Assembly (NCBI GenBank): GCA_023957215.1
Contig: JAMLHH010000013.1
Span: forward strand, 15,111 to 79,110
Source of the DNA: Chitinophagales bacterium
Lineage (GTDB): Bacteria > Bacteroidota > Bacteroidia > Chitinophagales > JADIYW01
Direction: 5' to 3'
DNA length: 64,000 nt
Below the pieces are notes generated by a model. It made no database searches. It was not told the DNA's origin and was given only the letters and a program-made list of their open reading frames with translations. The translations under genes were made by a program, and so were the position numbers. Of the stretch, positions 1 through 64,000 are shown in pieces; within the stretch, counting starts at the first letter, position 1; every line of letters starts with the position of its first letter.

Positions 1-407
1 AAAAGTGTGAAAATTAAAACAACCGTTATGACATAAAAAGTTTCTTCATTCCATTTGTCTATCCACACGACATGATTGATTTCATTGACTTCTAATAGTT
101 GTAAAGTATAATTTAGATTTTTCTGAGCCTCTGTACTTGCAGGTTGAATACGCAATGATTTTTTGTAATATGCAATAGCTTTTGCAGCCCGATTGGTTTT
201 TAAACAAGCATTGGCATAGTTGAAAAACAGATTATAAGAACTGATATTTTCCTGTATCAAACCATCATAAATTTGATACGCTTTTTCAAAATGATTTTCT
301 GCATAAAATTGATTGGCAGTGGTGAAAAGTGAATCATACTCTACCGTGTTCGCACTTGACGAAATATAAGTAAAGGTCAATAATATGAGTGAAACAACTT
401 TATACAT
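1..407 (-). CDS. batE: BatE-like TPR-repeat protein; its 3' end is cut by the window edge
   Basis: My own minus-strand translation from ATG 407-405 gives MYKVVSLILLTFTYISSSANTVEYDSLFTTANQFYAENHFEKAYQIYDGLIQEN...AIAYYKKSLRIQP, a signal peptide followed by TPR-like helices. The start overlaps the batD stop (ATGTATAA). It occupies the last position of the Bat operon. It is missing from the ORF track because there is no stop codon inside the window. Confidence 0.6.
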   Translation of the reverse strand, partial: MYKVVSLILLTFTYISSSANTVEYDSLFTTANQFYAENHFEKAYQIYDGLIQENISSYNLFFNYANACLKTNRAAKAIAYYKKSLRIQPASTEAQKNLNYTLQLLEVNEINHVVWIDKWNEETFYVITVVLIFTL

Positions 408-2118
408 TTTCACCTTCTTTTTTTATTCCCGGAAAAATATCTTTTGCCAATTTTTCAAGCTCATCTACGGCAATCACTTCCATAGGAGAATAAGCTGCCC
501 GATCACAGGAATGCAAAATAAAAGATAACTTCTCCCGGACATCATGGTCTGTAATTTGGGATAAAAGTTCACTATCTGATATCACATTGGTCTGAAGGGC
601 TTTTTTTACATTTTCTCTTACAGATTGACCTAATACCGCATATTTTTCTTTGCCTTGATATTGAGACATATCCGGCCAAGCGATAATGTCTTCCTTTTGC
701 TTATTTTTTTCCTTTTTCTTTTTTCTAACAATTAAAACAAGTGAAAAAAGCAGTAGTACCGAACAAGCTGAAATAGCAATAGGTACAAGGGATTTGTTTT
801 TACTTTCAGTTAACTGATCTTTTATATTTGTGTGCAACTCTGCTTCTCCACTGTCAGAATGAGTATCTACTGACTTAGGTAAGATGGTCAGATTGATTTC
901 AGGTAGATGTTTGGTAATATATTGTTTTTGCTTAGGATCAAAATACACAAAATTATCCTCGGGAATGGTTGTGTTACCGGTAGATTTAGGAACAATGGCA
1001 TAAGTAAATTTTCGAGAGCCACCATAGATATCACCTCTTTTTCTGAAATCGTCTTTTATTTCGGGATCATAAATATCTACTAAAGACCCTGTTTGGATTT
1101 TTGGAGCAATGATATTTTTAATATTTCCATTGCCCGTGATATTTATTTCCAAAATAGAAGATTGGTCTTGTAGTATTTGAGTCGAAAGGATATTTCTACT
1201 AACATCAAATTGACCGACGGCACCCGAAAAGTTAGCGGGCTTATTTTCTTCCGGCAAAGGTAAAACTTGGATATTGAGCTTGTTTGAACTGATATATACT
1301 TGTAAGGGTGTAGTATTTGTAAAAAATGAAGAACCAAAAAAGGAGGAAGATCCAAAGAAAGGATCTTCATCTTCAGTGAGAATGACACCTCTTGCAGAGA
1401 GAGGGTCAATCGTCTGCTTACCTGCTTGTGTAGCAAACAAAGCCACTTTTCTAAATGCCTGATAATAATATTTCTTACCCTTGTACTCCATTGTTCCTTC
1501 TGTCTTATCGGAGGGAATTTCCATCTCCTCTGACAAGAAACCGTTAAATACCGGCAACTTATCTATTTCCATAGATTGGTAATCTATTCGTCTCAGTAAT
1601 TTGTAAGTAATGGTGACTTGCTCACCGACATACATTTGGTTTTTATCTGCTTGTGCAATAAGTAAGATATTTTCTTTCCAATTGTTAGAAGGAGCATCAG
1701 GGTTTTGATTATTTTGAGTCGTATTGCCACCACCAAAAGCGCTTTTATTGCCATTCTCTACCACTTTGATAGTAAATCCTGATGACTTTACTTCTTTATC
1801 TTTAAAGATTGCAGTGCCCGGAGGAATGTCAAAAGTTCCTTTTTTTAGAGGAATAAAGGTGATATTATATCCTGTACTTCTTGACATTTTTCCATTGATA
1901 ATACTGACATTGGTGGACTTGCCGGATTCATAGGTCTTAAAATCTTTGAGTTCCGGCAATTTAAAATCTTTGGCGTTTCCATCTATATTGTAGGTCACCA
2001 AAAAAGCTTCACCGACTTCTACCTCATCAGCACTTACTTCCATTGAAATATTTTGCGCACTGATAATGTGTGATGTCAATAACAGAAATGATATAAATAT
2101 TAAACGTTTCATTACCAA
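400..2118 (-). CDS. batD: BatD-like oxygen-tolerance protein (exported, with a C-terminal membrane anchor)
   Basis: 572 aa with an N-terminal signal peptide and a single C-terminal TM followed by a basic stretch (LLLFSLVLIVRKKKKEK). Its size and its position after the two VWA genes match the Bacteroides bat operon. The start overlaps the upstream gene by 7 nt. Confidence 0.7.
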   Translation of the reverse strand: MVMKRLIFISFLLLTSHIISAQNISMEVSADEVEVGEAFLVTYNIDGNAKDFKLPELKDFKTYESGKSTNVSIINGKMSRSTGYNITFIPLKKGTFDIPPGTAIFKDKEVKSSGFTIKVVENGNKSAFGGGNTTQNNQNPDAPSNNWKENILLIAQADKNQMYVGEQVTITYKLLRRIDYQSMEIDKLPVFNGFLSEEMEIPSDKTEGTMEYKGKKYYYQAFRKVALFATQAGKQTIDPLSARGVILTEDEDPFFGSSSFFGSSFFTNTTPLQVYISSNKLNIQVLPLPEENKPANFSGAVGQFDVSRNILSTQILQDQSSILEINITGNGNIKNIIAPKIQTGSLVDIYDPEIKDDFRKRGDIYGGSRKFTYAIVPKSTGNTTIPEDNFVYFDPKQKQYITKHLPEINLTILPKSVDTHSDSGEAELHTNIKDQLTESKNKSLVPIAISACSVLLLFSLVLIVRKKKKEKNKQKEDIIAWPDMSQYQGKEKYAVLGQSVRENVKKALQTNVISDSELLSQITDHDVREKLSFILHSCDRAAYSPMEVIAVDELEKLAKDIFPGIKKEGENV

Positions 2119-3923
2119 TCTTTTTCTACTTGAATAGTTCCTGATCTCTCATTCTCTTTTTTTATATGGCGGAGTTGTATGTTTTTTTCCTGTTGATCCA
2201 ATGCTTGGAAGAGTTGTTCGACTGCTTGTGATGACAATTTACTCGGACGTGGAGCTTGAGTTTGATTCTTGTCTTGGTTCTTGGTTCTTGGTTCTTGGTT
2301 CTTACCTTTTGAATCTTGATCCTTTCCTCTTGGATCTTGATCCTTGTCTTGGTTTTGGTCTTGGTTTTGGTTCTTGTCTTGTTTCTTGTCTCTTGGCTCT
2401 TGGCTCTTATCTTGGTCTTGGTTCTTGGCTCTTGGCTCTTGGTTCTTATCTTGATTCTCGTCTTGGCTCTTGGTTCTTGGCTCTTGGCTCTTGTCTTGGT
2501 TATCCATCAAAGATAGTACTATACTCAAGTTATATTGTGCCCGATAGTTACCGGGAGAAAACTCCAAAGATTTTTTCAGATTGTCCAAAGCGGTTTGATA
2601 ATCTTTTGTTGCGATGGCAATATTAGCTTTGTTGAAAAAGGTATTTGCTATGATACTTTTTTCAGGTTGTAATTTTAAGACTCTTTCATAGAGAGCAGTT
2701 GCACTATCCGGTAATTTTTGAAAATACAAGCTTGTAGCCAAATTAAACAAGTTTTCGGCAGAGCTATCTTTTTCAGCTATCTTCTTATAAAGATTTGTAG
2801 CCTCTGGGAAATTACCTTTCTGATAATTTTGAAATGCTGTTACTCTGTCATTCTCATTACAAGATAAAAATATACTACAGGATAAAAGTACCAACAAACT
2901 TGTCATCTGATTTTTGTTTGTTCTAAATGTCAAAATGTGTACACCTGCAATCTCTAACATGAGTAAAATGATAGCCGGAAAAAGGAAGTACTGAAAATAG
3001 TTTTTGTACCGTGTATAAACCTTTTCCTCTCCGGTAGCACTTTTCGACCACTTGATACTCTTTTGTATTTCTTTTAATGCATTTTTTTCATTGTTGATGT
3101 TAAAATATTTACCACCGCCGGCAGTAGCAATTTCTTGAAGAGTTTTTTCGTTGAGTTTTGAAATCACCTGATTCCCTGCATCATCTTTTTTATAACGAAC
3201 TTCTCCGTCCGATAATGTTTCAGGTACAGGAGCACCTGATGAAGTACCTATACCGATAGTATGAATCAGCAAATGATTTTCCGCTGCTTTTTTAGCTTGT
3301 GAAACCGCACCTTTATCATGATCTTCTCCGTCTGAAAGCAATACCAATATTCTTTCAGGATTGTTTTCAGTTCCTTGCAAAGAAGAGGACATCTGTATCG
3401 CTTCACGCAAGGCAGTTCCTTGTGTCGGCATCATATCGGTAGTGACACTATTGAGCTGCATTTCAAAAGTTCCATAATCAGTAGTGAACGGCATCTGCAC
3501 ATACGCTTTTCCTGCAAAAACAATAAAAGCAACTCTATCTCCACTCAATTTTCTCACCAAATCTTGTAAAAACTTTTTGCTCCTTTCCAATCTGCTTGGT
3601 GCAATATCTTTTGCAAGCATACTATTTGATAAATCTAAAGCAATAATGACATTGCTTCCTTTGTTAGTAACAGACTCTTGTTCTTCACCGGATTGTGGAT
3701 TAGTTAAAGCTAAAACCAATAAAATAACTGCTAATGACCAAATCCATTTTTTAACTACCGACTGCCATTTAGATTCGGTCTGTATTAATGAGATGATTTT
3801 TTTAGAATTACCAAAAGTATTTAGTTTTCGTTCTCTCTTTTGAATCAAAAGATACAAAATAAAAGCTGTAGCCGGTATGATAAGCCAAAACCAAAGAATA
3901 CCAATATGTTCTAAACGCCACAT
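2112..3923 (-). CDS. batB: VWA-domain protein fused to a TPR module (BatB-BatC fusion) with a Q/K/D/E/P-rich repetitive tail
   Basis: Two N-terminal TM segments; a MIDAS motif ALDLSNSM; a VWA core (LVLLSDGEDHD); TPR-like repeats (ALYERVLKLQPE, ALDNLKKSLEFSPGN); then the low-complexity tail QEPRTKSQDENQDKNQEPRAKNQDQDKSQEPR. Confidence 0.75.
   Translation of the reverse strand: MWRLEHIGILWFWLIIPATAFILYLLIQKRERKLNTFGNSKKIISLIQTESKWQSVVKKWIWSLAVILLVLALTNPQSGEEQESVTNKGSNVIIALDLSNSMLAKDIAPSRLERSKKFLQDLVRKLSGDRVAFIVFAGKAYVQMPFTTDYGTFEMQLNSVTTDMMPTQGTALREAIQMSSSLQGTENNPERILVLLSDGEDHDKGAVSQAKKAAENHLLIHTIGIGTSSGAPVPETLSDGEVRYKKDDAGNQVISKLNEKTLQEIATAGGGKYFNINNEKNALKEIQKSIKWSKSATGEEKVYTRYKNYFQYFLFPAIILLMLEIAGVHILTFRTNKNQMTSLLVLLSCSIFLSCNENDRVTAFQNYQKGNFPEATNLYKKIAEKDSSAENLFNLATSLYFQKLPDSATALYERVLKLQPEKSIIANTFFNKANIAIATKDYQTALDNLKKSLEFSPGNYRAQYNLSIVLSLMDNQDKSQEPRTKSQDENQDKNQEPRAKNQDQDKSQEPRDKKQDKNQNQDQNQDKDQDPRGKDQDSKGKNQEPRTKNQDKNQTQAPRPSKLSSQAVEQLFQALDQQEKNIQLRHIKKENERSGTIQVEKDW
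2265..2510. repeat. In-frame hexamer/dodecamer tandem repeat (CTTGGT/TCTTGG units) inside the batB tail
   Basis: Direct reading shows runs such as cttggttcttggttcttggttcttggttctt and ggctcttggctcttggttcttggctcttggctcttg. These encode the QEPR/NQDK repeats on the minus strand. Confidence 0.85.
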
Positions 3924-3924
3924 T

Positions 3925-4920
3925 TTAGATATACTGTTTTAGATAAAATGTTCTGAATATCCATTCAAAAATCAAAAGGAACAGTCCTGCCAAAATAAAT
4001 GGGAAATAAAGTTCTTCTTTGGGAACAAAAGCATTGACTTTGATTTTTGATTTTTCTAAGTGATTAATATCCTCATAGATTTGATTGAGTTCTCGGTTGT
4101 TTTCGGCGCGATAATATTTACCGCCTGTTTCTTTGGCAATCTTATTTAAAAGTTCTTCGTCTATATTGACTTCTACATCTCTATAAACGGTTTTACCCGT
4201 AAAAGAATCTTTAAATGGGAAAGGTGCAACTCCTTTTTTCCCAATTCCTATGGTATAAACTTTAACATGTTCGGACTTTGCCATTTCCATTGCCGTGATG
4301 GGGTCAATATAGCCGGTATTGTTTTCACCATCAGTCATTAAAATAACGATTCTATTTTTTACTTCACTATTTTTCAAACGACTGACAGCAGTGGCTAATC
4401 CCATACCTATTGCGGTTCCGTCTTGGAGCATATCAATATTGATATTGGATAAAAGTGTATTTAAGACATTGTGATCTGTGGTCAAAGGACATTGCGTAAA
4501 ACTTTCAGCAGCAAAAATCACCAAGCCGATTCTGTCGTTTGTCCTCTTTTCTATAAAATCATTAGCTACCTTAATGGCGGCTTGCAACCTATCTGGTTTG
4601 AAATCTCTTGCTAGCATACTTCCCGATATATCCAATGACAGCATAATATCTATCCCTTCTACACTTAAAGGCACATTTCCGACCTGTCTTTGTGGTCGTG
4701 CTAATGCAATCACCAAGATAATAATTGCAATCACCCTTAAAAAGAAAGGAATGTGTCGCCATCTTACTCTTCCACTTTTTGAAGGAAAAGAAGCCGGCAA
4801 ACCCGGTACTTTCATTTTTCGGGTAATTTTATCTTCAGTTTTGACATAGTGTATCCACAAAAAGGGTATCAATAACAGAAGTAGAAAAAAACAAGGTTCT
4901 GCAAAAGTCATATCAAACAT
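3925..4920 (-). CDS. batA: VWA-domain membrane protein BatA
   Basis: 331 aa with two N-terminal TMs, MIDAS motif LSLDISGSM, the VWA core motif ILMTDGENNTG, and a C-terminal TM. It is adjacent to batB. Confidence 0.8.
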   Translation of the reverse strand: MFDMTFAEPCFFLLLLLIPFLWIHYVKTEDKITRKMKVPGLPASFPSKSGRVRWRHIPFFLRVIAIIILVIALARPQRQVGNVPLSVEGIDIMLSLDISGSMLARDFKPDRLQAAIKVANDFIEKRTNDRIGLVIFAAESFTQCPLTTDHNVLNTLLSNINIDMLQDGTAIGMGLATAVSRLKNSEVKNRIVILMTDGENNTGYIDPITAMEMAKSEHVKVYTIGIGKKGVAPFPFKDSFTGKTVYRDVEVNIDEELLNKIAKETGGKYYRAENNRELNQIYEDINHLEKSKIKVNAFVPKEELYFPFILAGLFLLIFEWIFRTFYLKQYI

Positions 4921-5836
4921 CTTTTACCTCCTCTTTTTCATCTATTGTGGGGATATGAGGTTCAAAGTTGATAATGTCATTGGCTATCCGAATAGCGTTT
5001 TTTTGTTGCTCAAGATTGGAATCTGCACCTGCAAATTTTATCTCATCCCCCAGACTGAGTATCTCAGAGACCTTATCTATCATCTCATGATACCGCTCTT
5101 TTTTACTCAATTCAAAAAGTGTTTCACCTGTAGATTGATAAGGAGCCTGAATATTCCAAGTTTTTTGAATATATAATCGTACCACATCTGTCAGCAGAAT
5201 CCAAGCTTCTTTTTGATAGGTAAAAGGTATTTGATTGTTTAAAGTATCAATTTGTTTCAATGCCCAAGGTCTTGGTTCTTCTTCGGGTGGTATTTGCAAG
5301 CTGTTTTTACCTTTTCTCCATTGAATAAACAAATAAACCAATATCAAAGCCAAAATAAACAGTAAACCTAAAACAAGTTCTTTCCATCCCATTTTTTTCT
5401 GAAACTCCATTGGTGGATAAGGTGTCCGCACTGTATCTAAAGAGTCAACAGCTATTCTTTTCACCTGAAATGCATCTACCTGTATTTCTAATTGTTTCTC
5501 TTTGTCATTTTGAGTATAAGGAATCGTAATTTGAGGCTGGGCTGTCACCTTATCAAAAGCGATATAGGCATATCTTTTCTTATAAATATAATCTTTTGCC
5601 TGTGTGGTCTGAGTAGTCGGTTCCGGCTCACCAAACATCTGTAATTGTTCTATTTTGGGCGCTTCGGTAGGAAAATGAATGATATATGATTTGGGTGCTT
5701 TAATTTCTACTTCCAAAAATATTTTTTCTCCGATTATCAATTCGGGATTTAAAAATTTTGCATGACCCGAGATATCATCTTTAGCCCAAACAAACAATGG
5801 GAGACAACAAAAAAAGAAAACTATCACTTTTTTCAT
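4913..5836 (-). CDS. Bat-operon membrane protein of unknown function (DUF4381-like position)
   Basis: 307 aa with a signal peptide and one central TM (LVLGLLFILALILVYLFIQW). It sits between the DUF58 gene and batA, as in described bat operons, and overlaps batA by 8 nt. Confidence 0.5.
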   Translation of the reverse strand: MKKVIVFFFCCLPLFVWAKDDISGHAKFLNPELIIGEKIFLEVEIKAPKSYIIHFPTEAPKIEQLQMFGEPEPTTQTTQAKDYIYKKRYAYIAFDKVTAQPQITIPYTQNDKEKQLEIQVDAFQVKRIAVDSLDTVRTPYPPMEFQKKMGWKELVLGLLFILALILVYLFIQWRKGKNSLQIPPEEEPRPWALKQIDTLNNQIPFTYQKEAWILLTDVVRLYIQKTWNIQAPYQSTGETLFELSKKERYHEMIDKVSEILSLGDEIKFAGADSNLEQQKNAIRIANDIINFEPHIPTIDEKEEVKDV

Positions 5837-5837
5837 T

Positions 5838-6716
5838 CTATCTCATTTTTGCTCTTTGGTGAAAAAACATTTTTAATTTTTGAATATAATTATCTCTATC
5901 TGAAATTAAAATGGTAGAAGCACGAGCCTTGTCGAAAGCTTTTTTAAATCTTTCATTACGCAAGACGGATGTTTGTCGATACCACTTCTTGTATATTGAG
6001 GAAGAAGTATCTATCCATGTCACGGCGTCGGTTTCAGCATCTTTAATTTGTACCAAACCGATATCCGGCAACATATCATCCAAAGGATCTTTTACTGCCA
6101 CACCTATTAAGTCATTGCCGGCAGACAATAATTTGACTGCATTTTCATAATTATCATTGATGAAATCCGAAATCAGAAAGACAATTGCATTTTTTTTATA
6201 AATCCTTTTGAAATATCGGATAGCTTCATCAAAATCTGTTCCTTTGTTTTGTACACTTTCAGCCTGCAAGATATTTTTTATCATCTGTATGATTTGCTGA
6301 TAGCCACTTACAGGTGGTAAAACCATTCTTACCTCTGTGTCAAACAACAACAAACCTACCTTATCCCGGTTTTTATTGGCAGAGAAAGCCAAAGCAGCCA
6401 CCATTTCGGCAATTCGTTCTTTACGGTCGGTCTCGGCAATACTTGTCAAGACGGATGAACTGATATCTACCAGAAAGAACAAAGTTTGTTCTCTTTCTTC
6501 CTGAAAAAGCTTAATATATGGATTTTGCATCCTTGCGGAAACATTCCAATCTATATGTCTGACATCATCACCATAAGAATATTGCCTCACTTCGCTAAAC
6601 TGCATACCTCTTCCTTTGAACGCAGTTTTGTATTCTCCTGCAAATTCTTGGTTAGAGAGTAGTTTAGACCTGATTTCTATCTCCTGTACGCGAGATATAA
6701 TTTGGCGGATATCCAT
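5838..6716 (-). CDS. DUF58-family protein (VWA-like partner of MoxR)
   Basis: 292 aa with the characteristic YSYGDDVRHIDWNVSAR motif followed by LFFLVDISSSV. It lies immediately downstream of the MoxR ATPase gene, with a 1-nt overlap. Confidence 0.8.
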   Translation of the reverse strand: MDIRQIISRVQEIEIRSKLLSNQEFAGEYKTAFKGRGMQFSEVRQYSYGDDVRHIDWNVSARMQNPYIKLFQEEREQTLFFLVDISSSVLTSIAETDRKERIAEMVAALAFSANKNRDKVGLLLFDTEVRMVLPPVSGYQQIIQMIKNILQAESVQNKGTDFDEAIRYFKRIYKKNAIVFLISDFINDNYENAVKLLSAGNDLIGVAVKDPLDDMLPDIGLVQIKDAETDAVTWIDTSSSIYKKWYRQTSVLRNERFKKAFDKARASTILISDRDNYIQKLKMFFHQRAKMR

Positions 6717-7723
6717 TAAGGTACGTCTATAGTTTGTATGATTTTGTCAACAATTTGCTCGGCAGTGATTTGCTCGGCTTCTGCTTCAAAAGTCAATCCG
6801 ATACGGTGACGCAAGACGTCTTTCACAATAGACTTAATATCATCCGGTGTCACATAGGCTCTATGTTGGATAAAGGCTTGCGCTCTTGCAGCAAGTGCCA
6901 AACTGATGCTGGCTCTTGGAGAACTACCGTAAGAAATATAATTTTGAATTTCTGAAAGCTTATATTTTTCAGGATAGCGGGTTGCAAAAACAATATCAAG
7001 TATATACTTTTCAACCTTTTCATCCATATAGATATTCTGGACTGTCTTTCTGGCTCTCAATATTTCCTCACTATTGACACAAGCTTCAATTTTAGACCAT
7101 TCGTTGTTGGCATTCATGCGCATGATAAGCCTTTCTTCCTCATATTCAGGATAATCAATGACTACTTTCAACATAAATCTATCTACTTGCGCCTCCGGCA
7201 ATGGATAAGTCCCCTCTTGCTCAATAGGGTTTTGTGTAGCCATGACTAAAAAGGGTTCTGGGAGTTGAAAGGTATTTTCTCCGATAGTAACCATTCTTTC
7301 CTGCATGGCTTGTAAAAGTGCAGACTGGACTTTTGCCGGTGCACGATTGATTTCATCAGCTAAAACAAAGTTTGAAAAGATAGGTCCTTTTCTGACTTCA
7401 AAGGTACCTTTGTGTTGCTGGTATATCATAGTTCCTACGATATCGGCAGGAAGTAAATCGGGCGTAAACTGTATTCTACTGAAATTCACATCTACAGCTT
7501 GCGAGAGTGTTTTAATCGCTAAAGTTTTAGCCAAACCCGGAACGCCTTCCAATAGAATATGACCATTGGTCAGCAAGGCAAGCAAAAGTCTGTCTAACAT
7601 ATACTTTTGTCCGATGATAGACTTGGAGACTTCATTTCTAAGTAAATCTACGAATCTGCTTTGTTCCTGAACTTCTTGTTGTAAATCGGCTAAAAGTGTC
7701 GTCCTTAATGAGCTTACATCCAT
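6716..7723 (-). CDS. moxR: MoxR-family AAA+ ATPase
   Basis: 335 aa. Walker A is LLEGVPGLAKT and the Walker B/sensor region is VLADEINRAPAKVQSALLQAMQE. It is the first gene of the operon. Confidence 0.9.
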   Translation of the reverse strand: MDVSSLRTTLLADLQQEVQEQSRFVDLLRNEVSKSIIGQKYMLDRLLLALLTNGHILLEGVPGLAKTLAIKTLSQAVDVNFSRIQFTPDLLPADIVGTMIYQQHKGTFEVRKGPIFSNFVLADEINRAPAKVQSALLQAMQERMVTIGENTFQLPEPFLVMATQNPIEQEGTYPLPEAQVDRFMLKVVIDYPEYEEERLIMRMNANNEWSKIEACVNSEEILRARKTVQNIYMDEKVEKYILDIVFATRYPEKYKLSEIQNYISYGSSPRASISLALAARAQAFIQHRAYVTPDDIKSIVKDVLRHRIGLTFEAEAEQITAEQIVDKIIQTIDVP

Positions 7724-7848
7724 AATATTATCTGATAGAATCTATTTAATATAAAACACTAAGTTAAATATATTAGAAGATGACAATAAAGATGTTGGCG
7801 GTTAAAATTTGTTAGAAACTTTTATAGATGGTTAAAGCCCTCTTGTCT

Positions 7849-8337
7849 TTACTGCTCCAAGAGATAGAAAGTACTGTCGTATTGGTTTTCAAGGTCTTTC
7901 GGGACATGTTCTTCATCAATAATATCCCATTCGTCCATATCTATTTCCGGAAAAAAAGTATCTCCTTCAATTGTCGCATGCACTTTTGTCAGATAGATTC
8001 TGTCTGCAATATCTAAGGTCTGTTCAAAAATACCTGAACCACCAATGATGAAAACTTCATCAATACCATTGTCTGCGATAAAGTTCAGTGCAGTAGAAAG
8101 TTCTGAAAATACGACTGTCTTTTCCGGTTTATAATCCGGATTTTTACTCAAAACAATATTGATACGCTTGGGTAACGGATGACCAATGGATTCAAAAGTT
8201 TTGCGTCCCATGATAATCGCTTTACCGGTAGTAAAATGTTTGAACCTTTTTAAGTCTGCCGATAATTTCCAAGGTAAATGATTATCTTTTCCTATGACAC
8301 CATTTTCAGAAACTGCTACGATTAAAGATATGAACAT
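7849..8337 (-). CDS. folA: Dihydrofolate reductase
   Basis: 162 aa: ISLIVAVSENGVIGKDNHLPWKLSADLKRFKHFTTGKAIIMGRKTFESIG. Typical DHFR length and motifs, and it is adjacent to thyA. Confidence 0.93.
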   Translation of the reverse strand: MFISLIVAVSENGVIGKDNHLPWKLSADLKRFKHFTTGKAIIMGRKTFESIGHPLPKRINIVLSKNPDYKPEKTVVFSELSTALNFIADNGIDEVFIIGGSGIFEQTLDIADRIYLTKVHATIEGDTFFPEIDMDEWDIIDEEHVPKDLENQYDSTFYLLEQ

Positions 8338-8348
8338 GATTGATGAAT

Positions 8349-9251
8349 TTATACTGCTACTTTGCCTTTTATTGCCGGGTGGCTTTCATAATTCTGCAAC
8401 TCAAAGTCCGCAAACTTGAATTCAAAAATATTTTTTACATCCGGATTGATTTTCATTTTAGGCAAAGGTAAAGGTTCTCTCGTTAATTGTAGATGGACTT
8501 GTTCTAAATGATTCAAATAAATATGCGCATCTCCAAAAGTATGTACAAAATCCCCCAATTCCAAATCACAAACCTGTGCCACCATCATAGTCAATAAAGC
8601 ATAAGAAGCAATGTTGAATGGCACTCCGAGAAACACGTCTGCACTTCTTTGATATAATTGACATGACAAGGTTCTTTTACCGCCCTCTTTTAATGGGGAG
8701 CCTACATAAAATTGAAATAGAGTATGGCAAGGAGGCAAAGTCATTTGGTCTATGTCTGCCACATTCCAAGCACTGACAATTAATCGTCTGGAATCCGGTG
8801 TATTTTTAATTTGGTTGATAATTTTTTCTATTTGGTCTATCTCTCCACCCTTCCCATCCGGCCATGAACGCCACTGTGAACCATAGACCGGCCCTAAGTT
8901 ACCCCATTTTGGGGCAAAGTCAGTATCGACAGCAATTTTTTCAGCAAATTCTTTGATAGTTTCACCTTTGTATTCATCACTCTTGCAGTATTTCTCAAAA
9001 GGCCAATCATCCCATATTCTCACTTGATGCCGGCATAAATATTGAATATTGGTCTCACCTTTTAAAAACCAAAGAAGTTCATGGATGATAGATTTGAGAT
9101 GTACTTTTTTGGTAGTCACTAAAGGAAATCCTTTATTCAAATCAAATCGCATTTGATACCCAAAGACTCCTATCGTACCAGTACCTGTGCGATCTTCTCT
9201 TTGTTGTCCATGTTCTAATATATGACGAAGTAAATCTTGGTATTGCTTCAT
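8349..9251 (-). CDS. thyA: Thymidylate synthase
   Basis: 300 aa with the active-site region [12 protein letters not shown], plus DRTGTGT and RRLIVSAWN motifs. Confidence 0.95.
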
Positions 9252-9302
9252 TTTGTCAAATATCGTAAGAATTTGTTGATTTTTACTTATTTGACAGACA
9301 TC

Positions 9303-10703
9303 TTATTCGTATAGATTGTATTGTACATGATAAGGGCTTTCCTCAAAATTAAAATATCTTTTAGCGATTTTATTATAGGGGATATCTCTCAAACCAGTTA
9401 ATATTTTACCTTCATAAATTGGTTTGGGCATAGGTAAAGAATCCAATTCTGATATAAAAACAATACTATAGGTTTCCCCTCTTTCCAAACTTGATAATAA
9501 GATGGCATCATAAGGTACAGCCCAAGAAGCAAGGAGCGTATCTTTTGGAGCTATTATATCGGGGAGAGCAACATTTCTATATTCTTGTTTTTCTATATAA
9601 TTACGTAACCAATGTATTCTTAAGTTATAAAAATCTTTATAATTAAAGATTCTAATAAAACAGACCGTACACATAGCAACGAATATGAATATCTGTAAAG
9701 TACTTTGTTTAATTTTAGGTAAAAGTTCAAAGACAAAAATAAAAGATAACGCAAGTGTGATTACTCCATACATGTTTTCAAAATAGTATGAAATAACAAC
9801 ATCGTAAAAAGATACATTTATAATAAACAGGTAAGATAATAAAAATACATTTATCCATAATAAATCAAAGTATTTCTTCGCCTTTAAATAGTAGCATACA
9901 AACATCACCCATATAGCTATTGCGAAAGTATAATTGATAAAATCACGTACCAACACGATGTTAGATTCTATGTTTATATAATTTGGAAACAATACGAATA
10001 TATTTTGTAACGCATTAATTCTGTTCGTCTCGTAATCGTTTTCATAATATATTCTAAATGCAATATATAAGATGATAGATATCACGCTCAAGTATGCGAC
10101 GATATCTTTTTTTAACATTTCCATTCTTAATGAATACAGCATTGTAAACGCAAATGCAAAGACTGTTAGTGGATGTGATGTGATGATGAGAAACATAGAG
10201 ACCAATAATATTGGATGTTCATAAAACGCTATATCTTTGAATCGGCGATTTTCATATATTGCTACCAGAAGAATCAATGCTGCAATTCCTAAAGGTAGCT
10301 CAGATACAAACCAATAAAAAGTATGACTGACGATGAGGATATTAAGAAGTAGAAGCACTAAAGCAAATTTATACTTTTTCAATACAGTACCTAATAACAT
10401 ATATATTAAAAAATAATATAATGTATAACCCGCAGAGAATAAGATGCCGACATTTCTCAATGACATACCTATTTTTGTTGCTATTACTGATGGTATTTGA
10501 GGAAAAATGGCAATCCTTCTCACTTGAGCAATAACAAAATCACTAGAATTTAAAATCTCAAATAAATATGCAGAGTTATCGGGCTGTATAATACGTTCTT
10601 TGTATAAAGTGGCAGATATGACCAAAAGAGATGAGTAACAAACAAGTCCTATATAAAAAAATATTTTGCATTTATGATTATAAATATTTTTACTTACTTG
10701 CAT
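9303..10703 (-). CDS. Polytopic integral membrane protein, function unknown
   Basis: 466 aa with about 10 or more hydrophobic segments followed by a C-terminal soluble part of about 90 aa. It starts 38 nt downstream of the PorU-like gene on the same strand. I recognise no catalytic motif. Confidence 0.45.
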   Translation of the reverse strand: MQVSKNIYNHKCKIFFYIGLVCYSSLLVISATLYKERIIQPDNSAYLFEILNSSDFVIAQVRRIAIFPQIPSVIATKIGMSLRNVGILFSAGYTLYYFLIYMLLGTVLKKYKFALVLLLLNILIVSHTFYWFVSELPLGIAALILLVAIYENRRFKDIAFYEHPILLVSMFLIITSHPLTVFAFAFTMLYSLRMEMLKKDIVAYLSVISIILYIAFRIYYENDYETNRINALQNIFVLFPNYINIESNIVLVRDFINYTFAIAIWVMFVCYYLKAKKYFDLLWINVFLLSYLFIINVSFYDVVISYYFENMYGVITLALSFIFVFELLPKIKQSTLQIFIFVAMCTVCFIRIFNYKDFYNLRIHWLRNYIEKQEYRNVALPDIIAPKDTLLASWAVPYDAILLSSLERGETYSIVFISELDSLPMPKPIYEGKILTGLRDIPYNKIAKRYFNFEESPYHVQYNLYE

Positions 10704-10741
10704 TTTTGATGTTTGAAAATGATGAGTATCAAGGCTATCGT

Positions 10742-13700
10742 TTATCTAACAATATACATCTTACCAAATCCTTTCTTGAAATACTTATCAACAGCACCTT
10801 CTAACAAATCCATATTCTTACCATTTAATCTGGCAGTTACTCTATACAAATAAAGACCATTGGCCAATTTACCTCCATACGTATCACGACCATCCCATTT
10901 GTAATTGGTACGATTGACACCAATATGAATATCGCCAAGCTCAGCAGCAGTAATCTCTTTCACTACTTTACCTGTAATAGTCATTATTTGTATCTTCAAG
11001 TCAGTGGGAACTTCAGTCCCTGTCACTGTAAAGATAAACTGTGTAGAGGTAGAAAAAGGATTTGGATAATTAATAATATTAGAAATTGCCGGTCTTGTAT
11101 CTATTTTGAACTGTATTCTATATTCATTTTTACCGGCATCGTTATTACTTCTATCAGCACCTTGTACTCTCAATTCATAGATACCATCTTCAACAAAAGA
11201 AGGTCTATAAAATAATTTAGCTTCATTGCTTTGTGTAAGATTATTTTCATCAGCGGGAATAAAACTAAAATTATTTTGACTTGGATCTAATGAAATAGGC
11301 GTACTCGTTCCAGGCTTTTTTAAAAATACTTTAAACAATGTAGAATCATTTAGTGCTAAATGTACATTTTCATCTTTGAGTCTGATAAGAATCTCCGGAG
11401 TAGGTGAAACAATCTCTCCGTCTGTAATATGTCTTCCATCAAAGGTAACATCCATGATAGGATTTAAGATATCTTTTTCAATTTTTACGGTAAAAATGGC
11501 AAAGTTGTTAAAATGATACTTTTCCTTCTGATTGTCATCAGGGTTTGCTTCAAATATGATAGTATTGATTCCTTGATTTGGTGGTTGGTTGAGCGTATAT
11601 TCAAAATCAATGACGATATAGTCATTACCGGGAAGAGGAGCAAATCTTTTATAGTATTCTTTTGTCTGGTTATTAGCATCTTTTACTGTGAATTTCACTA
11701 AGACACTATCCATATCAATATTAGTCAGGTTTTCAAAAGCAATCTCAGCTTTAAAAGTTCCGCCATAGGGAATAGAATCAGGAGTTTTTACGAGATGTTT
11801 TTGCGGACTCATCGCACCTTCAGGTACATCATCGTAAATAATTCTCCAATAATCTAGTTGTGGAGCGGTGGTATTCATACTATCCTTGGCATTAAATTCT
11901 AATTGCAAGAAAGGATATTCATCGGCATCAATAAATGATATATCCGCATTTCTCTTAAAATCTTCTAACAATCTTGTTTTCACTCCATTTTTCTCATATC
12001 CTATAAGAGAATATTTCGTAATATCGGTCTTAGGATTATCCAAGCTTTGCCAATTATAATCTATGGTATTCCATTTAAGTGCAGGTCCTATCAAAGGTGA
12101 AAGAATATTCCCACGATCTGATGAGCCTTCATAAAAGAATTCGACATCTATCTTTTCAGATTGATCTTTAATAATTTGCTGTGTCGCAAAAAGCGGATTT
12201 CCTTTTTGGGTAAAAAATACTGTCGGTTGCAATTCTTTTACGCTTCTAATATCAGTAATACCTATTGACTCAAATGCATCAAAAAGCGTTTCACCGTTAA
12301 ATCCGGGTACAGTATCATCTGCCGCCCACAAAGAATAATTTGCATTTTGAAAACTATATGCAACAACTATTGCTTGATCCGGAATTATATTTTTGATAAA
12401 ATTATAACAAGCAGCTCTTCCTTTTGAAGTTCTTGTATCAAATTCAATAATCTTCACATCTGTCAATACCGAGCTAATGGTATTGCCATATTGACCAAAA
12501 CCGGTATTTCCAACCTGATAGGTACTCATAGGCAACATCGTCCTTGTATCTAAAACATAAAACAAATAACTGCTTCGAGCGAAAGCATTTCTTGCGACAA
12601 GACCATTGTTATCAAACAGTACTCTATCATTATAACCCACTGCATCTACACCATTGATAACTTTAATACCTTGAACACTTTCTATAAAATGAAACTTTCT
12701 ATCTTCTTTCAGTCTCATATTGTTATATATATCCGGTAAGAATTGAAAATAATGCGATTGATTCCAACCTTCTGATAGGCTTGTGTTATATAAGAAAGAA
12801 CTTTTATTCCAACTTAATTCATTCCCGTATATTGTATCAAGACTACCTCTCCAATAATATACCGTATTATTAAGCATCTTAACATTAGGTTTCCATCTTA
12901 TGACTCCTCCATCAGATAAAATTTTATCGCTAACAAGTAAAGGACTATTGAAAAACTCACTTGTATCTATTTGTACGATATATCTTCTATTATCAATTAA
13001 AGGATTGGCAGTAGAGTATTCTAATTTTACGTTGTCATGATTAACGATACTATATTCAAAAGGTCTGATGGGGAAAAGATCGTCAATCGTAAAATAACGA
13101 GAAACTGTAACTTCGTTATTTTGTTCTGACAGTTCATCAAATTGATTATCAGCATCAATTTTTATGTAAAAGGTATTTTGGCCTAAGCCGTTTACCTTAT
13201 TCGTTGGGATGGGAATCCTGACTGTGTCTGAATAATAAGGAGTTTTGACAATTGATTCATAAGTTTCAATTTCTCCATTTGGCAAGGTTCTTTGTACAAA
13301 GATTTTATAGGTTGTATCCATCGCCATACCAATATTCTTATGATTAATCACTAAGTCAAAGGTATCAACACTCACATTAACGACTTCAGGAGAGAATGAA
13401 ATAGACTTTTCGGTAATAATATAATCAGGTTTTCCAAAAGAGTTTAATCTAATCGCAGGGTCGCCATGATAAACCATTTGCTGACCCAATACAACATCAA
13501 TGTCCAAACTGCTTTTCATTACATCTGCCGCCGTATTTTTAAGAATATTACCTATTGGCTCTCCATAATTTTCAACACCCAATCTTTTATAAAAATTACT
13601 GGAATATTGATTCAATGAATATGCAATTGCATACGTCATAGGTGCCAAATAAGCTATTGCGCATTTATCAGGTGTTAAAACAAATCTTTCACTATATGAA

Positions 13701-15718
13701 TCCGTAGTAGTAAAAATATTTCCTACAAAACAACCATTTGTAAACATAAACGGATATTTTCCCTTAGGATTATTGAAATCTTCTGGTTCCAAATCAAAGT
13801 CAACTTTAGTTGTAGATGAGTGACCAAAATACGTTATTAAAGAAGTACCGTTTAATAACATCGAGTCAATCACAGCAGATTGTGCTATTTGGACCGGATC
13901 GGTAGAGTGTTTATAAACGCTATGAACTTTCCCTCCAAACTTTGGACCTTCAATAATTTTCCTGTAACCTTCAAGGTATCTTGCAAAAGTGGTCTGTTCA
14001 TCAACAAAATCTCCCCCACCTAAGTGCAAAATAGATTTCATCCATTCTTTTTTCTCAAGGGTTTGATCCGTGAGTCCATGATATTTTTGAGCTTCTTCAT
14101 ATTCTTTTATTTTCTCAAGATATATTTTAATATCGTTACTCGTTCTTGCGGATAATCGACCGACACCAACCTGAGGATATGGAGACTGCGTTGAACGCCC
14201 TACAAGAAGATTATCAGAGGCAGGATTTCCATAAGATTGTATAAATTCTTCGGGGTTATTTCTGTTGACAGAGTAGTCATATCCTTTCCCAATAATAAAA
14301 ATATATTTAGGCTTGATAGTTTGATAATCCATCAAGTAATTAACAAAACCCCGTATAGCCATCGGATGACCTTTGATACCTGAAGCAAATGCATCATCGA
14401 GTTCATCTATATAATAAACACCCACTGCGTAATTTCCTCCTTCATCACTTTCTCTATACTTTTTATATTCTTCCACATAGTTAGTACCATCACTGTTTTT
14501 TGTCAAGGTTTTTGTCGTGATGATAATATAGTTTTTGTTATCTTGAATCATTGGTATATTAACAGGATAGATTGTCTTTATCTGAGTGATGTCTATAGTG
14601 TCTTGACTACTCATGTAAAGGCTGTCTTTAGGTAGTAAAGTACTTGGAAAATGAACTTTAAGTATATCCTTATCTTTTATTGCTATATATCTGTTACGAT
14701 TTTTTAGATCATAAACAATTACTTCTGTTGATCTATCATCAAGATTAGTAACTTCTATATAACTATCGCTTGTTTTATGAACAGCCAATCTTGTTTTACT
14801 CGTATTCGGAAATCTATAAAAGCTGGGATAGTCTATAACCGCCCAACAGAATCTAACCCTTTCATTTTGTATTCTCGGTGTTATAGATAGAGCTGTATTG
14901 GGAGATAGTAATTTAGAAGTTGGAAATTCAAAGTTAAATTCATGAATGCCTGCTCTATTACCTCCTATACTTGTAATAAATTGATTTCCAAATTCAATAT
15001 CAACTAAGTGGGCTGTTGAGTTGTTTTCAAATACGATGAGCCCCTTAATTCGCGTAGGATAATCATCATTTGTTAAATGGTTTCTAGTTCCTAAACTAAA
15101 ATTTACTTTTCTATCTTTTACCGTCGGTTGCCCTGTAAAACCTTCTCCAACATCAAACTCCGAATTAGTAACATAGTTTAAAAGCTGATTAGGGTTTTCT
15201 CCCTTATTAAAGTATCCAAATCTAAAGACAATGCTTTGTTTATAAAAAAACTCTTCCTTGTCAGGTAGCTTTTCAAGCTTGTTTTCTACAGAAGTAATTC
15301 TCTTTCCTTGTCCTATACTTGTAAAAGTAAGAAAGTAAGTTGCGGTATCTGTATAATTACTAACATAAACATTAGGTTGATTTTTAGAATCCAAATAAAG
15401 TGGTGTATCCATCTTACCATCATTGCCAACACCAAAAAATTCTATAAAGTCACCCGTAGAAAAATGCCCATTATTAGTTAGGTAAACCGGAATCTCTTCG
15501 CCATCTCTATATAATCGCACATAATCTCCAATAATACTTTGTTCAGGAATGCCCCCCTTTAGCAATGTCTCATAAGAGATACGGTGCAAACCTTCTTCCG
15601 CCACTTTGAATTTATAGTATGTCAAAGAGGAATCTATCCACTCATTACCATAAGTCTCAGCTTTAACAAACTGAAACAATGCGAAAAATATAGCTATCAG
15701 AGAAAAAACTCTTTTCAT
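10742..15718 (-). CDS. Giant C25 (gingipain-like) cysteine peptidase family protein with its own T9SS C-terminal domain; PorU-like (possibly a PorU2-type paralogue)
   Basis: 1658 aa with a signal peptide. The candidate His/Cys dyad lies in ITYFGHSSTT and FMFTNGCFVGNIF. The C-terminus is NYPNPFSTSTQFIFTV...GLYLYRVTA, like a type A sorting domain. The gene sits 2 nt after the PorV-family gene. Confidence 0.6.
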   Translation of the reverse strand: MKRVFSLIAIFFALFQFVKAETYGNEWIDSSLTYYKFKVAEEGLHRISYETLLKGGIPEQSIIGDYVRLYRDGEEIPVYLTNNGHFSTGDFIEFFGVGNDGKMDTPLYLDSKNQPNVYVSNYTDTATYFLTFTSIGQGKRITSVENKLEKLPDKEEFFYKQSIVFRFGYFNKGENPNQLLNYVTNSEFDVGEGFTGQPTVKDRKVNFSLGTRNHLTNDDYPTRIKGLIVFENNSTAHLVDIEFGNQFITSIGGNRAGIHEFNFEFPTSKLLSPNTALSITPRIQNERVRFCWAVIDYPSFYRFPNTSKTRLAVHKTSDSYIEVTNLDDRSTEVIVYDLKNRNRYIAIKDKDILKVHFPSTLLPKDSLYMSSQDTIDITQIKTIYPVNIPMIQDNKNYIIITTKTLTKNSDGTNYVEEYKKYRESDEGGNYAVGVYYIDELDDAFASGIKGHPMAIRGFVNYLMDYQTIKPKYIFIIGKGYDYSVNRNNPEEFIQSYGNPASDNLLVGRSTQSPYPQVGVGRLSARTSNDIKIYLEKIKEYEEAQKYHGLTDQTLEKKEWMKSILHLGGGDFVDEQTTFARYLEGYRKIIEGPKFGGKVHSVYKHSTDPVQIAQSAVIDSMLLNGTSLITYFGHSSTTKVDFDLEPEDFNNPKGKYPFMFTNGCFVGNIFTTTDSYSERFVLTPDKCAIAYLAPMTYAIAYSLNQYSSNFYKRLGVENYGEPIGNILKNTAADVMKSSLDIDVVLGQQMVYHGDPAIRLNSFGKPDYIITEKSISFSPEVVNVSVDTFDLVINHKNIGMAMDTTYKIFVQRTLPNGEIETYESIVKTPYYSDTVRIPIPTNKVNGLGQNTFYIKIDADNQFDELSEQNNEVTVSRYFTIDDLFPIRPFEYSIVNHDNVKLEYSTANPLIDNRRYIVQIDTSEFFNSPLLVSDKILSDGGVIRWKPNVKMLNNTVYYWRGSLDTIYGNELSWNKSSFLYNTSLSEGWNQSHYFQFLPDIYNNMRLKEDRKFHFIESVQGIKVINGVDAVGYNDRVLFDNNGLVARNAFARSSYLFYVLDTRTMLPMSTYQVGNTGFGQYGNTISSVLTDVKIIEFDTRTSKGRAACYNFIKNIIPDQAIVVAYSFQNANYSLWAADDTVPGFNGETLFDAFESIGITDIRSVKELQPTVFFTQKGNPLFATQQIIKDQSEKIDVEFFYEGSSDRGNILSPLIGPALKWNTIDYNWQSLDNPKTDITKYSLIGYEKNGVKTRLLEDFKRNADISFIDADEYPFLQLEFNAKDSMNTTAPQLDYWRIIYDDVPEGAMSPQKHLVKTPDSIPYGGTFKAEIAFENLTNIDMDSVLVKFTVKDANNQTKEYYKRFAPLPGNDYIVIDFEYTLNQPPNQGINTIIFEANPDDNQKEKYHFNNFAIFTVKIEKDILNPIMDVTFDGRHITDGEIVSPTPEILIRLKDENVHLALNDSTLFKVFLKKPGTSTPISLDPSQNNFSFIPADENNLTQSNEAKLFYRPSFVEDGIYELRVQGADRSNNDAGKNEYRIQFKIDTRPAISNIINYPNPFSTSTQFIFTVTGTEVPTDLKIQIMTITGKVVKEITAAELGDIHIGVNRTNYKWDGRDTYGGKLANGLYLYRVTARLNGKNMDLLEGAVDKYFKKGFGKMYIVR

Positions 15719-15720
15719 GA

Positions 15721-16818
15721 TTACTTACTCTTTTTATTAAAACCAATTCTTGCCGAAATAACATGTGAGAAAGTAGAGGTCTCTTTACTTCCTACATCCG
15801 TAAAAGCATAATCTACCGCAATCGTCTTAAATCTCAAACCTACCCCAATATTAGGTTGGGCTGTCACTTTCTTATCTATATTATTGCTTTTTAATTCTTT
15901 CTGTATATTGCTCACACCACCTCTGACATAAACAATATCCGCAAATCCTATTTCAACTCCTAAATGTGGATCAAAACTCAATGGCTTAGCAGGAACTAAG
16001 ACATTTCTTTTCCCGTCTGTCGTTATGTCTATCGCTAATTCTGCATTCAATTCAAACTTGTTAAACCGCTTATAGTAACCGGCGCCTAATAAAATTTTGG
16101 GCATAGTGACTTCCAAAGAATTGTCAGGTATTTCATTTTCTGCCAAAAGAAGATTTGTTCTTTCTTCATCGGTAAAAGAGAAGTTCCAAGCGTTAAAGGT
16201 TGTTGTAATATCCCTGATATTTACACCAAACTTAAAATCTTTCAACTTGTATTGCGCCCCTACATCTATGCCAAACCCATAAGCTTTAGCAAAACTTCCT
16301 GCTTTGTGATAGACAATTTTGGCAGTCCCACCAACAGACAAATTATTACTAATTCTTCGAGCATAAGAAAACATAAAGCCATAATCTCCTACAGAAAATG
16401 AACGAATGTTGTCATAGTTGATACTTCCATCCGGCCCTATCAAATTGATTGTATTAGGAATATCATCTACTGCAAATCTAATAGCATTGATACCAAAAGC
16501 ATTTTTCCCGCTATCTAATGAGAATGCGGCTCCCAACCAATCGTATTTCGCAATACCTGCAAAATATTCGGAGTGCATAAAACCCACTTGGGCAGTCTGT
16601 TCAAGGTTGACTAATCCTGATGGATTCCAGTATCCGGCACTCAAATCAGAGACACTCGCAATTGTCGCATTTCCTAAACCTAAGTTTCTCGCTCCCACAC
16701 CTATATCCATAAATGCGTTACTATACTTTGCAGGTTGTGCTATTAAGAAATTATCTTGCACAAAGAATGCAAGTAATAAAATAGCCCATATTATCTTACA
16801 AGACGGTTTATTATTCAT
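15721..16818 (-). CDS. PorV/PorQ-family outer-membrane beta-barrel (T9SS shuttle-like)
   Basis: 365 aa with a signal peptide, the N-terminal motif GVGARNLGLGNATIASVSDLSAGYWNPSGL, and an alternating beta-strand pattern to the C-terminus. It is directly coupled to the C25 peptidase gene. Confidence 0.6.
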   Translation of the reverse strand: MNNKPSCKIIWAILLLAFFVQDNFLIAQPAKYSNAFMDIGVGARNLGLGNATIASVSDLSAGYWNPSGLVNLEQTAQVGFMHSEYFAGIAKYDWLGAAFSLDSGKNAFGINAIRFAVDDIPNTINLIGPDGSINYDNIRSFSVGDYGFMFSYARRISNNLSVGGTAKIVYHKAGSFAKAYGFGIDVGAQYKLKDFKFGVNIRDITTTFNAWNFSFTDEERTNLLLAENEIPDNSLEVTMPKILLGAGYYKRFNKFELNAELAIDITTDGKRNVLVPAKPLSFDPHLGVEIGFADIVYVRGGVSNIQKELKSNNIDKKVTAQPNIGVGLRFKTIAVDYAFTDVGSKETSTFSHVISARIGFNKKSK

Positions 16819-16985
16819 TGATTATCTTGTTAAAAAAGCACTAAAAATCATACAAATGAAAATTAAAGGTAAACAACTTCTTTAATATACGAGTAGTTAA
16901 AGATAGAATTTGACCAAATTAAGTTAATACAAATTTATAACGCTAAACTCTTAAATAGATTATATTTTTGTGCAAAATTTTTAAA

Positions 16986-18269
16986 ATGAGTCTGATAGAA
17001 GAATTAGAGTGGAGAGGATTGATTCAAGATATGACTCCGGGAACAAAAGAATTGTTTGCTAAAGAAAAAGTGAGAGCATATATTGGATTTGACCCTACAG
17101 CTGATAGTCTGCACATTGGTAGTATGGTTCCCATTATTATTTTAATGCACATTCAAAGACATGGGCATGTTCCATTTGCTTTAGTAGGTGGAGCCACCGG
17201 TATGGTGGGCGACCCATCCGGAAAGTCAAAAGAAAGAAATCTTTTAGATGATACCACGCTTCAAAAAAATCTCAATGGCATTAAGAAACAATTGAGTAAG
17301 TTTTTAGACTTTGACAATAAAGATAATTCTGCTCAACTTGTCAATAATTACGATTGGTTCAAAGGAATGGGCTTTTTAGAATTTATCAGAGATGTAGGTA
17401 AGCATATTTCTGTCAACTATATGATGGCAAAAGATTCTGTCAAACAACGTTTTACAGGTGATGTGGGTATCTCGTTCACCGAATTTTCCTACCAACTGAT
17501 ACAAGGTTACGATTTTTATCATCTTTTCAAGGAAAAAGGCGTAAAAGTACAAATGGGCGGAAGTGATCAATGGGGAAATATCACAACCGGAGTAGAACTG
17601 ATTAGAAGAATGGATGGAAGTGAAGCTTTCGCCATGACTTCTCCTTTGGTAAAAAAGGCGGACGGTAAAAAGTTTGGGAAGACAGAACAAGGAAATATTT
17701 GGTTAGATCCTGAAAGGACTTCTCCTTATAAGTTTTATCAGTTTTGGCTCAACACCTCAGACGATGATGTAAAAAATTGGATAAAAGTGTTTACCTTTTT
17801 ATCGAAAGAAGAAATTGATACACTCATCACCGAACACGAGCAAGCTCCTCATTTGAGAGTTCTACAGAAAAAATTGGCCGAGCAGCTTACTATTCTCGTC
17901 CATTCTGAAGAAGATTATGAAAATGCTGTCAAAGCTTCAGATGTGCTTTTCGGAAAATCAACAAAAGAAAGTTTACAAGCACTCAATGAAAAAACTATTT
18001 TAGAGATTTTTGAAGGAGTGCCATCTTATTCTATTAAAAGTGAAGAACTCAATTCTGAAATAGATATCACCGAATTTTTATCGGTAAATACGGATATATA
18101 CAAATCTAAAGGTGAAGCAAGAAGGGCTTTGAGTTCAAATGCCGTTGCTGTCAATCAGGAAAAAGTCAACGAGCAGTATCAAATTTCCAAAGAAGATGTT
18201 TTAAACGATAAATTTATACTTATCCGTAAGGGGAAAAAAGACTACCACTTAGTCGTGGTTTCACACTAA
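16986..18269 (+). CDS. tyrS: Tyrosine--tRNA ligase
   Basis: HIGH-type motif (DSLHIGS), KMSKS-type motif (KFGKT), and a C-terminal S4-like domain. I prefer ATG 16986 (MSLIEELEWRG) over the TTG at 16968 used by the ORF track. Confidence 0.93.
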   Translation: MSLIEELEWRGLIQDMTPGTKELFAKEKVRAYIGFDPTADSLHIGSMVPIIILMHIQRHGHVPFALVGGATGMVGDPSGKSKERNLLDDTTLQKNLNGIKKQLSKFLDFDNKDNSAQLVNNYDWFKGMGFLEFIRDVGKHISVNYMMAKDSVKQRFTGDVGISFTEFSYQLIQGYDFYHLFKEKGVKVQMGGSDQWGNITTGVELIRRMDGSEAFAMTSPLVKKADGKKFGKTEQGNIWLDPERTSPYKFYQFWLNTSDDDVKNWIKVFTFLSKEEIDTLITEHEQAPHLRVLQKKLAEQLTILVHSEEDYENAVKASDVLFGKSTKESLQALNEKTILEIFEGVPSYSIKSEELNSEIDITEFLSVNTDIYKSKGEARRALSSNAVAVNQEKVNEQYQISKEDVLNDKFILIRKGKKDYHLVVVSH

Positions 18270-18299
18270 AAGGTTGAAAACATAGAGGTTTTGTCGCTT

Positions 18300-18950
18300 T
18301 TATCTTTTCAGATATTCTTGAGGAGCCAAACTGACAACTTCTATTAATTCACTCAAAATCATAGCAGTAGCCCCCCACAGCGTTCTGTCATAGATGTCAA
18401 AATAAGGAGCTTTTACTTTCAGCCCTACTGCACTTTTCATCCACTTTTCTTTGCGCCTGTCTTTATCAAATAGATAAGAAAGAGGTGTTTCTAAAATTGT
18501 AGAAACTTCGCGTTGGTCTTTTTCCAAATCAAAAGGTTTATCTGCCACTGCCACAAAAGGCTGGACATTGAAATTGCTGGGTGGTATATATGTTTTGGTC
18601 AAATTACCTATGACATGATAATCATTTTTTTGTACACCCACTTCCTCGCAGGTCTCCCGAATAGCGCAGACCAAAGGTGTCTCATCCGCTTCCAATTTCC
18701 CTCCCGGAAGACTTATCTGACCACTATGCACGCCTTTATAGATGGCTCTTTCTATCAAAACAATATGAGGCTGATCTCGTTTGGGATAAATCAATGCCAT
18801 CACTGCACTTTCTTTAGCGTTATTTTTAGGCATACGCAGATCAAACTTGGACAATAAAGGGAGGTAGGGTTGCATTAATTTTTGTGCTTCTCTACCCGGA
18901 AGAGGTTCTTTCAATTGTTTTTCAAGTGCCACTATAAAATTGTCAAACAT
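18300..18950 (-). CDS. Nudix hydrolase (CoA pyrophosphatase-like)
   Basis: 216 aa with the Nudix box GGKLEADETPLVCAIRETCEEVGV. Confidence 0.8.
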   Translation of the reverse strand: MFDNFIVALEKQLKEPLPGREAQKLMQPYLPLLSKFDLRMPKNNAKESAVMALIYPKRDQPHIVLIERAIYKGVHSGQISLPGGKLEADETPLVCAIRETCEEVGVQKNDYHVIGNLTKTYIPPSNFNVQPFVAVADKPFDLEKDQREVSTILETPLSYLFDKDRRKEKWMKSAVGLKVKAPYFDIYDRTLWGATAMILSELIEVVSLAPQEYLKR

Positions 18951-19105
18951 ATTACCAATATAAGCAAAAGTTTCTTCCCTGACTCTCGTCTAATAAAATT
19001 TGTTTGAGTATCTATCTGTTAAAGATTTTTTCTTTAAGCTTCGTTAAAGATTCTTATGGTTATACAATTCATAAAATCTGTAACTTAGTTGGTAAAAATT
19101 CTACG

Positions 19106-19852
19106 ATGCAACCAATCCTATATCTATTCTTTTTCAGTTTCCTATTTTTTACAGCTTGTAAAAAAGATGATTTGACTTTGAATGAAAACAAGGACAAAGA
19201 ATTATCTGTACAGATAAATTTAACGACAACTTTAAACAATAAAAAATTGGTTTTAGATAGTGCTTATGAATTTGTAGATGATTATCAGTTAAAAGTTCAA
19301 AATCTAAAACTTTATTTTTCCGATATTTCATTGGTTGATAGCAATGGAAATGACGTTTCGGTCAGGTTTAAAGATTATCCTGAAAATGTATTTCTGTACG
19401 ATTTGGGAAAATCGGAGCAAATGAATTTTATTGTACCTCAAGGGAATTATATTGCCATGAAATTTTATCTCGGCTTGACACCTGCATTAAATGATATCAA
19501 TCCCAACACTTTTCCGGCTAATCATCCACTCAGTCGGGAGCAAGACACTTACTGGGACATGCTAAAATACAGATTTTTAATTCTTGAAGCAGCTACTAAT
19601 TATCCTAATCTTGGCGAATTTAATCATTTTATGAGCTATCATCTTGGAGGCGATGAATATTTAAGAAGTATCACCATTCCGATAAAATCTACTGATAATC
19701 AATCCGTTTCCCAAAAAGATTTACAAATCCGATTGGAAAAAGTTTTTGAAGATATAGATTTTACTACTTTTTTCAGCTTTCATAGTGAAGGAGAGTTTCA
19801 GAAAGATGAAGGCATCAAAATGATGAATAACCTTGCACATAGTATAGAATGA
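19106..19852 (+). CDS. MbnP-like lipoprotein (putative copper-binding partner of the downstream di-haem enzyme)
   Basis: The start is taken at ATG 19106 (MQPILYLFFFSFLFFTACKKD, a lipobox). The motifs LKLYFSDISLVDSNG and DTYWDMLKYRFLILEA resemble the MbnP family. There is a 4-nt ATGA overlap with the di-haem peroxidase gene. Confidence 0.5.
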   Translation: MQPILYLFFFSFLFFTACKKDDLTLNENKDKELSVQINLTTTLNNKKLVLDSAYEFVDDYQLKVQNLKLYFSDISLVDSNGNDVSVRFKDYPENVFLYDLGKSEQMNFIVPQGNYIAMKFYLGLTPALNDINPNTFPANHPLSREQDTYWDMLKYRFLILEAATNYPNLGEFNHFMSYHLGGDEYLRSITIPIKSTDNQSVSQKDLQIRLEKVFEDIDFTTFFSFHSEGEFQKDEGIKMMNNLAHSIE

Positions 19853-20952
19853 AAATATTAGTTTATTGTTTTCTGATTTTATTTTTGGCACTTTCTTGTA
19901 AAAAAGATGGAGTAGAAGCAAATGAAGATGACTTTAAAACCACACCTTACGATTTTCCATTCATATCTAATTTTAGAACTTTTGTAGATGATCCACAAAA
20001 TCCTTTGACTAATGAAGGAGTTGACTTGGGACATTATCTGTTTTTTGACAATAGATTATCCAAAGATTTCACCATGTCTTGTGCAAGTTGCCATCAACCT
20101 GAAAATGGATTTAGTGATCCAAAAAGATGGAGTATAGGCGTAGAAGGTTTGCCGGGAAAGAGACATTCTATGTCATTATTAAATCTCGCTTGGAGTAAGC
20201 AATTCTTTTGGGACGGCAGGGCAGCCACTTTGAGAGAACAAGCCCTTTCCCCTGTCACAGATCCATTAGAAATGAACAGCGATTGGAATACGGTTGTGGA
20301 AAGGATACAAGCCGTACCGACATATAGAGAGAAGTTTAAAAAAGCATTTAATACGGAGGCTGTTACATCAGACTTGATAACGAAAGCCATAGAGCAATAT
20401 GTAAAAACTTTGGTGGTGTATAATTCTGATTTTGACAAGGCAATGCGTGGCGAAAAAGAATTGAGTGTTGCTGCAAAACGTGGACAGGCACTTTTTAATA
20501 CCGAGAAGGCAGATTGTTTTCATTGTCATACGACTCCCGAGTTGTTGGTACACGGTTCTACTACCTTTATGAATAATGGCTTGGATTTGATAGACAATCC
20601 CAATGATTTTTCAGATTGGGGTCTTGGTGGTTTTACAGGAAAATCTTCTGACAATGGTAAGTTTAAGATTCCGACATTACGAAATCTTCGAGCGACTGCG
20701 CCTTATATGCATGATGGACGATTTTCTACTTTGGAGGAAGTCATAGATTTTTATAATCAAGGCCCTAAATTTTCTCCCTCTTTAGAACCTATTATGATAG
20801 CAGAAGCGAACAGAAGAGTTTTGGAATTTAATCGTTGGGGCTTAGGAATCACAGAAGAAGAGAAGAAAGACTTGATAGCTTTTTTAGAATCTATGACTGA
20901 TAATTCTTACCTAAATGACCCACATTATCTCGCTCCCGAACCGTTAAAATAA
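19849..20952 (+). CDS. Di-haem cytochrome c peroxidase family enzyme (MbnH/MauG-like)
   Basis: 367 aa with a lipoprotein signal and two CxxCH haem motifs (CASCH, CFHCH). It also has the CCP-family motif PTLRNLRATAPYMHDGRF. Confidence 0.85.
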   Translation: MKILVYCFLILFLALSCKKDGVEANEDDFKTTPYDFPFISNFRTFVDDPQNPLTNEGVDLGHYLFFDNRLSKDFTMSCASCHQPENGFSDPKRWSIGVEGLPGKRHSMSLLNLAWSKQFFWDGRAATLREQALSPVTDPLEMNSDWNTVVERIQAVPTYREKFKKAFNTEAVTSDLITKAIEQYVKTLVVYNSDFDKAMRGEKELSVAAKRGQALFNTEKADCFHCHTTPELLVHGSTTFMNNGLDLIDNPNDFSDWGLGGFTGKSSDNGKFKIPTLRNLRATAPYMHDGRFSTLEEVIDFYNQGPKFSPSLEPIMIAEANRRVLEFNRWGLGITEEEKKDLIAFLESMTDNSYLNDPHYLAPEPLK

Positions 20953-20956
20953 TTCA

Positions 20957-21406
20957 CTACATATATCGTTCTATGATTTTATCACAAGCTTCATCTAACA
21001 TCCGAAACACTTTTTCAAATCCATCATCATCCCAATATGGATCAGGTACACTTTTATTTTGATTTGGATATACTTCGTTGAGTATCAACTTTATTTTTGA
21101 TTTTTCTTCTTTTTCAGCCAGCAACATTAAATTCTCATAATTTTGTTTATCCATTGCAAATATCAAATCAAACTCCTCATAATCAATACTTCTCACTTGT
21201 CTTGAAATCTGATCGGCGATATCAATGCCATACTTTTTCGCCACACGTATAGACCTTTTGTCGGGTTGCTCACCATTGTGCCATCCACCCGTCCCGGCAG
21301 AATCTACTTTCCAATCTAACCCTTTCTGTTTAACTTTTTCTTTTAAAATACCTTCTGCTAAGGGTGAACGACAAATATTTCCCAAACACACCATTAAAAC
21401 TTTCAT
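20957..21406 (-). CDS. Low-molecular-weight protein-tyrosine phosphatase
   Basis: 149 aa with the P-loop VCLGNICRSP (CX5R) and a DP motif (VPDPYWDD). Confidence 0.9.
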   Translation of the reverse strand: MKVLMVCLGNICRSPLAEGILKEKVKQKGLDWKVDSAGTGGWHNGEQPDKRSIRVAKKYGIDIADQISRQVRSIDYEEFDLIFAMDKQNYENLMLLAEKEEKSKIKLILNEVYPNQNKSVPDPYWDDDGFEKVFRMLDEACDKIIERYM

Positions 21407-21448
21407 ATCAAAAATCTATTGTAGTAAGATACTAATCCGTATTTTGAT

Positions 21449-22324
21449 TTGCAAATGAAAAATCACTTTATTCGATATTTATTTTTAGTGGCAATTTTTT
21501 GCTTTTCTATCTGTCATCTCTCTTTTGCAGACGAGTTTCAGAGCTTGGAAAATGGAACAGAATATAATATAGATACACTCCAAGAAGTGGGTTTTTCACC
21601 CCGGATAGGAGATATCATTAAAATGAGGTTGAAAAAATTTTCTTCTGACGGTACAATGATATTTAATACGGATGATCTCGGACATCCTGATGGAGTGGAA
21701 ATGACGATAGGTGATAATTTTATGAAAGGTGATATCATGGAAGTGTTTTTAAAGATGAAACCCGGAGAGACTGCTACTGCCTATATTCCGGTATGGGTGG
21801 CCGATCAAAACGAAACTGAAAAAAACAATGACAAAAGATATAAGTATATCATCAGTCTGATTAGTTTTAAAACCCAAGAGGCACTTCATTTAGAGCAAGA
21901 ATTACTTTTGCAGAAACTCAAAAAAGAGCAAAAAAGTCTTTTCGACCAAATCTCCCACCGGCTATATCCCGAATACAAATGTACTTATCAGAAAGACGGT
22001 CTTTATATTTTAAAAAAAGATACTAAAACAGTAAAGAAAAGGCAAAAAATTAAATCAAAACAAAGTGTCAGCGTACATTATATTTTAAAACTTCTTCCGG
22101 ATTATACCGAATTAGACAATTCGTATAAAAGAAATTCTCCATATACCTTTCAAGTAGATAACGATGAAGCTATTAAAGGTTGGGATTTGGCTTTGATGCA
22201 ACTCAAAAAAGGTGATCATGCCATTCTTTTGATACCGTCATGGCTGGCTTATGGGTTTACCGGAAGTGGTGGAGACATTCCCCCAAATACACCTTTATAT
22301 TTCGAAATTGAAGTTGAAAAGTAG
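21449..22324 (+). CDS. FKBP-type peptidyl-prolyl cis-trans isomerase (two-domain, exported)
   Basis: Signal peptide, then a C-terminal FKBP domain: VSVHYILKL...FQVDNDEAIKGWDLALMQLKKGDHAILLIPSWLAYG...IPPNTPLYFEIEV. Confidence 0.85.
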   Translation: MQMKNHFIRYLFLVAIFCFSICHLSFADEFQSLENGTEYNIDTLQEVGFSPRIGDIIKMRLKKFSSDGTMIFNTDDLGHPDGVEMTIGDNFMKGDIMEVFLKMKPGETATAYIPVWVADQNETEKNNDKRYKYIISLISFKTQEALHLEQELLLQKLKKEQKSLFDQISHRLYPEYKCTYQKDGLYILKKDTKTVKKRQKIKSKQSVSVHYILKLLPDYTELDNSYKRNSPYTFQVDNDEAIKGWDLALMQLKKGDHAILLIPSWLAYGFTGSGGDIPPNTPLYFEIEVEK

Positions 22325-22558
22325 AAAATGACATTTTTTATACAATATTGGCACTTAAATTGTCACACATATATAGAATTATTTTTATTATTGCACATAA
22401 AATAAAATTACCAATAGAAGTGAAAAACACAATAACTCATATTATAGGTCATTTCGGACTATATCAGATAGTATCTCCTACATCTGCACGAGTTAGTTTT
22501 TTTAGGCAGGGCCAAAGGTAAAATCATCTTTCAATATTTCTTTTTACAGAAATAGGAC

Positions 22559-23200
22559 TTGAGAGAGTCCGGTTTATCTATTTTTTATTTTTTAAACTTT
22601 TATCCTTTGGAAACTTCTTTTAAACCGATTATACGAATAGCTGATTTTAACGACAGCATTTATGCAGAACAGATAGCTTCTGAAATCAATACTTCTGTCA
22701 AACAACGTGGTGTAAATGTGGCAGAAAGAGGCGCTGCCTATATTATAGGAAAAATGGTCGAAGGCAATTCTATTCTCGCTTTTCATCCAATGACAGGTGA
22801 ATGGATGGGTTTTTGCACTTTAGAAATATGGGAAAAGCAGAAGTATGTGACCAATACCTGTCTGATAGTAGCGCCAAAATACAGAAGTCATGGAGTCTCC
22901 AAATTTTTGAAAAATGAATTGTTTGAGCTTTGTAAAAGAAAGTATTCTGATTATAAAATCATGAGTTTTACGACAAGTCCGGCCGTTATTTCCGTCAATA
23001 TAGATTTAGGCTTTAAGAAACTTTCTTATGCCGACATATTGGACCAACTTCCCTTTTTATTGAATGAAGACAGCCATGTCAATTATTATGACCTGATACA
23101 CAATAATCATCTACCGCATCCATATATAATGATGGTTTATAATCCTTATGAGGTTTCGATGGAATTTTCTTCATCTGAGATGATAAGACAAGCTATTTAA
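22559..23200 (+). CDS. GNAT-family acetyltransferase-like protein (start codon uncertain)
   Basis: A motif-A-like region LIVAPKYRSHGVSKFLKNELFELCKRK. The track start TTG 22559 lies inside a GGACT-tgagag-AGTCC hairpin, so the true start may be further downstream, for example a TTG near 22610. Confidence 0.5.
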   Translation: MRESGLSIFYFLNFYPLETSFKPIIRIADFNDSIYAEQIASEINTSVKQRGVNVAERGAAYIIGKMVEGNSILAFHPMTGEWMGFCTLEIWEKQKYVTNTCLIVAPKYRSHGVSKFLKNELFELCKRKYSDYKIMSFTTSPAVISVNIDLGFKKLSYADILDQLPFLLNEDSHVNYYDLIHNNHLPHPYIMMVYNPYEVSMEFSSSEMIRQAI

Positions 23201-23225
23201 AAAATAATTTTGATAAAAAGCTAAA

Positions 23226-23573
23226 CTACTTGACTGTAAATTTGCCGGTAGCTTGAGTGCGTTGATCTACCTTTAACTGATAGATATACATTCCGGAGGA
23301 AAGTTTATCACTACTGAAGTTAATTTCAGCCTGTTTAATATTGGAATATTTTAAAATCTCTTTACCCACAATATTATAAACTGTAAAACTGACGTTTGAT
23401 TTTTGCAAATCTATGTTGTCACTGATTTTGATAGTGGCTTCTGTTATCACCGGATTAGGATATACTTTCACATAGTCCATCTTATCAAATTTAGAATTTG
23501 ACTGTGCAAATACAGCACTTGAAAAGACAAGTGTCATAAAAAGCAATAGGCTATATAGTAACTTCCTAAGCAT
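23226..23573 (-). CDS. Minimal T9SS type A sorting-domain protein (signal peptide plus CTD only)
   Basis: 115 aa: signal peptide MLRKLLYSLLLFMTLVFSSAVFAQ, about 12 residues, then VYPNPVITEATIKI...GMYIYQLKVDQ...GKFTVK, which is a typical CTD. Confidence 0.7.
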   Translation of the reverse strand: MLRKLLYSLLLFMTLVFSSAVFAQSNSKFDKMDYVKVYPNPVITEATIKISDNIDLQKSNVSFTVYNIVGKEILKYSNIKQAEINFSSDKLSSGMYIYQLKVDQRTQATGKFTVK

Positions 23574-23676
23574 TATTGTTGTAAAGGTATTAATATCTTG
23601 TTAAGAATGCAAGTATTTACAATAAAAACTATTGATAAGAGATAACATTTTTATTGATTTTATGGCTATTCGTTTT

Positions 23677-24591
23677 TTACTTAGTACCCATCATGGTTAC
23701 CTCCAAGGTGCTGCTTGGTGTTGCAATACCGTTTTTCAAAAAGGCATCATACACAGCTTTTCTCACACCAAAATAAACTGTATAATAATCTGCTTCCATC
23801 TGTCTCGGATTGGCAGGGTCATAAGGTTTGACTTTTATTCTTGGCCAAAGTACCAACAAAGGCCCGTCTCCGGTAAGCTCTGCGATGCGCACTCCCGGTT
23901 CGGGATCAGAGATGACACAAGGGACGGTCTTCATCGCCTCAATGGCTACTTGTATTGCCTTATCTACATCAGTATAATCAGCAACAGGTACTTTAATATC
24001 TATTCTCAAATTTTCTTGGTCAGTAAAATTATTGACAACACCTGTACTCAATGCACCATTTGGTAAACGAATGGTTTTATTTTGTGAAGTCAAGATAGAA
24101 GTATAGACAATGCCTATTTCTTTGACTATTCCAAATTGACCTTGCGCTTCTATTAAATCACCGACTCTAAAAGGTTTGAGTAAAAGTATCATAACACCTC
24201 CGGCAAAATTTCCCAAACTACCATTGAGTGCACTACCAATCGCTAAGCCTGCACCGGCTAAAAGTGCTGCAAATCCTGTGATATTTATTCCCAATACACT
24301 GATGACTGTGAGTGCTAAAAGGACATATAAGCTGATTTTTGTCAATGAAGAGAGAAATGATTGGAGCGAGGCTTCTATTTTTCGCCTCTTCATAATGCTC
24401 ATAAAAATATTTGTCAGCCATTTTATCAGCCATAAACCGATAACCCCAATAAAAATTGCACTGATGATCTTAGGTAAAAACTCTATTCCCATTTCCTCCA
24501 ATCTATCAATTCCCCGTATTGCATCCACCACTTCACTCACAGTTGACTTTTCCAATTCTGTACCAGCCTGTAAAAAAAATATATTCATCAT
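23677..24591 (-). CDS. Small-conductance mechanosensitive channel (MscS family)
   Basis: 304 aa with three TMs, then KPFRVGDLIEAQGQFGIVKEIGIVYTSILTSQNKTIRLPNG, the MscS beta-domain signature. Confidence 0.88.
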   Translation of the reverse strand: MMNIFFLQAGTELEKSTVSEVVDAIRGIDRLEEMGIEFLPKIISAIFIGVIGLWLIKWLTNIFMSIMKRRKIEASLQSFLSSLTKISLYVLLALTVISVLGINITGFAALLAGAGLAIGSALNGSLGNFAGGVMILLLKPFRVGDLIEAQGQFGIVKEIGIVYTSILTSQNKTIRLPNGALSTGVVNNFTDQENLRIDIKVPVADYTDVDKAIQVAIEAMKTVPCVISDPEPGVRIAELTGDGPLLVLWPRIKVKPYDPANPRQMEADYYTVYFGVRKAVYDAFLKNGIATPSSTLEVTMMGTK

Positions 24592-24736
24592 TGTTTTATT
24601 TTCTAACCGTTCTAATAATCTATGTACAATAAAGGCAATGAAGATAAAAAAGTTCTATGTTTTACGAATCTGCTTTATACTTTATTAGCATCTATATACA
24701 TATCAGACTCCCTGTCAACAGTTTTTAAAAATAAGT

Positions 24737-25456
24737 TTAAAATTTTAAGTAAAAATCCTTTGTCAAATTTTTATAAACTTCAGAATATACAGCTTCACGT
24801 TCATAGATATGAATTTTTTCAGACACTACTTCTGCTGGGTTTTTTAAAGAAAATTCTGTCATTATTCTAATCGGCTTTTGCTTTTCAAAGCTTGAAATCT
24901 CACATATTCTGATAGGATGTAAAAGATACTTTTTTGCAATAAGAATCAATCTTTCCATTTGATCGGAGGGAAGTATCAACGCCAAGTGACCATTCGTATT
25001 CAATAGCTCTACGGTTTTCTTTATCAAATCTTCCAAACTTAAATTTATTTGATGCCTGACACTGTCTTTTTCTTTTTGACCTGATAAAAGTACATTTGAA
25101 AAATAGGGAGGATTACTGACGATATAATCAAATCTCGTTTCGGTGGGATAAGCTTTATAATCTATGATGTTAAATTTCAAATGATTAGGCAAGGAGAAAT
25201 TTGTTTGATTGTAGAGTGCATCTCGAATAGAGTCTGTATGGATATCTATACCCTCAATATCTGCTTCCGGGAATCTTTGTGCCAATATCAACGCTATCAG
25301 CCCGGAACCCGTTCCTATATCCAAAATATTTTGCGGAGTGAAATCCTTTACCACCCAAGGAGCAAGCAATACTCCATCAGTACCTACTTTCATGGACGAA
25401 TGTGCATGTCTGACTTCAAACTTTTTGAATCGAAATACAGATTTATCTTTAGCCAT
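24737..25456 (-). CDS. tRNA (adenine-N6)-methyltransferase (TrmN6/YfiC-like)
   Basis: 239 aa with a SAM-binding motif DIGTGSGLIAL and the N6-MTase motif VSNPPYF. Confidence 0.8.
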   Translation of the reverse strand: MAKDKSVFRFKKFEVRHAHSSMKVGTDGVLLAPWVVKDFTPQNILDIGTGSGLIALILAQRFPEADIEGIDIHTDSIRDALYNQTNFSLPNHLKFNIIDYKAYPTETRFDYIVSNPPYFSNVLLSGQKEKDSVRHQINLSLEDLIKKTVELLNTNGHLALILPSDQMERLILIAKKYLLHPIRICEISSFEKQKPIRIMTEFSLKNPAEVVSEKIHIYEREAVYSEVYKNLTKDFYLKF

Positions 25457-26486
25457 TCCGGTGTAAGCTTTCTATAATTTTTCTCGCTGCCAAGAAAGGA
25501 GGGATGGTGTTATTTTTTACTTTTTCCATTTGACTTTTGTAAAGTAAATTGAGTTGTTTGTCACTTTGAATAAATGTCAAAAGTTGGATTTCCAAAGATT
25601 CTTGAAACCAAAGTAAACTTTGTTCATTTCGCTTTTGAAATAAAAAACCATTTTCTAAAGCTTTTGAGAAATATTCTTCTATTGTCGTATGGATTTTTTC
25701 AGTTCCCACCGGTGGTTCCGAAGATGCCGTCAACACTTTCGGATTCCAAAAGCTGTTATTAGAAGGAAACAGATGCAAAGCATGTGCATAATCCCTCGCA
25801 GAAGCTCTTGCCAGACTCTCTCTGACTCCATCTGCTTTGTGTACGATAAGAATATCTGCCATCTCCATGATACCTCTTTTGATACCTTGTAGCTCATCGC
25901 CTGCTCCGGGTAACATCAACAACAGAAATACATCTGTCATCTGATGGACTGCCGTTTCAGATTGACCGACCCCAACTGTTTCTACCAATATTCTGTCAAA
26001 TCCGGCAGCCTCGCACAATAAAATCACTTCCCGGGTTTTGTATGATACACCACCCAACTGTTTGCCGGAAGGGCTGGGACGAACAAAAATATTTTCGCGA
26101 GATTGTATATCTATCATTCGGGTTTTGTCTCCCAAGATACTTCCACCTGACTGTCGGCTGGAAGGGTCTATGGCAAGCACTGCCACTGAAAAACCTTTTT
26201 CATCCAAGAGTTGGGCATACACATTGATAAAAGTACTTTTCCCCACACCCGGAGTACCCGTGACTCCGATTTTCAGGCATTCGTCCCTTCTTTTTTTTAT
26301 AGCCCTATTGAGCAGTTCGTCTGCAATGGCTTGATGTGCAGGAGCTGAACTTTCGATATAAGTGATGGCTTCACCCAAGGCGATTTTATCTTTTTGGATA
26401 ATTTTCAGCCAAAGCTTATCCAAAGAAAACTCTTTTTTCCTTAACCTTTCAATAGCCGCTTGTTTGCTCTTGGAGAGTTTGTCCAT
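25449..26486 (-). CDS. meaB: MeaB/ArgK-type G3E GTPase (methylmalonyl-CoA mutase-associated)
   Basis: 345 aa with the P-loop GVTGTPGVGKSTF, the switch motif VETVGVGQSE, and the NKxD-like motif VHKADG. Confidence 0.85.
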   Translation of the reverse strand: MDKLSKSKQAAIERLRKKEFSLDKLWLKIIQKDKIALGEAITYIESSAPAHQAIADELLNRAIKKRRDECLKIGVTGTPGVGKSTFINVYAQLLDEKGFSVAVLAIDPSSRQSGGSILGDKTRMIDIQSRENIFVRPSPSGKQLGGVSYKTREVILLCEAAGFDRILVETVGVGQSETAVHQMTDVFLLLMLPGAGDELQGIKRGIMEMADILIVHKADGVRESLARASARDYAHALHLFPSNNSFWNPKVLTASSEPPVGTEKIHTTIEEYFSKALENGFLFQKRNEQSLLWFQESLEIQLLTFIQSDKQLNLLYKSQMEKVKNNTIPPFLAARKIIESLHRNG

Positions 26487-26645
26487 ACTTTAGCGAATAT
26501 AAGTATTCCATGTATTTTTCTGAAATTAATTGACCTGTCATCGTTTGCTCATCCTATTCAGAATGGATTAAAAAAAAATTAAATTGTAAACATTACCATC
26601 ATTAATTAGTAAAATTCGTCTAAAGTTTTTGAAATTCGTAGAATC

Positions 26646-27878
26646 ATGGTAAAGACATTATCTTTCCCTAAAGAAAAAATCAAGATTTTACTACTTGAAG
26701 GGATACACGCATCTGCTATTGCAGAGTTTACAAAAGCCGGTTATAACAATATTGATTTACACAAAGGCGCAATGTCCGAAGAAGAGTTGCTGGAGTGTAT
26801 TGAAAACTATCATATCGTAGGTCTAAGATCAAAAACCAACTTGACCGAAACTGTTTTAGAGAAAGCAAATAAACTTTTGTCCATTGGTGCATTCTGTATC
26901 GGTACCAATCAGATAGACTTAGACACTGCCAGAGATAAAGGTATTGCTGTTTTTAACTCACCTTATTCCAATACAAGATCTGTTGCAGAACTGATTATTG
27001 CTAACTCTATCATGCTCCTCAGACGTATTCCTGAAAGGAGTAAGAATGCGCATCAAGGCAATTGGCTAAAAGATGCCGCAAGATCTTATGAATTAAGAGG
27101 TAAAACTATCGGTATCATCGGATATGGGCACATCGGCACGCAGGTTTCTATCATGGCAGAAGCGATGGGACTCAATGTTTTGTACTATGATATCGAACCC
27201 AAAATGCCTTTGGGAAATGCCAAACAAGTACATACACTCAACGAACTACTCGAAAGTGTGGATATCGTGACATTGCATGTTCCGGCCACGCCTTTGACCA
27301 AAATGATGATAGGTAAAGGCCAATTTGATTTGATGAAAGAAGGTGTTATTTTTCAAAACTTATCAAGAGGTTCTGTTGTAGATTTGGAGGAATTAGAAAA
27401 ACATATTCGCTCCGGCAAAGTAGGCGGTGCGGCTATTGACGTATTTCCGGTAGAACCCAAACACAAAGATGAAAAGTTTGTCAGTCCGCTACAAGGCTTG
27501 GATAATGTTATCTTGACTCCACACATCGGTGGCAGTACACAAGAAGCGCAAGAAACCATCGGTGGTGAAGTGGCCGCTAAGTTGATTTCATTTTTGGATA
27601 ATGGTTCTACCATCAGCTCACAAAATCTTCCCGAACTCAATTTGCCCGTACAGGCCGGCTATAAAAGAATTTTGCATATTCACCGAAATGTACCGGGTAT
27701 TCTATCTCAAATTAACAATATTCTTTCAGGTTACAATATCAATATCGAAGCGCAATACCTCAAAACCAATGAAAAGGTCGGTTATGTCGTACTGGATGTC
27801 CAAGGAGATGTAGAAGAGGAAGCTTTGATTGCACTCAAACAAATCAAAGATACCATCAAGGTGAGAGTGCTGTTTTAG
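26646..27878 (+). CDS. serA: D-3-phosphoglycerate dehydrogenase with a C-terminal ACT domain
   Basis: 410 aa with NAD-binding motif GIIGYGHIGTQV, a catalytic region LTPHIGGST, and an ACT-like tail (ILHIHRNVPGILSQIN). Confidence 0.9.
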   Translation: MVKTLSFPKEKIKILLLEGIHASAIAEFTKAGYNNIDLHKGAMSEEELLECIENYHIVGLRSKTNLTETVLEKANKLLSIGAFCIGTNQIDLDTARDKGIAVFNSPYSNTRSVAELIIANSIMLLRRIPERSKNAHQGNWLKDAARSYELRGKTIGIIGYGHIGTQVSIMAEAMGLNVLYYDIEPKMPLGNAKQVHTLNELLESVDIVTLHVPATPLTKMMIGKGQFDLMKEGVIFQNLSRGSVVDLEELEKHIRSGKVGGAAIDVFPVEPKHKDEKFVSPLQGLDNVILTPHIGGSTQEAQETIGGEVAAKLISFLDNGSTISSQNLPELNLPVQAGYKRILHIHRNVPGILSQINNILSGYNINIEAQYLKTNEKVGYVVLDVQGDVEEEALIALKQIKDTIKVRVLF

Positions 27879-28106
27879 AAAGACCTTTTGCTGAGTAAGT
27901 AAGCTTTTCGAGTTGTAAAACTTAGTCCACAGTTTGACAGACGGTGGACAAATATCTTTAATGGGTATCTTCTGTTACCAATCAATTTTTTTCAGAAAAA
28001 AGTAACCCTTTAACAGTTACAACAAGTATCAATGAAATATTGGGTATAAAAAGCTCCTTTAAACTCAAAACTTCAACTGAGTTTAAACTTAAAATTAAAT
28101 TTATGT

Positions 28107-28132
28107 AACTCAATCAAACGTTTGTTTGAGTT
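28107..28132. promoter_or_regulatory. Near-perfect palindrome; candidate TetR operator upstream of the efflux operon
   Basis: AACTCAATCAAACG|TTTGTTTGAGTT, centred on AACGTT, lies 34 nt upstream of the tetR ATG. A second inverted repeat, AAACTCA-n10-TGAGTTT, at 28061-28084 shares the ACTCA/TGAGT arms. Confidence 0.45.
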
Positions 28133-28165
28133 TTTGAAATTCATGGTAACTTCGCACTCTCAAAA

Positions 28166-28771
28166 ATGAAAAGTCCGGAAGAAAATATATTAGATAAAGC
28201 GCAATTACTCTTCTCTCAAAAAGGTTTTTCGGGTACGTCAGTTCGCGACATTGCTAATGAAGCAGGCGTTAATATTTCCATGATTTCGTACTATTTTGGA
28301 GGAAAGAATGGTTTGCTAACAGCTTTGGTTAAAAGTAGATTGGAAATCATGAAGTCTCATTTGGGAGATTTGGTGGAAAACAAAAAGCTGACTCCGCAAG
28401 AAAAAATCGAATTACTGATTGAAAAATGGGTGGAAAAATTTTGGGAATACCGCCTGTTAAACAATTTTATCCTACGAGAAAACAATTTTGAATTGATGGA
28501 TGAACTCAACGAGCTCATCACAGAAGTAAAAATGTCTCGCTACAATAACTTTCGGTTAATCATTCTCGAAGGGCAAAAAGAGGGTAGTTTCAAGAAAGAT
28601 TTAAACATCCCCCTGCTTTATGGAACCTTGTCCGGATTTCTAAAACACCTCTATTTTTCCGAAGATTTTTATTGTCAACTTTTGGAAATTGAAGAGAACA
28701 AGGATCAAGCTTTACTCAACCAAATGAAAATCTATTTAAAATCACTTTACAAGTACATCATCAATGAATAA
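28166..28771 (+). CDS. TetR/AcrR-family transcriptional regulator
   Basis: 201 aa with an N-terminal HTH: FSGTSVRDIANEAGVNISMISYYFGGKNGL. Confidence 0.9.
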   Translation: MKSPEENILDKAQLLFSQKGFSGTSVRDIANEAGVNISMISYYFGGKNGLLTALVKSRLEIMKSHLGDLVENKKLTPQEKIELLIEKWVEKFWEYRLLNNFILRENNFELMDELNELITEVKMSRYNNFRLIILEGQKEGSFKKDLNIPLLYGTLSGFLKHLYFSEDFYCQLLEIEENKDQALLNQMKIYLKSLYKYIINE

Positions 28772-30089
28772 ACGAAGCATTTTATTTACCTGCACACTCA
28801 TTATCTTGTTGTGGTCAGAATCTAATTTCTCCTTGGCACAGATTGTACAACAAAGACCTTTAGGAGAAATGATTCAATTGGGATTTCAACAAAGTCATCA
28901 ACTAAAAGTCACAAATTATCAACGTATTGCGGATAGTCTTTCCGTCAAAGAAGCCAAATTAGGTTATACGCCGATTATTTCCGTTTCCGGACAAGCAGCA
29001 TTGCTCAATGAGCCACACTTCGATTTTTCAAATCCCGAAATGAGTAATATGATGAAAAATCCAAAAAGTGCTTTTTTTGCCTCCGGAAGTCTGACAGTTC
29101 CTGTTTTTAATGGATTTCAGTTGATCAACAATTTGAAAATGCAAAAGGCAAATCAACTTTCAGGCGAAAGTCAAGCCGGACAAGATTCAATCCAATATGT
29201 CATTGATGTCGTGAATGCTTATGCAGCCTTATACAAGGCTGAGAAATCAGAAGCGTTGATTCAAGAAAACTTAAAAACAGCCCAAAAACGCGTTTCCGAT
29301 TTCAAAGCGATGAAAGAAAACGGTTTGTTAAACGAAAATGATCTTTTAAAAGCACAATTACAGGTTTCAAAAATCAAACTTTCACTTTTGGATATTCAAA
29401 ACAAACATGAATTAGCACAATATCAGCTGAATTTACTTGTCGGAGAAGCAGAAAACACAAATATAGAAACGGATACAACGCTCTTTAATCAAGTCTTTTT
29501 GATAGAAAACAATATCAATGAACCCGATATTTTATCCAACCGAATGGACTATCAAGCTTTAATAAACAAAGAATCGGTCGCTAATTATGCCTTGAAACTT
29601 CAAAAGAGTGTTTATTATCCACATATCAATTTATCAGCGATGTATGTTGATTTGAACGTTCCCAAAACGATAACTGTCACAAACTTATTCAATGCCGGCA
29701 TTAGTTTGAGTTATAATATCTCTGATATGTACCGAAAATCGCCTGCTATCTCAAAAGCAAAGATTCAACTCATGCAATTACAGGAAAACGAAGCCATGTT
29801 GAGTGATCAAATTAAGTTGCAAGTTCATCAGGCAACGTTAGATTACGACAAAATCAAACAACAATTAGACGTTTATCAGGAAGCCATCCGGCAGACAAGA
29901 GCCAATTACAAAGATTTGGTCGAAAAGCAAGCCAACAGTATGGCAACAACAACGGATATGCTTGATGCGGAATTGGAACTTTTGCAAGCAAGAATCAACA
30001 AACACCTTTCTCAAGCAGATTTATTTCTCGCTTATTGTAACTATCTGAAAGTCACAGGAAATTTAGAAAAATTGAAAAAAATCAACTAA
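28764..30089 (+). CDS. TolC-family outer-membrane efflux protein
   Basis: 441 aa with a signal peptide and two repeated coiled-coil/beta halves. It is the first of three efflux components after tetR, which it overlaps by 8 nt. Confidence 0.85.
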   Translation: MNKRSILFTCTLIILLWSESNFSLAQIVQQRPLGEMIQLGFQQSHQLKVTNYQRIADSLSVKEAKLGYTPIISVSGQAALLNEPHFDFSNPEMSNMMKNPKSAFFASGSLTVPVFNGFQLINNLKMQKANQLSGESQAGQDSIQYVIDVVNAYAALYKAEKSEALIQENLKTAQKRVSDFKAMKENGLLNENDLLKAQLQVSKIKLSLLDIQNKHELAQYQLNLLVGEAENTNIETDTTLFNQVFLIENNINEPDILSNRMDYQALINKESVANYALKLQKSVYYPHINLSAMYVDLNVPKTITVTNLFNAGISLSYNISDMYRKSPAISKAKIQLMQLQENEAMLSDQIKLQVHQATLDYDKIKQQLDVYQEAIRQTRANYKDLVEKQANSMATTTDMLDAELELLQARINKHLSQADLFLAYCNYLKVTGNLEKLKKIN

Positions 30090-30106
30090 AAACCGTTAGA
30101 AATATC

Positions 30107-31201
30107 ATGGAAAATAATACTTCAAAAGAACAGCAACCCAAAAAAATCAGCAAGAGATTTATCATTGCTCTAATCTTAATCATAAGTATTGGAGGGACAT
30201 TCGGTGTTTACAAATATTTGTATTCGTTGAGCCACGTCTCAACAGACAATGCTCAAATTGCCGCAGACGTTTATTACGTCATTCCACACGTGGGCGGATA
30301 TGTGCAAACTGTCCATGTAACAGATAATCAAATAGTCAAAAAAGGCGATACCCTACTCGTGATAGATGATGATGAATATGCATTGAAAGTAAGTGAAGCA
30401 CAGGCAGCATTAGAGATTGCCAAAAGTAATCTGGAGGTTACAAGACAAAATTTGAATCTTTCTGAAACGCAGGTTTCCACAGCCGATGCTTCCATTGCCG
30501 GTGCAGAGACAAGTATCGAAGCTGCCGAAATTCGCGTTTGGCGTGCTGAAAGTGATTTTAAACGATACGAAGATTTATATCAAAAAAATGTCATTACAAA
30601 ACAGCAATACGAGCAAGCTTTAGCTGAAAAACAGGCTGCTGAAAAGCAATTAGACGTTATCAAACAGCAAAAAGTAGTTGCCGACAAACAAAAAGGCTCT
30701 ACAGCTTCTCAAACAAAAGTAGCACTCTCACAAATTAAAGTGGCAGAGGCCAATGTGGCACAACACGAAGTTGTTTTAAAAGAAGCTTTATTAAATCTTT
30801 CTTATTGCGTGATTACTGCTCCGGTGGATGGACAGATTTCAACGGTTGGTATTACCAGCGGACAATTGTTGAAGGCAGGACAATCCTTGTTTAATATCGT
30901 TCTAATGAAAAGCTTATGGATTACTGCCAATTTCAAGGAAACTCAAATGACTGACATGAAAGTAGGTCAAAAAGTAAAAATTGAAATTGATGCTTATCCA
31001 AAGGACAACTTTGAAGGGACAGTTACTTCTCTTTCTCCGGCAACAGGTGCACTTTTCTCTATTCTACCGCCGGACAATGCAACCGGCAATTTCGTAAAAA
31101 TTGTACAACGTGTTCCTGTACGCATCGACTTCACCGAATCTGAAAATTTGGACAAATTACGCCCCGGCTTAAGTGCTGATGTAACTGTTACGACAAAATA
31201 A
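30107..31201 (+). CDS. HlyD/EmrA-family periplasmic adaptor
   Basis: 364 aa with one N-terminal TM, a long coiled-coil hairpin, and a lipoyl/barrel motif (APVDGQISTVGITSGQLLKAGQSLF). Confidence 0.88.
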   Translation: MENNTSKEQQPKKISKRFIIALILIISIGGTFGVYKYLYSLSHVSTDNAQIAADVYYVIPHVGGYVQTVHVTDNQIVKKGDTLLVIDDDEYALKVSEAQAALEIAKSNLEVTRQNLNLSETQVSTADASIAGAETSIEAAEIRVWRAESDFKRYEDLYQKNVITKQQYEQALAEKQAAEKQLDVIKQQKVVADKQKGSTASQTKVALSQIKVAEANVAQHEVVLKEALLNLSYCVITAPVDGQISTVGITSGQLLKAGQSLFNIVLMKSLWITANFKETQMTDMKVGQKVKIEIDAYPKDNFEGTVTSLSPATGALFSILPPDNATGNFVKIVQRVPVRIDFTESENLDKLRPGLSADVTVTTK

Positions 31202-31213
31202 AAGCATTTTTAC

Positions 31214-32785
31214 ATGAGTACTCATCCGGTCAATACAGCGCAAGACAACAGCATGGTAGAATACGGTTCCCGTCGGGTGATCGTCACCTTTATTGCGATA
31301 ATTTGTGCTATGCTTGAAATCATTGATACAACGATAGTCAATGTTTCCTTGAATGAAATGAAAGGAAATTTAGGCGCAAGTTTAAATGAAATTGGTTGGG
31401 TAATCACTGCTTATGCTATCGCCAATGCCATCATTATTCCGATGACGAGCTGGTTTTCGCAGCAATTTGGACGAAAAAATTATTTTGCCGCTTCTATCTT
31501 GATTTTTACGGTAGCCTCTTTTCTTTGTGGTAATTCTACTTCATTGGTAGAACTGATTGCTTTCCGGTTTTTGCAAGGCTTAGGCGGTGGCGCACTTTTG
31601 GTAACAGCACAAACCATTATTACTGAAACTTTTCCTATCGAACAACGCGGAATGTCGCAAGCGATATACGGAATGGGTGTTATCATCGGTCCCACTTTAG
31701 GGCCGGTTTTGGGTGGCTACATCGTTGATAATTATTCATGGCCGAATATCTTTTTCATTAATGTTCCCATCGGAATTGCCGCTTTTATTTTGACTTTGCA
31801 GTTTATTAGAAGTCCTAAATATTCAGATAAGCTAAAGGCAAATGAAGTGGACTGGTTAGGGATTTTCTTCCTTGTCATGTTCATCGGTTCATTGCAATAC
31901 GTTTTAGAAAAAGGGCAAGAAGAAGATTGGTTCGATAGCCACTTAATACTGACATTCAGCATTTTATCTTTCTTGGGATTGTTTTTCTTCATTTGGCGGG
32001 AATTAATTTATGAGCATCCTGTCGTCAATCTGCGCGTGTTAAAAAACAAACCTTTGGCAATAGGAACAGTTTTGACTTTTGTCCTCGGCTTTGGTTTGTA
32101 CGGCTCAACTTTTGTCGTTCCAATATACACACAAGCAATTTTGGGTTGGACGGCGACACAAGCAGGTTTACTTTTCATTCCAAGTTCCTTGACTACCGGT
32201 CTGATGATGCCGATTATCGGGCGGCTGTTACAAAAAGGTGTTCCACAAAAATATTTAGTGGCCGGAGGTTTTGCGATCTTTTTCATTTACAGTTATTGGG
32301 CATATTATATCATTACGCCGGATACTTCGGAGCAAAATTTCTTCTGGCTATTGATTGTTCGCGGTATTGGTTTGGGAATGTTGTTCGTACCGATAACGAC
32401 CTTTGCCCTTTCAACCTTGAAAGGAAAAGAAATCGGGGAAGGAGCAGCTTTTACATCCATGATGCGACAATTAAGCGGATCATTCGGTGTAGCGTTGATC
32501 ACGACCTATATTACCCGAATGACTGCACAACACCGTTATGATTTGGTGAGTCATTTGACGAATGTTTCTACAGCAGTGCAAGAACGAATTGACGCATTGA
32601 CATTTGGCTTTATGTCGAAATTAACACCTGATTTGGCACACGAAAAGGCGCTACATTTGATGGATCTTACAGTAAATTTGCAGTCCACAGTTCTCTCCTA
32701 TATGGATGTTTTCTTGGGGATTGGTATTGTTTTTTTAGTCTGTATTCCTTTCGTTTTAATGATACAAAACCCTAAGAAAATATAA
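31214..32785 (+). CDS. MFS drug:H+ antiporter, DHA2 (EmrB/QacA, 14-TMS) family
   Basis: 523 aa, about 14 hydrophobic segments, and the motif LQGLGGGALLVTAQTII. Confidence 0.88.
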   Translation: MSTHPVNTAQDNSMVEYGSRRVIVTFIAIICAMLEIIDTTIVNVSLNEMKGNLGASLNEIGWVITAYAIANAIIIPMTSWFSQQFGRKNYFAASILIFTVASFLCGNSTSLVELIAFRFLQGLGGGALLVTAQTIITETFPIEQRGMSQAIYGMGVIIGPTLGPVLGGYIVDNYSWPNIFFINVPIGIAAFILTLQFIRSPKYSDKLKANEVDWLGIFFLVMFIGSLQYVLEKGQEEDWFDSHLILTFSILSFLGLFFFIWRELIYEHPVVNLRVLKNKPLAIGTVLTFVLGFGLYGSTFVVPIYTQAILGWTATQAGLLFIPSSLTTGLMMPIIGRLLQKGVPQKYLVAGGFAIFFIYSYWAYYIITPDTSEQNFFWLLIVRGIGLGMLFVPITTFALSTLKGKEIGEGAAFTSMMRQLSGSFGVALITTYITRMTAQHRYDLVSHLTNVSTAVQERIDALTFGFMSKLTPDLAHEKALHLMDLTVNLQSTVLSYMDVFLGIGIVFLVCIPFVLMIQNPKKI

Positions 32786-32800
32786 TAATAATAATAATAA
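32783..32800. repeat. (TAA)6 microsatellite that begins with the MFS stop codon
   Basis: Direct reading gives taataataataataataa followed by ataa. Confidence 0.9.
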
Positions 32801-32852
32801 ATAATCTACCATTGTTGGGAGATGGAGTAGTTATTCTCCAATTACCTCCTAT

Positions 32853-32892
32853 GATTGGTGTTCCATCACCAACCATTATTCTTTTTCTGTAA
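32853..32892 (+). repeat. 40-nt repeat copy A containing the hairpin TTGGTG-ttccat-CACCAA (32855-32872) and a T-rich tail
   Basis: gattggtgttccatcaccaaccattattctttttctgtaa matches 32 of 40 positions with 33244-33283. The hairpin core recurs at 56557-56574 and, inverted, at 33298-33319. Confidence 0.8.
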
Positions 32893-32997
32893 TTTGTTCA
32901 GTAGCGTAACATTGACTGACAGGGCAAGGAATCCTTACTATTACGTGATATACTATTAAAAACTTTATTATCTTTGAAGTAACATAAATTCTTTAAT

Positions 32998-33234
32998 ATG
33001 ACCACTAGTGAAATCAAAAAATATTTAATTCATCGAATAGAGGAGATAGATGATTTAGCACTTCTTGAAAAGCTCAAATCTATTATAGATAATCATGGTG
33101 AAGCGAATATAAAAGCTTTGTCGGAGGAGCAAAAAAATGAAACTCCTATTTCAGAACAGGAAATCGACCAAAGTCTGTTTCTAGGATTTAAAGTTATAGA
33201 TGGAGATCTTTCTAAATGGACGAACGGAAAGTAA
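32998..33234 (+). CDS. Small antitoxin-like protein (Bacteroidota addiction-module component type); orphan
   Basis: 78 aa. MTTSEIKKYLIHRIEEIDDLALLEKLKSIID... and the ...SKW ending resemble the short helical antitoxins that pair with RelE/ParE toxins. A 24-codon stub, MDERKVIFLW... (33216-33290), overlaps its 3' end where a toxin gene would start. Confidence 0.45.
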   Translation: MTTSEIKKYLIHRIEEIDDLALLEKLKSIIDNHGEANIKALSEEQKNETPISEQEIDQSLFLGFKVIDGDLSKWTNGK

Positions 33235-33243
33235 TCTTTCTGT

Positions 33244-33283
33244 GGTTGGTGTTCTGTTATCAGCTATTATTCTTTTTCTATAA
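33244..33283 (+). repeat. 40-nt repeat copy B (degenerate hairpin arm)
   Basis: ggttggtgttctgttatcagctattattctttttctataa is a direct repeat of 32853-32892. It begins 25 nt after the ATG of the toxin stub. Confidence 0.75.
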
Positions 33284-33297
33284 AGTATAACTCATCC

Positions 33298-33344
33298 GGT
33301 CGGTGGCGGAACACCGACCAACGGGGGAACACCTACCAACGGGG
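33298..33344 (+). repeat. GC-rich perfect 8-bp hairpin (GGTCGGTG-gcggaa-CACCGACC) overlapping a 17/18-nt tandem duplication
   Basis: The hairpin spans 33298-33319. The tandem units are AACACCGACCAACGGGGG (33310-33327) and AACACCTACCAACGGGG (33328-33344). The core GGTGNCGGAACACC is the reverse complement of the TTGGTGTTCCGTCACCAA element. Confidence 0.8.
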
Positions 33345-33445
33345 CGAATGTGTCCCATTACCCAATACTCAATAATCCTGGAACACACCCAAAAAAAATT
33401 TCATGTAAATGGATAAAGTAAACGGATATCTTTATCTTAGCTTTT

Positions 33446-36247
33446 ATGCAGGAAGCGGGAAAAGAAAAGTTATATCAACAGCTGAAAGATGCTGTGGTGG
33501 CTATCAAAAAACTGAAGGCGGATTTAAAGGAAGAGCGGGCGAAAAAGAAGGAACCCATTGCGGTCATAGGAATGGCGATGCGGCTGCCGGGAGGGGTGAA
33601 TTCTGCGAAGAAATTTTGGGATTTGCTGACGGAGGGTAGAGATGCGGTCACGGATATTCCGAGTAGTAGATTTGATGCAGCGAAGTATTATGATGCAGAC
33701 TATTCTACGCCCGGGAAAATGGTGGTCAAACAAGGTGGATTTTTAGACCAAATCGATCAGTTTGACGGGTCGTTTTTTGATATTTCTTATGCCGAATTAG
33801 AAAGTATGGATCCACAACAGCGTTTGCTTTTGGAAGTGGCGCATGAGGCGACAGAAAATGCCGGTATTCCTGTAAAATCTTTGTTTGGTAGCAAAACGGG
33901 AGTTTTTATTGGTGTGACAAATATTGATTACCAAAAAAGACATTTCCGTTCGGGTGATTTGACTTTGATCAATCCGTATTCTTATACAGGAGCGACTGTC
34001 TGTTCAAACTCGGGAAGAATCTCATACTTGATGGGTCTAGAAGGTCCGTCTGTGTCGATAGATACTGCATGTTCTTCTTCTTTGGTGACTACTCACCTAG
34101 CGGTACAATCGCTGAGGAATGGTGAGTGCGATATGGCATTTACAGGAGCTGCCAACTTAATTATCGATCCTGAGTTTACTATCTACTTTTCACATTTGAA
34201 TGCTTTGTCCGCAGATTCAAGATGCAAATCTTTTTCTAATGAGGCCAATGGATTTATCCGCTCTGAAGGTGCAGGTATTTTACTTTTAAAAAGGTTGAGT
34301 GATGCGCAAAAAGATGGTGATCATATATTAGCAGTGATTGAGGGAACTGCTGTCAATCAAGACGGTAGAAGCAATGGATTCACTGCACCAAATGTACAAG
34401 CGCAAGAGCGACTTTTGAGAGAGGCACTCAATAATGCCGGATTAAAAGCGGAGCAAGTGGGCTATATCGAGGCACACGGTACAGGTACTAAAATTGGTGA
34501 CCCGATAGAAATGGAAGCTATTTCTTCGGTGTATTCTTCTGCAAAAACTAAAGAAAATCCGCTGATAGTAGGTTCGGTAAAAAGCAATATCGGACATACT
34601 GAAGGTGCTGCAGGTGTAGCTGGTTCTATCAAATCTATTTTGATGTTGCAACATGGTGAAATCCCTAAAAACTTGCACTTTAAAACTCCGAATGAGTTGA
34701 TAGATTGGGAAAATACACCGGTGAAAATTCCTACTGAAAAAATGGAATTGGATACCGAGCATAGACATATCGGTGTGAGTGGTTTTGGTGTGACAGGTAC
34801 AAATGCACATGTGATTTTAGGTGCCGCTCCTGAAAGTGAAACTCCTAAAGATGTTGCACTAAGAACAGATGTTTTTATACTACCACTTTCTGCTAAATCT
34901 GAAGAAGCTTTAAAAGCTTTGGCAAGTTTGTACGCTGACTTTATACAAAACTCTGGTGAGCAGTTGGAAGATATCTGTGCGATGACTGCATTGAGAAGAT
35001 CGAGGTATGATTTGACAGAAGTTTTTGTTGCGAATACGCAAGAAAGTTTGGTGGAAAAACTACAAGATTTTGCTGAACTAAATGATGAAGAGCAAAAAAC
35101 CTTTGACAGTGAAGATCCTATCAAAGTAGTTTTGGTTTGTCCGGGTCAAGGTGCTCAGTGGATAGGTATGGCTCGCCAACTATACGATGCTGAACCAGTT
35201 TTTAGAAAAAGTTTGGACGATAGTGCTACATCTTTTTCAAAATATGTGGATTGGAATCTGATAGATGAATTGAATGGTCATCGCTATGAAGAATTAGATA
35301 TTATCCAACCAGTTTTGGTAGCGATAGAAATAGCCTTAGGTGAACTTTGGAAATCTAAAGGCATTATTCCTGATATTGTGGTGGGGCACAGTATGGGTGA
35401 AGTAGCTGCAGCTTATTTGGCTGAAAATATCACTTTAGACGAGGCGGCAAAAATCATCTGTACCCGTAGTAAGTTGATGAAGCAAACCAGTGGTCAAGGT
35501 GCAATGATGGTTACGGATTTGAATCTACAAGAAGCTGAAAATAAAATCGCAGATAAAACAGATCGTTTGGCTATTGCGGTACAAAACAGTTTGAATTCTA
35601 CAGTGATTTCAGGTCAACCAGAAGCGATAGATAGTTTGCTAGCTGAACTGGATGCAGAAGGAAGATTTTGCAGAAAGATAAAAGTAGATGTTGCTTCTCA
35701 CAGTCCACAAATGGATGTGGTTTTACCTGATTTAAAACAAGCTCTGGAAAATTTGCAGGCTAAAAATTCCAATATTACTTTTTACTCTACTGCCTTAAGT
35801 CAGATTGTAAAAGGTGAAAACTTGGATGCTGATTATTGGGTGAAAAACCTGAGAAATACCGTCAAATTTGGCGAAGTCGTACGTGCGATTTTGGGAAAAG
35901 ATAAGGCGGTATTTATCGAGTTGTCTCCACATCCTGTATTGACAAATGCCATTCAAGAAAATATAGAGTCTGTACAAAAACATGGAATAGCAATTCCTTC
36001 TTTATATAGAGAAAAAGATGAATTAGAAAGTTTTTATAAAGCCTTTGGAAAATATTTTGAATCTGGTTTGGAAGTGGATTGGAAAAATATTTATCCTGAT
36101 ATTCGCCAATTCATCATCTTGCCAAATTATCCATGGCAAAGAGAACGTTTTTGGTTTGATGAACCAGCAAAACTTGAGCAAAGTACAATTGATATTATAC
36201 CTGCCACTGTAGTTGAAAATACTGAAATAGAAACTGGAAAGCTATAG
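33446..36247 (+). CDS. Type I polyketide synthase, KS-AT didomain with an N-terminal coiled-coil (docking-like) segment
   Basis: 933 aa. KS motifs are DTACSSS (Cys209, codon 34070-34072), EAHGTGT and KSNIGHTEGAAG. AT motifs are GQGAQW, GHSMGE, an arginine in CTRS, and VDVASHS. The post-AT linker is YPWQRERFW. Confidence 0.92.
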   Translation: MQEAGKEKLYQQLKDAVVAIKKLKADLKEERAKKKEPIAVIGMAMRLPGGVNSAKKFWDLLTEGRDAVTDIPSSRFDAAKYYDADYSTPGKMVVKQGGFLDQIDQFDGSFFDISYAELESMDPQQRLLLEVAHEATENAGIPVKSLFGSKTGVFIGVTNIDYQKRHFRSGDLTLINPYSYTGATVCSNSGRISYLMGLEGPSVSIDTACSSSLVTTHLAVQSLRNGECDMAFTGAANLIIDPEFTIYFSHLNALSADSRCKSFSNEANGFIRSEGAGILLLKRLSDAQKDGDHILAVIEGTAVNQDGRSNGFTAPNVQAQERLLREALNNAGLKAEQVGYIEAHGTGTKIGDPIEMEAISSVYSSAKTKENPLIVGSVKSNIGHTEGAAGVAGSIKSILMLQHGEIPKNLHFKTPNELIDWENTPVKIPTEKMELDTEHRHIGVSGFGVTGTNAHVILGAAPESETPKDVALRTDVFILPLSAKSEEALKALASLYADFIQNSGEQLEDICAMTALRRSRYDLTEVFVANTQESLVEKLQDFAELNDEEQKTFDSEDPIKVVLVCPGQGAQWIGMARQLYDAEPVFRKSLDDSATSFSKYVDWNLIDELNGHRYEELDIIQPVLVAIEIALGELWKSKGIIPDIVVGHSMGEVAAAYLAENITLDEAAKIICTRSKLMKQTSGQGAMMVTDLNLQEAENKIADKTDRLAIAVQNSLNSTVISGQPEAIDSLLAELDAEGRFCRKIKVDVASHSPQMDVVLPDLKQALENLQAKNSNITFYSTALSQIVKGENLDADYWVKNLRNTVKFGEVVRAILGKDKAVFIELSPHPVLTNAIQENIESVQKHGIAIPSLYREKDELESFYKAFGKYFESGLEVDWKNIYPDIRQFIILPNYPWQRERFWFDEPAKLEQSTIDIIPATVVENTEIETGKL

Positions 36248-36309
36248 AAGAAGTAAATGAAAGCGTTAAAGAAGCTATAAACACTGTTTTCTATTCTCCA
36301 GAATGGGAA

Positions 36310-38358
36310 GTGGCAGAACTTAGTGAAAATACTTTACCAAAATCTATTGTCATTGTAAAAGATAATCATGGTTTGGCTGAACGTTTAGAAGAAAAGCTTA
36401 GAGAAAAAGGCATTGGAGTAGAGATCATTTCTACTACTGAAATGCCGACATCTATTCCTGACACAGTAGTACATTTAGCGAGTACTAATGAAAGAGCGAG
36501 TCTGTACGATGCTGTTTTTAGTATTCAAGATTTGATCAAGACTTTTCAGGAAAGAGGTAAAAGTTCAAGACTTTTTGCAGTGACCAAAAATGCGCAGATA
36601 GTTCATCAAAATGACCAAGAAAATCATATTCCTGGAGCGGTGCTTTGGGGTGTGATGCGTACTTTGCAAAATGAGTTTCCAGAATTGAAACCTGTAACGA
36701 TAGATACAGATGAAAATACAAATGCAGACAAAATCATCCAACTTTTAGCCCAATCTGATAGTTATAAAGAAATGGCTGTAAGAGGTGAAGAGGTTTTCGT
36801 GCCGGTATTAAAACCTATCACTGCACACAATGAAGAAACTCATCAACTTGATACAGATGGTACTTATCTCATCACTGGTGGTACAAGTGGATTGGGATTA
36901 TACTTTGCTGAATGGTTGACTACACAAGGTGTAAAAAGCTTGGCACTAGTCAGTAGAAGTGGAATGAAAGCAGAAACTCAAGCTGTAGTAGATAGACTGA
37001 AAGTTAATGAAGTTAATATAGAAGTTTATGCAGTAGATATCTCTAATGCAAATGCTTTGAACACACTGGTACAAGATATAGAATCCAAACAGTCTGAAAT
37101 CAAGAGTGTAGTACATGCGGCAGGTGTTTTGGATGACGGAGCTTTCTTAAATCTTACTACAGAACAATTTGGCAAAGTGTTGACACCCAAAATCAATGGT
37201 GCATGGAATTTGCATACTTATTTCAAAGATAGAAACCTTTCTAATTTTATACTTTTCTCTTCGGCTGCAACTGTTTTAGGTAGTGCCGCTCAAGCGAATT
37301 ACAATGCCGGAAATATGGTTTTGGATCAGCTCGCACAATTGAGAAATGCACAAGATTTACCTGCCTTATCTATCAATTTCGGCAATATCGGTGAGATAGG
37401 TTTGGCTGCGGCAGATATCAAGCGAGGTGAAAGACTGAAAGAGCAAGGTATGAACACGATGTCACCCGATGAACTTTCTATTTATTTCAAACAGGTATTG
37501 GATTTACAGTTGACACAATGTGTTTTATTAGATATAGATTTTAAAACTTGGAGTGAAAGCAATGAAGGTATTAAAGACAATCACTTTTACCAATATGTTC
37601 TTCAAGTTTCAGAAGAAAAACTTGAATCTAAAACCGATAATTTACCTTATACCAATAAAGCTGGAGCAGTACGATATTACAAGAATGCTATAAAAGGTAT
37701 GATTTCTAAAATCACCAAAATACCAAGTTCTAAAATCAAGGGAGATGCTACTTTTAAGAGCATAGGTATAGATTCACTCATGGCAGTGCAACTGAAAAAT
37801 GCTTTGCAAAAAGAAAGTGGTTTGGACTTGATGGTTGCTAGTATTTGGACTTATCCAACCGTAGATAAATACACTGATTTTATCGTACAAGAATTAAAAA
37901 TTGAAGATAAAACTTCATCGGCTGTGAGGATAGAAGATGAGGTGCGCAATTGGACTTATACCAATAAAAATGCTGCTGTAAAAGATTTTAAAAACATCTT
38001 GAAAGAACATATTTCAGCTATTACCAAGATACCAAGTTTCAAAATCAAAGAAGATGCTACATTCAAAAGTATGGGTATAGATTCATTGATGGCAGTACAA
38101 CTGAAAAATAAGTTCCAATCAGAGTTTGGGATTAATATAGCCGTTTCTAGTATTTGGACGTATTCGACTGTTGAAAAGTATGCTCAATTTATTGCAGACG
38201 AGTTGAAAATAAATGATTTGGGTAATATACATGCAGAAAGTAATTCTACCCAACCTGCAAATACCGCCATACAACCGGAACTTCCTTTTGATACTATTGA
38301 AAAACAAGTAGATGAACTGTCATTGGATGATTTGTTGGATGCATTGGATGAGGATTAG
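36310..38358 (+). CDS. Type I polyketide synthase, KR-ACP-ACP with an acidic C-terminal tail
   Basis: 682 aa. KR features are the Rossmann motif ITGGTSGLG, the LDD motif (AAGVLDDGAF), and catalytic K/S/Y/N (KINGAWNL, FSSAATVLGSAAQANYNAGN). Two ACPs carry GIDSLMAVQLKN (Ser codons 37774 and 38083). The frame is open from 36226, and the only start candidate is GTG 36310. Confidence 0.9.
   Translation: MAELSENTLPKSIVIVKDNHGLAERLEEKLREKGIGVEIISTTEMPTSIPDTVVHLASTNERASLYDAVFSIQDLIKTFQERGKSSRLFAVTKNAQIVHQNDQENHIPGAVLWGVMRTLQNEFPELKPVTIDTDENTNADKIIQLLAQSDSYKEMAVRGEEVFVPVLKPITAHNEETHQLDTDGTYLITGGTSGLGLYFAEWLTTQGVKSLALVSRSGMKAETQAVVDRLKVNEVNIEVYAVDISNANALNTLVQDIESKQSEIKSVVHAAGVLDDGAFLNLTTEQFGKVLTPKINGAWNLHTYFKDRNLSNFILFSSAATVLGSAAQANYNAGNMVLDQLAQLRNAQDLPALSINFGNIGEIGLAAADIKRGERLKEQGMNTMSPDELSIYFKQVLDLQLTQCVLLDIDFKTWSESNEGIKDNHFYQYVLQVSEEKLESKTDNLPYTNKAGAVRYYKNAIKGMISKITKIPSSKIKGDATFKSIGIDSLMAVQLKNALQKESGLDLMVASIWTYPTVDKYTDFIVQELKIEDKTSSAVRIEDEVRNWTYTNKNAAVKDFKNILKEHISAITKIPSFKIKEDATFKSMGIDSLMAVQLKNKFQSEFGINIAVSSIWTYSTVEKYAQFIADELKINDLGNIHAESNSTQPANTAIQPELPFDTIEKQVDELSLDDLLDALDED
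37648..38265 (+). repeat. Tandem 309-nt (103-codon) duplication encoding linker plus ACP
   Basis: The unit YTNKAGAVRYYKNAIKG...GIDSLMAVQLKNAL...QELKIEDK is repeated as YTNKNAAVKDFKNILKE...GIDSLMAVQLKNKF...ADELKINDL. The two Ser codons are exactly 309 nt apart. Confidence 0.85.
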
Positions 38359-38361
38359 AGT

Positions 38362-38389
38362 CAAGATACAAGAACCAAGATACAAGAAT
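38362..38389. repeat. Four tandem 7-mers (CAAGATA CAAGAAC CAAGATA CAAGAAT) right after the PKS stop
   Basis: Read directly from the sequence. The CAAGAAC word is the same one that builds the batB coding repeat (minus-strand sense). Confidence 0.8.
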
Positions 38390-38490
38390 TGACATTTCGG
38401 GAGCCTCAATGTCCGATTCTCACCGCCTAAGAATTGAGACGGATGTCATTCCCCAAATAGGGTTGACTGTTTTGGCTAATGATTTATTGT

Positions 38491-40272
38491 TTACCTCCCT
38501 TTTCTCAAATCAGGTAATCCAATAGAGTTGGGAGATTGTATGCTATTGGGTGAAGGTGGGTTAGCATTCATATCTTGTATTTTATTGGAACTTGATTTAG
38601 CAGTAGATTTTATTTCTTCCAAAGGATTTATCAAGTCTGTCAACTTAGAAGATTTTGTAAAGTCCACTTGAATTTTGTGTTTGTCATCCCAATTTGCACG
38701 AGAAGAATAAACTTGTGATTTGAAGACTCTTTCGGGTTTCCGTGAATCCCAAAAAGATGCACCGTTCCACGTGCCACTTTTATTCAAATCTTCTATCACT
38801 TCGATAAAGTAATCGTTGGGAAATTGTTCCTTGATTTGATATTGTAATGAATCTGTATTCTCTAAAATCAGTTCATCCCACAAATAATTATCTTTTGTAA
38901 AAACTCTGAGTACATAAGAAATATCTTTTGATGGGAATTTGATGTCTAAAATCAAATTAGCTAATTCTTCTTTTTTCGTACTTGCAATATTGTATGAGAT
39001 AGAATCAGAAAATTTGTTACCATAAAATTGAATTGCCGAATCTAAAAATAAAATCTTCGTTTCTTCATTTTCACTCAAATTAATATATGTGGAAAATTTC
39101 CAATTTGATTGTTGGATATTTTTTTGATTCATTTTTACGGTGTCATTTTTACTTATCAGATATATTTTATCCGGATGAATATATTTGATTGGAAAATTTG
39201 TATTGAATGTAAAAAGTCCATTTTTATTCGCCTTGAGAATCGAATTTTTTAAGTTCATTTGAGCTGTGGGTAAGAATAGAGATTTCTCATGCGACCCAGA
39301 AGCGGGTTTGACAGTGATACTATCTATCAATTCAGCATGATTATACAATATGTATGTGTTTGATAGTGTATCGTTTATAATAAAAAAATTATAAATCCTA
39401 TTACTTGTTTTTTGTGAAAACGGAATGAGTTCATCAGATTGAAAATTTTTAATAAAAACACTGTCTTTTCGCGGATTGAGCTCTTTATTAAACTCAACCG
39501 TTAAAATTCCATCTTTAAGCTTGTTATTATAGTCTTTGATTTTGATTTTGGAATCTTCAGGCAAGTAAATGGAAATTTCAAGATTGGATACATTGGAATC
39601 CAAAGCAATTAAAGAGTCGTATTTACCAATCCACTCCGTCGGTAAATCATATTTATAATTATTGTTTAAATCATTTAAAACAAAAAGTCTAAATGTATCT
39701 GTTGGCAAATATTGCATATTGAAACTTCCATCTTTTTCCAGCTTGTATATATATAATGGCTTCTCTGTTGTTATAATAGAATCTTCTGTATTTTTGTATA
39801 GCTGTACAAAAGTATTTTCAGGAATAGAAGATTGATCGGTTGTCGTTACTTTTCCGCTTATTTTTAAACTATCCAGATAGTCTCCGGTCGAAAAAACGTA
39901 CTGTAAGTTATCAATAACATTCCCTTCGTTGTTATCTTTTACAGATTGACCAAAGAAAATACTGTAAGTAGTATTAGAGTCCAGTTCGCTTTTAAAATGG
40001 ATGTTAAGGTAGTTTTTTCTTGCAGTAATAATTGGATCTTCCTTTAAAGGAGGTGAAATAATCAAGTTTTGTTTGATATTTACCACTGTCACCCATTCAT
40101 CAAATCGGATAGAAATACTCTTCGATTTAAAATTAGTGGTAAGTTGAGCCGGTGTAAAATCTTCTACTTTGGGTGGTGTAGCGTCTTGTGCCCCCCCTAA
40201 TGGAGAACCGGGAGTAGCACACGATACCCACAGAAACAAAATTCCTATCAGTAAGATTAGTCTATTCATCAA
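38491..40272 (-). CDS. Ig-like-domain lipoprotein, function unknown
   Basis: 593 aa with the lipobox LFLWVSCATPG. The N-terminal segment (PPKVEDFTPAQLTTNFKSKSISIRFDEWV) resembles bacterial Ig-like (SbsA-type) domains. There is a 4-nt overlap with the mnmG stop. Confidence 0.55.
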   Translation of the reverse strand: MMNRLILLIGILFLWVSCATPGSPLGGAQDATPPKVEDFTPAQLTTNFKSKSISIRFDEWVTVVNIKQNLIISPPLKEDPIITARKNYLNIHFKSELDSNTTYSIFFGQSVKDNNEGNVIDNLQYVFSTGDYLDSLKISGKVTTTDQSSIPENTFVQLYKNTEDSIITTEKPLYIYKLEKDGSFNMQYLPTDTFRLFVLNDLNNNYKYDLPTEWIGKYDSLIALDSNVSNLEISIYLPEDSKIKIKDYNNKLKDGILTVEFNKELNPRKDSVFIKNFQSDELIPFSQKTSNRIYNFFIINDTLSNTYILYNHAELIDSITVKPASGSHEKSLFLPTAQMNLKNSILKANKNGLFTFNTNFPIKYIHPDKIYLISKNDTVKMNQKNIQQSNWKFSTYINLSENEETKILFLDSAIQFYGNKFSDSISYNIASTKKEELANLILDIKFPSKDISYVLRVFTKDNYLWDELILENTDSLQYQIKEQFPNDYFIEVIEDLNKSGTWNGASFWDSRKPERVFKSQVYSSRANWDDKHKIQVDFTKSSKLTDLINPLEEIKSTAKSSSNKIQDMNANPPSPNSIQSPNSIGLPDLRKGR

Positions 40273-42134
40273 CGACCGATAAACACCATTAACACAGAGA
40301 TATCTGCCGGAGAGACACCGCTTATTCTACTTGCTTGTCCAAGGGTAGTCGGCTTTAATTTATTTAATTTTTCTCTCGCCTCAATTGACAATGAAGGAAT
40401 GGATCTATAATCTGTTTTTGATGGTAGTTTTATATTTTCAAGATTATGCATTTTAACTGCCATTTCCTTTTCTCTTTCAATATAACCGCCATATTTAATA
40501 TTTATTTCGGCTTGTTCGGTAAATTCATGCTCATAATCTGCAACTAAACTTTCAACCTTCGGCACATTTTCTATCAATTCGGCAATTGAAATATGAGGTC
40601 TTGAAATCAGTTTATCTAATTTTATCTTTTGATTTAACTCACTTGACCCAATTTTATTTAAGTAGAAATTGACATCATTTGGATAAACCCCCGTATTATT
40701 TAAAAGTTCTATAATTCTATTTGTCTGCGAAATCTTCTCCTTTACCCTATCATATCTATCCTGATCGGCTAAACCGAGCTGGTAAGACTTTTCAGTCAAT
40801 CTTATATCTGCATTATCCTGTCTCAATAAAATTCTAAACTCCGCTCTGGATGTAAACATTCTATATGGTTCTTCTGTACCCTTATTAATGAGGTCATCAA
40901 TTAGTACACCGATATAGGCTTCGTCCCGTCTTAAAATCAAAGGTGCATTGTCTTGTATATACTGATGTGCATTGATTCCTGCAATGATACCTTGCGCTCC
41001 TGCTTCTTCATAACCGGTAGTACCGTTTATTTGCCCTGCAAAAAACAGCCCTTTGATTAGTTTGGTTTCTAAAGATGTATTGAGCTGTGTAGGCGGAAAA
41101 TAATCATATTCTATTGCATAACCCGGTCTAAACATTTTAGCATTTTCAAACCCGGGTATTTCTCGCATGGCTTTATATTGTACATCTTCAGGCAATGAGG
41201 TTGAAAATCCGTTGATATACACTTCAACAGTATTCCATCCTTCCGGCTCTACAAATATTTGATGCCTTTCCTTATCGGCAAAACGATTGATTTTATCTTC
41301 TACAGACGGGCAGTATCTTGGACCGACTCCTTTAATCCTACCCGTAAACATTGGCGACCTGTCAAATCCTGTTTTCAAGATTTCATGTACTTCGGTATTG
41401 GTATAGGTGATGTGACAAGGTCTTTGCTTGTCAGGCTTTTCAATATTTTTATACGAAAATCCGACAATTTCATCATCTCCCGGTTGTACTTCCATTTTGG
41501 CATAATCCAAAGTTCGCCCATCCACTCTTGGTGGCGTTCCCGTTTTCATTCTCCCACTCTGAAACCCTAAAGATTCTAATTGTGCAGTCAATCCTGTCGC
41601 AGCTCTTTCACCGGCCCTCCCACCTCCAAATTTCTTTTCGCCTATATGAATAATCCCATTTAAGAAAGTTCCATTTGTAAGCACAACCGCTTTGGCCTTA
41701 AACTCAATTCCCATCTGGGTTTTAACACCTACACATTTGCCTTTTTCTACTATAATCTCAGAAACCATTTCCTGCCAAAAATCAACATTGGGCGTTTGTT
41801 CTAACATCCTCCTCCATTCGTTAGAGAACATCATTCTATCGCTTTGCACTCTCGGACTCCACATGGCAGGACCTTTAGACTTATTGAGCATTCTAAACTG
41901 TATCATCGTCTTATCCGACACAATTGCAGAATAACCACCCAACGCATCTATCTCCCTTAAGATTTGACCTTTCGCCACTCCTCCCATAGCAGGATTGCAA
42001 CTCATCTTTGCAATTACTTCCATATTCATAGTGACCAATAAAACCTTTGAACCCATATTTGCAGCAGCCGCGGCAGCTTCGCTCCCTGCATGCCCTGCTC
42101 CTACTACTATTACATCATAACTTGGATATATCAT
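40269..42134 (-). CDS. mnmG: tRNA uridine-5-carboxymethylaminomethyl modification enzyme MnmG (GidA)
   Basis: 621 aa with the FAD motif DVIVVGAGHAGSEAA and conserved GPRYCPSVEDK. Confidence 0.95.
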   Translation of the reverse strand: MIYPSYDVIVVGAGHAGSEAAAAAANMGSKVLLVTMNMEVIAKMSCNPAMGGVAKGQILREIDALGGYSAIVSDKTMIQFRMLNKSKGPAMWSPRVQSDRMMFSNEWRRMLEQTPNVDFWQEMVSEIIVEKGKCVGVKTQMGIEFKAKAVVLTNGTFLNGIIHIGEKKFGGGRAGERAATGLTAQLESLGFQSGRMKTGTPPRVDGRTLDYAKMEVQPGDDEIVGFSYKNIEKPDKQRPCHITYTNTEVHEILKTGFDRSPMFTGRIKGVGPRYCPSVEDKINRFADKERHQIFVEPEGWNTVEVYINGFSTSLPEDVQYKAMREIPGFENAKMFRPGYAIEYDYFPPTQLNTSLETKLIKGLFFAGQINGTTGYEEAGAQGIIAGINAHQYIQDNAPLILRRDEAYIGVLIDDLINKGTEEPYRMFTSRAEFRILLRQDNADIRLTEKSYQLGLADQDRYDRVKEKISQTNRIIELLNNTGVYPNDVNFYLNKIGSSELNQKIKLDKLISRPHISIAELIENVPKVESLVADYEHEFTEQAEINIKYGGYIEREKEMAVKMHNLENIKLPSKTDYRSIPSLSIEAREKLNKLKPTTLGQASRISGVSPADISVLMVFIGR

Positions 42135-42201
42135 CTTATTTTCGTTTAGGTTTCACGTGAAACACTTTCGGCTTTTATCTTTTACAGTTCCACGTGGAAC
42201 A

Positions 42202-43248
42202 TTAAAATACAGGACAGTAAATTTTGTGCCCCTTTTTGTCTGAACAAGCAACTGTATATGTTAAGCCAACTTCAAAACCGTTAAAGCCGCTAAATGTTTT
42301 CTTAGAATCATTAATTGTATTGTCGGTAGCTACAAGAAGTGTTAAAGCATTGTATCTAACTCCGGCAACAATATTAGCAGTGTACATAGAAAATTCACCT
42401 ACGGGTGATTTGTACATTCGTAAATATGGACCCGCAAAGAGAGCCAATTGGTTGTCTTTTTCATGCGTAATATCATAACCAAATTCAACACCCGTATAAA
42501 TCTCAGATGCTTTCATTTGCTTATCAAACATCACTAAAGGTTTTAAACTGACACTCCCTATTCCTATATCTAAGCCTCCGTGCACATTGTACCGAATGCC
42601 ATCTGAGAAACTCAAGTAATCATTGTCTTTCTCAGGCAATAAATGATTAATAGATGTGCCAATAAATCCTTTAAAATTATCATTTGCTTTAAAAGAATAT
42701 AGCAACCCGATATTTGCATCAAACTTTGAAGATGATTCTATATCAAACAGTTCACCACTATTAATATTTGGATTGTAATTAAAACCATCAAACTGATTTC
42801 CAAATTGTAAATCAGCATAGCCATATTTCCTACTTTGATATACAGCACTCAACCCTGCTGATAACGTATGTCTTTTTTCTTCGTCCAAAGTAATTCGATA
42901 AGCAACCATTACAGAAGCAACATTATCAGCAATAGAATTATACCCTGCTTTATTATTATAAAAATAAGCACCTACGCCGACAGAACTTTTATCAGAATAT
43001 GCACTATTAATAGGAATATTAAAATCTACTGCACCAAATGCTGTACGCATACCGTCTTTGCCATAAGCTTGTCTATATCTGTCGGCATAAGATCCATTGA
43101 GTCTGACACACCCCTCAAAGAATCCCGTTAAAGCAGGATTATAATAAAGAGAGTTGTAAACATGCTGGGAATAATGCAAGTCTTGTGCTTTAATTGGAGC
43201 AAAACAAACTCCGCACAAAACCAATATAGTTGTCAATAGATATTTCAT
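42202..43248 (-). CDS. PorP/SprF-family T9SS membrane protein
   Basis: 348 aa with a signal peptide and the family-typical N-terminus QDLHYSQHVYNSLYYNPALTG. It has a beta-barrel-like pattern and an ATGA overlap with the upstream type B cargo gene. Confidence 0.8.
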   Translation of the reverse strand: MKYLLTTILVLCGVCFAPIKAQDLHYSQHVYNSLYYNPALTGFFEGCVRLNGSYADRYRQAYGKDGMRTAFGAVDFNIPINSAYSDKSSVGVGAYFYNNKAGYNSIADNVASVMVAYRITLDEEKRHTLSAGLSAVYQSRKYGYADLQFGNQFDGFNYNPNINSGELFDIESSSKFDANIGLLYSFKANDNFKGFIGTSINHLLPEKDNDYLSFSDGIRYNVHGGLDIGIGSVSLKPLVMFDKQMKASEIYTGVEFGYDITHEKDNQLALFAGPYLRMYKSPVGEFSMYTANIVAGVRYNALTLLVATDNTINDSKKTFSGFNGFEVGLTYTVACSDKKGHKIYCPVF

Positions 43249-44333
43249 CTTATAAGTGTTAGCTGACCTTTTTTACTGTCATTGGTTTTATCAATATAAG
43301 TAACTTCTGCATGATAGAAATATAAGCCTTCGGGGTATGCTTTACCCGCAACACGTCCGTCCCAACCTTCATTCAAAGCATCTCCTTTATAAACGAGAAA
43401 TCCATTTTTATCATAAATTTTTATAGTGGCAGCTTCTACTCCGGCACCAAAGATTTTAAAGACATCATTTCTACCATCATTATTTGGGGAAAAAGCATTG
43501 GGAATAAAAAGTGAAAAATCCCCTTCAGTTTCGATAAGGACATTATCGGTAGATACACATCCATAAGTCAAATCGTGGACAGTTACTGAGATAGCGGTTG
43601 ATTTATACAGACGGTAAGAGGTAGTTTCACAAGTAGGACATTCAGTATCTCTATCAGGCAACCACTGAAAAGAATAATTACCACTGCCTTTTGTAATAGT
43701 TGTCTCAAGTTCAACTTTATCACCTAAATTGACTAAAAGAGCTGAAGGCAAGATTTTTACATTAAAAACTTCTTCAACCGGTAAAGTGATGGTATCACTC
43801 GATGTACATTCATTTTGGTCTTTTATCTTCAAACTAAAAAATCCGTCGTTGACATTTCTCAATGTATCAGCCATTAATTTAGAATCTCCGTTCCACTCGT
43901 ATAGATAAGGTGCTGTCCCTCCGGATATTTCGGCAAAGACCTTAGCATCATTACCACAAATAGTCGGGCTATATTTTAAATTGATAGACAAAGCATCCGG
44001 TTGCTTTACTTCTACACCGGATTGTGTGGTGATACAACCTTTAGTATCTTTTATACTTACCGTATATAGACCGGCGCTTAAATTCTTAAATACACTGTCA
44101 TTAGAATATGTAGAACCATCTAAGGAATAAGTATAAGGGGTATTACCCGAAAGATGTGTCGTACGAATAGTTATACTTCCTTCATTTCCACCATTACAAT
44201 TGATATTGGCAATATCCAATAGATAATCTGTCGCATCACATGAAAAAGCCGCATTTATATTGAATGTAAATAATATCAATGTGATATATATATATAATAA
44301 TTTCAAACTAAATATTTTTAAAATTTTGGACAA
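43245..44333 (-). CDS. SprB-repeat protein with a T9SS type B (gliding-motility-associated) C-terminal sorting domain
   Basis: 362 aa with two Cys-framed repeats (NCNGGNEGSITI...GNTPYTYSLDG; ICGNDAKVFAEISGGTAPYLYEWNG). The C-terminus is IPNAFSPNNDGRNDVFKIFG...YFYHAEV. Confidence 0.8.
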   Translation of the reverse strand: MSKILKIFSLKLLYIYITLILFTFNINAAFSCDATDYLLDIANINCNGGNEGSITIRTTHLSGNTPYTYSLDGSTYSNDSVFKNLSAGLYTVSIKDTKGCITTQSGVEVKQPDALSINLKYSPTICGNDAKVFAEISGGTAPYLYEWNGDSKLMADTLRNVNDGFFSLKIKDQNECTSSDTITLPVEEVFNVKILPSALLVNLGDKVELETTITKGSGNYSFQWLPDRDTECPTCETTSYRLYKSTAISVTVHDLTYGCVSTDNVLIETEGDFSLFIPNAFSPNNDGRNDVFKIFGAGVEAATIKIYDKNGFLVYKGDALNEGWDGRVAGKAYPEGLYFYHAEVTYIDKTNDSKKGQLTLIR

Positions 44334-45358
44334 TGCATAATTGAGTATCGTTTTTCATTATCTCTCGATGGAGATTGATAAATTATTGAAGTTTCAAAAG
44401 CGCCAAAACCACTATTGGCTTGTTTTAAATCAGAAATAGTTCTATCATAGCTAAAAGTAAATTGAATACTTTTGATCTGCATTCCAGCCGAAGCAATGAC
44501 AGCACCTGTTCCCTCATACCAGACTCCTACAAAAGCCGAAGTTTCGTAAGGATGTGAACTTCCTGATAGATTATATGCTAAAGTACTTCCTGCTACCCAA
44601 TCACTCAAATTACTTTGTCGAAAGTAAATCGCATTGGGATTTATCATAATTTTATCGTTCAGATTGATTACTACTCCACCATGACCATTCAATTTCATGG
44701 CTCTTTCTGCATCCGAGTCAAAAAAATTATCTTTTGGCTTCATCAGGTTAAACATAGAGACTCCGGCATAAGCACTCAAAACTTTGGAAAAGTTTGAAGA
44801 CCAAAAGACTCCCGTATTCATATTCATTCTGATAAAAGACTCTTTGTCAAAACTTTCTAAATTAGGGAGAGATAAATCAAAGCCATTGATAGATTGATTA
44901 AACTGGGATTCAAAATAGAGCTGTGAAACATCTAACTTACGAGATTTCAAACCAAATTGAAAACCGACACTCAGATAATGATTGTGATCATAACCAAAAC
45001 TCTTATGATAAGCCAAAGATGCCATGATATCAGTGGTCTTCAAAGCTCCGGCCGCTTGCCTATCTGATGAAGCAATAAGTCCCAGGCCCAAAATATCTCC
45101 CGAATATTTATTGGGTGTTAGACCAAAATCAGCCGAAACGCTTAAAGTATTATAGGGCACCGGAGTGGAAACAGGTTTTGATTGTACCCTATAATTAGCA
45201 ACCAAGCGATACAAGCCCGGTAATTTACCGGTCAAGGCAGGATTCAGATTCAGTGGTGCATTATAAAACTGGTTGAATTTATAATCTTGAGCATGTACAC
45301 ACAAGAAAGATAAATTCAATATTATAAGAATAGTATGTTTTTTTAGTTTTGAAAACAT
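44318..45358 (-). CDS. PorP/SprF-family T9SS membrane protein (second copy)
   Basis: 346 aa with the N-terminus QDYKFNQFYNAPLNLNPALTG. It overlaps the cargo gene by 16 nt. Confidence 0.8.
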   Translation of the reverse strand: MFSKLKKHTILIILNLSFLCVHAQDYKFNQFYNAPLNLNPALTGKLPGLYRLVANYRVQSKPVSTPVPYNTLSVSADFGLTPNKYSGDILGLGLIASSDRQAAGALKTTDIMASLAYHKSFGYDHNHYLSVGFQFGLKSRKLDVSQLYFESQFNQSINGFDLSLPNLESFDKESFIRMNMNTGVFWSSNFSKVLSAYAGVSMFNLMKPKDNFFDSDAERAMKLNGHGGVVINLNDKIMINPNAIYFRQSNLSDWVAGSTLAYNLSGSSHPYETSAFVGVWYEGTGAVIASAGMQIKSIQFTFSYDRTISDLKQANSGFGAFETSIIYQSPSRDNEKRYSIMHCPKF

Positions 45359-45596
45359 TAGTCACTTACCTGATAGAAACGAAAAAACTTACAAACTTAT
45401 ATATTTTATACGGCTTTTTATATGAAAACAAGTCTTTATTAATATTTTAACTTAACATATATAAGCCACTTTTTACATTAAACTTGCTTTTTTAATCACC
45501 TTAACTGTCTATCGTTCAATCTAAAAACGCAATTTTTAATTCGTACTAAATTATTGTGCATAAAATTACTTTGATTATTTTAGTCTTCTATTTAAA

Positions 45597-47246
45597 ATGC
45601 TATCAGAATTACACATAAGAAACTACGCTATCATCGAATCCGTTGATTTGATTTTTGACAAACATCTCAATGTTATCATTGGTGAAACAGGTGCAGGAAA
45701 ATCCATCTTAATGGGGGCTTTAAACTTAGTCCTCGGTGACAGAGCCGATTTACAAGTCTTGATGGAAAAAGACAAAAAATGTGTGGTAGAAGCTCATTTT
45801 GAAATCAAAAATTTAGATTTAAAGGCTTTTTTTGAAGAAAACGATTTAGACTATGCGGATATAAGTTTGATACGAAGGGAAATCTTACCTCAAGGAAAAA
45901 GCCGGGCTTTCGTTAACGACACACCGGTAACATTGAATGTATTAAAAGAATTAACTACACAACTGATAGATATTCATGCACAAAGTGAAAACAATCTACT
46001 TGAAAATGAAAACTTTTTTATTCAACTCTTAGATACGATATCACAAAATCCCTTTCTTAAAGACTATCAAACCGTATATAAAGACTATCTATATACAAAA
46101 AAGGAACTGTCACGATACAAAGATGAATTAGCACAATTTCAAAAAGAGTACGATTTTATCAGTTTTCAGTATGAGGAATTAGATCAGGTAATTCTAACAA
46201 GAGAGTATTGGGAGGAAGTCAATGACGAACTTAATATTTTATCAAATGCAAATCACATTATCGAAAATGTGCAGACTGCTCTCAACTTACTTTCTGAAAA
46301 TGAAATCAATGTAGATACTCAAATTTCAGAAATATATCGACTACTCTCTCCTATTGCAGAGATACATTCCGAATTGAAAAATGCAAATCAGGAAATAGAA
46401 GAAATACAAATAAAAATCAGAGAATTGACCCGGATTTTTAATAGCCTTTTGAATAAGATAGATGCTGATGAAAATCGTCTCAACGAACTTGCAGAATATC
46501 AAAGTGTAGTCAACAGATTGATGCAAAAACATCAAGTTAAAGAAATCGGAGAACTCATCTCCATCCGTAAAGAATTAAAAGAAAAATTAGATCACTTTTC
46601 ACTTAGTAACGAACACATACAGGATTTAGAAAATAGATTAGAGGTTTTATGGAGAAAAATGATAGATTTTGCCAAAAAAATTTCTTCAATTCGAGTAAAA
46701 CATTCATCTCAACTTAGTCAATCTGTAACAGATATACTGAAAAATTTGGGAATGCCGTTCGGCAAAGTGGAAATCAAGGTAGAATACACCGAACAACCGG
46801 GGTTTAATGGAATGGACAAGGTCTATCTCATGTTTGCTCCGAATAAAGGAAGCGAGTTACAAACATTACAACACGTGGGTTCCGGTGGTGAAAAATCAAG
46901 ACTCATGTTAGCCATCAAATCTTTAGCAGCACGTGAAACAGCCATGCCTACTTTGATTTTTGACGAAATAGATACCGGTATCTCAGGAGAAGTCGCTTTA
47001 CAAACCGGAGAGTTGCTCAAACAAATCAGCAAACAACATCAAGTCATCAGTATTACACACTTACCACAAGTTGCCGCTGCCGGGAAGCAACTATACTTAG
47101 TGTATAAAGAGCATTTGGAAGAAAGAAGTCTGACACGAATCAAATCTTTAGACAAAGAAGGTGCTGTACAGGAAATTGCCAAAATGCTGAGCGGAGACCA
47201 ACCGACACCTGCCGCAATAGAGAATGCCAGAAATTTGATAAATTAG
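45597..47246 (+). CDS. recN: DNA repair protein RecN
   Basis: 549 aa with Walker A GETGAGKS, a long coiled-coil middle, the signature SGGEKSRLMLA and Walker B LIFDEIDTG. Confidence 0.93.
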   Translation: MLSELHIRNYAIIESVDLIFDKHLNVIIGETGAGKSILMGALNLVLGDRADLQVLMEKDKKCVVEAHFEIKNLDLKAFFEENDLDYADISLIRREILPQGKSRAFVNDTPVTLNVLKELTTQLIDIHAQSENNLLENENFFIQLLDTISQNPFLKDYQTVYKDYLYTKKELSRYKDELAQFQKEYDFISFQYEELDQVILTREYWEEVNDELNILSNANHIIENVQTALNLLSENEINVDTQISEIYRLLSPIAEIHSELKNANQEIEEIQIKIRELTRIFNSLLNKIDADENRLNELAEYQSVVNRLMQKHQVKEIGELISIRKELKEKLDHFSLSNEHIQDLENRLEVLWRKMIDFAKKISSIRVKHSSQLSQSVTDILKNLGMPFGKVEIKVEYTEQPGFNGMDKVYLMFAPNKGSELQTLQHVGSGGEKSRLMLAIKSLAARETAMPTLIFDEIDTGISGEVALQTGELLKQISKQHQVISITHLPQVAAAGKQLYLVYKEHLEERSLTRIKSLDKEGAVQEIAKMLSGDQPTPAAIENARNLIN

Positions 47247-47315
47247 TCAGTACATTCTCCAAGATTTTTTAGATATATCTTTAGCAATATTTTGAATGCA
47301 AACGGCAATCAAAAT

Positions 47316-48581
47316 TTAGGTCTTTCTTTCCTTTTTCTTCGCAGCCGGGAAAAGGATATTGTTCAAAATCAACCTATAGCCGGGAGAATTAGGATGTAAA
47401 TTCAAATCAGTAGGCGCATCTCCCACTAAATGACGATAATCCTCGGGGTCATGACCGCCATAAAAAGTCCACGTTCCCTTACCCAAGCTTCCATGAATAT
47501 ATTTTACCTCATTTGCAGCCTTGTTTTCTCCAAGTATCAAGACATTCTTTTTGACCAAATCTTTTTTAAAGGCTGTCGTCTGACCCATAAAGCCCTTGAT
47601 CAAACGGGTATGATTTTGAGTCAGCATCGTAGGAACGGGATCCCATTTGGCAGAAAATTCAAAAATGCTGAAATAATCGAGCTTTTGTTCCATAGGTCGG
47701 ATAGGTGACACATCAATATCAGAATATTCATAGACGATAGGACTCCTCTCCAATTTAAAGTTTTCAAATGCAAAAGTTTTAGAATAGTCTAATTTTGATT
47801 GTGCTTGTGGATCCATCGGATCACCATCAAAAACTTCATGGCATATATCCACGCCATCTGCCGCCAAAGCGATATCATAAGAGTCCGTAGCAGAACACAT
47901 GGCAAACATAAATCCACCGCCTACAACATATTCATTTATTTTTTTTGAAACAGCTAACTTTTCTTGTGAAACTTTAGAAAATCCAAGCTTTTTAGCCAGC
48001 TCCTCCGCATCCTTTTTTTGTTGTATATACCAATCAACATTTCTGTATGATCCATAAAATTTTCCAAATTGGCCGGTAAAATCTTCATGATGCAAGTGCA
48101 ACCAATCGTATAATACCAATTCGTCATTTAAGATCTCTGTATCATAAATTTCAGTATATGGAATTTCTGCATAGGTCAATACCAAAGTCACCGCATCGTC
48201 CCAAGGCATTTTACCAGATGGTGTATAGACAGCCACTTTAGGTGCTTTCTCTAATCTGACAGCATCCATATTCACATCCGGTGAAGAAATTTCATCTATT
48301 ATTTTAGACATAGAAGCATCTGGCAATATCTGATACTTTACACCTCTTATCGTACATTCTTTTTCGATATCGGCGTTAGAAGCGATGGAAAAACTACCCC
48401 CTTTGTAGTTGAGCAACCAATCTACGTTTATTTGTTTCATCAGTGCATAATAGGCAATACCGTACGCTTTCAGATGATTAGTCTGTGATTCATCCATAGG
48501 AATAAAAATATAAGCCGCTTTTAAAGAAAAAGAGGTCAGCAACATCATTAAAAACAGCAAACTATATCTGTAAAGTTTCAT
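47316..48581 (-). CDS. Conserved exported protein of unknown function (a family I recall being auto-annotated as asparagine synthetase B-like)
   Basis: 421 aa with a signal peptide. The segment VVGGGFMFAMCSATDSYDIA is reminiscent of a nucleophile-elbow cysteine in amidotransferase-like folds. The family assignment is from memory only. Confidence 0.4.
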   Translation of the reverse strand: MKLYRYSLLFLMMLLTSFSLKAAYIFIPMDESQTNHLKAYGIAYYALMKQINVDWLLNYKGGSFSIASNADIEKECTIRGVKYQILPDASMSKIIDEISSPDVNMDAVRLEKAPKVAVYTPSGKMPWDDAVTLVLTYAEIPYTEIYDTEILNDELVLYDWLHLHHEDFTGQFGKFYGSYRNVDWYIQQKKDAEELAKKLGFSKVSQEKLAVSKKINEYVVGGGFMFAMCSATDSYDIALAADGVDICHEVFDGDPMDPQAQSKLDYSKTFAFENFKLERSPIVYEYSDIDVSPIRPMEQKLDYFSIFEFSAKWDPVPTMLTQNHTRLIKGFMGQTTAFKKDLVKKNVLILGENKAANEVKYIHGSLGKGTWTFYGGHDPEDYRHLVGDAPTDLNLHPNSPGYRLILNNILFPAAKKKERKT

Positions 48582-48743
48582 CGTTAAAAATAAAATTAAG
48601 GATAATCAAAGATTCTACCAAGATAAAAATTTTTAAATAGTCTATTAAAAACTCTATTACAGCAAAAAACCTATTTGCAAAAAATGAATTAAAAGTTTGC
48701 GTATCTGTAAATTATTGTTAATTTGCAATTAAATTATATTTTT

Positions 48744-51737
48744 ATGAAACAGATTTGCTTAACTTTTATGGCTTTGATAGGCTTGACCTCCATCATTCAA
48801 GCCCAGACAACAGTTTCAGGATCCATAGTTGATAATTTTAATGATCCTCTAATTGGTGCAAGTGTTGTTGTAAAAGGCACAACCACCGGCACAGTAACAG
48901 ACTTCGATGGAAACTTTTCTATCGTTGTCAATGAAAAAGTACCTTTTACACTTGTTTTTTCCTACATAGGATTTACAAGTCAAGAAAAAGCGATTAACGA
49001 CAATCTTTCTAACCTTAAAATCAATCTTTCTGAAGAAAGTTCTATTTTAGATGAAGTCGTTGTTTCAGCTTCAAGAGTCGAAGAAAAAATATTGGAATCT
49101 CCTGTATCCATCGAAAAATTAGATTTACAAACCATTAAAAATTCTGCATCCGCAGACTATTTTGATCAAATGACCAAACTAAAAGGAGTGACGTCTGCAT
49201 CAGGTTCCATGACTTTCAATGCAATCAACACAAGAGGCTTTGGTGGTATCGCTAATACTCGTTTTGTACAATTGGTGGACGGTATCGATAATTCGGCACC
49301 ACTATTAAATTTTCCAATGGGTAACTTAATCGGTATAGGTGAAAATGATGTCAAAAGTGTGGAATTAGTACCTGGAGCAGCATCCGCATTATACGGCCCC
49401 AATGCTTTCAACGGTATTATGCTGATGGAAAGTAAAAGTCCTTTTGATTATGAAGGACTTACAGTGTCTATAAAGGGAGGTATGACAAGTGCCCAGCATG
49501 ACAAAAAAAATCATCCTTTATACAATGGTGATGTTCGTTACGCAAAAACATTCGGAAAATTCGGATTCAAAGTGACTGCAAGCTATTTTGGAGCCACTGA
49601 TTGGTTGGCAAATGATTATTTGACAGATATCCGAACACAGCAAACACACACCACCGACCCTTCCTCTTTACCAGAAAAAGTAATAGGTGACAGACCGGCA
49701 GACTTCAATGGAGTAAATACTTATGGAGATGAAGGAATTTTGACAACTGTTCCATTGGGACAGTTAGAAACTCTTAATAATAAAACTTTCAACGCATTGG
49801 TAGAAGGAGTCTCTGACAATGCAACTTTCCAAGCTTTGTTTGGTGGAAATGCAGATGATGCTAAAGATTTCGTTGCCAAAAACTTTAAATATCTACCTAC
49901 TATCGGCTTGAGAAGAACAGGTTTGACAGAAGAGGATTTATTAGACAACAGAAAAGCTTCAAGTGGAAAAGGAACTTTGGCATTGCATTACAGACCAAAG
50001 TCTGATATAGATATCAATTATGCTTTTAGAATAGGAACGGGCAACTCCGTATATCAAGGTTCTGAAAGATACGCTTTAAGAAACTTTTACAGTTTTTCCA
50101 ACAAAATTGAAGCTATCGGTAAAAACTTTATGGTTCGTTCTTATATGACTCAAACCAATGCCGGTGATTCATACAACATGACAGCCTTAGGGTCATATAC
50201 CAATGAGTTATTATATGGTACAGCCAGTGGTTGGGCAGCACAATACTTAGGAGCATTTGTAGGCACTTTGATGGCATCATCAAAAGTAATGGGTGTTAGA
50301 ATAGACAAAATGAATGTTGCAAGACCTAACCTGATGAGAGTAGCGTTTGCAGAAGCAAGATTAGCGGCTGATGGTTTTTTGCCGGCAAGAGGAACTCCTG
50401 CATTTCAAAATGCGATAGAAACAATTAGAGGTACTTATTTTCAACATGAAGATACGGCTAACGGCGTTCTCGGAGGTGCGGCATTTAAAGACAAATCCAG
50501 ATTGTTTCACACAGAGGGAACTTATGACTTTACTTCTCTTTTAAAAGATAAAGTAAGTATTTTGGCGGGGGCTAATCACAGAATGTACAGCCTATTTACA
50601 GATGGAACTATATTTAATGAAGATCCAGATAATACAGGTGTCAATAAAAGAATCAATATCAATGAATTTGGCGGTTTTGTACAAGCTACAAAAAAACTAT
50701 TTGAAGAAAGATGGAGATTGTCTGCATCTATCAGATATGACAAAAACGAAAATTTTAAAGGTGTCTTCTCACCGCGTGTGGCATCCGTTGTTAGCTTAGG
50801 CAAAAAACGCCAGCACAATATCCGTACATCCTTCCAAACCGGATTCAGAAATCCTGATACTCAAGCACAATATATTTATTTCCCTGCATCAGCAATTTTA
50901 CTCGGTGGTTCTAAAAGAAATGCTGAAAGATACGGATTGTATGAAGGTGGTGCTTATACAGCCGAGTCATTTGACAAGTTTAGATCATCAGTTATGATAG
51001 GCAAACCTGATCCAAGCTTGTTGCAAGACTTTTACATGGATTATATAAAACCCGAAAAATTGTCTAATGTCGAGGTTGGATATAAAACAGTTGTCAAAAA
51101 TTTATATATAGACTGGAACGCTTATTTTAACTGGTATAGAGATTTTATCGCACAATCTAATGTAGTGGCAAAAGTAGGAACAGAACAAAAAGGTGAACAC
51201 ATTGCCGGTGTAGATGACTTTATCAATACAAGTGGGTCTGATGCGCCACCGGTATTCAGACCTTACTATAATATCAGCGATAAGGTTACATCTTGGGGAA
51301 CAGCTATCGGTTTGAGCTATAAATCAAAAAAAGGTTACATACTTCGTGGTAATTATAATTACATGGATTTTGATGCATCCGAATTAGCTAAAAAACAAGG
51401 TGTGGACTTTAACTCACCTAAGCACATGTTTAATATCGGTATAGGTAATAGTAATGTAGAAAATACAGGAGCCGGATTTGATGTCAGCTATAGATGGCAG
51501 TCAGAATTTTACTGGGTCAACAGTTTTGGTAGTGGCAATGTAGATGCATACGGATCTTTAGATGCCACATTGTCTTACAATGTGAAAAAATGGAATACTG
51601 TATTTAGATTAGGTGCTTCCAATATCGTGGGTCCTGATTACAGAACAAATATTGGCGGGCCTTATGTAGGTAAAACAATTTTTGCAAGTATTACTTATGA
51701 CGCAAGTCTATTAGGTGGTGCTAAGAAGAAAAAATAA
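48744..51737 (+). CDS. TonB-dependent outer-membrane receptor with an N-terminal carboxypeptidase-regulatory-like domain
   Basis: Start taken at ATG 48744 (MKQICLTFMALIGLTSIIQAQ). The CarboxypepD_reg-like domain reads VSGSIVDNFNDPLIGASVVVKGTTTGTVTDFDGNFSI, followed by a plug domain (ILESPVSIEKL...GVELVPGAASALYGPNAFNG). No SusD-like partner gene follows. Confidence 0.85.
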   Translation: MKQICLTFMALIGLTSIIQAQTTVSGSIVDNFNDPLIGASVVVKGTTTGTVTDFDGNFSIVVNEKVPFTLVFSYIGFTSQEKAINDNLSNLKINLSEESSILDEVVVSASRVEEKILESPVSIEKLDLQTIKNSASADYFDQMTKLKGVTSASGSMTFNAINTRGFGGIANTRFVQLVDGIDNSAPLLNFPMGNLIGIGENDVKSVELVPGAASALYGPNAFNGIMLMESKSPFDYEGLTVSIKGGMTSAQHDKKNHPLYNGDVRYAKTFGKFGFKVTASYFGATDWLANDYLTDIRTQQTHTTDPSSLPEKVIGDRPADFNGVNTYGDEGILTTVPLGQLETLNNKTFNALVEGVSDNATFQALFGGNADDAKDFVAKNFKYLPTIGLRRTGLTEEDLLDNRKASSGKGTLALHYRPKSDIDINYAFRIGTGNSVYQGSERYALRNFYSFSNKIEAIGKNFMVRSYMTQTNAGDSYNMTALGSYTNELLYGTASGWAAQYLGAFVGTLMASSKVMGVRIDKMNVARPNLMRVAFAEARLAADGFLPARGTPAFQNAIETIRGTYFQHEDTANGVLGGAAFKDKSRLFHTEGTYDFTSLLKDKVSILAGANHRMYSLFTDGTIFNEDPDNTGVNKRININEFGGFVQATKKLFEERWRLSASIRYDKNENFKGVFSPRVASVVSLGKKRQHNIRTSFQTGFRNPDTQAQYIYFPASAILLGGSKRNAERYGLYEGGAYTAESFDKFRSSVMIGKPDPSLLQDFYMDYIKPEKLSNVEVGYKTVVKNLYIDWNAYFNWYRDFIAQSNVVAKVGTEQKGEHIAGVDDFINTSGSDAPPVFRPYYNISDKVTSWGTAIGLSYKSKKGYILRGNYNYMDFDASELAKKQGVDFNSPKHMFNIGIGNSNVENTGAGFDVSYRWQSEFYWVNSFGSGNVDAYGSLDATLSYNVKKWNTVFRLGASNIVGPDYRTNIGGPYVGKTIFASITYDASLLGGAKKKK

Positions 51738-51757
51738 ATTGGGCATACAATACCACT

Positions 51758-51794
51758 AAAAAAGGGCAGTCCGTAATGACTGCCCTTTTGTTTT
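51758..51794. terminator. Bidirectional rho-independent terminator between the TonB-dependent receptor gene and guaB
   Basis: aaaaaa-GGGCAGTC-cgtaat-GACTGCCC-ttttgtttt: a perfect 8-bp GC-rich stem with a U-tract on both strands. Confidence 0.8.
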
Positions 51795-51807
51795 ATATGA
51801 AATATTA

Positions 51808-53334
<1,527 letters not shown>

Positions 53335-53383
53335 TCATGTTAATAATTGTTTATCACTTCTAATATAAATTAAATCGCTATTT

Positions 53384-53410
53384 ATAAAAAAAGCCGTCCT
53401 CTCAGACAGC
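53384..53410 (-). terminator. Rho-independent terminator downstream of the 53440 beta-barrel gene
   Basis: The minus strand reads GCTGTC-tgagag-GACGGC-TTTTTTT, a 6-bp stem with one G-U pair, 30 nt after the stop codon. Confidence 0.6.
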
Positions 53411-53439
53411 CTTTCTTTCCTTTGACAAGAATCCTTTTA

Positions 53440-53988
53440 TTATAGCTTGATAGTCACACCAATTTTTGCAGGAGAAACCTCCATACCTCCCACTTCAAGT
53501 GCAATGGCAAACTTAGGAGCAAAGTAATATCTGAGACCCAAACCCGAACCTATTCTAAACTGACCCGAATTAGCCGGTTTAGTCCATCCTTGATAGTTTT
53601 TATACCCTGACCATCTATATAAATCATATCCCAAATGAACAGGTAAATAGAAATCTATCTTGTCAGATTTCAAATCTTTTGACACTTTATCGTCTATCAA
53701 TTGCCAAAAATGAAAAACACCTCTTGCTCCAAATCCGATTCTGGAAAATCTAATGTCCGAGTTTCCTGTATGCGAATTAAAGCCGAAAAAAGCACCCACG
53801 CTCACATAATCATGTACTGCATATTCACCATTTAAGGTCACACCGATTCCAAAACCACTTGAGTAAGTACCATAACCACCGAGGTTCAATGATGGTTGTA
53901 AAAGAAAATCTCCTTTTTCGATAGCCTGTGCATTTGCAATACCCAAACTCAAAAGTGTAACGAAGACACTAAAGATAATTTTTTTCAT
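53440..53988 (-). CDS. Small outer-membrane beta-barrel protein
   Basis: Start taken at MKKIIFSVFVTLLSLGIANAQ. It has alternating aromatic/Gly-rich strands and a terminal aromatic-rich strand. Function unknown. Confidence 0.6.
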   Translation of the reverse strand: MKKIIFSVFVTLLSLGIANAQAIEKGDFLLQPSLNLGGYGTYSSGFGIGVTLNGEYAVHDYVSVGAFFGFNSHTGNSDIRFSRIGFGARGVFHFWQLIDDKVSKDLKSDKIDFYLPVHLGYDLYRWSGYKNYQGWTKPANSGQFRIGSGLGLRYYFAPKFAIALEVGGMEVSPAKIGVTIKL

Positions 53989-54105
53989 AGATTTATAGTT
54001 TGTTACGGTAAAGATAAATAAATCCACGGTAAAATAAATCTATCACTGTTTATTTAATATGTTTATGCTAACAATCATTATAGGTAATTACTTAAATATC
54101 ACTAC

Positions 54106-55350
54106 TTGAACATTAAAAGTTTTTTATACTTCTTCTTTATTTTATGGTGTGTTTCTACCGGATGGAGTACAGCATTGATAAGTGTTTTGATGACTATTAC
54201 ATCTTTACTTATCATAATAGATAGCATAAAAAATAAAAACTCTTTTATCCATTTTTTAAGTTTGGTTTTTCCGACTATTGCCTTGTTTTTTATCATAGCC
54301 ATTAGCTCGCTTTGGTCATCCGATATAGCCATAGGTTTGAAAAACACAAAAGCTTATCTACCGTTTTTGCTGTTTCCCTACTGTTTTCAATATATTTTAA
54401 AAAACAATCGAAAAGCGATTTTAACAGGTATCCGTTTTCTTGGTTTTTCATTATTGGTGGCTTACTTCATTACTATTATTTGGAATATCATCCCACAGGA
54501 AAAAGCTTATCAACTTTCCACCTCACTTTCGGGATTAGTCAAGCCTTTTACTTTTTCCGATAAATATCTTTTTGGGTGGTATGTGCCTTTTATGGAAAGG
54601 ATACATTTTTCAAATCTCCTGTCTCTATCTGCTCTGAGCTTTGTCTTTTTATTTTTTAGGACAAAAAAAATCTATGATATCCTGATTGCTCTGATTTTGT
54701 CAAGTGCTCCTTTTTTATTGGGTGCCAGAGCTTCCATGATAGGCGTTTTGATGTATGTATCCTTCCTTTTTATCTATGCAATCAGAAAATCTTCAAAGAA
54801 AATCAGTCTATATATCCTAATCGGTGGAATTGTTGTCGGAAGTATGGCTTCATTTTTATTTTATCCCAATATTAAAGCAAGATACAATCAGACCATGTAC
54901 GAGTTGAAAGCCATACAAGACCATAGTTTAAAAGATAAAGATTACACTCATTTTGCCACTTTGACAAGATTTGTTTCTTGGCGTCATGCCTGGGATTTGT
55001 TTGTAGAAAAACCGGTTGTAGGATATGGAATAGGTGATTATTTGTCAAAATATGAAGCAAGATACCATGAAAAAAATGCAGATCTACAGATGACTTACCA
55101 CTCTCAGTTTTTGTACTTTTTGGGAGTTTTCGGAATAATGGGTTTTACCTTGTTTTTGATTTCCTATCTTTATTATGGATTCCAACTTCAAATAAGCTTA
55201 TCAAAAATGTATTTCCTATGCTTTACAATTTATATTTTTTGTGTATGGTTTTTTGACACAGGACTTTTACAAAAGAAAGAAATGATGGCTTTCACCTTAT
55301 TTATATGTTTTGCACAATGGTTAGAGAAATCAGAAACATCATCCATTTAA
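54106..55350 (+). CDS. O-antigen ligase/polymerase-like (Wzy_C family) membrane protein
   Basis: 414 aa with about 10 TMs and a periplasmic loop, followed by YHSQFLYFLGVFGIMGF, which is typical of the family. The start is TTG in the track and is uncertain. Confidence 0.6.
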   Translation: MNIKSFLYFFFILWCVSTGWSTALISVLMTITSLLIIIDSIKNKNSFIHFLSLVFPTIALFFIIAISSLWSSDIAIGLKNTKAYLPFLLFPYCFQYILKNNRKAILTGIRFLGFSLLVAYFITIIWNIIPQEKAYQLSTSLSGLVKPFTFSDKYLFGWYVPFMERIHFSNLLSLSALSFVFLFFRTKKIYDILIALILSSAPFLLGARASMIGVLMYVSFLFIYAIRKSSKKISLYILIGGIVVGSMASFLFYPNIKARYNQTMYELKAIQDHSLKDKDYTHFATLTRFVSWRHAWDLFVEKPVVGYGIGDYLSKYEARYHEKNADLQMTYHSQFLYFLGVFGIMGFTLFLISYLYYGFQLQISLSKMYFLCFTIYIFCVWFFDTGLLQKKEMMAFTLFICFAQWLEKSETSSI

Positions 55351-56420
55351 GTTCTGCCGATATCTGGAGAGGAGCAGAACAACAAATCATTTATCTCTAT
55401 CAAGGGCTAAAAGAGAAAGGTTACAGACAAAAAATCTACTGTTCTGAAAATGGAGTTTTAGCACAGTATTGCATTCAAAATCATCTTCCACATCAGACTT
55501 ATAAAAAAGAGAGTGGACTCAATCTCAACTTAGCCTCCCTCATCAGACAAGCAGATAGAAATCGGGAAGTAGATGTCTTACATATTCACGATCCACATGC
55601 ACATCATGCATATATTTCAGCCTATTTGTTGGGCTTAGAAACTCCGGCTATCTTACATAGAAGAGTGGATTTTCTGACTGCCCAAAATATTTTTTCAGCC
55701 GGAAAGTATTCTATCGAAGGGATCAAAAAGATCATCTGTGTATCTCAAAGAGTGAAGGAAGTTTTTAAAAACAATGCCAAAATATACGATAAATGTCAGG
55801 TTATTTATGATACAGTAGATATTCAGAAGTTTCAAAAAATCAATGGTAGAAATATACTTGAAAAAGAATTTCCACAACTCAAAAATCAAACGATAGTCGC
55901 AAATATTGCAGCGATGGTTGACCACAAAGATTACCCTACTTTTCTAAAATCAGTACACTATCTTCTAAAGGTATTGAATGAAAAAGAGCTCAAATTTTTA
56001 ATCATCGGTCAAGGGGAAAAAGAACAGGAAATCAGACAGCTTATTCAAGATTACCACTTGGAAGCTGATGTCATTATAGTAGGTCAAAGAAATGATATTC
56101 CTGATATTTTAAACGGAATAGATATTTATACTTTTACTTCAAAGATGGAAGGTTTCGGCTCGACCATTTTAGAAGTTATGTCCGCAAAAGTACCTATTGT
56201 AGCCACCAATGTGGGAGGTCCGGCAGAGATTTTACAACACAAAAAGACAGCACTTATTTCTAATGTCGGAGATTATATCAGTATATCACAAAATATTTCC
56301 GAGCTAAAAAATCATCCTGAACTTCGTAAAAATATAGCTCATCAAGCTTTTCAAACGGTAGAAAAATATAGTATCACTCAATATGTAAAACAGATAGAAG
56401 ATATTTATATAAACTTCTAA
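55305..56420 (+). CDS. Glycosyltransferase, GT4 (GT-B fold)
   Basis: 371 aa with the C-terminal motif FTSKMEGFGSTILEVMSAKVPIVATNVGGPAEIL (EX7E type). Confidence 0.85.
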   Translation: MFCTMVREIRNIIHLSSADIWRGAEQQIIYLYQGLKEKGYRQKIYCSENGVLAQYCIQNHLPHQTYKKESGLNLNLASLIRQADRNREVDVLHIHDPHAHHAYISAYLLGLETPAILHRRVDFLTAQNIFSAGKYSIEGIKKIICVSQRVKEVFKNNAKIYDKCQVIYDTVDIQKFQKINGRNILEKEFPQLKNQTIVANIAAMVDHKDYPTFLKSVHYLLKVLNEKELKFLIIGQGEKEQEIRQLIQDYHLEADVIIVGQRNDIPDILNGIDIYTFTSKMEGFGSTILEVMSAKVPIVATNVGGPAEILQHKKTALISNVGDYISISQNISELKNHPELRKNIAHQAFQTVEKYSITQYVKQIEDIYINF

Positions 56421-56484
56421 CAATTAGAAATGTAGGAAACATAGAATAGTTACACTATTTATATACAAAGTCATGAGTTATGGA

Positions 56485-56524
56485 TACATCGGTACATTGG
56501 TATAATGATTCATTGATAAATTGC
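56485..56524. repeat. Degenerate 8-nt tandem array (5 units)
   Basis: The units are tacatcgg tacattgg tataatga ttcattga taaattgc. Confidence 0.6.
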
Positions 56525-56556
56525 ACATTTTCAAATTTGCTAATTTTTAAATTAAC

Positions 56557-56574
56557 TTGGTGTTCCGTCACCAA
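56557..56574 (+). repeat. Hairpin element TTGGTG-ttccgt-CACCAA (same family as 32855-32872)
   Basis: 17 of 18 positions match the 32855 copy. The flanking CATTAT is also shared. Confidence 0.75.
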
Positions 56575-56595
56575 TCATTATGATTACTCCATTAT

Positions 56596-56691
56596 TACAT
56601 TGATACATTGGTACATTGATACATCGGTACATTGATACATCGGTACATTGATACATCGGTACATTGGTACATCATTACATTGGTACATATA
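56596..56691. repeat. 12 tandem 8-mers (TACATTGA/TACATCGG/TACATTGG), i.e. a 16-nt higher-order unit, ending 56 nt before the nadD ATG
   Basis: Exact 8-nt phasing was verified base by base from 56596 to 56691. A period of 8 is incompatible with coding. Confidence 0.9.
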
Positions 56692-56747
56692 TCACCGTGA
56701 CCTGTCAACTCTTTTGCCAAACAAAAATCACTACCTTTATAATCAAT

Positions 56748-57320
56748 ATGAAAATAGGTCTTTTCTTTGGTTCCTTCAATCCTATACACAACGGACACCT
56801 CATCATCGCCAATAAGATGTATGAAGCTGCCGGTTTTGATGAAGTCTGGTTCATACCTTCACCTCAAAATCCATTTAAAGAACAAAAAGATTTACTACCT
56901 TTTATATATAGATATGAGATGATACAAAATGTGATAGAATCTCAGCCACATCTTAAAGTTGATCCAATAGAAGATAGTCTTGATATACCATCTTATACGA
57001 TAACAACTTTAGAAGCACTTCACCGGCTTTATCCTAAAAATGAGTTTCACATCATTATGGGTACAGATATTTTGATAGACTTTCATTTATGGAAAGAATA
57101 TGAGAAAATTTTAAAAACAACCCAGCTTCATGTCTATAACAGAACTATTGATGAAGATATAAAAAAGTCAAAAAGTGATAAAATACACTATTATTCATTG
57201 CCGCTATTAGATATATCCTCAACTTCTATTAGAGCAAGTATCCATTCCGGAAAAAGTGTAATTGGTGAGTTAGATTCAAAAGTTTGGCAAATCATCAAAA
57301 AGCAGAAATGGTATTTTTAA
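56748..57320 (+). CDS. nadD: Nicotinate-nucleotide adenylyltransferase
   Basis: Start at ATG 56748 (MKIGLFFGSFNPIHNGH, the HxGH motif) and a C-terminal ISSTSIR motif. The upstream part of the track ORF only reads through the 8-mer array. Confidence 0.88.
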   Translation: MKIGLFFGSFNPIHNGHLIIANKMYEAAGFDEVWFIPSPQNPFKEQKDLLPFIYRYEMIQNVIESQPHLKVDPIEDSLDIPSYTITTLEALHRLYPKNEFHIIMGTDILIDFHLWKEYEKILKTTQLHVYNRTIDEDIKKSKSDKIHYYSLPLLDISSTSIRASIHSGKSVIGELDSKVWQIIKKQKWYF

Positions 57321-57416
57321 GACTTATAAACATTCGTATAATAACTATATATAATGCTTTTATTTTTAGCTCTAAAATATCAACATTCAGTTTCTTGATA
57401 AACATAGATTATATGG

Positions 57417-57727
57417 TGTGGAACTATCTATGAAACATTCAATATTGTGGAAAATGAAAATTATAAGCTTATTCAACAATCATAACAAATCATCCACATA
57501 CCTATTTTTAATAAATGTTAGGTTTTTATACAGTCAATTCACACAAAGTGGTACAGTTTTTTAAGTAAGATTTATGTAAATAATAGGTATCAACACAATG
57601 TTAGTAAACTACAAACTCATTTGATTTACTTATATTTGCAGGCGATTAAAAATGTGGATAGCAGATTAAAAATATTAGTAACGAATTAAACAAATAAATT
57701 TTCAAAAAATCTTTCGACAAATCCACA
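57417..57727. promoter_or_regulatory. Cluster of five DnaA-box-like 9-mers in an AT-rich 465-bp intergenic region (candidate oriC or DnaA-regulated region)
   Basis: The boxes are TGTGGAACT 57417-25, TGTGGAAAA 57446-54, TCATCCACA 57490-98, TGTGGATAG 57653-61 and AAATCCACA 57719-27, each 1-2 mismatches from TTATCCACA. There is also a duplicated GATTAAAAAT (57644 and 57664) and a nearly pure A/T stretch at 57741-57785. Confidence 0.35.
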
Positions 57728-57785
57728 CCGCTAATAAGAATAAGTAATAGATATTTTTTAAATACTATATTATAATTTATATATT

Positions 57786-58792
57786 ATGGAAACAGTTTTA
57801 GATTTAGAGACCATTCAGAAAGTAGGATATGTAGATGAACCTATCGATCCGACTATTGATATATTTGAAGAAATAGAAAAACTCAAAAAAGAGAAAAATG
57901 CTATCTTGTTGGCACACTATTATCAAGATGCCGATATCCAAGATGCAGCAGATTTTATCGGTGATAGTTTAGCTTTGGCTCAAATGGCCAAGAAGACTGA
58001 CGCTGACATGATTGTTTTCGCAGGTGTGCATTTCATGGCAGAAACGGCTAAAATTTTGTGTCCAGAGAAAAAAGTAGTTTTACCGGACTTGAAAGCTGGT
58101 TGTTCACTTGCTGATTCCTGTCCACCGGCTGCGTTTCAGGCTTTTAAAGACAAGTATCCTGACCATGTAGTCGTTTCCTATATCAATTGTAGTGCGGAAA
58201 TCAAAGCTTTGAGCGATTATATCTGTACTTCCAGTAGTGCAGAACATATTCTCAATGCCATTCCGAAAGACAAAGGTATCATCTTTGCACCGGAATTCAT
58301 TAGAAACTAGGTGGATATCTCAAAAGAAACTCAATAGGGATATGATTTTGTGGAATGGTTCGTATCGTCTACGAAATTTTTCTTTTGGATAAAATCAAAA
58401 TCCATGTTGAAAATCCGGGTGCTTTGTTGATTGCCCATCCAGAATGTGAAGAACAAGTACTCAATGAAGCAGATTATATCGGTTCTACCAGTGGCTTGTT
58501 AAAATATACAATTAACAGTCCGGCAGATACTTTTATCGTAGCTACAGAAACAGGTATTTTACATAAGATGATGCTCAATAGTCCACACAAGACATTTATT
58601 CCTGCACCACCTAACAATGCTTGCGCTTGTAACAATTGTCCGTATATGAAACTCAATTCTATTGAGAAAATTTACAACTGTATGAAATACGAACAACCAG
58701 AAATCATTTTGGACGAGGAATTGAGACTTAGAGCAAAATTACCTATTGACAGAATGCTTGAAATTTCTGCAAAGGCAGGATTGAAATTGTAG
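57786..58792 (+). pseudogene. nadA: Quinolinate synthase NadA, disrupted by three small deletions
   Basis: The N-terminal ORF (57786-58310) and C-terminal ORF (58355-58792) both read as NadA ([30 protein letters not shown] / LIAHPECE, ACACNNCPYMKLNS). The homologous path FAPE..RN|LGGYLK|KKLNRDMILWNGS|IVYEIF needs frame changes 0 to 2 to 1 to 2 near 58306, 58321-58325 and 58361. The Cys of the conserved W-x-G-x-C-x-V-H motif is missing. Confidence 0.75.
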
Positions 58793-58814
58793 GTTAGAGC
58801 CAAGATTATTCAAA

Positions 58815-58907
58815 GTAATGAGTAATGGGTATTGAGTAATGAGTATTGAGACTGTTAGTAATGAGTATTGAGTAATGGGTAATGAGACTGTTAGTAATGA
58901 GTATTGA
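58815..58907. repeat. 7-nt tandem array (GTAATGA/GTATTGA/GTAATGG), 11 units interrupted twice by GACTGTTA
   Basis: Phasing was verified base by base. The array starts 23 nt after the nadA stop. Confidence 0.9.
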
Positions 58908-59003
58908 CACTTTACAATCTAACTTCAAACTTCTAATTTCGTACTTTTAACATCGTACTTTCTAAATATCCGTATATTCCATTTTTATGCAATAAATCAC
59001 ACT

Positions 59004-59065
59004 ATTCACCAAAAAACGGTATATTCGGTGAATGTATTCACTGAAAATCCGTATATTTAGTGAAT
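59004..59065. repeat. Set of four alternating ATTCAC(C)/(G)GTGAAT arms plus three copies of CCGTATATT spanning the anmK 3' end
   Basis: The arms are ATTCACC 59004-10, GGTGAAT 59027-33, ATTCAC 59036-41 and GTGAAT 59060-65. CCGTATATT/CGGTATATT copies lie near 58970, 59018 and 59049. The last copy is inside the anmK coding sequence (…FTKYTDFQ*). Confidence 0.7.
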
Positions 59066-60114
59066 CCATAAATCGCTCCACCCATACTATCATTTTTTGC
59101 ACCGGTGACAGACGATAAAAAATTGTTTTTATTGAGATATCTCATCCATCCTACAAAAGCAATTATCAAAGCTTCTTTAAAATCAATGATTTCCAAATCT
59201 GGAATTATAATTTCATGTGAAGAGTAATGTCGAATTCGTTCGACTAAAAATGAATTGTGCACTCCACCACCCGTTAAAAGTGTTTTTTCTAAAATATGAT
59301 GACTCAATTCTTGTGCAATATGCTCTATAACCGTCCTAAGCTTATCTTTAATAGGAGATTTTGTTTTTTCTATAAGTGTGTACCAATCTGATAAAATATG
59401 TTCTGTACCTAAAGATTTTGCATTTCGTTCCAGATAGAAAGGAAGTGAATTTAACTGTTGCAAAAGTTCTTGATCTATACTTCCACTTTTTGCAATTTCA
59501 CCTTTTGCATCATAACTTTTTCCTAATTGCTGTGAGAGCAGATTGAGTAAAGTATTTCCTGGACAGACATCGTAGCCTGTTATCCTTTTGTCTGTATGTA
59601 AAGAGATATTACAGATTCCACCAATATTGATAAAACTTTTGTATGCCGGAAACAAGTACTTTTCACCAAATGGTACTAAAGGTGCACCTTGTCCACCGAG
59701 AGCCACATCTATTGTTCTTAAATCACAGACCACCGTCTTTTGTGTCAGTGCAGAAAGTGTCGCTCCGCATCCTATTTGAGTCGTAAAACCTTTTTCCGGT
59801 TGGTGAAAAATAGTCTGACCATGAGAAACAATCAACAAAACATCTTTTGTATCCGGATATTTTTGAAAGAATTTTTGTACGAATTGGGCTTGTATTTTGG
59901 CAAACTCTGTGTGCATTTGTGCTAATTTGTATGCACTTTCATTGGGTAAATTTCTAAGTCTGTTGCGAAAAATATCATCATAATCAAAAGTTTCAGCTTG
60001 TGTAATTTCAAATTGCCACTGACTATTTTCTTCCTTTAACTTAACCACACAAATATCTAATCCATCCAAGGATGAACCTGACATCAAACCCATCACTTTG
60101 TATTCTGTCATCAA
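59038..60114 (-). CDS. anmK: Anhydro-N-acetylmuramic acid kinase
   Basis: 358 aa with the N-terminus GLMSGSSLDGLDI and an ASKHA-fold motif, LLTGGGVHNSFLV. Confidence 0.88.
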   Translation of the reverse strand: MMTEYKVMGLMSGSSLDGLDICVVKLKEENSQWQFEITQAETFDYDDIFRNRLRNLPNESAYKLAQMHTEFAKIQAQFVQKFFQKYPDTKDVLLIVSHGQTIFHQPEKGFTTQIGCGATLSALTQKTVVCDLRTIDVALGGQGAPLVPFGEKYLFPAYKSFINIGGICNISLHTDKRITGYDVCPGNTLLNLLSQQLGKSYDAKGEIAKSGSIDQELLQQLNSLPFYLERNAKSLGTEHILSDWYTLIEKTKSPIKDKLRTVIEHIAQELSHHILEKTLLTGGGVHNSFLVERIRHYSSHEIIIPDLEIIDFKEALIIAFVGWMRYLNKNNFLSSVTGAKNDSMGGAIYGFTKYTDFQ

Positions 60115-60140
60115 TCGAAATTACTGATATAAATTTATAA

Positions 60141-60176
60141 AAAACAAAAAAGCTGTCCACAAGTGCAGACAGCTTT
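60141..60176 (-). terminator. Rho-independent terminator after the 60198 beta-barrel gene
   Basis: The minus strand reads AAAGCTGTC-tgcacttgtg-GACAGCTTT-TTTGTTTTTT, 22 nt after the stop codon. Confidence 0.75.
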
Positions 60177-60197
60177 ATACTTTTTATTTTGGGTTTA

Positions 60198-60977
60198 CTA
60201 TCCTTTGGATCGACCACCGATTTTATAACCGATAGTAGTTTGCAATATCATATTTCGATAAGCGCTTGGTGGAGCAGTAAATTCTTTGACAAAAAAGTCC
60301 ACTAAACCGGCATTTAATCTGACATCGAAATTGATACCATTTTTCAATTCGTAATTACCTCCTACATTGAGACCAAAATCCCAATCTTTGATTTTGTCAC
60401 TTTCGTTAAAAGGCATCGTACCTTCCACTTCCAACGAATATTCAGGATTGTATTTATCACCGAAATAGATATCTTTTGCAGTACCAGTCATTTGCTTTTT
60501 AAAGTTGTAAGCTATATAAGCACCGAATGATAAAGACCAACTCTTATTGAAGTGATAGATAGCAGATATAGGTAAACTGATATATCTATTATTGAAAAGA
60601 CCATTCTCAACAAAAGCTTTATCTAAAAATACGGTGTCTATCCGTGATGTTTCCTGACCATAGATATACTTTTCTACATTACCGATGTATTCAAATTGTG
60701 AATAAGGTGTGGCAAATCTTGTTTTTAAAGAATACATTTCTGCACCGATTTGTAAGCTCCATTTGGGAGTAAACTTGTGTGAGAAAAACATTCCTAAGGA
60801 TGGAGCCGGTAGTGGTAATCCTGTTGCTCCTTTTGGCATTGCTCCTAATGGAAATCCAAATGCAGCACCAATTTTTAATCCAGCGGTGTTGTAATTGACA
60901 TTGTTTTTTACCCTTGCATTCAAATTGAAAAATGAAATACAAAGTAAAACCAATAATAAGCTCTTTAATGTTTTCAT
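60198..60977 (-). CDS. Outer-membrane beta-barrel (porin-family) protein
   Basis: 259 aa with a signal peptide and alternating strand pattern. Function unknown. Confidence 0.6.
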   Translation of the reverse strand: MKTLKSLLLVLLCISFFNLNARVKNNVNYNTAGLKIGAAFGFPLGAMPKGATGLPLPAPSLGMFFSHKFTPKWSLQIGAEMYSLKTRFATPYSQFEYIGNVEKYIYGQETSRIDTVFLDKAFVENGLFNNRYISLPISAIYHFNKSWSLSFGAYIAYNFKKQMTGTAKDIYFGDKYNPEYSLEVEGTMPFNESDKIKDWDFGLNVGGNYELKNGINFDVRLNAGLVDFFVKEFTAPPSAYRNMILQTTIGYKIGGRSKG

Positions 60978-60989
60978 ATCTAAGAGATT

Positions 60990-61787
60990 TTAATTATAAT
61001 ATTCTACCTCTACATCATCAATGTATAAGGTATTTCCCGGTTGACCTTTAAATTCATCACCGGCTTCACTTGAAGAAAAGTAGATAACCAATCTATCAGA
61101 TGGCTTTTCTAAATTTCCTTCTTTATATACAACATCATACTCAAATTTTTTGTAAGTATTTGTTGCATCTTCTTTATAGAATAATTTTCTACCAAATCCG
61201 ATGGTATCAATATTCTTTCCACTTCCTGATGTGACAAAACAATAAGCACTGGCACTATCACTTTCTATAGAAGTAAATTTATAATAACCACTTACTTTTT
61301 TGGGTTTTCTTGTAAAAGGTTTACCAAACTTCAATGTATTCAGTGGATTTTGTATATCCACTTTGAAATCACCTGAACAAATTGTTGCAGCAGTTACGGT
61401 CGGTTTTCCTAATAATTGTCCCAAGCCTGTTACTAACTTAGCTGCATATCCTGTTCTTGCATCGGTGCCGCTAACTCTAAAGACAGTCACTGGAACTTTT
61501 GCCAATCCTAAATCTCCGGATCCTTGATTGGGTGTTGCCCAAAAATCTTCATAACAAGGATTGTAATAAGTTTCAGAATTTTGCCCTGCACTTTTACCGG
61601 TGTACCAATTTTCAAAACTTAAATTGGGAATATCATCAAATATACCATCGGTAGGACGAAGGACACAATTATTCAGAGGCGGTATTTCTGTATCGTCTTT
61701 TTTAGAGTCTTTTTTACATGCGCTAAAACTAATAGCACCTAAGAAAAATATGGAGGTTATGATGACCAATTTCTTCTTATTCATCAA
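60990..61787 (-). CDS. PCMD-like (putative carbohydrate-metabolism domain) lipoprotein
   Basis: 265 aa with the lipobox AISFSACKKD. The motifs LSFENWYT, YYNPC and WATPNQG are typical of the PCMD family as I recall it. Confidence 0.5.
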   Translation of the reverse strand: MMNKKKLVIITSIFFLGAISFSACKKDSKKDDTEIPPLNNCVLRPTDGIFDDIPNLSFENWYTGKSAGQNSETYYNPCYEDFWATPNQGSGDLGLAKVPVTVFRVSGTDARTGYAAKLVTGLGQLLGKPTVTAATICSGDFKVDIQNPLNTLKFGKPFTRKPKKVSGYYKFTSIESDSASAYCFVTSGSGKNIDTIGFGRKLFYKEDATNTYKKFEYDVVYKEGNLEKPSDRLVIYFSSSEAGDEFKGQPGNTLYIDDVEVEYYN

Positions 61788-61929
61788 TAATAAAGTTTAT
61801 TGCAAAGTTAAACCTTATTTTTAAATTGTACTATACCCATAAATGACTACATAATTTTGTTTATAATTCTGATACTTATGTTACACTTACATTTAGTTTT
61901 TCTATTTTAGTCGCATATTAACAAGAAGC

Positions 61930-62835
61930 ATGCTGGATCTTTTTAAATATTGGATGAAATGGTGGAGACACATTTTAATTTTTTGTGTAGTGGCTATTAT
62001 TTTGAGTGTGATAGTTTCTTCACCTTTTATAATGAAACCGTATTATCAGTCAAAAATAATTTTTTATCCTGCAAATCCATCTATTAATGACAGAGGTGTA
62101 TTATTTAATGAAAGAAACGTTGTTTTGGACAACTTTGGCTCTAAAGATGATATTAATCGTTTTTTATCTATTGCAAATTCCGGAGAGATAGTCACTTTTA
62201 TGGTAGATTCTTTCAAATTGAGAGTACATTACCGTATCAAAGAACCGGGATATTATTATGTCAGTCGTGAATTTAGCAGTAATTATAAAGCGATTAAAAA
62301 TGATTTGGGTGCCATAGAGTTACAGATTATGGATACCGATCCGGTTTTAGCTCAAAAGATGGTAAAGGCAGCTTTACATCAGATTGATAAAATCTATCGT
62401 CAAATTGTTTCCGAAAATAAGAGAGCTAATTTTGAATTGCTTAATAATGAGTCAGAATGGGAGAGCCGAGCTTTAAGGTTGTTAGCGGATAGTCTCAACC
62501 GTTTGAAAAGTCATTCCGACTATTCTTATGATAAGGACGGTAATTTGATCGGTGATGAGTCTCTGCGTATGCTCAACAAACAGTTTGATGCACAGAACGA
62601 TTATGTCAAGACACTTTATTTTTTAACTAATCAATTTAATATCAGTTTGTCGGATAAATATCCCAGTGTATATATTGTAGAAGATGCTGTCGTACCTGAA
62701 AAAAAGGTAAAGCCTATCAGATGGTTAATTGTTGGTTTGACGGCTGTGGCTTCTTTTATCATTGCGACGATTATCATTATATTAATTGAAATTATACAGC
62801 ATGTCCGAATTACAAAGGAGACTTCGGAGTTCTGA
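61930..62835 (+). CDS. Wzz-like polysaccharide chain-length determinant
   Basis: 301 aa with one N-terminal and one C-terminal TM flanking a coiled-coil-rich periplasmic region. Its context is next to an O-antigen ligase-like gene. Confidence 0.55.
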   Translation: MLDLFKYWMKWWRHILIFCVVAIILSVIVSSPFIMKPYYQSKIIFYPANPSINDRGVLFNERNVVLDNFGSKDDINRFLSIANSGEIVTFMVDSFKLRVHYRIKEPGYYYVSREFSSNYKAIKNDLGAIELQIMDTDPVLAQKMVKAALHQIDKIYRQIVSENKRANFELLNNESEWESRALRLLADSLNRLKSHSDYSYDKDGNLIGDESLRMLNKQFDAQNDYVKTLYFLTNQFNISLSDKYPSVYIVEDAVVPEKKVKPIRWLIVGLTAVASFIIATIIIILIEIIQHVRITKETSEF

Positions 62836-64000
62836 GTTTTCAATTTATAGTTTTTATATTTTGGGACTTTTTGTTCTAATAGGAATGGCTGTTTCTATTG
62901 TGACAAAAATTTATTATTTGTCATTTTTTGTTCCTGCCATCATCATTTTATTTACTCTTTCACTCAGAGTAGAGTGGTTAGTTTATACCTTTCTTTTGGT
63001 ATTGCCTTTTACAATAGAATATGAAATAGGTAGTTTTGGAATAGATTTTCCTTCTGAAATATTTTTAATACTCTTAGCCGTTTTTGGCACTTTTTGGCTC
63101 TTTGGACATCCTCAAAAAGCTCAAAGAATCATTACACATCCTTTGGTTGTTTTTTCAAGTCTGCATCTTATCTGGGTGTATTGTTGTGTCTTGTCATCAC
63201 AAAACACCGTAGTGAGTCTAAAATATGCTTTATCCAAATCTTGGCATTTGATTGGCTGTATCATTGTATTTTATTGGGTGACTCATTCAATTAAAATGTT
63301 ATGGCGAAGCCTTTTAATTTTAATAATTTCTACGGCAGTGACAATTTTTATTATCAATATAGAACACGGTCTTCATGGTTTTACTTTTGATTCTATCGGT
63401 AGAGCTTGTCATCCTCTTTATAGAAATCATGTCATTTATGGAGTTTTTATCGTGATGATTTCACCTTTTTTATTTATTTTGAGAAATCAAACATTGAAGC
63501 ATTCTATTTATAGACTTTTTGTTGATTTGTTGATATTTCTTTATTTATTAGGTACGGTTTTTACTTATACGAGAGGTGCCTGGTTAGCATTACCGGTGAT
63601 GTTGGGTGTTTGGTTTTGTGTAGAACACAGACTGATTCGTTTTTTGTATCCAATAGGTGTTCTTTCTGCTGTTTTCTTTTTTTTATATCTGTCAAAGGAT
63701 TATCATTTTTTAAAGTATGCTCCTAATTATGAAAAAACCATTTATCACGAAGATTTGGGAGATCATTTGTCCTCCACTTTTGATGGTGAAGATTTATCGA
63801 CGATGGAAAGATTTCATAGATGGATAGCGGCGTTTCGTCTTTTTAAGGAACATCCTGTTATGGGAACGGGACCGAGTACGTTTGTCGATTTATACAAGCC
63901 ATATACATCTTCGTACTTTGAAACTTATGTGAGCGAAAACAAAGAGCGATCTACGGTACACAATTATTTTATCTATGTTTTGGCAGAGCAGGGTGCAGTG
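62801..64000 (+). CDS. O-antigen ligase/polymerase-like membrane protein (second copy); its 3' end is cut by the window edge
   Basis: My own translation from ATG 62801 gives 400 open codons to the window end: MSELQRRLRSSEFSIYSFYILGLFVLIGMAV...TYTRGAWLALPVMLG...ERFHRWIAAFRLFKEHPVMGTGPSTF...HNYFIYVLAEQGAV. It is absent from the ORF track because it has no stop codon. It overlaps the Wzz-like gene by 35 nt. Confidence 0.7.
   Translation, partial: MSELQRRLRSSEFSIYSFYILGLFVLIGMAVSIVTKIYYLSFFVPAIIILFTLSLRVEWLVYTFLLVLPFTIEYEIGSFGIDFPSEIFLILLAVFGTFWLFGHPQKAQRIITHPLVVFSSLHLIWVYCCVLSSQNTVVSLKYALSKSWHLIGCIIVFYWVTHSIKMLWRSLLILIISTAVTIFIINIEHGLHGFTFDSIGRACHPLYRNHVIYGVFIVMISPFLFILRNQTLKHSIYRLFVDLLIFLYLLGTVFTYTRGAWLALPVMLGVWFCVEHRLIRFLYPIGVLSAVFFFLYLSKDYHFLKYAPNYEKTIYHEDLGDHLSSTFDGEDLSTMERFHRWIAAFRLFKEHPVMGTGPSTFVDLYKPYTSSYFETYVSENKERSTVHNYFIYVLAEQGAV

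Follow-up and report, generated by a model that had tools for sequence, protein, structure and literature searches.

The locus comprises two open reading frames on the forward strand of the window, as we call the whole 64 kb stretch of DNA analyzed here, which together encode the domains of one type I polyketide synthase (PKS) module (Table 1). Pfam assigned ORF1 to ketoacyl-synt (PF00109, 5e-87), Ketoacyl-synt_C (PF02801), KAsynt_C_assoc, CurL-like_PKS_C and Acyl_transf_1 (PF00698), and ORF2 to KR (PF08659) and two PP-binding stretches (5.7e-28). The KS triad (C209, H344, H384) was invariant across 16 family members, and the KR motif residues as well as D1443, S1444 and L1445 of ACP1 were invariant in the family. 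ACP2 is missing from one-ACP orthologues (approximately 1505-1546 aa) and is followed by a tail of about 55 residues for which no family match was found. With the KS triad, an in-cis AT with its GHSxG serine, arginine and linkers, and the DSL serine of the ACPs all present, the gene product can be classed as a canonical cis-AT extension module of a type I PKS, in the order coiled coil-KS-AT-pseudo-KR/KR-ACP-ACP-acidic helix.

An established stereochemical rule links the LDD motif to a B-type KR and a D-3-hydroxy product; the position two residues after the catalytic tyrosine holds no proline, and by the usual rule the KR is predicted to be of type B1. The domain calls of the earlier note, including the B-type KR and the tandem ACPs, were borne out: every motif quoted there was located, in agreement with Pfam, the LDD motif is accompanied by the K, S, Y and N residues, and each PP-binding stretch carries its own GIDSL.

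Table 1 Features of the locus and its surroundings (positions are those of the window).
Feature	Position	Strand	Basis
MeaB gene	25449-26486
ORF1, 933 aa, ATG start	33446..36247	+	open reading frame
N-terminal coiled-coil docking-like segment, residues 1-35	33446..33550	+	aligns to CurL, Lsd14, DEBS module 5
Ketosynthase (KS), Cys-His-His triad	33551..34681	+	PF00109, PF02801; motifs DTACSSS 34061-34081, EAHGTGT 34469-34489, NIGHTEGAAG 34586-34615
KS-AT linker	34688..35074	+	Pfam KAsynt_C_assoc, CurL-like_PKS_C, RhiE-like_linker
Acyltransferase (AT), predicted methylmalonyl-type	35132..36073	+	PF00698, 2e-84; motifs ELDIIQP 35291, GHSMGE 35384-35401, Arg in CTRSKLM 35459-35479, VASH 35690-35701
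Post-AT linker motif YPWQRERFW	36128..36154	+	invariant or nearly so in orthologues
Frame-break zone	36226..36247	+	sequence reading; net -1 change within variable AT-KR linker
FYSPEWEV, first beta-strand of KR structural subdomain	36289..36312	+	orthologue alignment and AlphaFold2 model
ORF2, 682 aa, GTG start	36310..38358	+	open reading frame
Rest of KR structural (pseudo-KR) subdomain	36313..36858	+	PDB alignments to Lsd14/DEBS KR regions; structure model
Catalytic KR, B-type	36859..37389	+	PF08659, 6.5e-59; motifs GGTSGLG 36877-36897, LDD 37129-37137 (in HAAGVLDDG), K in PKINGAWN 37186-37209, S in FSSAA 37255-37269, Y/N in ANYNAGN 37294-37314
ACP1	37690..37890	+	first PP-binding stretch; GIDSL 37765-37779; boundaries approximate
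ACP2	37999..38193	+	PP-binding, ORF2 residues 564-628; GIDSL 38074-38088
Conserved acidic C-terminal motif IEKQVDELSLDDLLDALDED and stop codon	38296..38358	+	family conservation
Big_5 lipoprotein-like gene and mnmG, neighbours common to L020	38491..42134	-	Pfam

From its motifs and its similarity to known ATs, the AT is predicted to be of the methylmalonyl type. Its best PDB matches were 6iyr (250 bits) and the methylmalonyl ATs DEBS AT5 (239 bits) and DEBS AT3 (232 bits), with the PpsA AT (7akc, 191 bits) also among the matches, whereas the malonyl-type AT of CurL was much less similar (148 bits). The earlier note had read VASH as neither the canonical malonyl HAFH nor the methylmalonyl YASH. 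The motif, which does not vary in the family, can nonetheless be classified: methylmalonyl-specific ATs such as EpoAT7 are reported to carry it in place of YASH (PMC7327777, PMC8058987), and the AT scores far higher against methylmalonyl than against malonyl ATs. Of the methylmalonyl fingerprint, VASH and ELDIIQP are present while GHSMGE, which is neither the typical GHSQGE nor GHS[VIL]GE, stands in place of GHSQGE, and VASH is known in ethyl- and methoxymalonyl ATs too. The MeaB gene in the window suggests that the organism handles methylmalonyl-CoA.

Judged from these domains and motifs, the AT would charge either ACP with methylmalonyl or possibly a different 2-substituted malonyl unit, and an acyl thioester would prime the KS, most likely as a saturated chain of the fatty type, given that the ancestral partner upstream, described below, is fully reducing. 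One decarboxylative condensation by the KS would be followed by reduction by the B-type KR, giving (2-methyl-)3R-hydroxyacyl-ACP as the predicted product; priming, phosphopantetheinylation and release would fall to unlinked functions.

A Pfam scan of the whole 64 kb, covering 50 ORFs (48 non-overlapping ORFs of at least 100 aa, one overlapping and one small), turned up no further PKS/NRPS, DH/ER, thioesterase, AMP-ligase or PPTase domain, and no PKS partner in the 33 kb upstream and the 25 kb downstream. The isolation described in the earlier note thus extends across the entire window, and the flanks are a TetR-TolC-EmrA-EmrB efflux operon upstream and, on the minus strand, Big_5 and mnmG downstream. 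The remaining window consists of densely packed full-length genes, except that nadA is also broken: a stretch of about 90 nt in it carries three or more frame changes, a TAG and a replacement of His by Tyr.

One gene with a single frame break

The region from 33446 to 38358 is a single gene of about 1637 codons whose frame is broken once. The ORF2 frame is open from 36226 onward, directly behind a TGA (36223-36225), and overlaps the 3' end of ORF1, which terminates at a TAG (36245-36247); the two ORFs are therefore two frames of one gene. The GTG at 36310 is the only start codon available to ORF2, with none before it in this frame, and the FYSPEWEV segment lies upstream of this assumed start and finishes on it. 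This segment matches the conserved (I/F)(Y/F)E..WE of all orthologues in the alignment, and in an AlphaFold2 model of the KR (pLDDT 90.2, pTM 0.90), which superposes on modular-PKS KR didomains such as AmphB and DEBS KR1 with a TM of about 0.85, it is predicted to form strand E15-22. Because a KR strand is encoded upstream of the sole start of ORF2, the one-base frame change must fall within 36226-36247.

Comparison with relatives points in the same direction. The AT-KR linker is uninterrupted in the aligned orthologues, the closest relative (P0289, 82% identical over KS-AT) runs continuously across the junction, and a conceptual fusion of both ORFs aligns in one stretch to positions 1-1513 of the NCBIfam model NF045894. 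In the window assembly the domains are distributed over two frames, whereas all full-length orthologues carry them on one polypeptide. The two-protein arrangement (KS-AT and KR-ACP-ACP) proposed in the earlier note accordingly has to be abandoned. Sporadic splits occur in other assemblies of the same family, at different sites. For the break in the window, an assembly error and a real recent mutation carry about equal weight; if the frameshift is real, the window copy may yield no functional enzyme. The earlier note had named an inactive pseudogene among the findings that would refute it, and this copy does carry a possibly inactivating frameshift.

A clade of solitary modules and a three-PKS cluster

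A search with the fused protein returned about 30 single-polypeptide orthologues of 1500-1650 aa (45-63% identity, 91-100% coverage), all in MAGs and annotated merely as 'type I polyketide synthase'. The gene is solitary in seven neighbourhoods (L010, L012, L013/14, L015, L016/17, L018/19/24 and L026), in which no partner gene was found within 10 kb, and in a neighbour-joining tree the window protein and P0289 are sisters within a clade where every member with an examined neighbourhood is solitary. The gene thus belongs to a conserved, uncharacterized clade of solitary single-polypeptide modules from uncultured Chitinophagales and other Bacteroidota, and the solitary state is conserved. No other PKS gene that would form a co-linear multi-module cluster was found in the window or within 10 kb in the seven orthologous contexts, and such clusters were seen only in more distant relatives.

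These cluster-embedded relatives are found in L020/21, L022/23 and L011. The order in L020 is PKS1-PKS2-PKS3-NMO-AMP ligase-MFS-Big_5-mnmG, where PKS1 is a fully reducing KS-AT-DH-ER-KR-ACP protein, PKS2 a KR module and PKS3 a KS-AT-ACP protein. PKS2 of L020/L021 shares with the window protein its architecture, 50% full-length identity, the N- and C-terminal motifs and the Big_5-mnmG neighbours, the Big_5 proteins of L020 and the window being 31% identical over 527 aa. It differs in being flanked by PKS1, PKS3, an AMP ligase, an NMO-type reductase, Wza and a Wzz-like protein, none of which is present in the window. In L011 there are, in addition, a thioesterase, an ACPS-type PPTase, GtrA and an MBOAT, which the window also lacks. 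L022/23 and L011 appear as reduced forms of the three-PKS cluster.

The solitary clade descends from the middle protein of this three-protein line. Missing genes in conserved synteny, which the earlier note had envisaged as part of a characterized orthologous system, do occur in L020 beside Big_5-mnmG, but the L020 system is itself uncharacterized. Taken as a whole, a single gene with one frame break, belonging to a clade of solitary modules derived from the middle protein of an assembly line, is in our judgement the probable reading of the locus.

The termini of the solitary protein can be understood from this descent. At the N-terminus, KLYQQLKDAVVAIKKLKADLKEERAKKK (33467-33550) belongs to the docking-like segment; the first 50 residues of the protein align best with the N-terminus of CurL (4mz0 residues 5-53, E 1e-5), and the N-terminus also aligns with Lsd14 and DEBS module 5, in keeping with the docking-like character that the earlier note had ascribed to both ends. 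Within the family, M1, K6, Q12, A16, A19, I20, K22, L23, K24 and E30 do not vary. At the C-terminus, LSLDDLLDALDED (38317-38355) is part of a motif that is kept as IEKEVDQMSLDDLLKALDD in solitary orthologues behind a fully variable linker, and that is present too in cluster-embedded PKS2 and PKSa. No PDB sequence match was obtained for this motif; its pattern ..LS.(D/E)(D/E)L(L/M)..L resembles the short acidic C-terminal docking helices of Cur-type systems. Across 16 members, the catalytic residues and both termini show little or no variation. On this account, the docking ends are a legacy of the middle protein of the ancestral line.

Relation to characterized polyketide synthases

The closest characterized counterparts are DEBS modules 1, 2, 5 and 6 and Lsd14, which agree with the window module in domain order, catalytic motifs, both linkers (KS-AT and post-AT) and the coiled coil at the N-terminus, the DEBS ATs being methylmalonyl-type as predicted for the window AT. 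The best PDB sequence matches were DEBS module 5 KS-AT (5e-213), DEBS module 3 and Lsd14. Compared with these modules, however, the window module is only about 40% identical, is encoded alone in a Bacteroidota host, has tandem ACPs and is without a thioesterase or downstream module.

The mycobacterial phthiocerol synthases PpsA and PpsB (KS-AT-KR-ACP), which convert a long fatty acyl chain into a beta-hydroxyacyl chain, are alike in outline, as KR-only modules acting on a fatty-type chain, which for the window module is a starter surmised from the fully reducing partner in L020. PpsA has an N-terminal ACP that is loaded by a dedicated FAAL, and it works in a contiguous five-protein line; the window module stands alone and has no loading ACP. 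One distant homologue is named after PpsA by JGI. Orthology to PpsA/PpsB was rejected, as the mycobacterial NCBIfam models scored far under their cut-offs. Pks12, for which head-to-tail docking through its N- and C-terminal linkers has been proposed, with the chain passing between molecules (PMC2443190), resembles the solitary window family with its two conserved termini; Pks12 is bimodular and fully reducing, unlike the window module, for which self-docking is a hypothesis.

All NCBIfam matches were under their cut-offs, and relatives carry only generic names, so that the earlier note's statement that no described pathway can be assigned still stands. NF045894 ('PKS_plus_SDR', type I polyketide synthase, cut-off 1740) matches the architecture end to end, but the family falls outside the trusted range of the model (1385 bits for the fused protein, 1374 for P0271 and 1343 for P0294). 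A PUFA synthase of the PfaA or HglE type was rejected (TIGR02813, 370 bits for the fused protein against a cut-off of 1010; ACPs after the KR, no DH), as was a Pks13-type enzyme (NF040607, 775 bits against a cut-off of 2100 with the KS part alone matching; no N-terminal ACP, no TE) and an olefin synthase or CurM-type terminal module (no sulfotransferase or thioesterase after ACP2). The solitary state fits an iterative monomodular PKS, and the KS groups with modular cis-AT KSs. The characterized iterative types mentioned in PMC10308959 (PTM, enediyne) carry a DH, which is absent here.

Fate of a module without neighbouring partners

The module could be truly divided in two. KS-AT and KR-ACP-ACP might be non-covalent subunits, the second starting at GTG 36310, or programmed -1 ribosomal frameshifting might join them: each ORF is long and intact, the break lies inside a flexible linker, and an A_AAG site (GGA AAG, 36236-36241) falls within the ORF overlap. 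We consider this very improbable, since the GTG start would remove the first strand of the KR structural subdomain, docking elements are absent at the break, no orthologue, the closest included, is split there, and at the break neither a canonical X_XXY_YYZ heptamer nor a downstream RNA structure (z = -0.96) was found. A better case can be made for a dead gene, in which a real frameshift would leave at most KS-AT to be produced, and the locus would be all that remains of a three-PKS cluster decayed in place beside Big_5-mnmG. The full cluster occupies this very position in L020, nothing is left in the window of PKS1, PKS3, NMO, AMP ligase, Wza or the Wzz-like gene, and the multiple nadA lesions look like genuine decay and not like homopolymer errors. 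Replacements unique to the window at otherwise invariant columns are in excess past the break (13 of 139 after the junction against 15 of 410 before; odds ratio 2.7, p = 0.013). Conversely, the 703 codons past the break contain no stop where roughly 2-3 would be expected, and the pseudo-KR divergence between the window and P0289 lies inside the scatter of other pairs, both of which speak against long decay, and every catalytic residue is intact; the other window genes are dense and full-length, frame errors are common in other assemblies of the same family, and the intact solitary orthologues in seven other contexts indicate that a module standing alone is not necessarily dead. Loss of function at this locus is thus conceivable, though we lean against it.

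If the module is active, its termini invite two further explanations. They could bind PKS1-type and PKS3-type proteins, or else a loader and a releasing enzyme, whose genes lie at other places in the genome, as the termini of the solitary clade are as conserved as the catalytic motifs while the adjoining linkers are variable, and in L020 and L022 the same termini lie at the protein-protein junctions of a multi-protein line. Such a dispersed line seems rather unlikely, given that the partners are adjacent in every cluster-type relative and that none was found within 10 kb in the seven solitary contexts or within the 33 kb upstream and 25 kb downstream covered by the window. By analogy with Pks12, where iteration through N- and C-terminal linker docking provides a precedent (PMC2443190), the C-terminal helix might alternatively dock onto the N-terminal coiled coil of the same enzyme type, which would make the module 'modularly iterative' and yield a poly(2-methyl-3-hydroxy) chain; two rounds would give a 3,5-dihydroxyacyl thioester, and its self-release through lactonization could account for the missing thioesterase. 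The N-termini of PKS2 and PKS3 of L020 are of one type (..L.K[AS][LV].[AT]I[KR]KL[KE]..), so the C-terminus of PKS2, presumed to bind PKS3, could plausibly bind a PKS2-type N-terminus as well; both termini are conserved in the solitary clade, and monomodular PKSs are generally considered iterative (PMC10308959). The N-terminal coiled coil may, however, merely stabilize the KS dimer, and a beta-hydroxy chain might not be taken by a KS that is adapted to a saturated one, and we regard self-docking as improbable, if less so than a genuine split.

Orphan single PKS modules recur in genome mining and are mostly left unexplained; a survey of activated sludge alone listed 670 gene clusters with only one PKS module (PMC9765116). 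The solitary-module reading places the present gene in an evolutionary series that leads from a three-protein line through a two-protein line to a solitary module retaining both docking ends; this last form occupies the same chromosomal position in one case and is conserved in many uncultured Bacteroidota, at 45-63% identity. For annotation, the locus illustrates that what looks like a 'split module' may be a frame break, and that a homology search with a short query can overlook full-length orthologues. The series makes it testable what docking domains do once their partners are gone: self-docking iteration, binding of unlinked partners, or nothing. If the less probable self-docking were true, docking termini of an ancestral assembly line would have been retained and turned on the enzyme itself, and a short poly(2-methyl-3-hydroxy) lipid chain would leave without a thioesterase, for example through delta-lactonization once two rounds are complete, or through transfer to a membrane acyltransferase, which would amount to a conserved envelope-lipid function in uncultured Chitinophagales.

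The PKS gene and its frame break

Pfam profiles were run against 50 ORFs of the 64 kb window (48 non-overlapping ORFs of at least 100 aa, one overlapping and one small). Apart from the KS-AT protein (ORF1) and the KR-ACP-ACP protein (ORF2), none of them carried a PKS/NRPS, DH, ER, thioesterase, AMP-ligase or PPTase domain, and neither Rfam families nor tRNAs were detected in the window. All sequence motifs quoted in the earlier note were located, and its description of the enzyme is accurate; the enzyme is a canonical cis-AT module. The efflux operon (TetR-TolC-EmrA-EmrB) upstream and mnmG on the minus strand downstream were also as described there, with a Big_5 protein as a further downstream neighbor on the minus strand. 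Its domain content likewise stood, but not the layout as two proteins: ORF1 and ORF2 are one gene, in which a net -1 frame change is confined to positions 36226-36247, an A-rich stretch within a variable linker.

The frame of ORF2 opens at 36226, where it overlaps the end of ORF1, and holds no ATG, GTG or TTG codon between that position and the GTG at 36310; its translation 5' of the GTG reads ..EEVNESVKEAINTVFYSPEWEV. Conceptual fusion of both frames (1637 aa) matched about 30 orthologues, all single polypeptides of 1500-1650 aa that read straight through the junction (45-63% identity, 91-100% query coverage), and aligned with positions 1-1513 of the generic NCBIfam model NF045894 in one stretch. 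In the orthologues the linker past ..YQWQKERFWFD varies in length and sequence and terminates in a conserved (I/F)(Y/F)E..WE element, which aligns with FYSPEWEV of the window. In an AlphaFold2 model that covers 36247-37575 and draws on 25 orthologues (pLDDT 90.2, pTM 0.90), FYSPEWEV is predicted as the first beta-strand, with the GTG codon specifying its last residue; the KR model superimposes on KR didomains of modular PKSs with a TM-score of about 0.85. Since FYSPEWEV lies upstream of the GTG and the closest relative, P0289 (82% identity over KS-AT), is continuous across the junction, an ORF2 begun at the GTG would miss an integral strand. No docking element was found at the break. Programmed frameshifting is unlikely, as the site has neither an X_XXY_YYZ heptamer nor a downstream structure (z = -0.96).

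Whether the frame break is an assembly error or a real mutation is about evenly balanced. An error would fit with all 703 codons past the break being open, while the other two frames hold 58 and 68 stops, with each catalytic residue being intact and invariant, and with the sporadic frame splits seen at other sites in assemblies of the family (loci L010 and L011, and the protein pair P0394/P0392). A real mutation is favored by the finding that nadA of the window is also broken, in a pattern unlike homopolymer error, and by an accumulation of window-specific replacements at otherwise invariant columns (13 of 139 after the break vs 15 of 410 before it; odds ratio 2.7, p = 0.013), an excess missing from most other long branches. 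This signal of relaxed constraint is modest, however, and two further checks did not confirm decay: divergence of the KR structural subdomain (psiKR) from P0289 lies inside the scatter of other pairs, and no stop has arisen after the break, where neutral drift of that extent would be expected to produce roughly two to three. The window's copy of the PKS gene may be damaged.

In P0287, an orthologue from a Logan assembly, unique replacements were strongly concentrated after the junction (11 of 137 vs 4 of 399), perhaps because of an error in the local sequence or because this copy, too, is decaying. The nadA locus itself looks like either a genuine pseudogene or a stretch that was badly assembled.

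Features of the window and of related loci.
Feature	Coordinates	Strand	Description
ORF1	33446..36247	+	933 aa, ATG start; Pfam: KS, KS-AT linker families, AT
ORF2	36310..38358	+	682 aa, GTG start; Pfam: KR and two phosphopantetheine-binding domains
Bat operon (aerotolerance, MoxR-VWA-BatD)	1-7723	-	30 kb upstream of the PKS, inverted
T9SS-related group	10742-16818	-	1658-aa C25-peptidase-domain protein with DUF5723 neighbor
MbnP-MbnH-like pair, as in copper-acquisition loci	19004-20952	+	MbnP-like protein, 4-nt overlap, then di-haem cytochrome c peroxidase (MauG/CCP family)
MeaB-type GTPase	25449-26486	-	Methylmalonyl-CoA mutase chaperone, 7 kb upstream of the PKS
Gap preceding the PKS gene	32786-33445		660 nt
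Small ORF in the gap	32998..33234		78 aa, no Pfam match
Direct repeats bracketing the small ORF	32849-32892 / 33240-33283		44 nt, 80% identical; imperfect inverted repeats also present
T9SS-related triplet	42202-45358	-	PorP/SprF, SprB-repeat/CHU_C, PorP/SprF; directly after mnmG
nadA (quinolinate synthase)	57786-58792	+	Two ORFs: 57786..58310 (profile 1-142) and 58355..58792 (profile 178-295)
nadA, disrupted part	~58285-58370		Within about 90 nt: at least three frame changes, in-frame TAG, cluster-binding Cys codon disrupted, His of the conserved C-x-V-H-E region replaced by Tyr (..IVYEIF)
L012, Bat operon	1-3957		~8 kb upstream of the PKS, same orientation
L020, genes preceding the PKS genes	1-3351		Wza-type export protein and ~359-aa protein with weak Wzz match
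L011, Wza/Wzz-like and additional cluster genes	3800-7322 and 15444-19436		Wza-type and ~359-aa proteins preceding the PKS genes, as in L020; also thioesterase, ACPS PPTase, GtrA and MBOAT O-acyltransferase
L020, PKS3	14984-18217		KS-AT-ACP with C-terminal extension
L022, PKSb	14537-17800		KS-AT-ACP with C-terminal extension

Relatives of the module and their neighborhoods

Full-length orthologues were recovered only with the 1637-aa fusion as the query. Scanning genome contigs for exact 8-mer patterns of ORF1 yielded only generic PKSs of about 40% identity, and the 150 protein representatives with the best summed score against ORF1 were all multi-module giants (35-44% identity). The 212-aa psiKR segment had no match in a homologous-protein search, and with the 474-aa AT segment the matches listed were all proteins shorter than about 830 aa; the search appears to prefer candidates near the query length. 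Metagenome contigs compared with the family alignment gave a single true locus, a duplicate of L018. The orthologues derive exclusively from metagenomes and MAGs, and those with a name are labeled 'type I polyketide synthase' and assigned to bacteria of the Chitinophagales, Sphingobacteriales or Bacteroidota. That the enzyme could not be assigned to a described pathway, as previously noted, agrees with the database results: no NCBIfam model matched at its cut-off, and no description of the family was found in the literature on KS-AT-KR-ACP-ACP-type architecture in Bacteroidota. Assignments to PfaA/HglE, Pks13 or olefin synthases were ruled out by scores and architecture.

The solitary state recognized at the outset extends to the relatives. 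Close relatives (58-82% identity) stand alone in seven different neighborhoods (LpxK/PKS/XusB; LpxK/PKS/pyrophosphatase; MTHFR/PKS/RluD; MTHFR/PKS/MgtC; methyltransferases/PKS/TPR-AraC; MurF-Alr/PKS/beta-helix protein; and VanZ/PKS, cut at the contig end), and the 10 kb around them encode no further PKS, ligase, thioesterase or PPTase. At 46-54% identity, the more distant relatives form part of clusters. The gene order in L020/21 is Wza, a Wzz-like protein, PKS1 (KS-AT-DH-ER-KR-ACP), PKS2 with the architecture of the window module, PKS3 (KS-AT-ACP), an NMO-type reductase, an AMP ligase and an MFS protein, after which come Big_5 and mnmG; L022/23 encodes PKSa and a KS-AT-ACP protein, and in L011 there are in addition genes for a thioesterase, a PPTase of the ACPS type, GtrA and an MBOAT. 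A neighbor-joining tree built on the KS-AT region makes the window protein and P0289 sisters within one clade, in which every member with an examined neighborhood is solitary, and the cluster-embedded PKS2 and PKSa fall outside. The Big_5-mnmG pair adjoining the L020 cluster also follows the PKS in the window (Big_5 proteins 31% identical over 527 aa), where no remnants of other L020 cluster genes were found. Most simply, the solitary gene can be read as a descendant of the one for the middle protein in a multi-protein line; on such descent, the window still marks the old chromosomal position.

Nucleotide similarity to the locus of the closest relative, L012, sets in no earlier than 33419, which is 27 nt ahead of the PKS start, placing a synteny breakpoint or small insertion in the upstream gap. 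The Bat operon lies in different orientations in the two loci, whose BatD and TPR-SH3 proteins are 71% and 66% identical, and the window lacks the L012 genes Ank, DUF2271, PepSY-flavodoxin reductase, ApbE and VanZ; a large inversion with one end immediately 5' of the PKS would fit these differences. Elsewhere, the window (about 35% G+C) encodes T9SS and gliding components (PorP/SprF, SprB repeats, C25 peptidase), which place its source among the Bacteroidota; taken with the names of the orthologues' MAGs, they point to a Chitinophagales-like member. A CCP_MauG gene like that of its MbnP-MbnH-like pair is also found directly upstream of the L022 PKS pair.

Predicted chemistry

The KS contains the condensing Cys-His-His triad and, because the ancestral upstream partner was fully reducing, is probably suited to a saturated, fatty-type chain. 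The AT reached 232-250 bits in comparisons with 6iyr and with two methylmalonyl ATs, DEBS AT5 and DEBS AT3, vs 148 bits with the malonyl-type AT of CurL, and carries the fingerprints ELDIIQP and VASH. The latter had been considered neither of the canonical motifs, but it is not exotic: VASH has been reported in place of YASH in methylmalonyl ATs, e.g. EpoAT7, and also occurs in ethyl- and methoxymalonyl ATs. With LDD present and no Pro two residues past the catalytic Tyr, the KR is predicted by the published rule to be B1-type, giving a D-3-hydroxy product. One cycle would yield a (2-methyl-)3R-hydroxyacyl-ACP. The MeaB gene, which probably has no operon link to the PKS, suggests that methylmalonyl-CoA is available in the organism. 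The order of Wza/Wzz-like and PKS genes in two independent cluster-type relatives (L020 and L011), together with the additional thioesterase, PPTase, GtrA and MBOAT genes of L011, hints that the ancestral product may be linked to a surface glycan or exported along with one.

Docking-like termini of the solitary clade

The docking-like character ascribed to both termini was borne out and can now be given an evolutionary explanation. The N-terminal 50 residues aligned best with the N-terminus of CurL (E 1e-5), followed by Lsd14 and DEBS module 5; PKS2 and PKS3 share one type of N-terminus. At the C-terminus, after a wholly variable linker, the motif IEK(E/Q)VD(Q/E)(M/L)SLDDLL.ALD is conserved in the solitary clade, with V1622, S1626, L1627 and L1630 invariant; the cluster-embedded PKS2 and PKSa carry it with slight changes, and a related form ends L020 PKS1. 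Termini common to solitary and cluster-embedded proteins point to inheritance from an assembly line, and their conservation in the solitary clade argues that they still do something. Judged from sequence, they could bind unlinked partners or, by analogy with the docking proposed for Pks12 (PMC2443190), each other head-to-tail. A C-terminal extension of about 60 aa is conserved between PKS3 and PKSb (..DWH.(I/V)KE(S/T)DG..L(R/K)WFKK.DK..; no Pfam match) and may be a release or docking element.

The family contains a conserved clade of solitary modules that has kept its docking ends, which makes it a tractable case in which to test the function of orphan modules.
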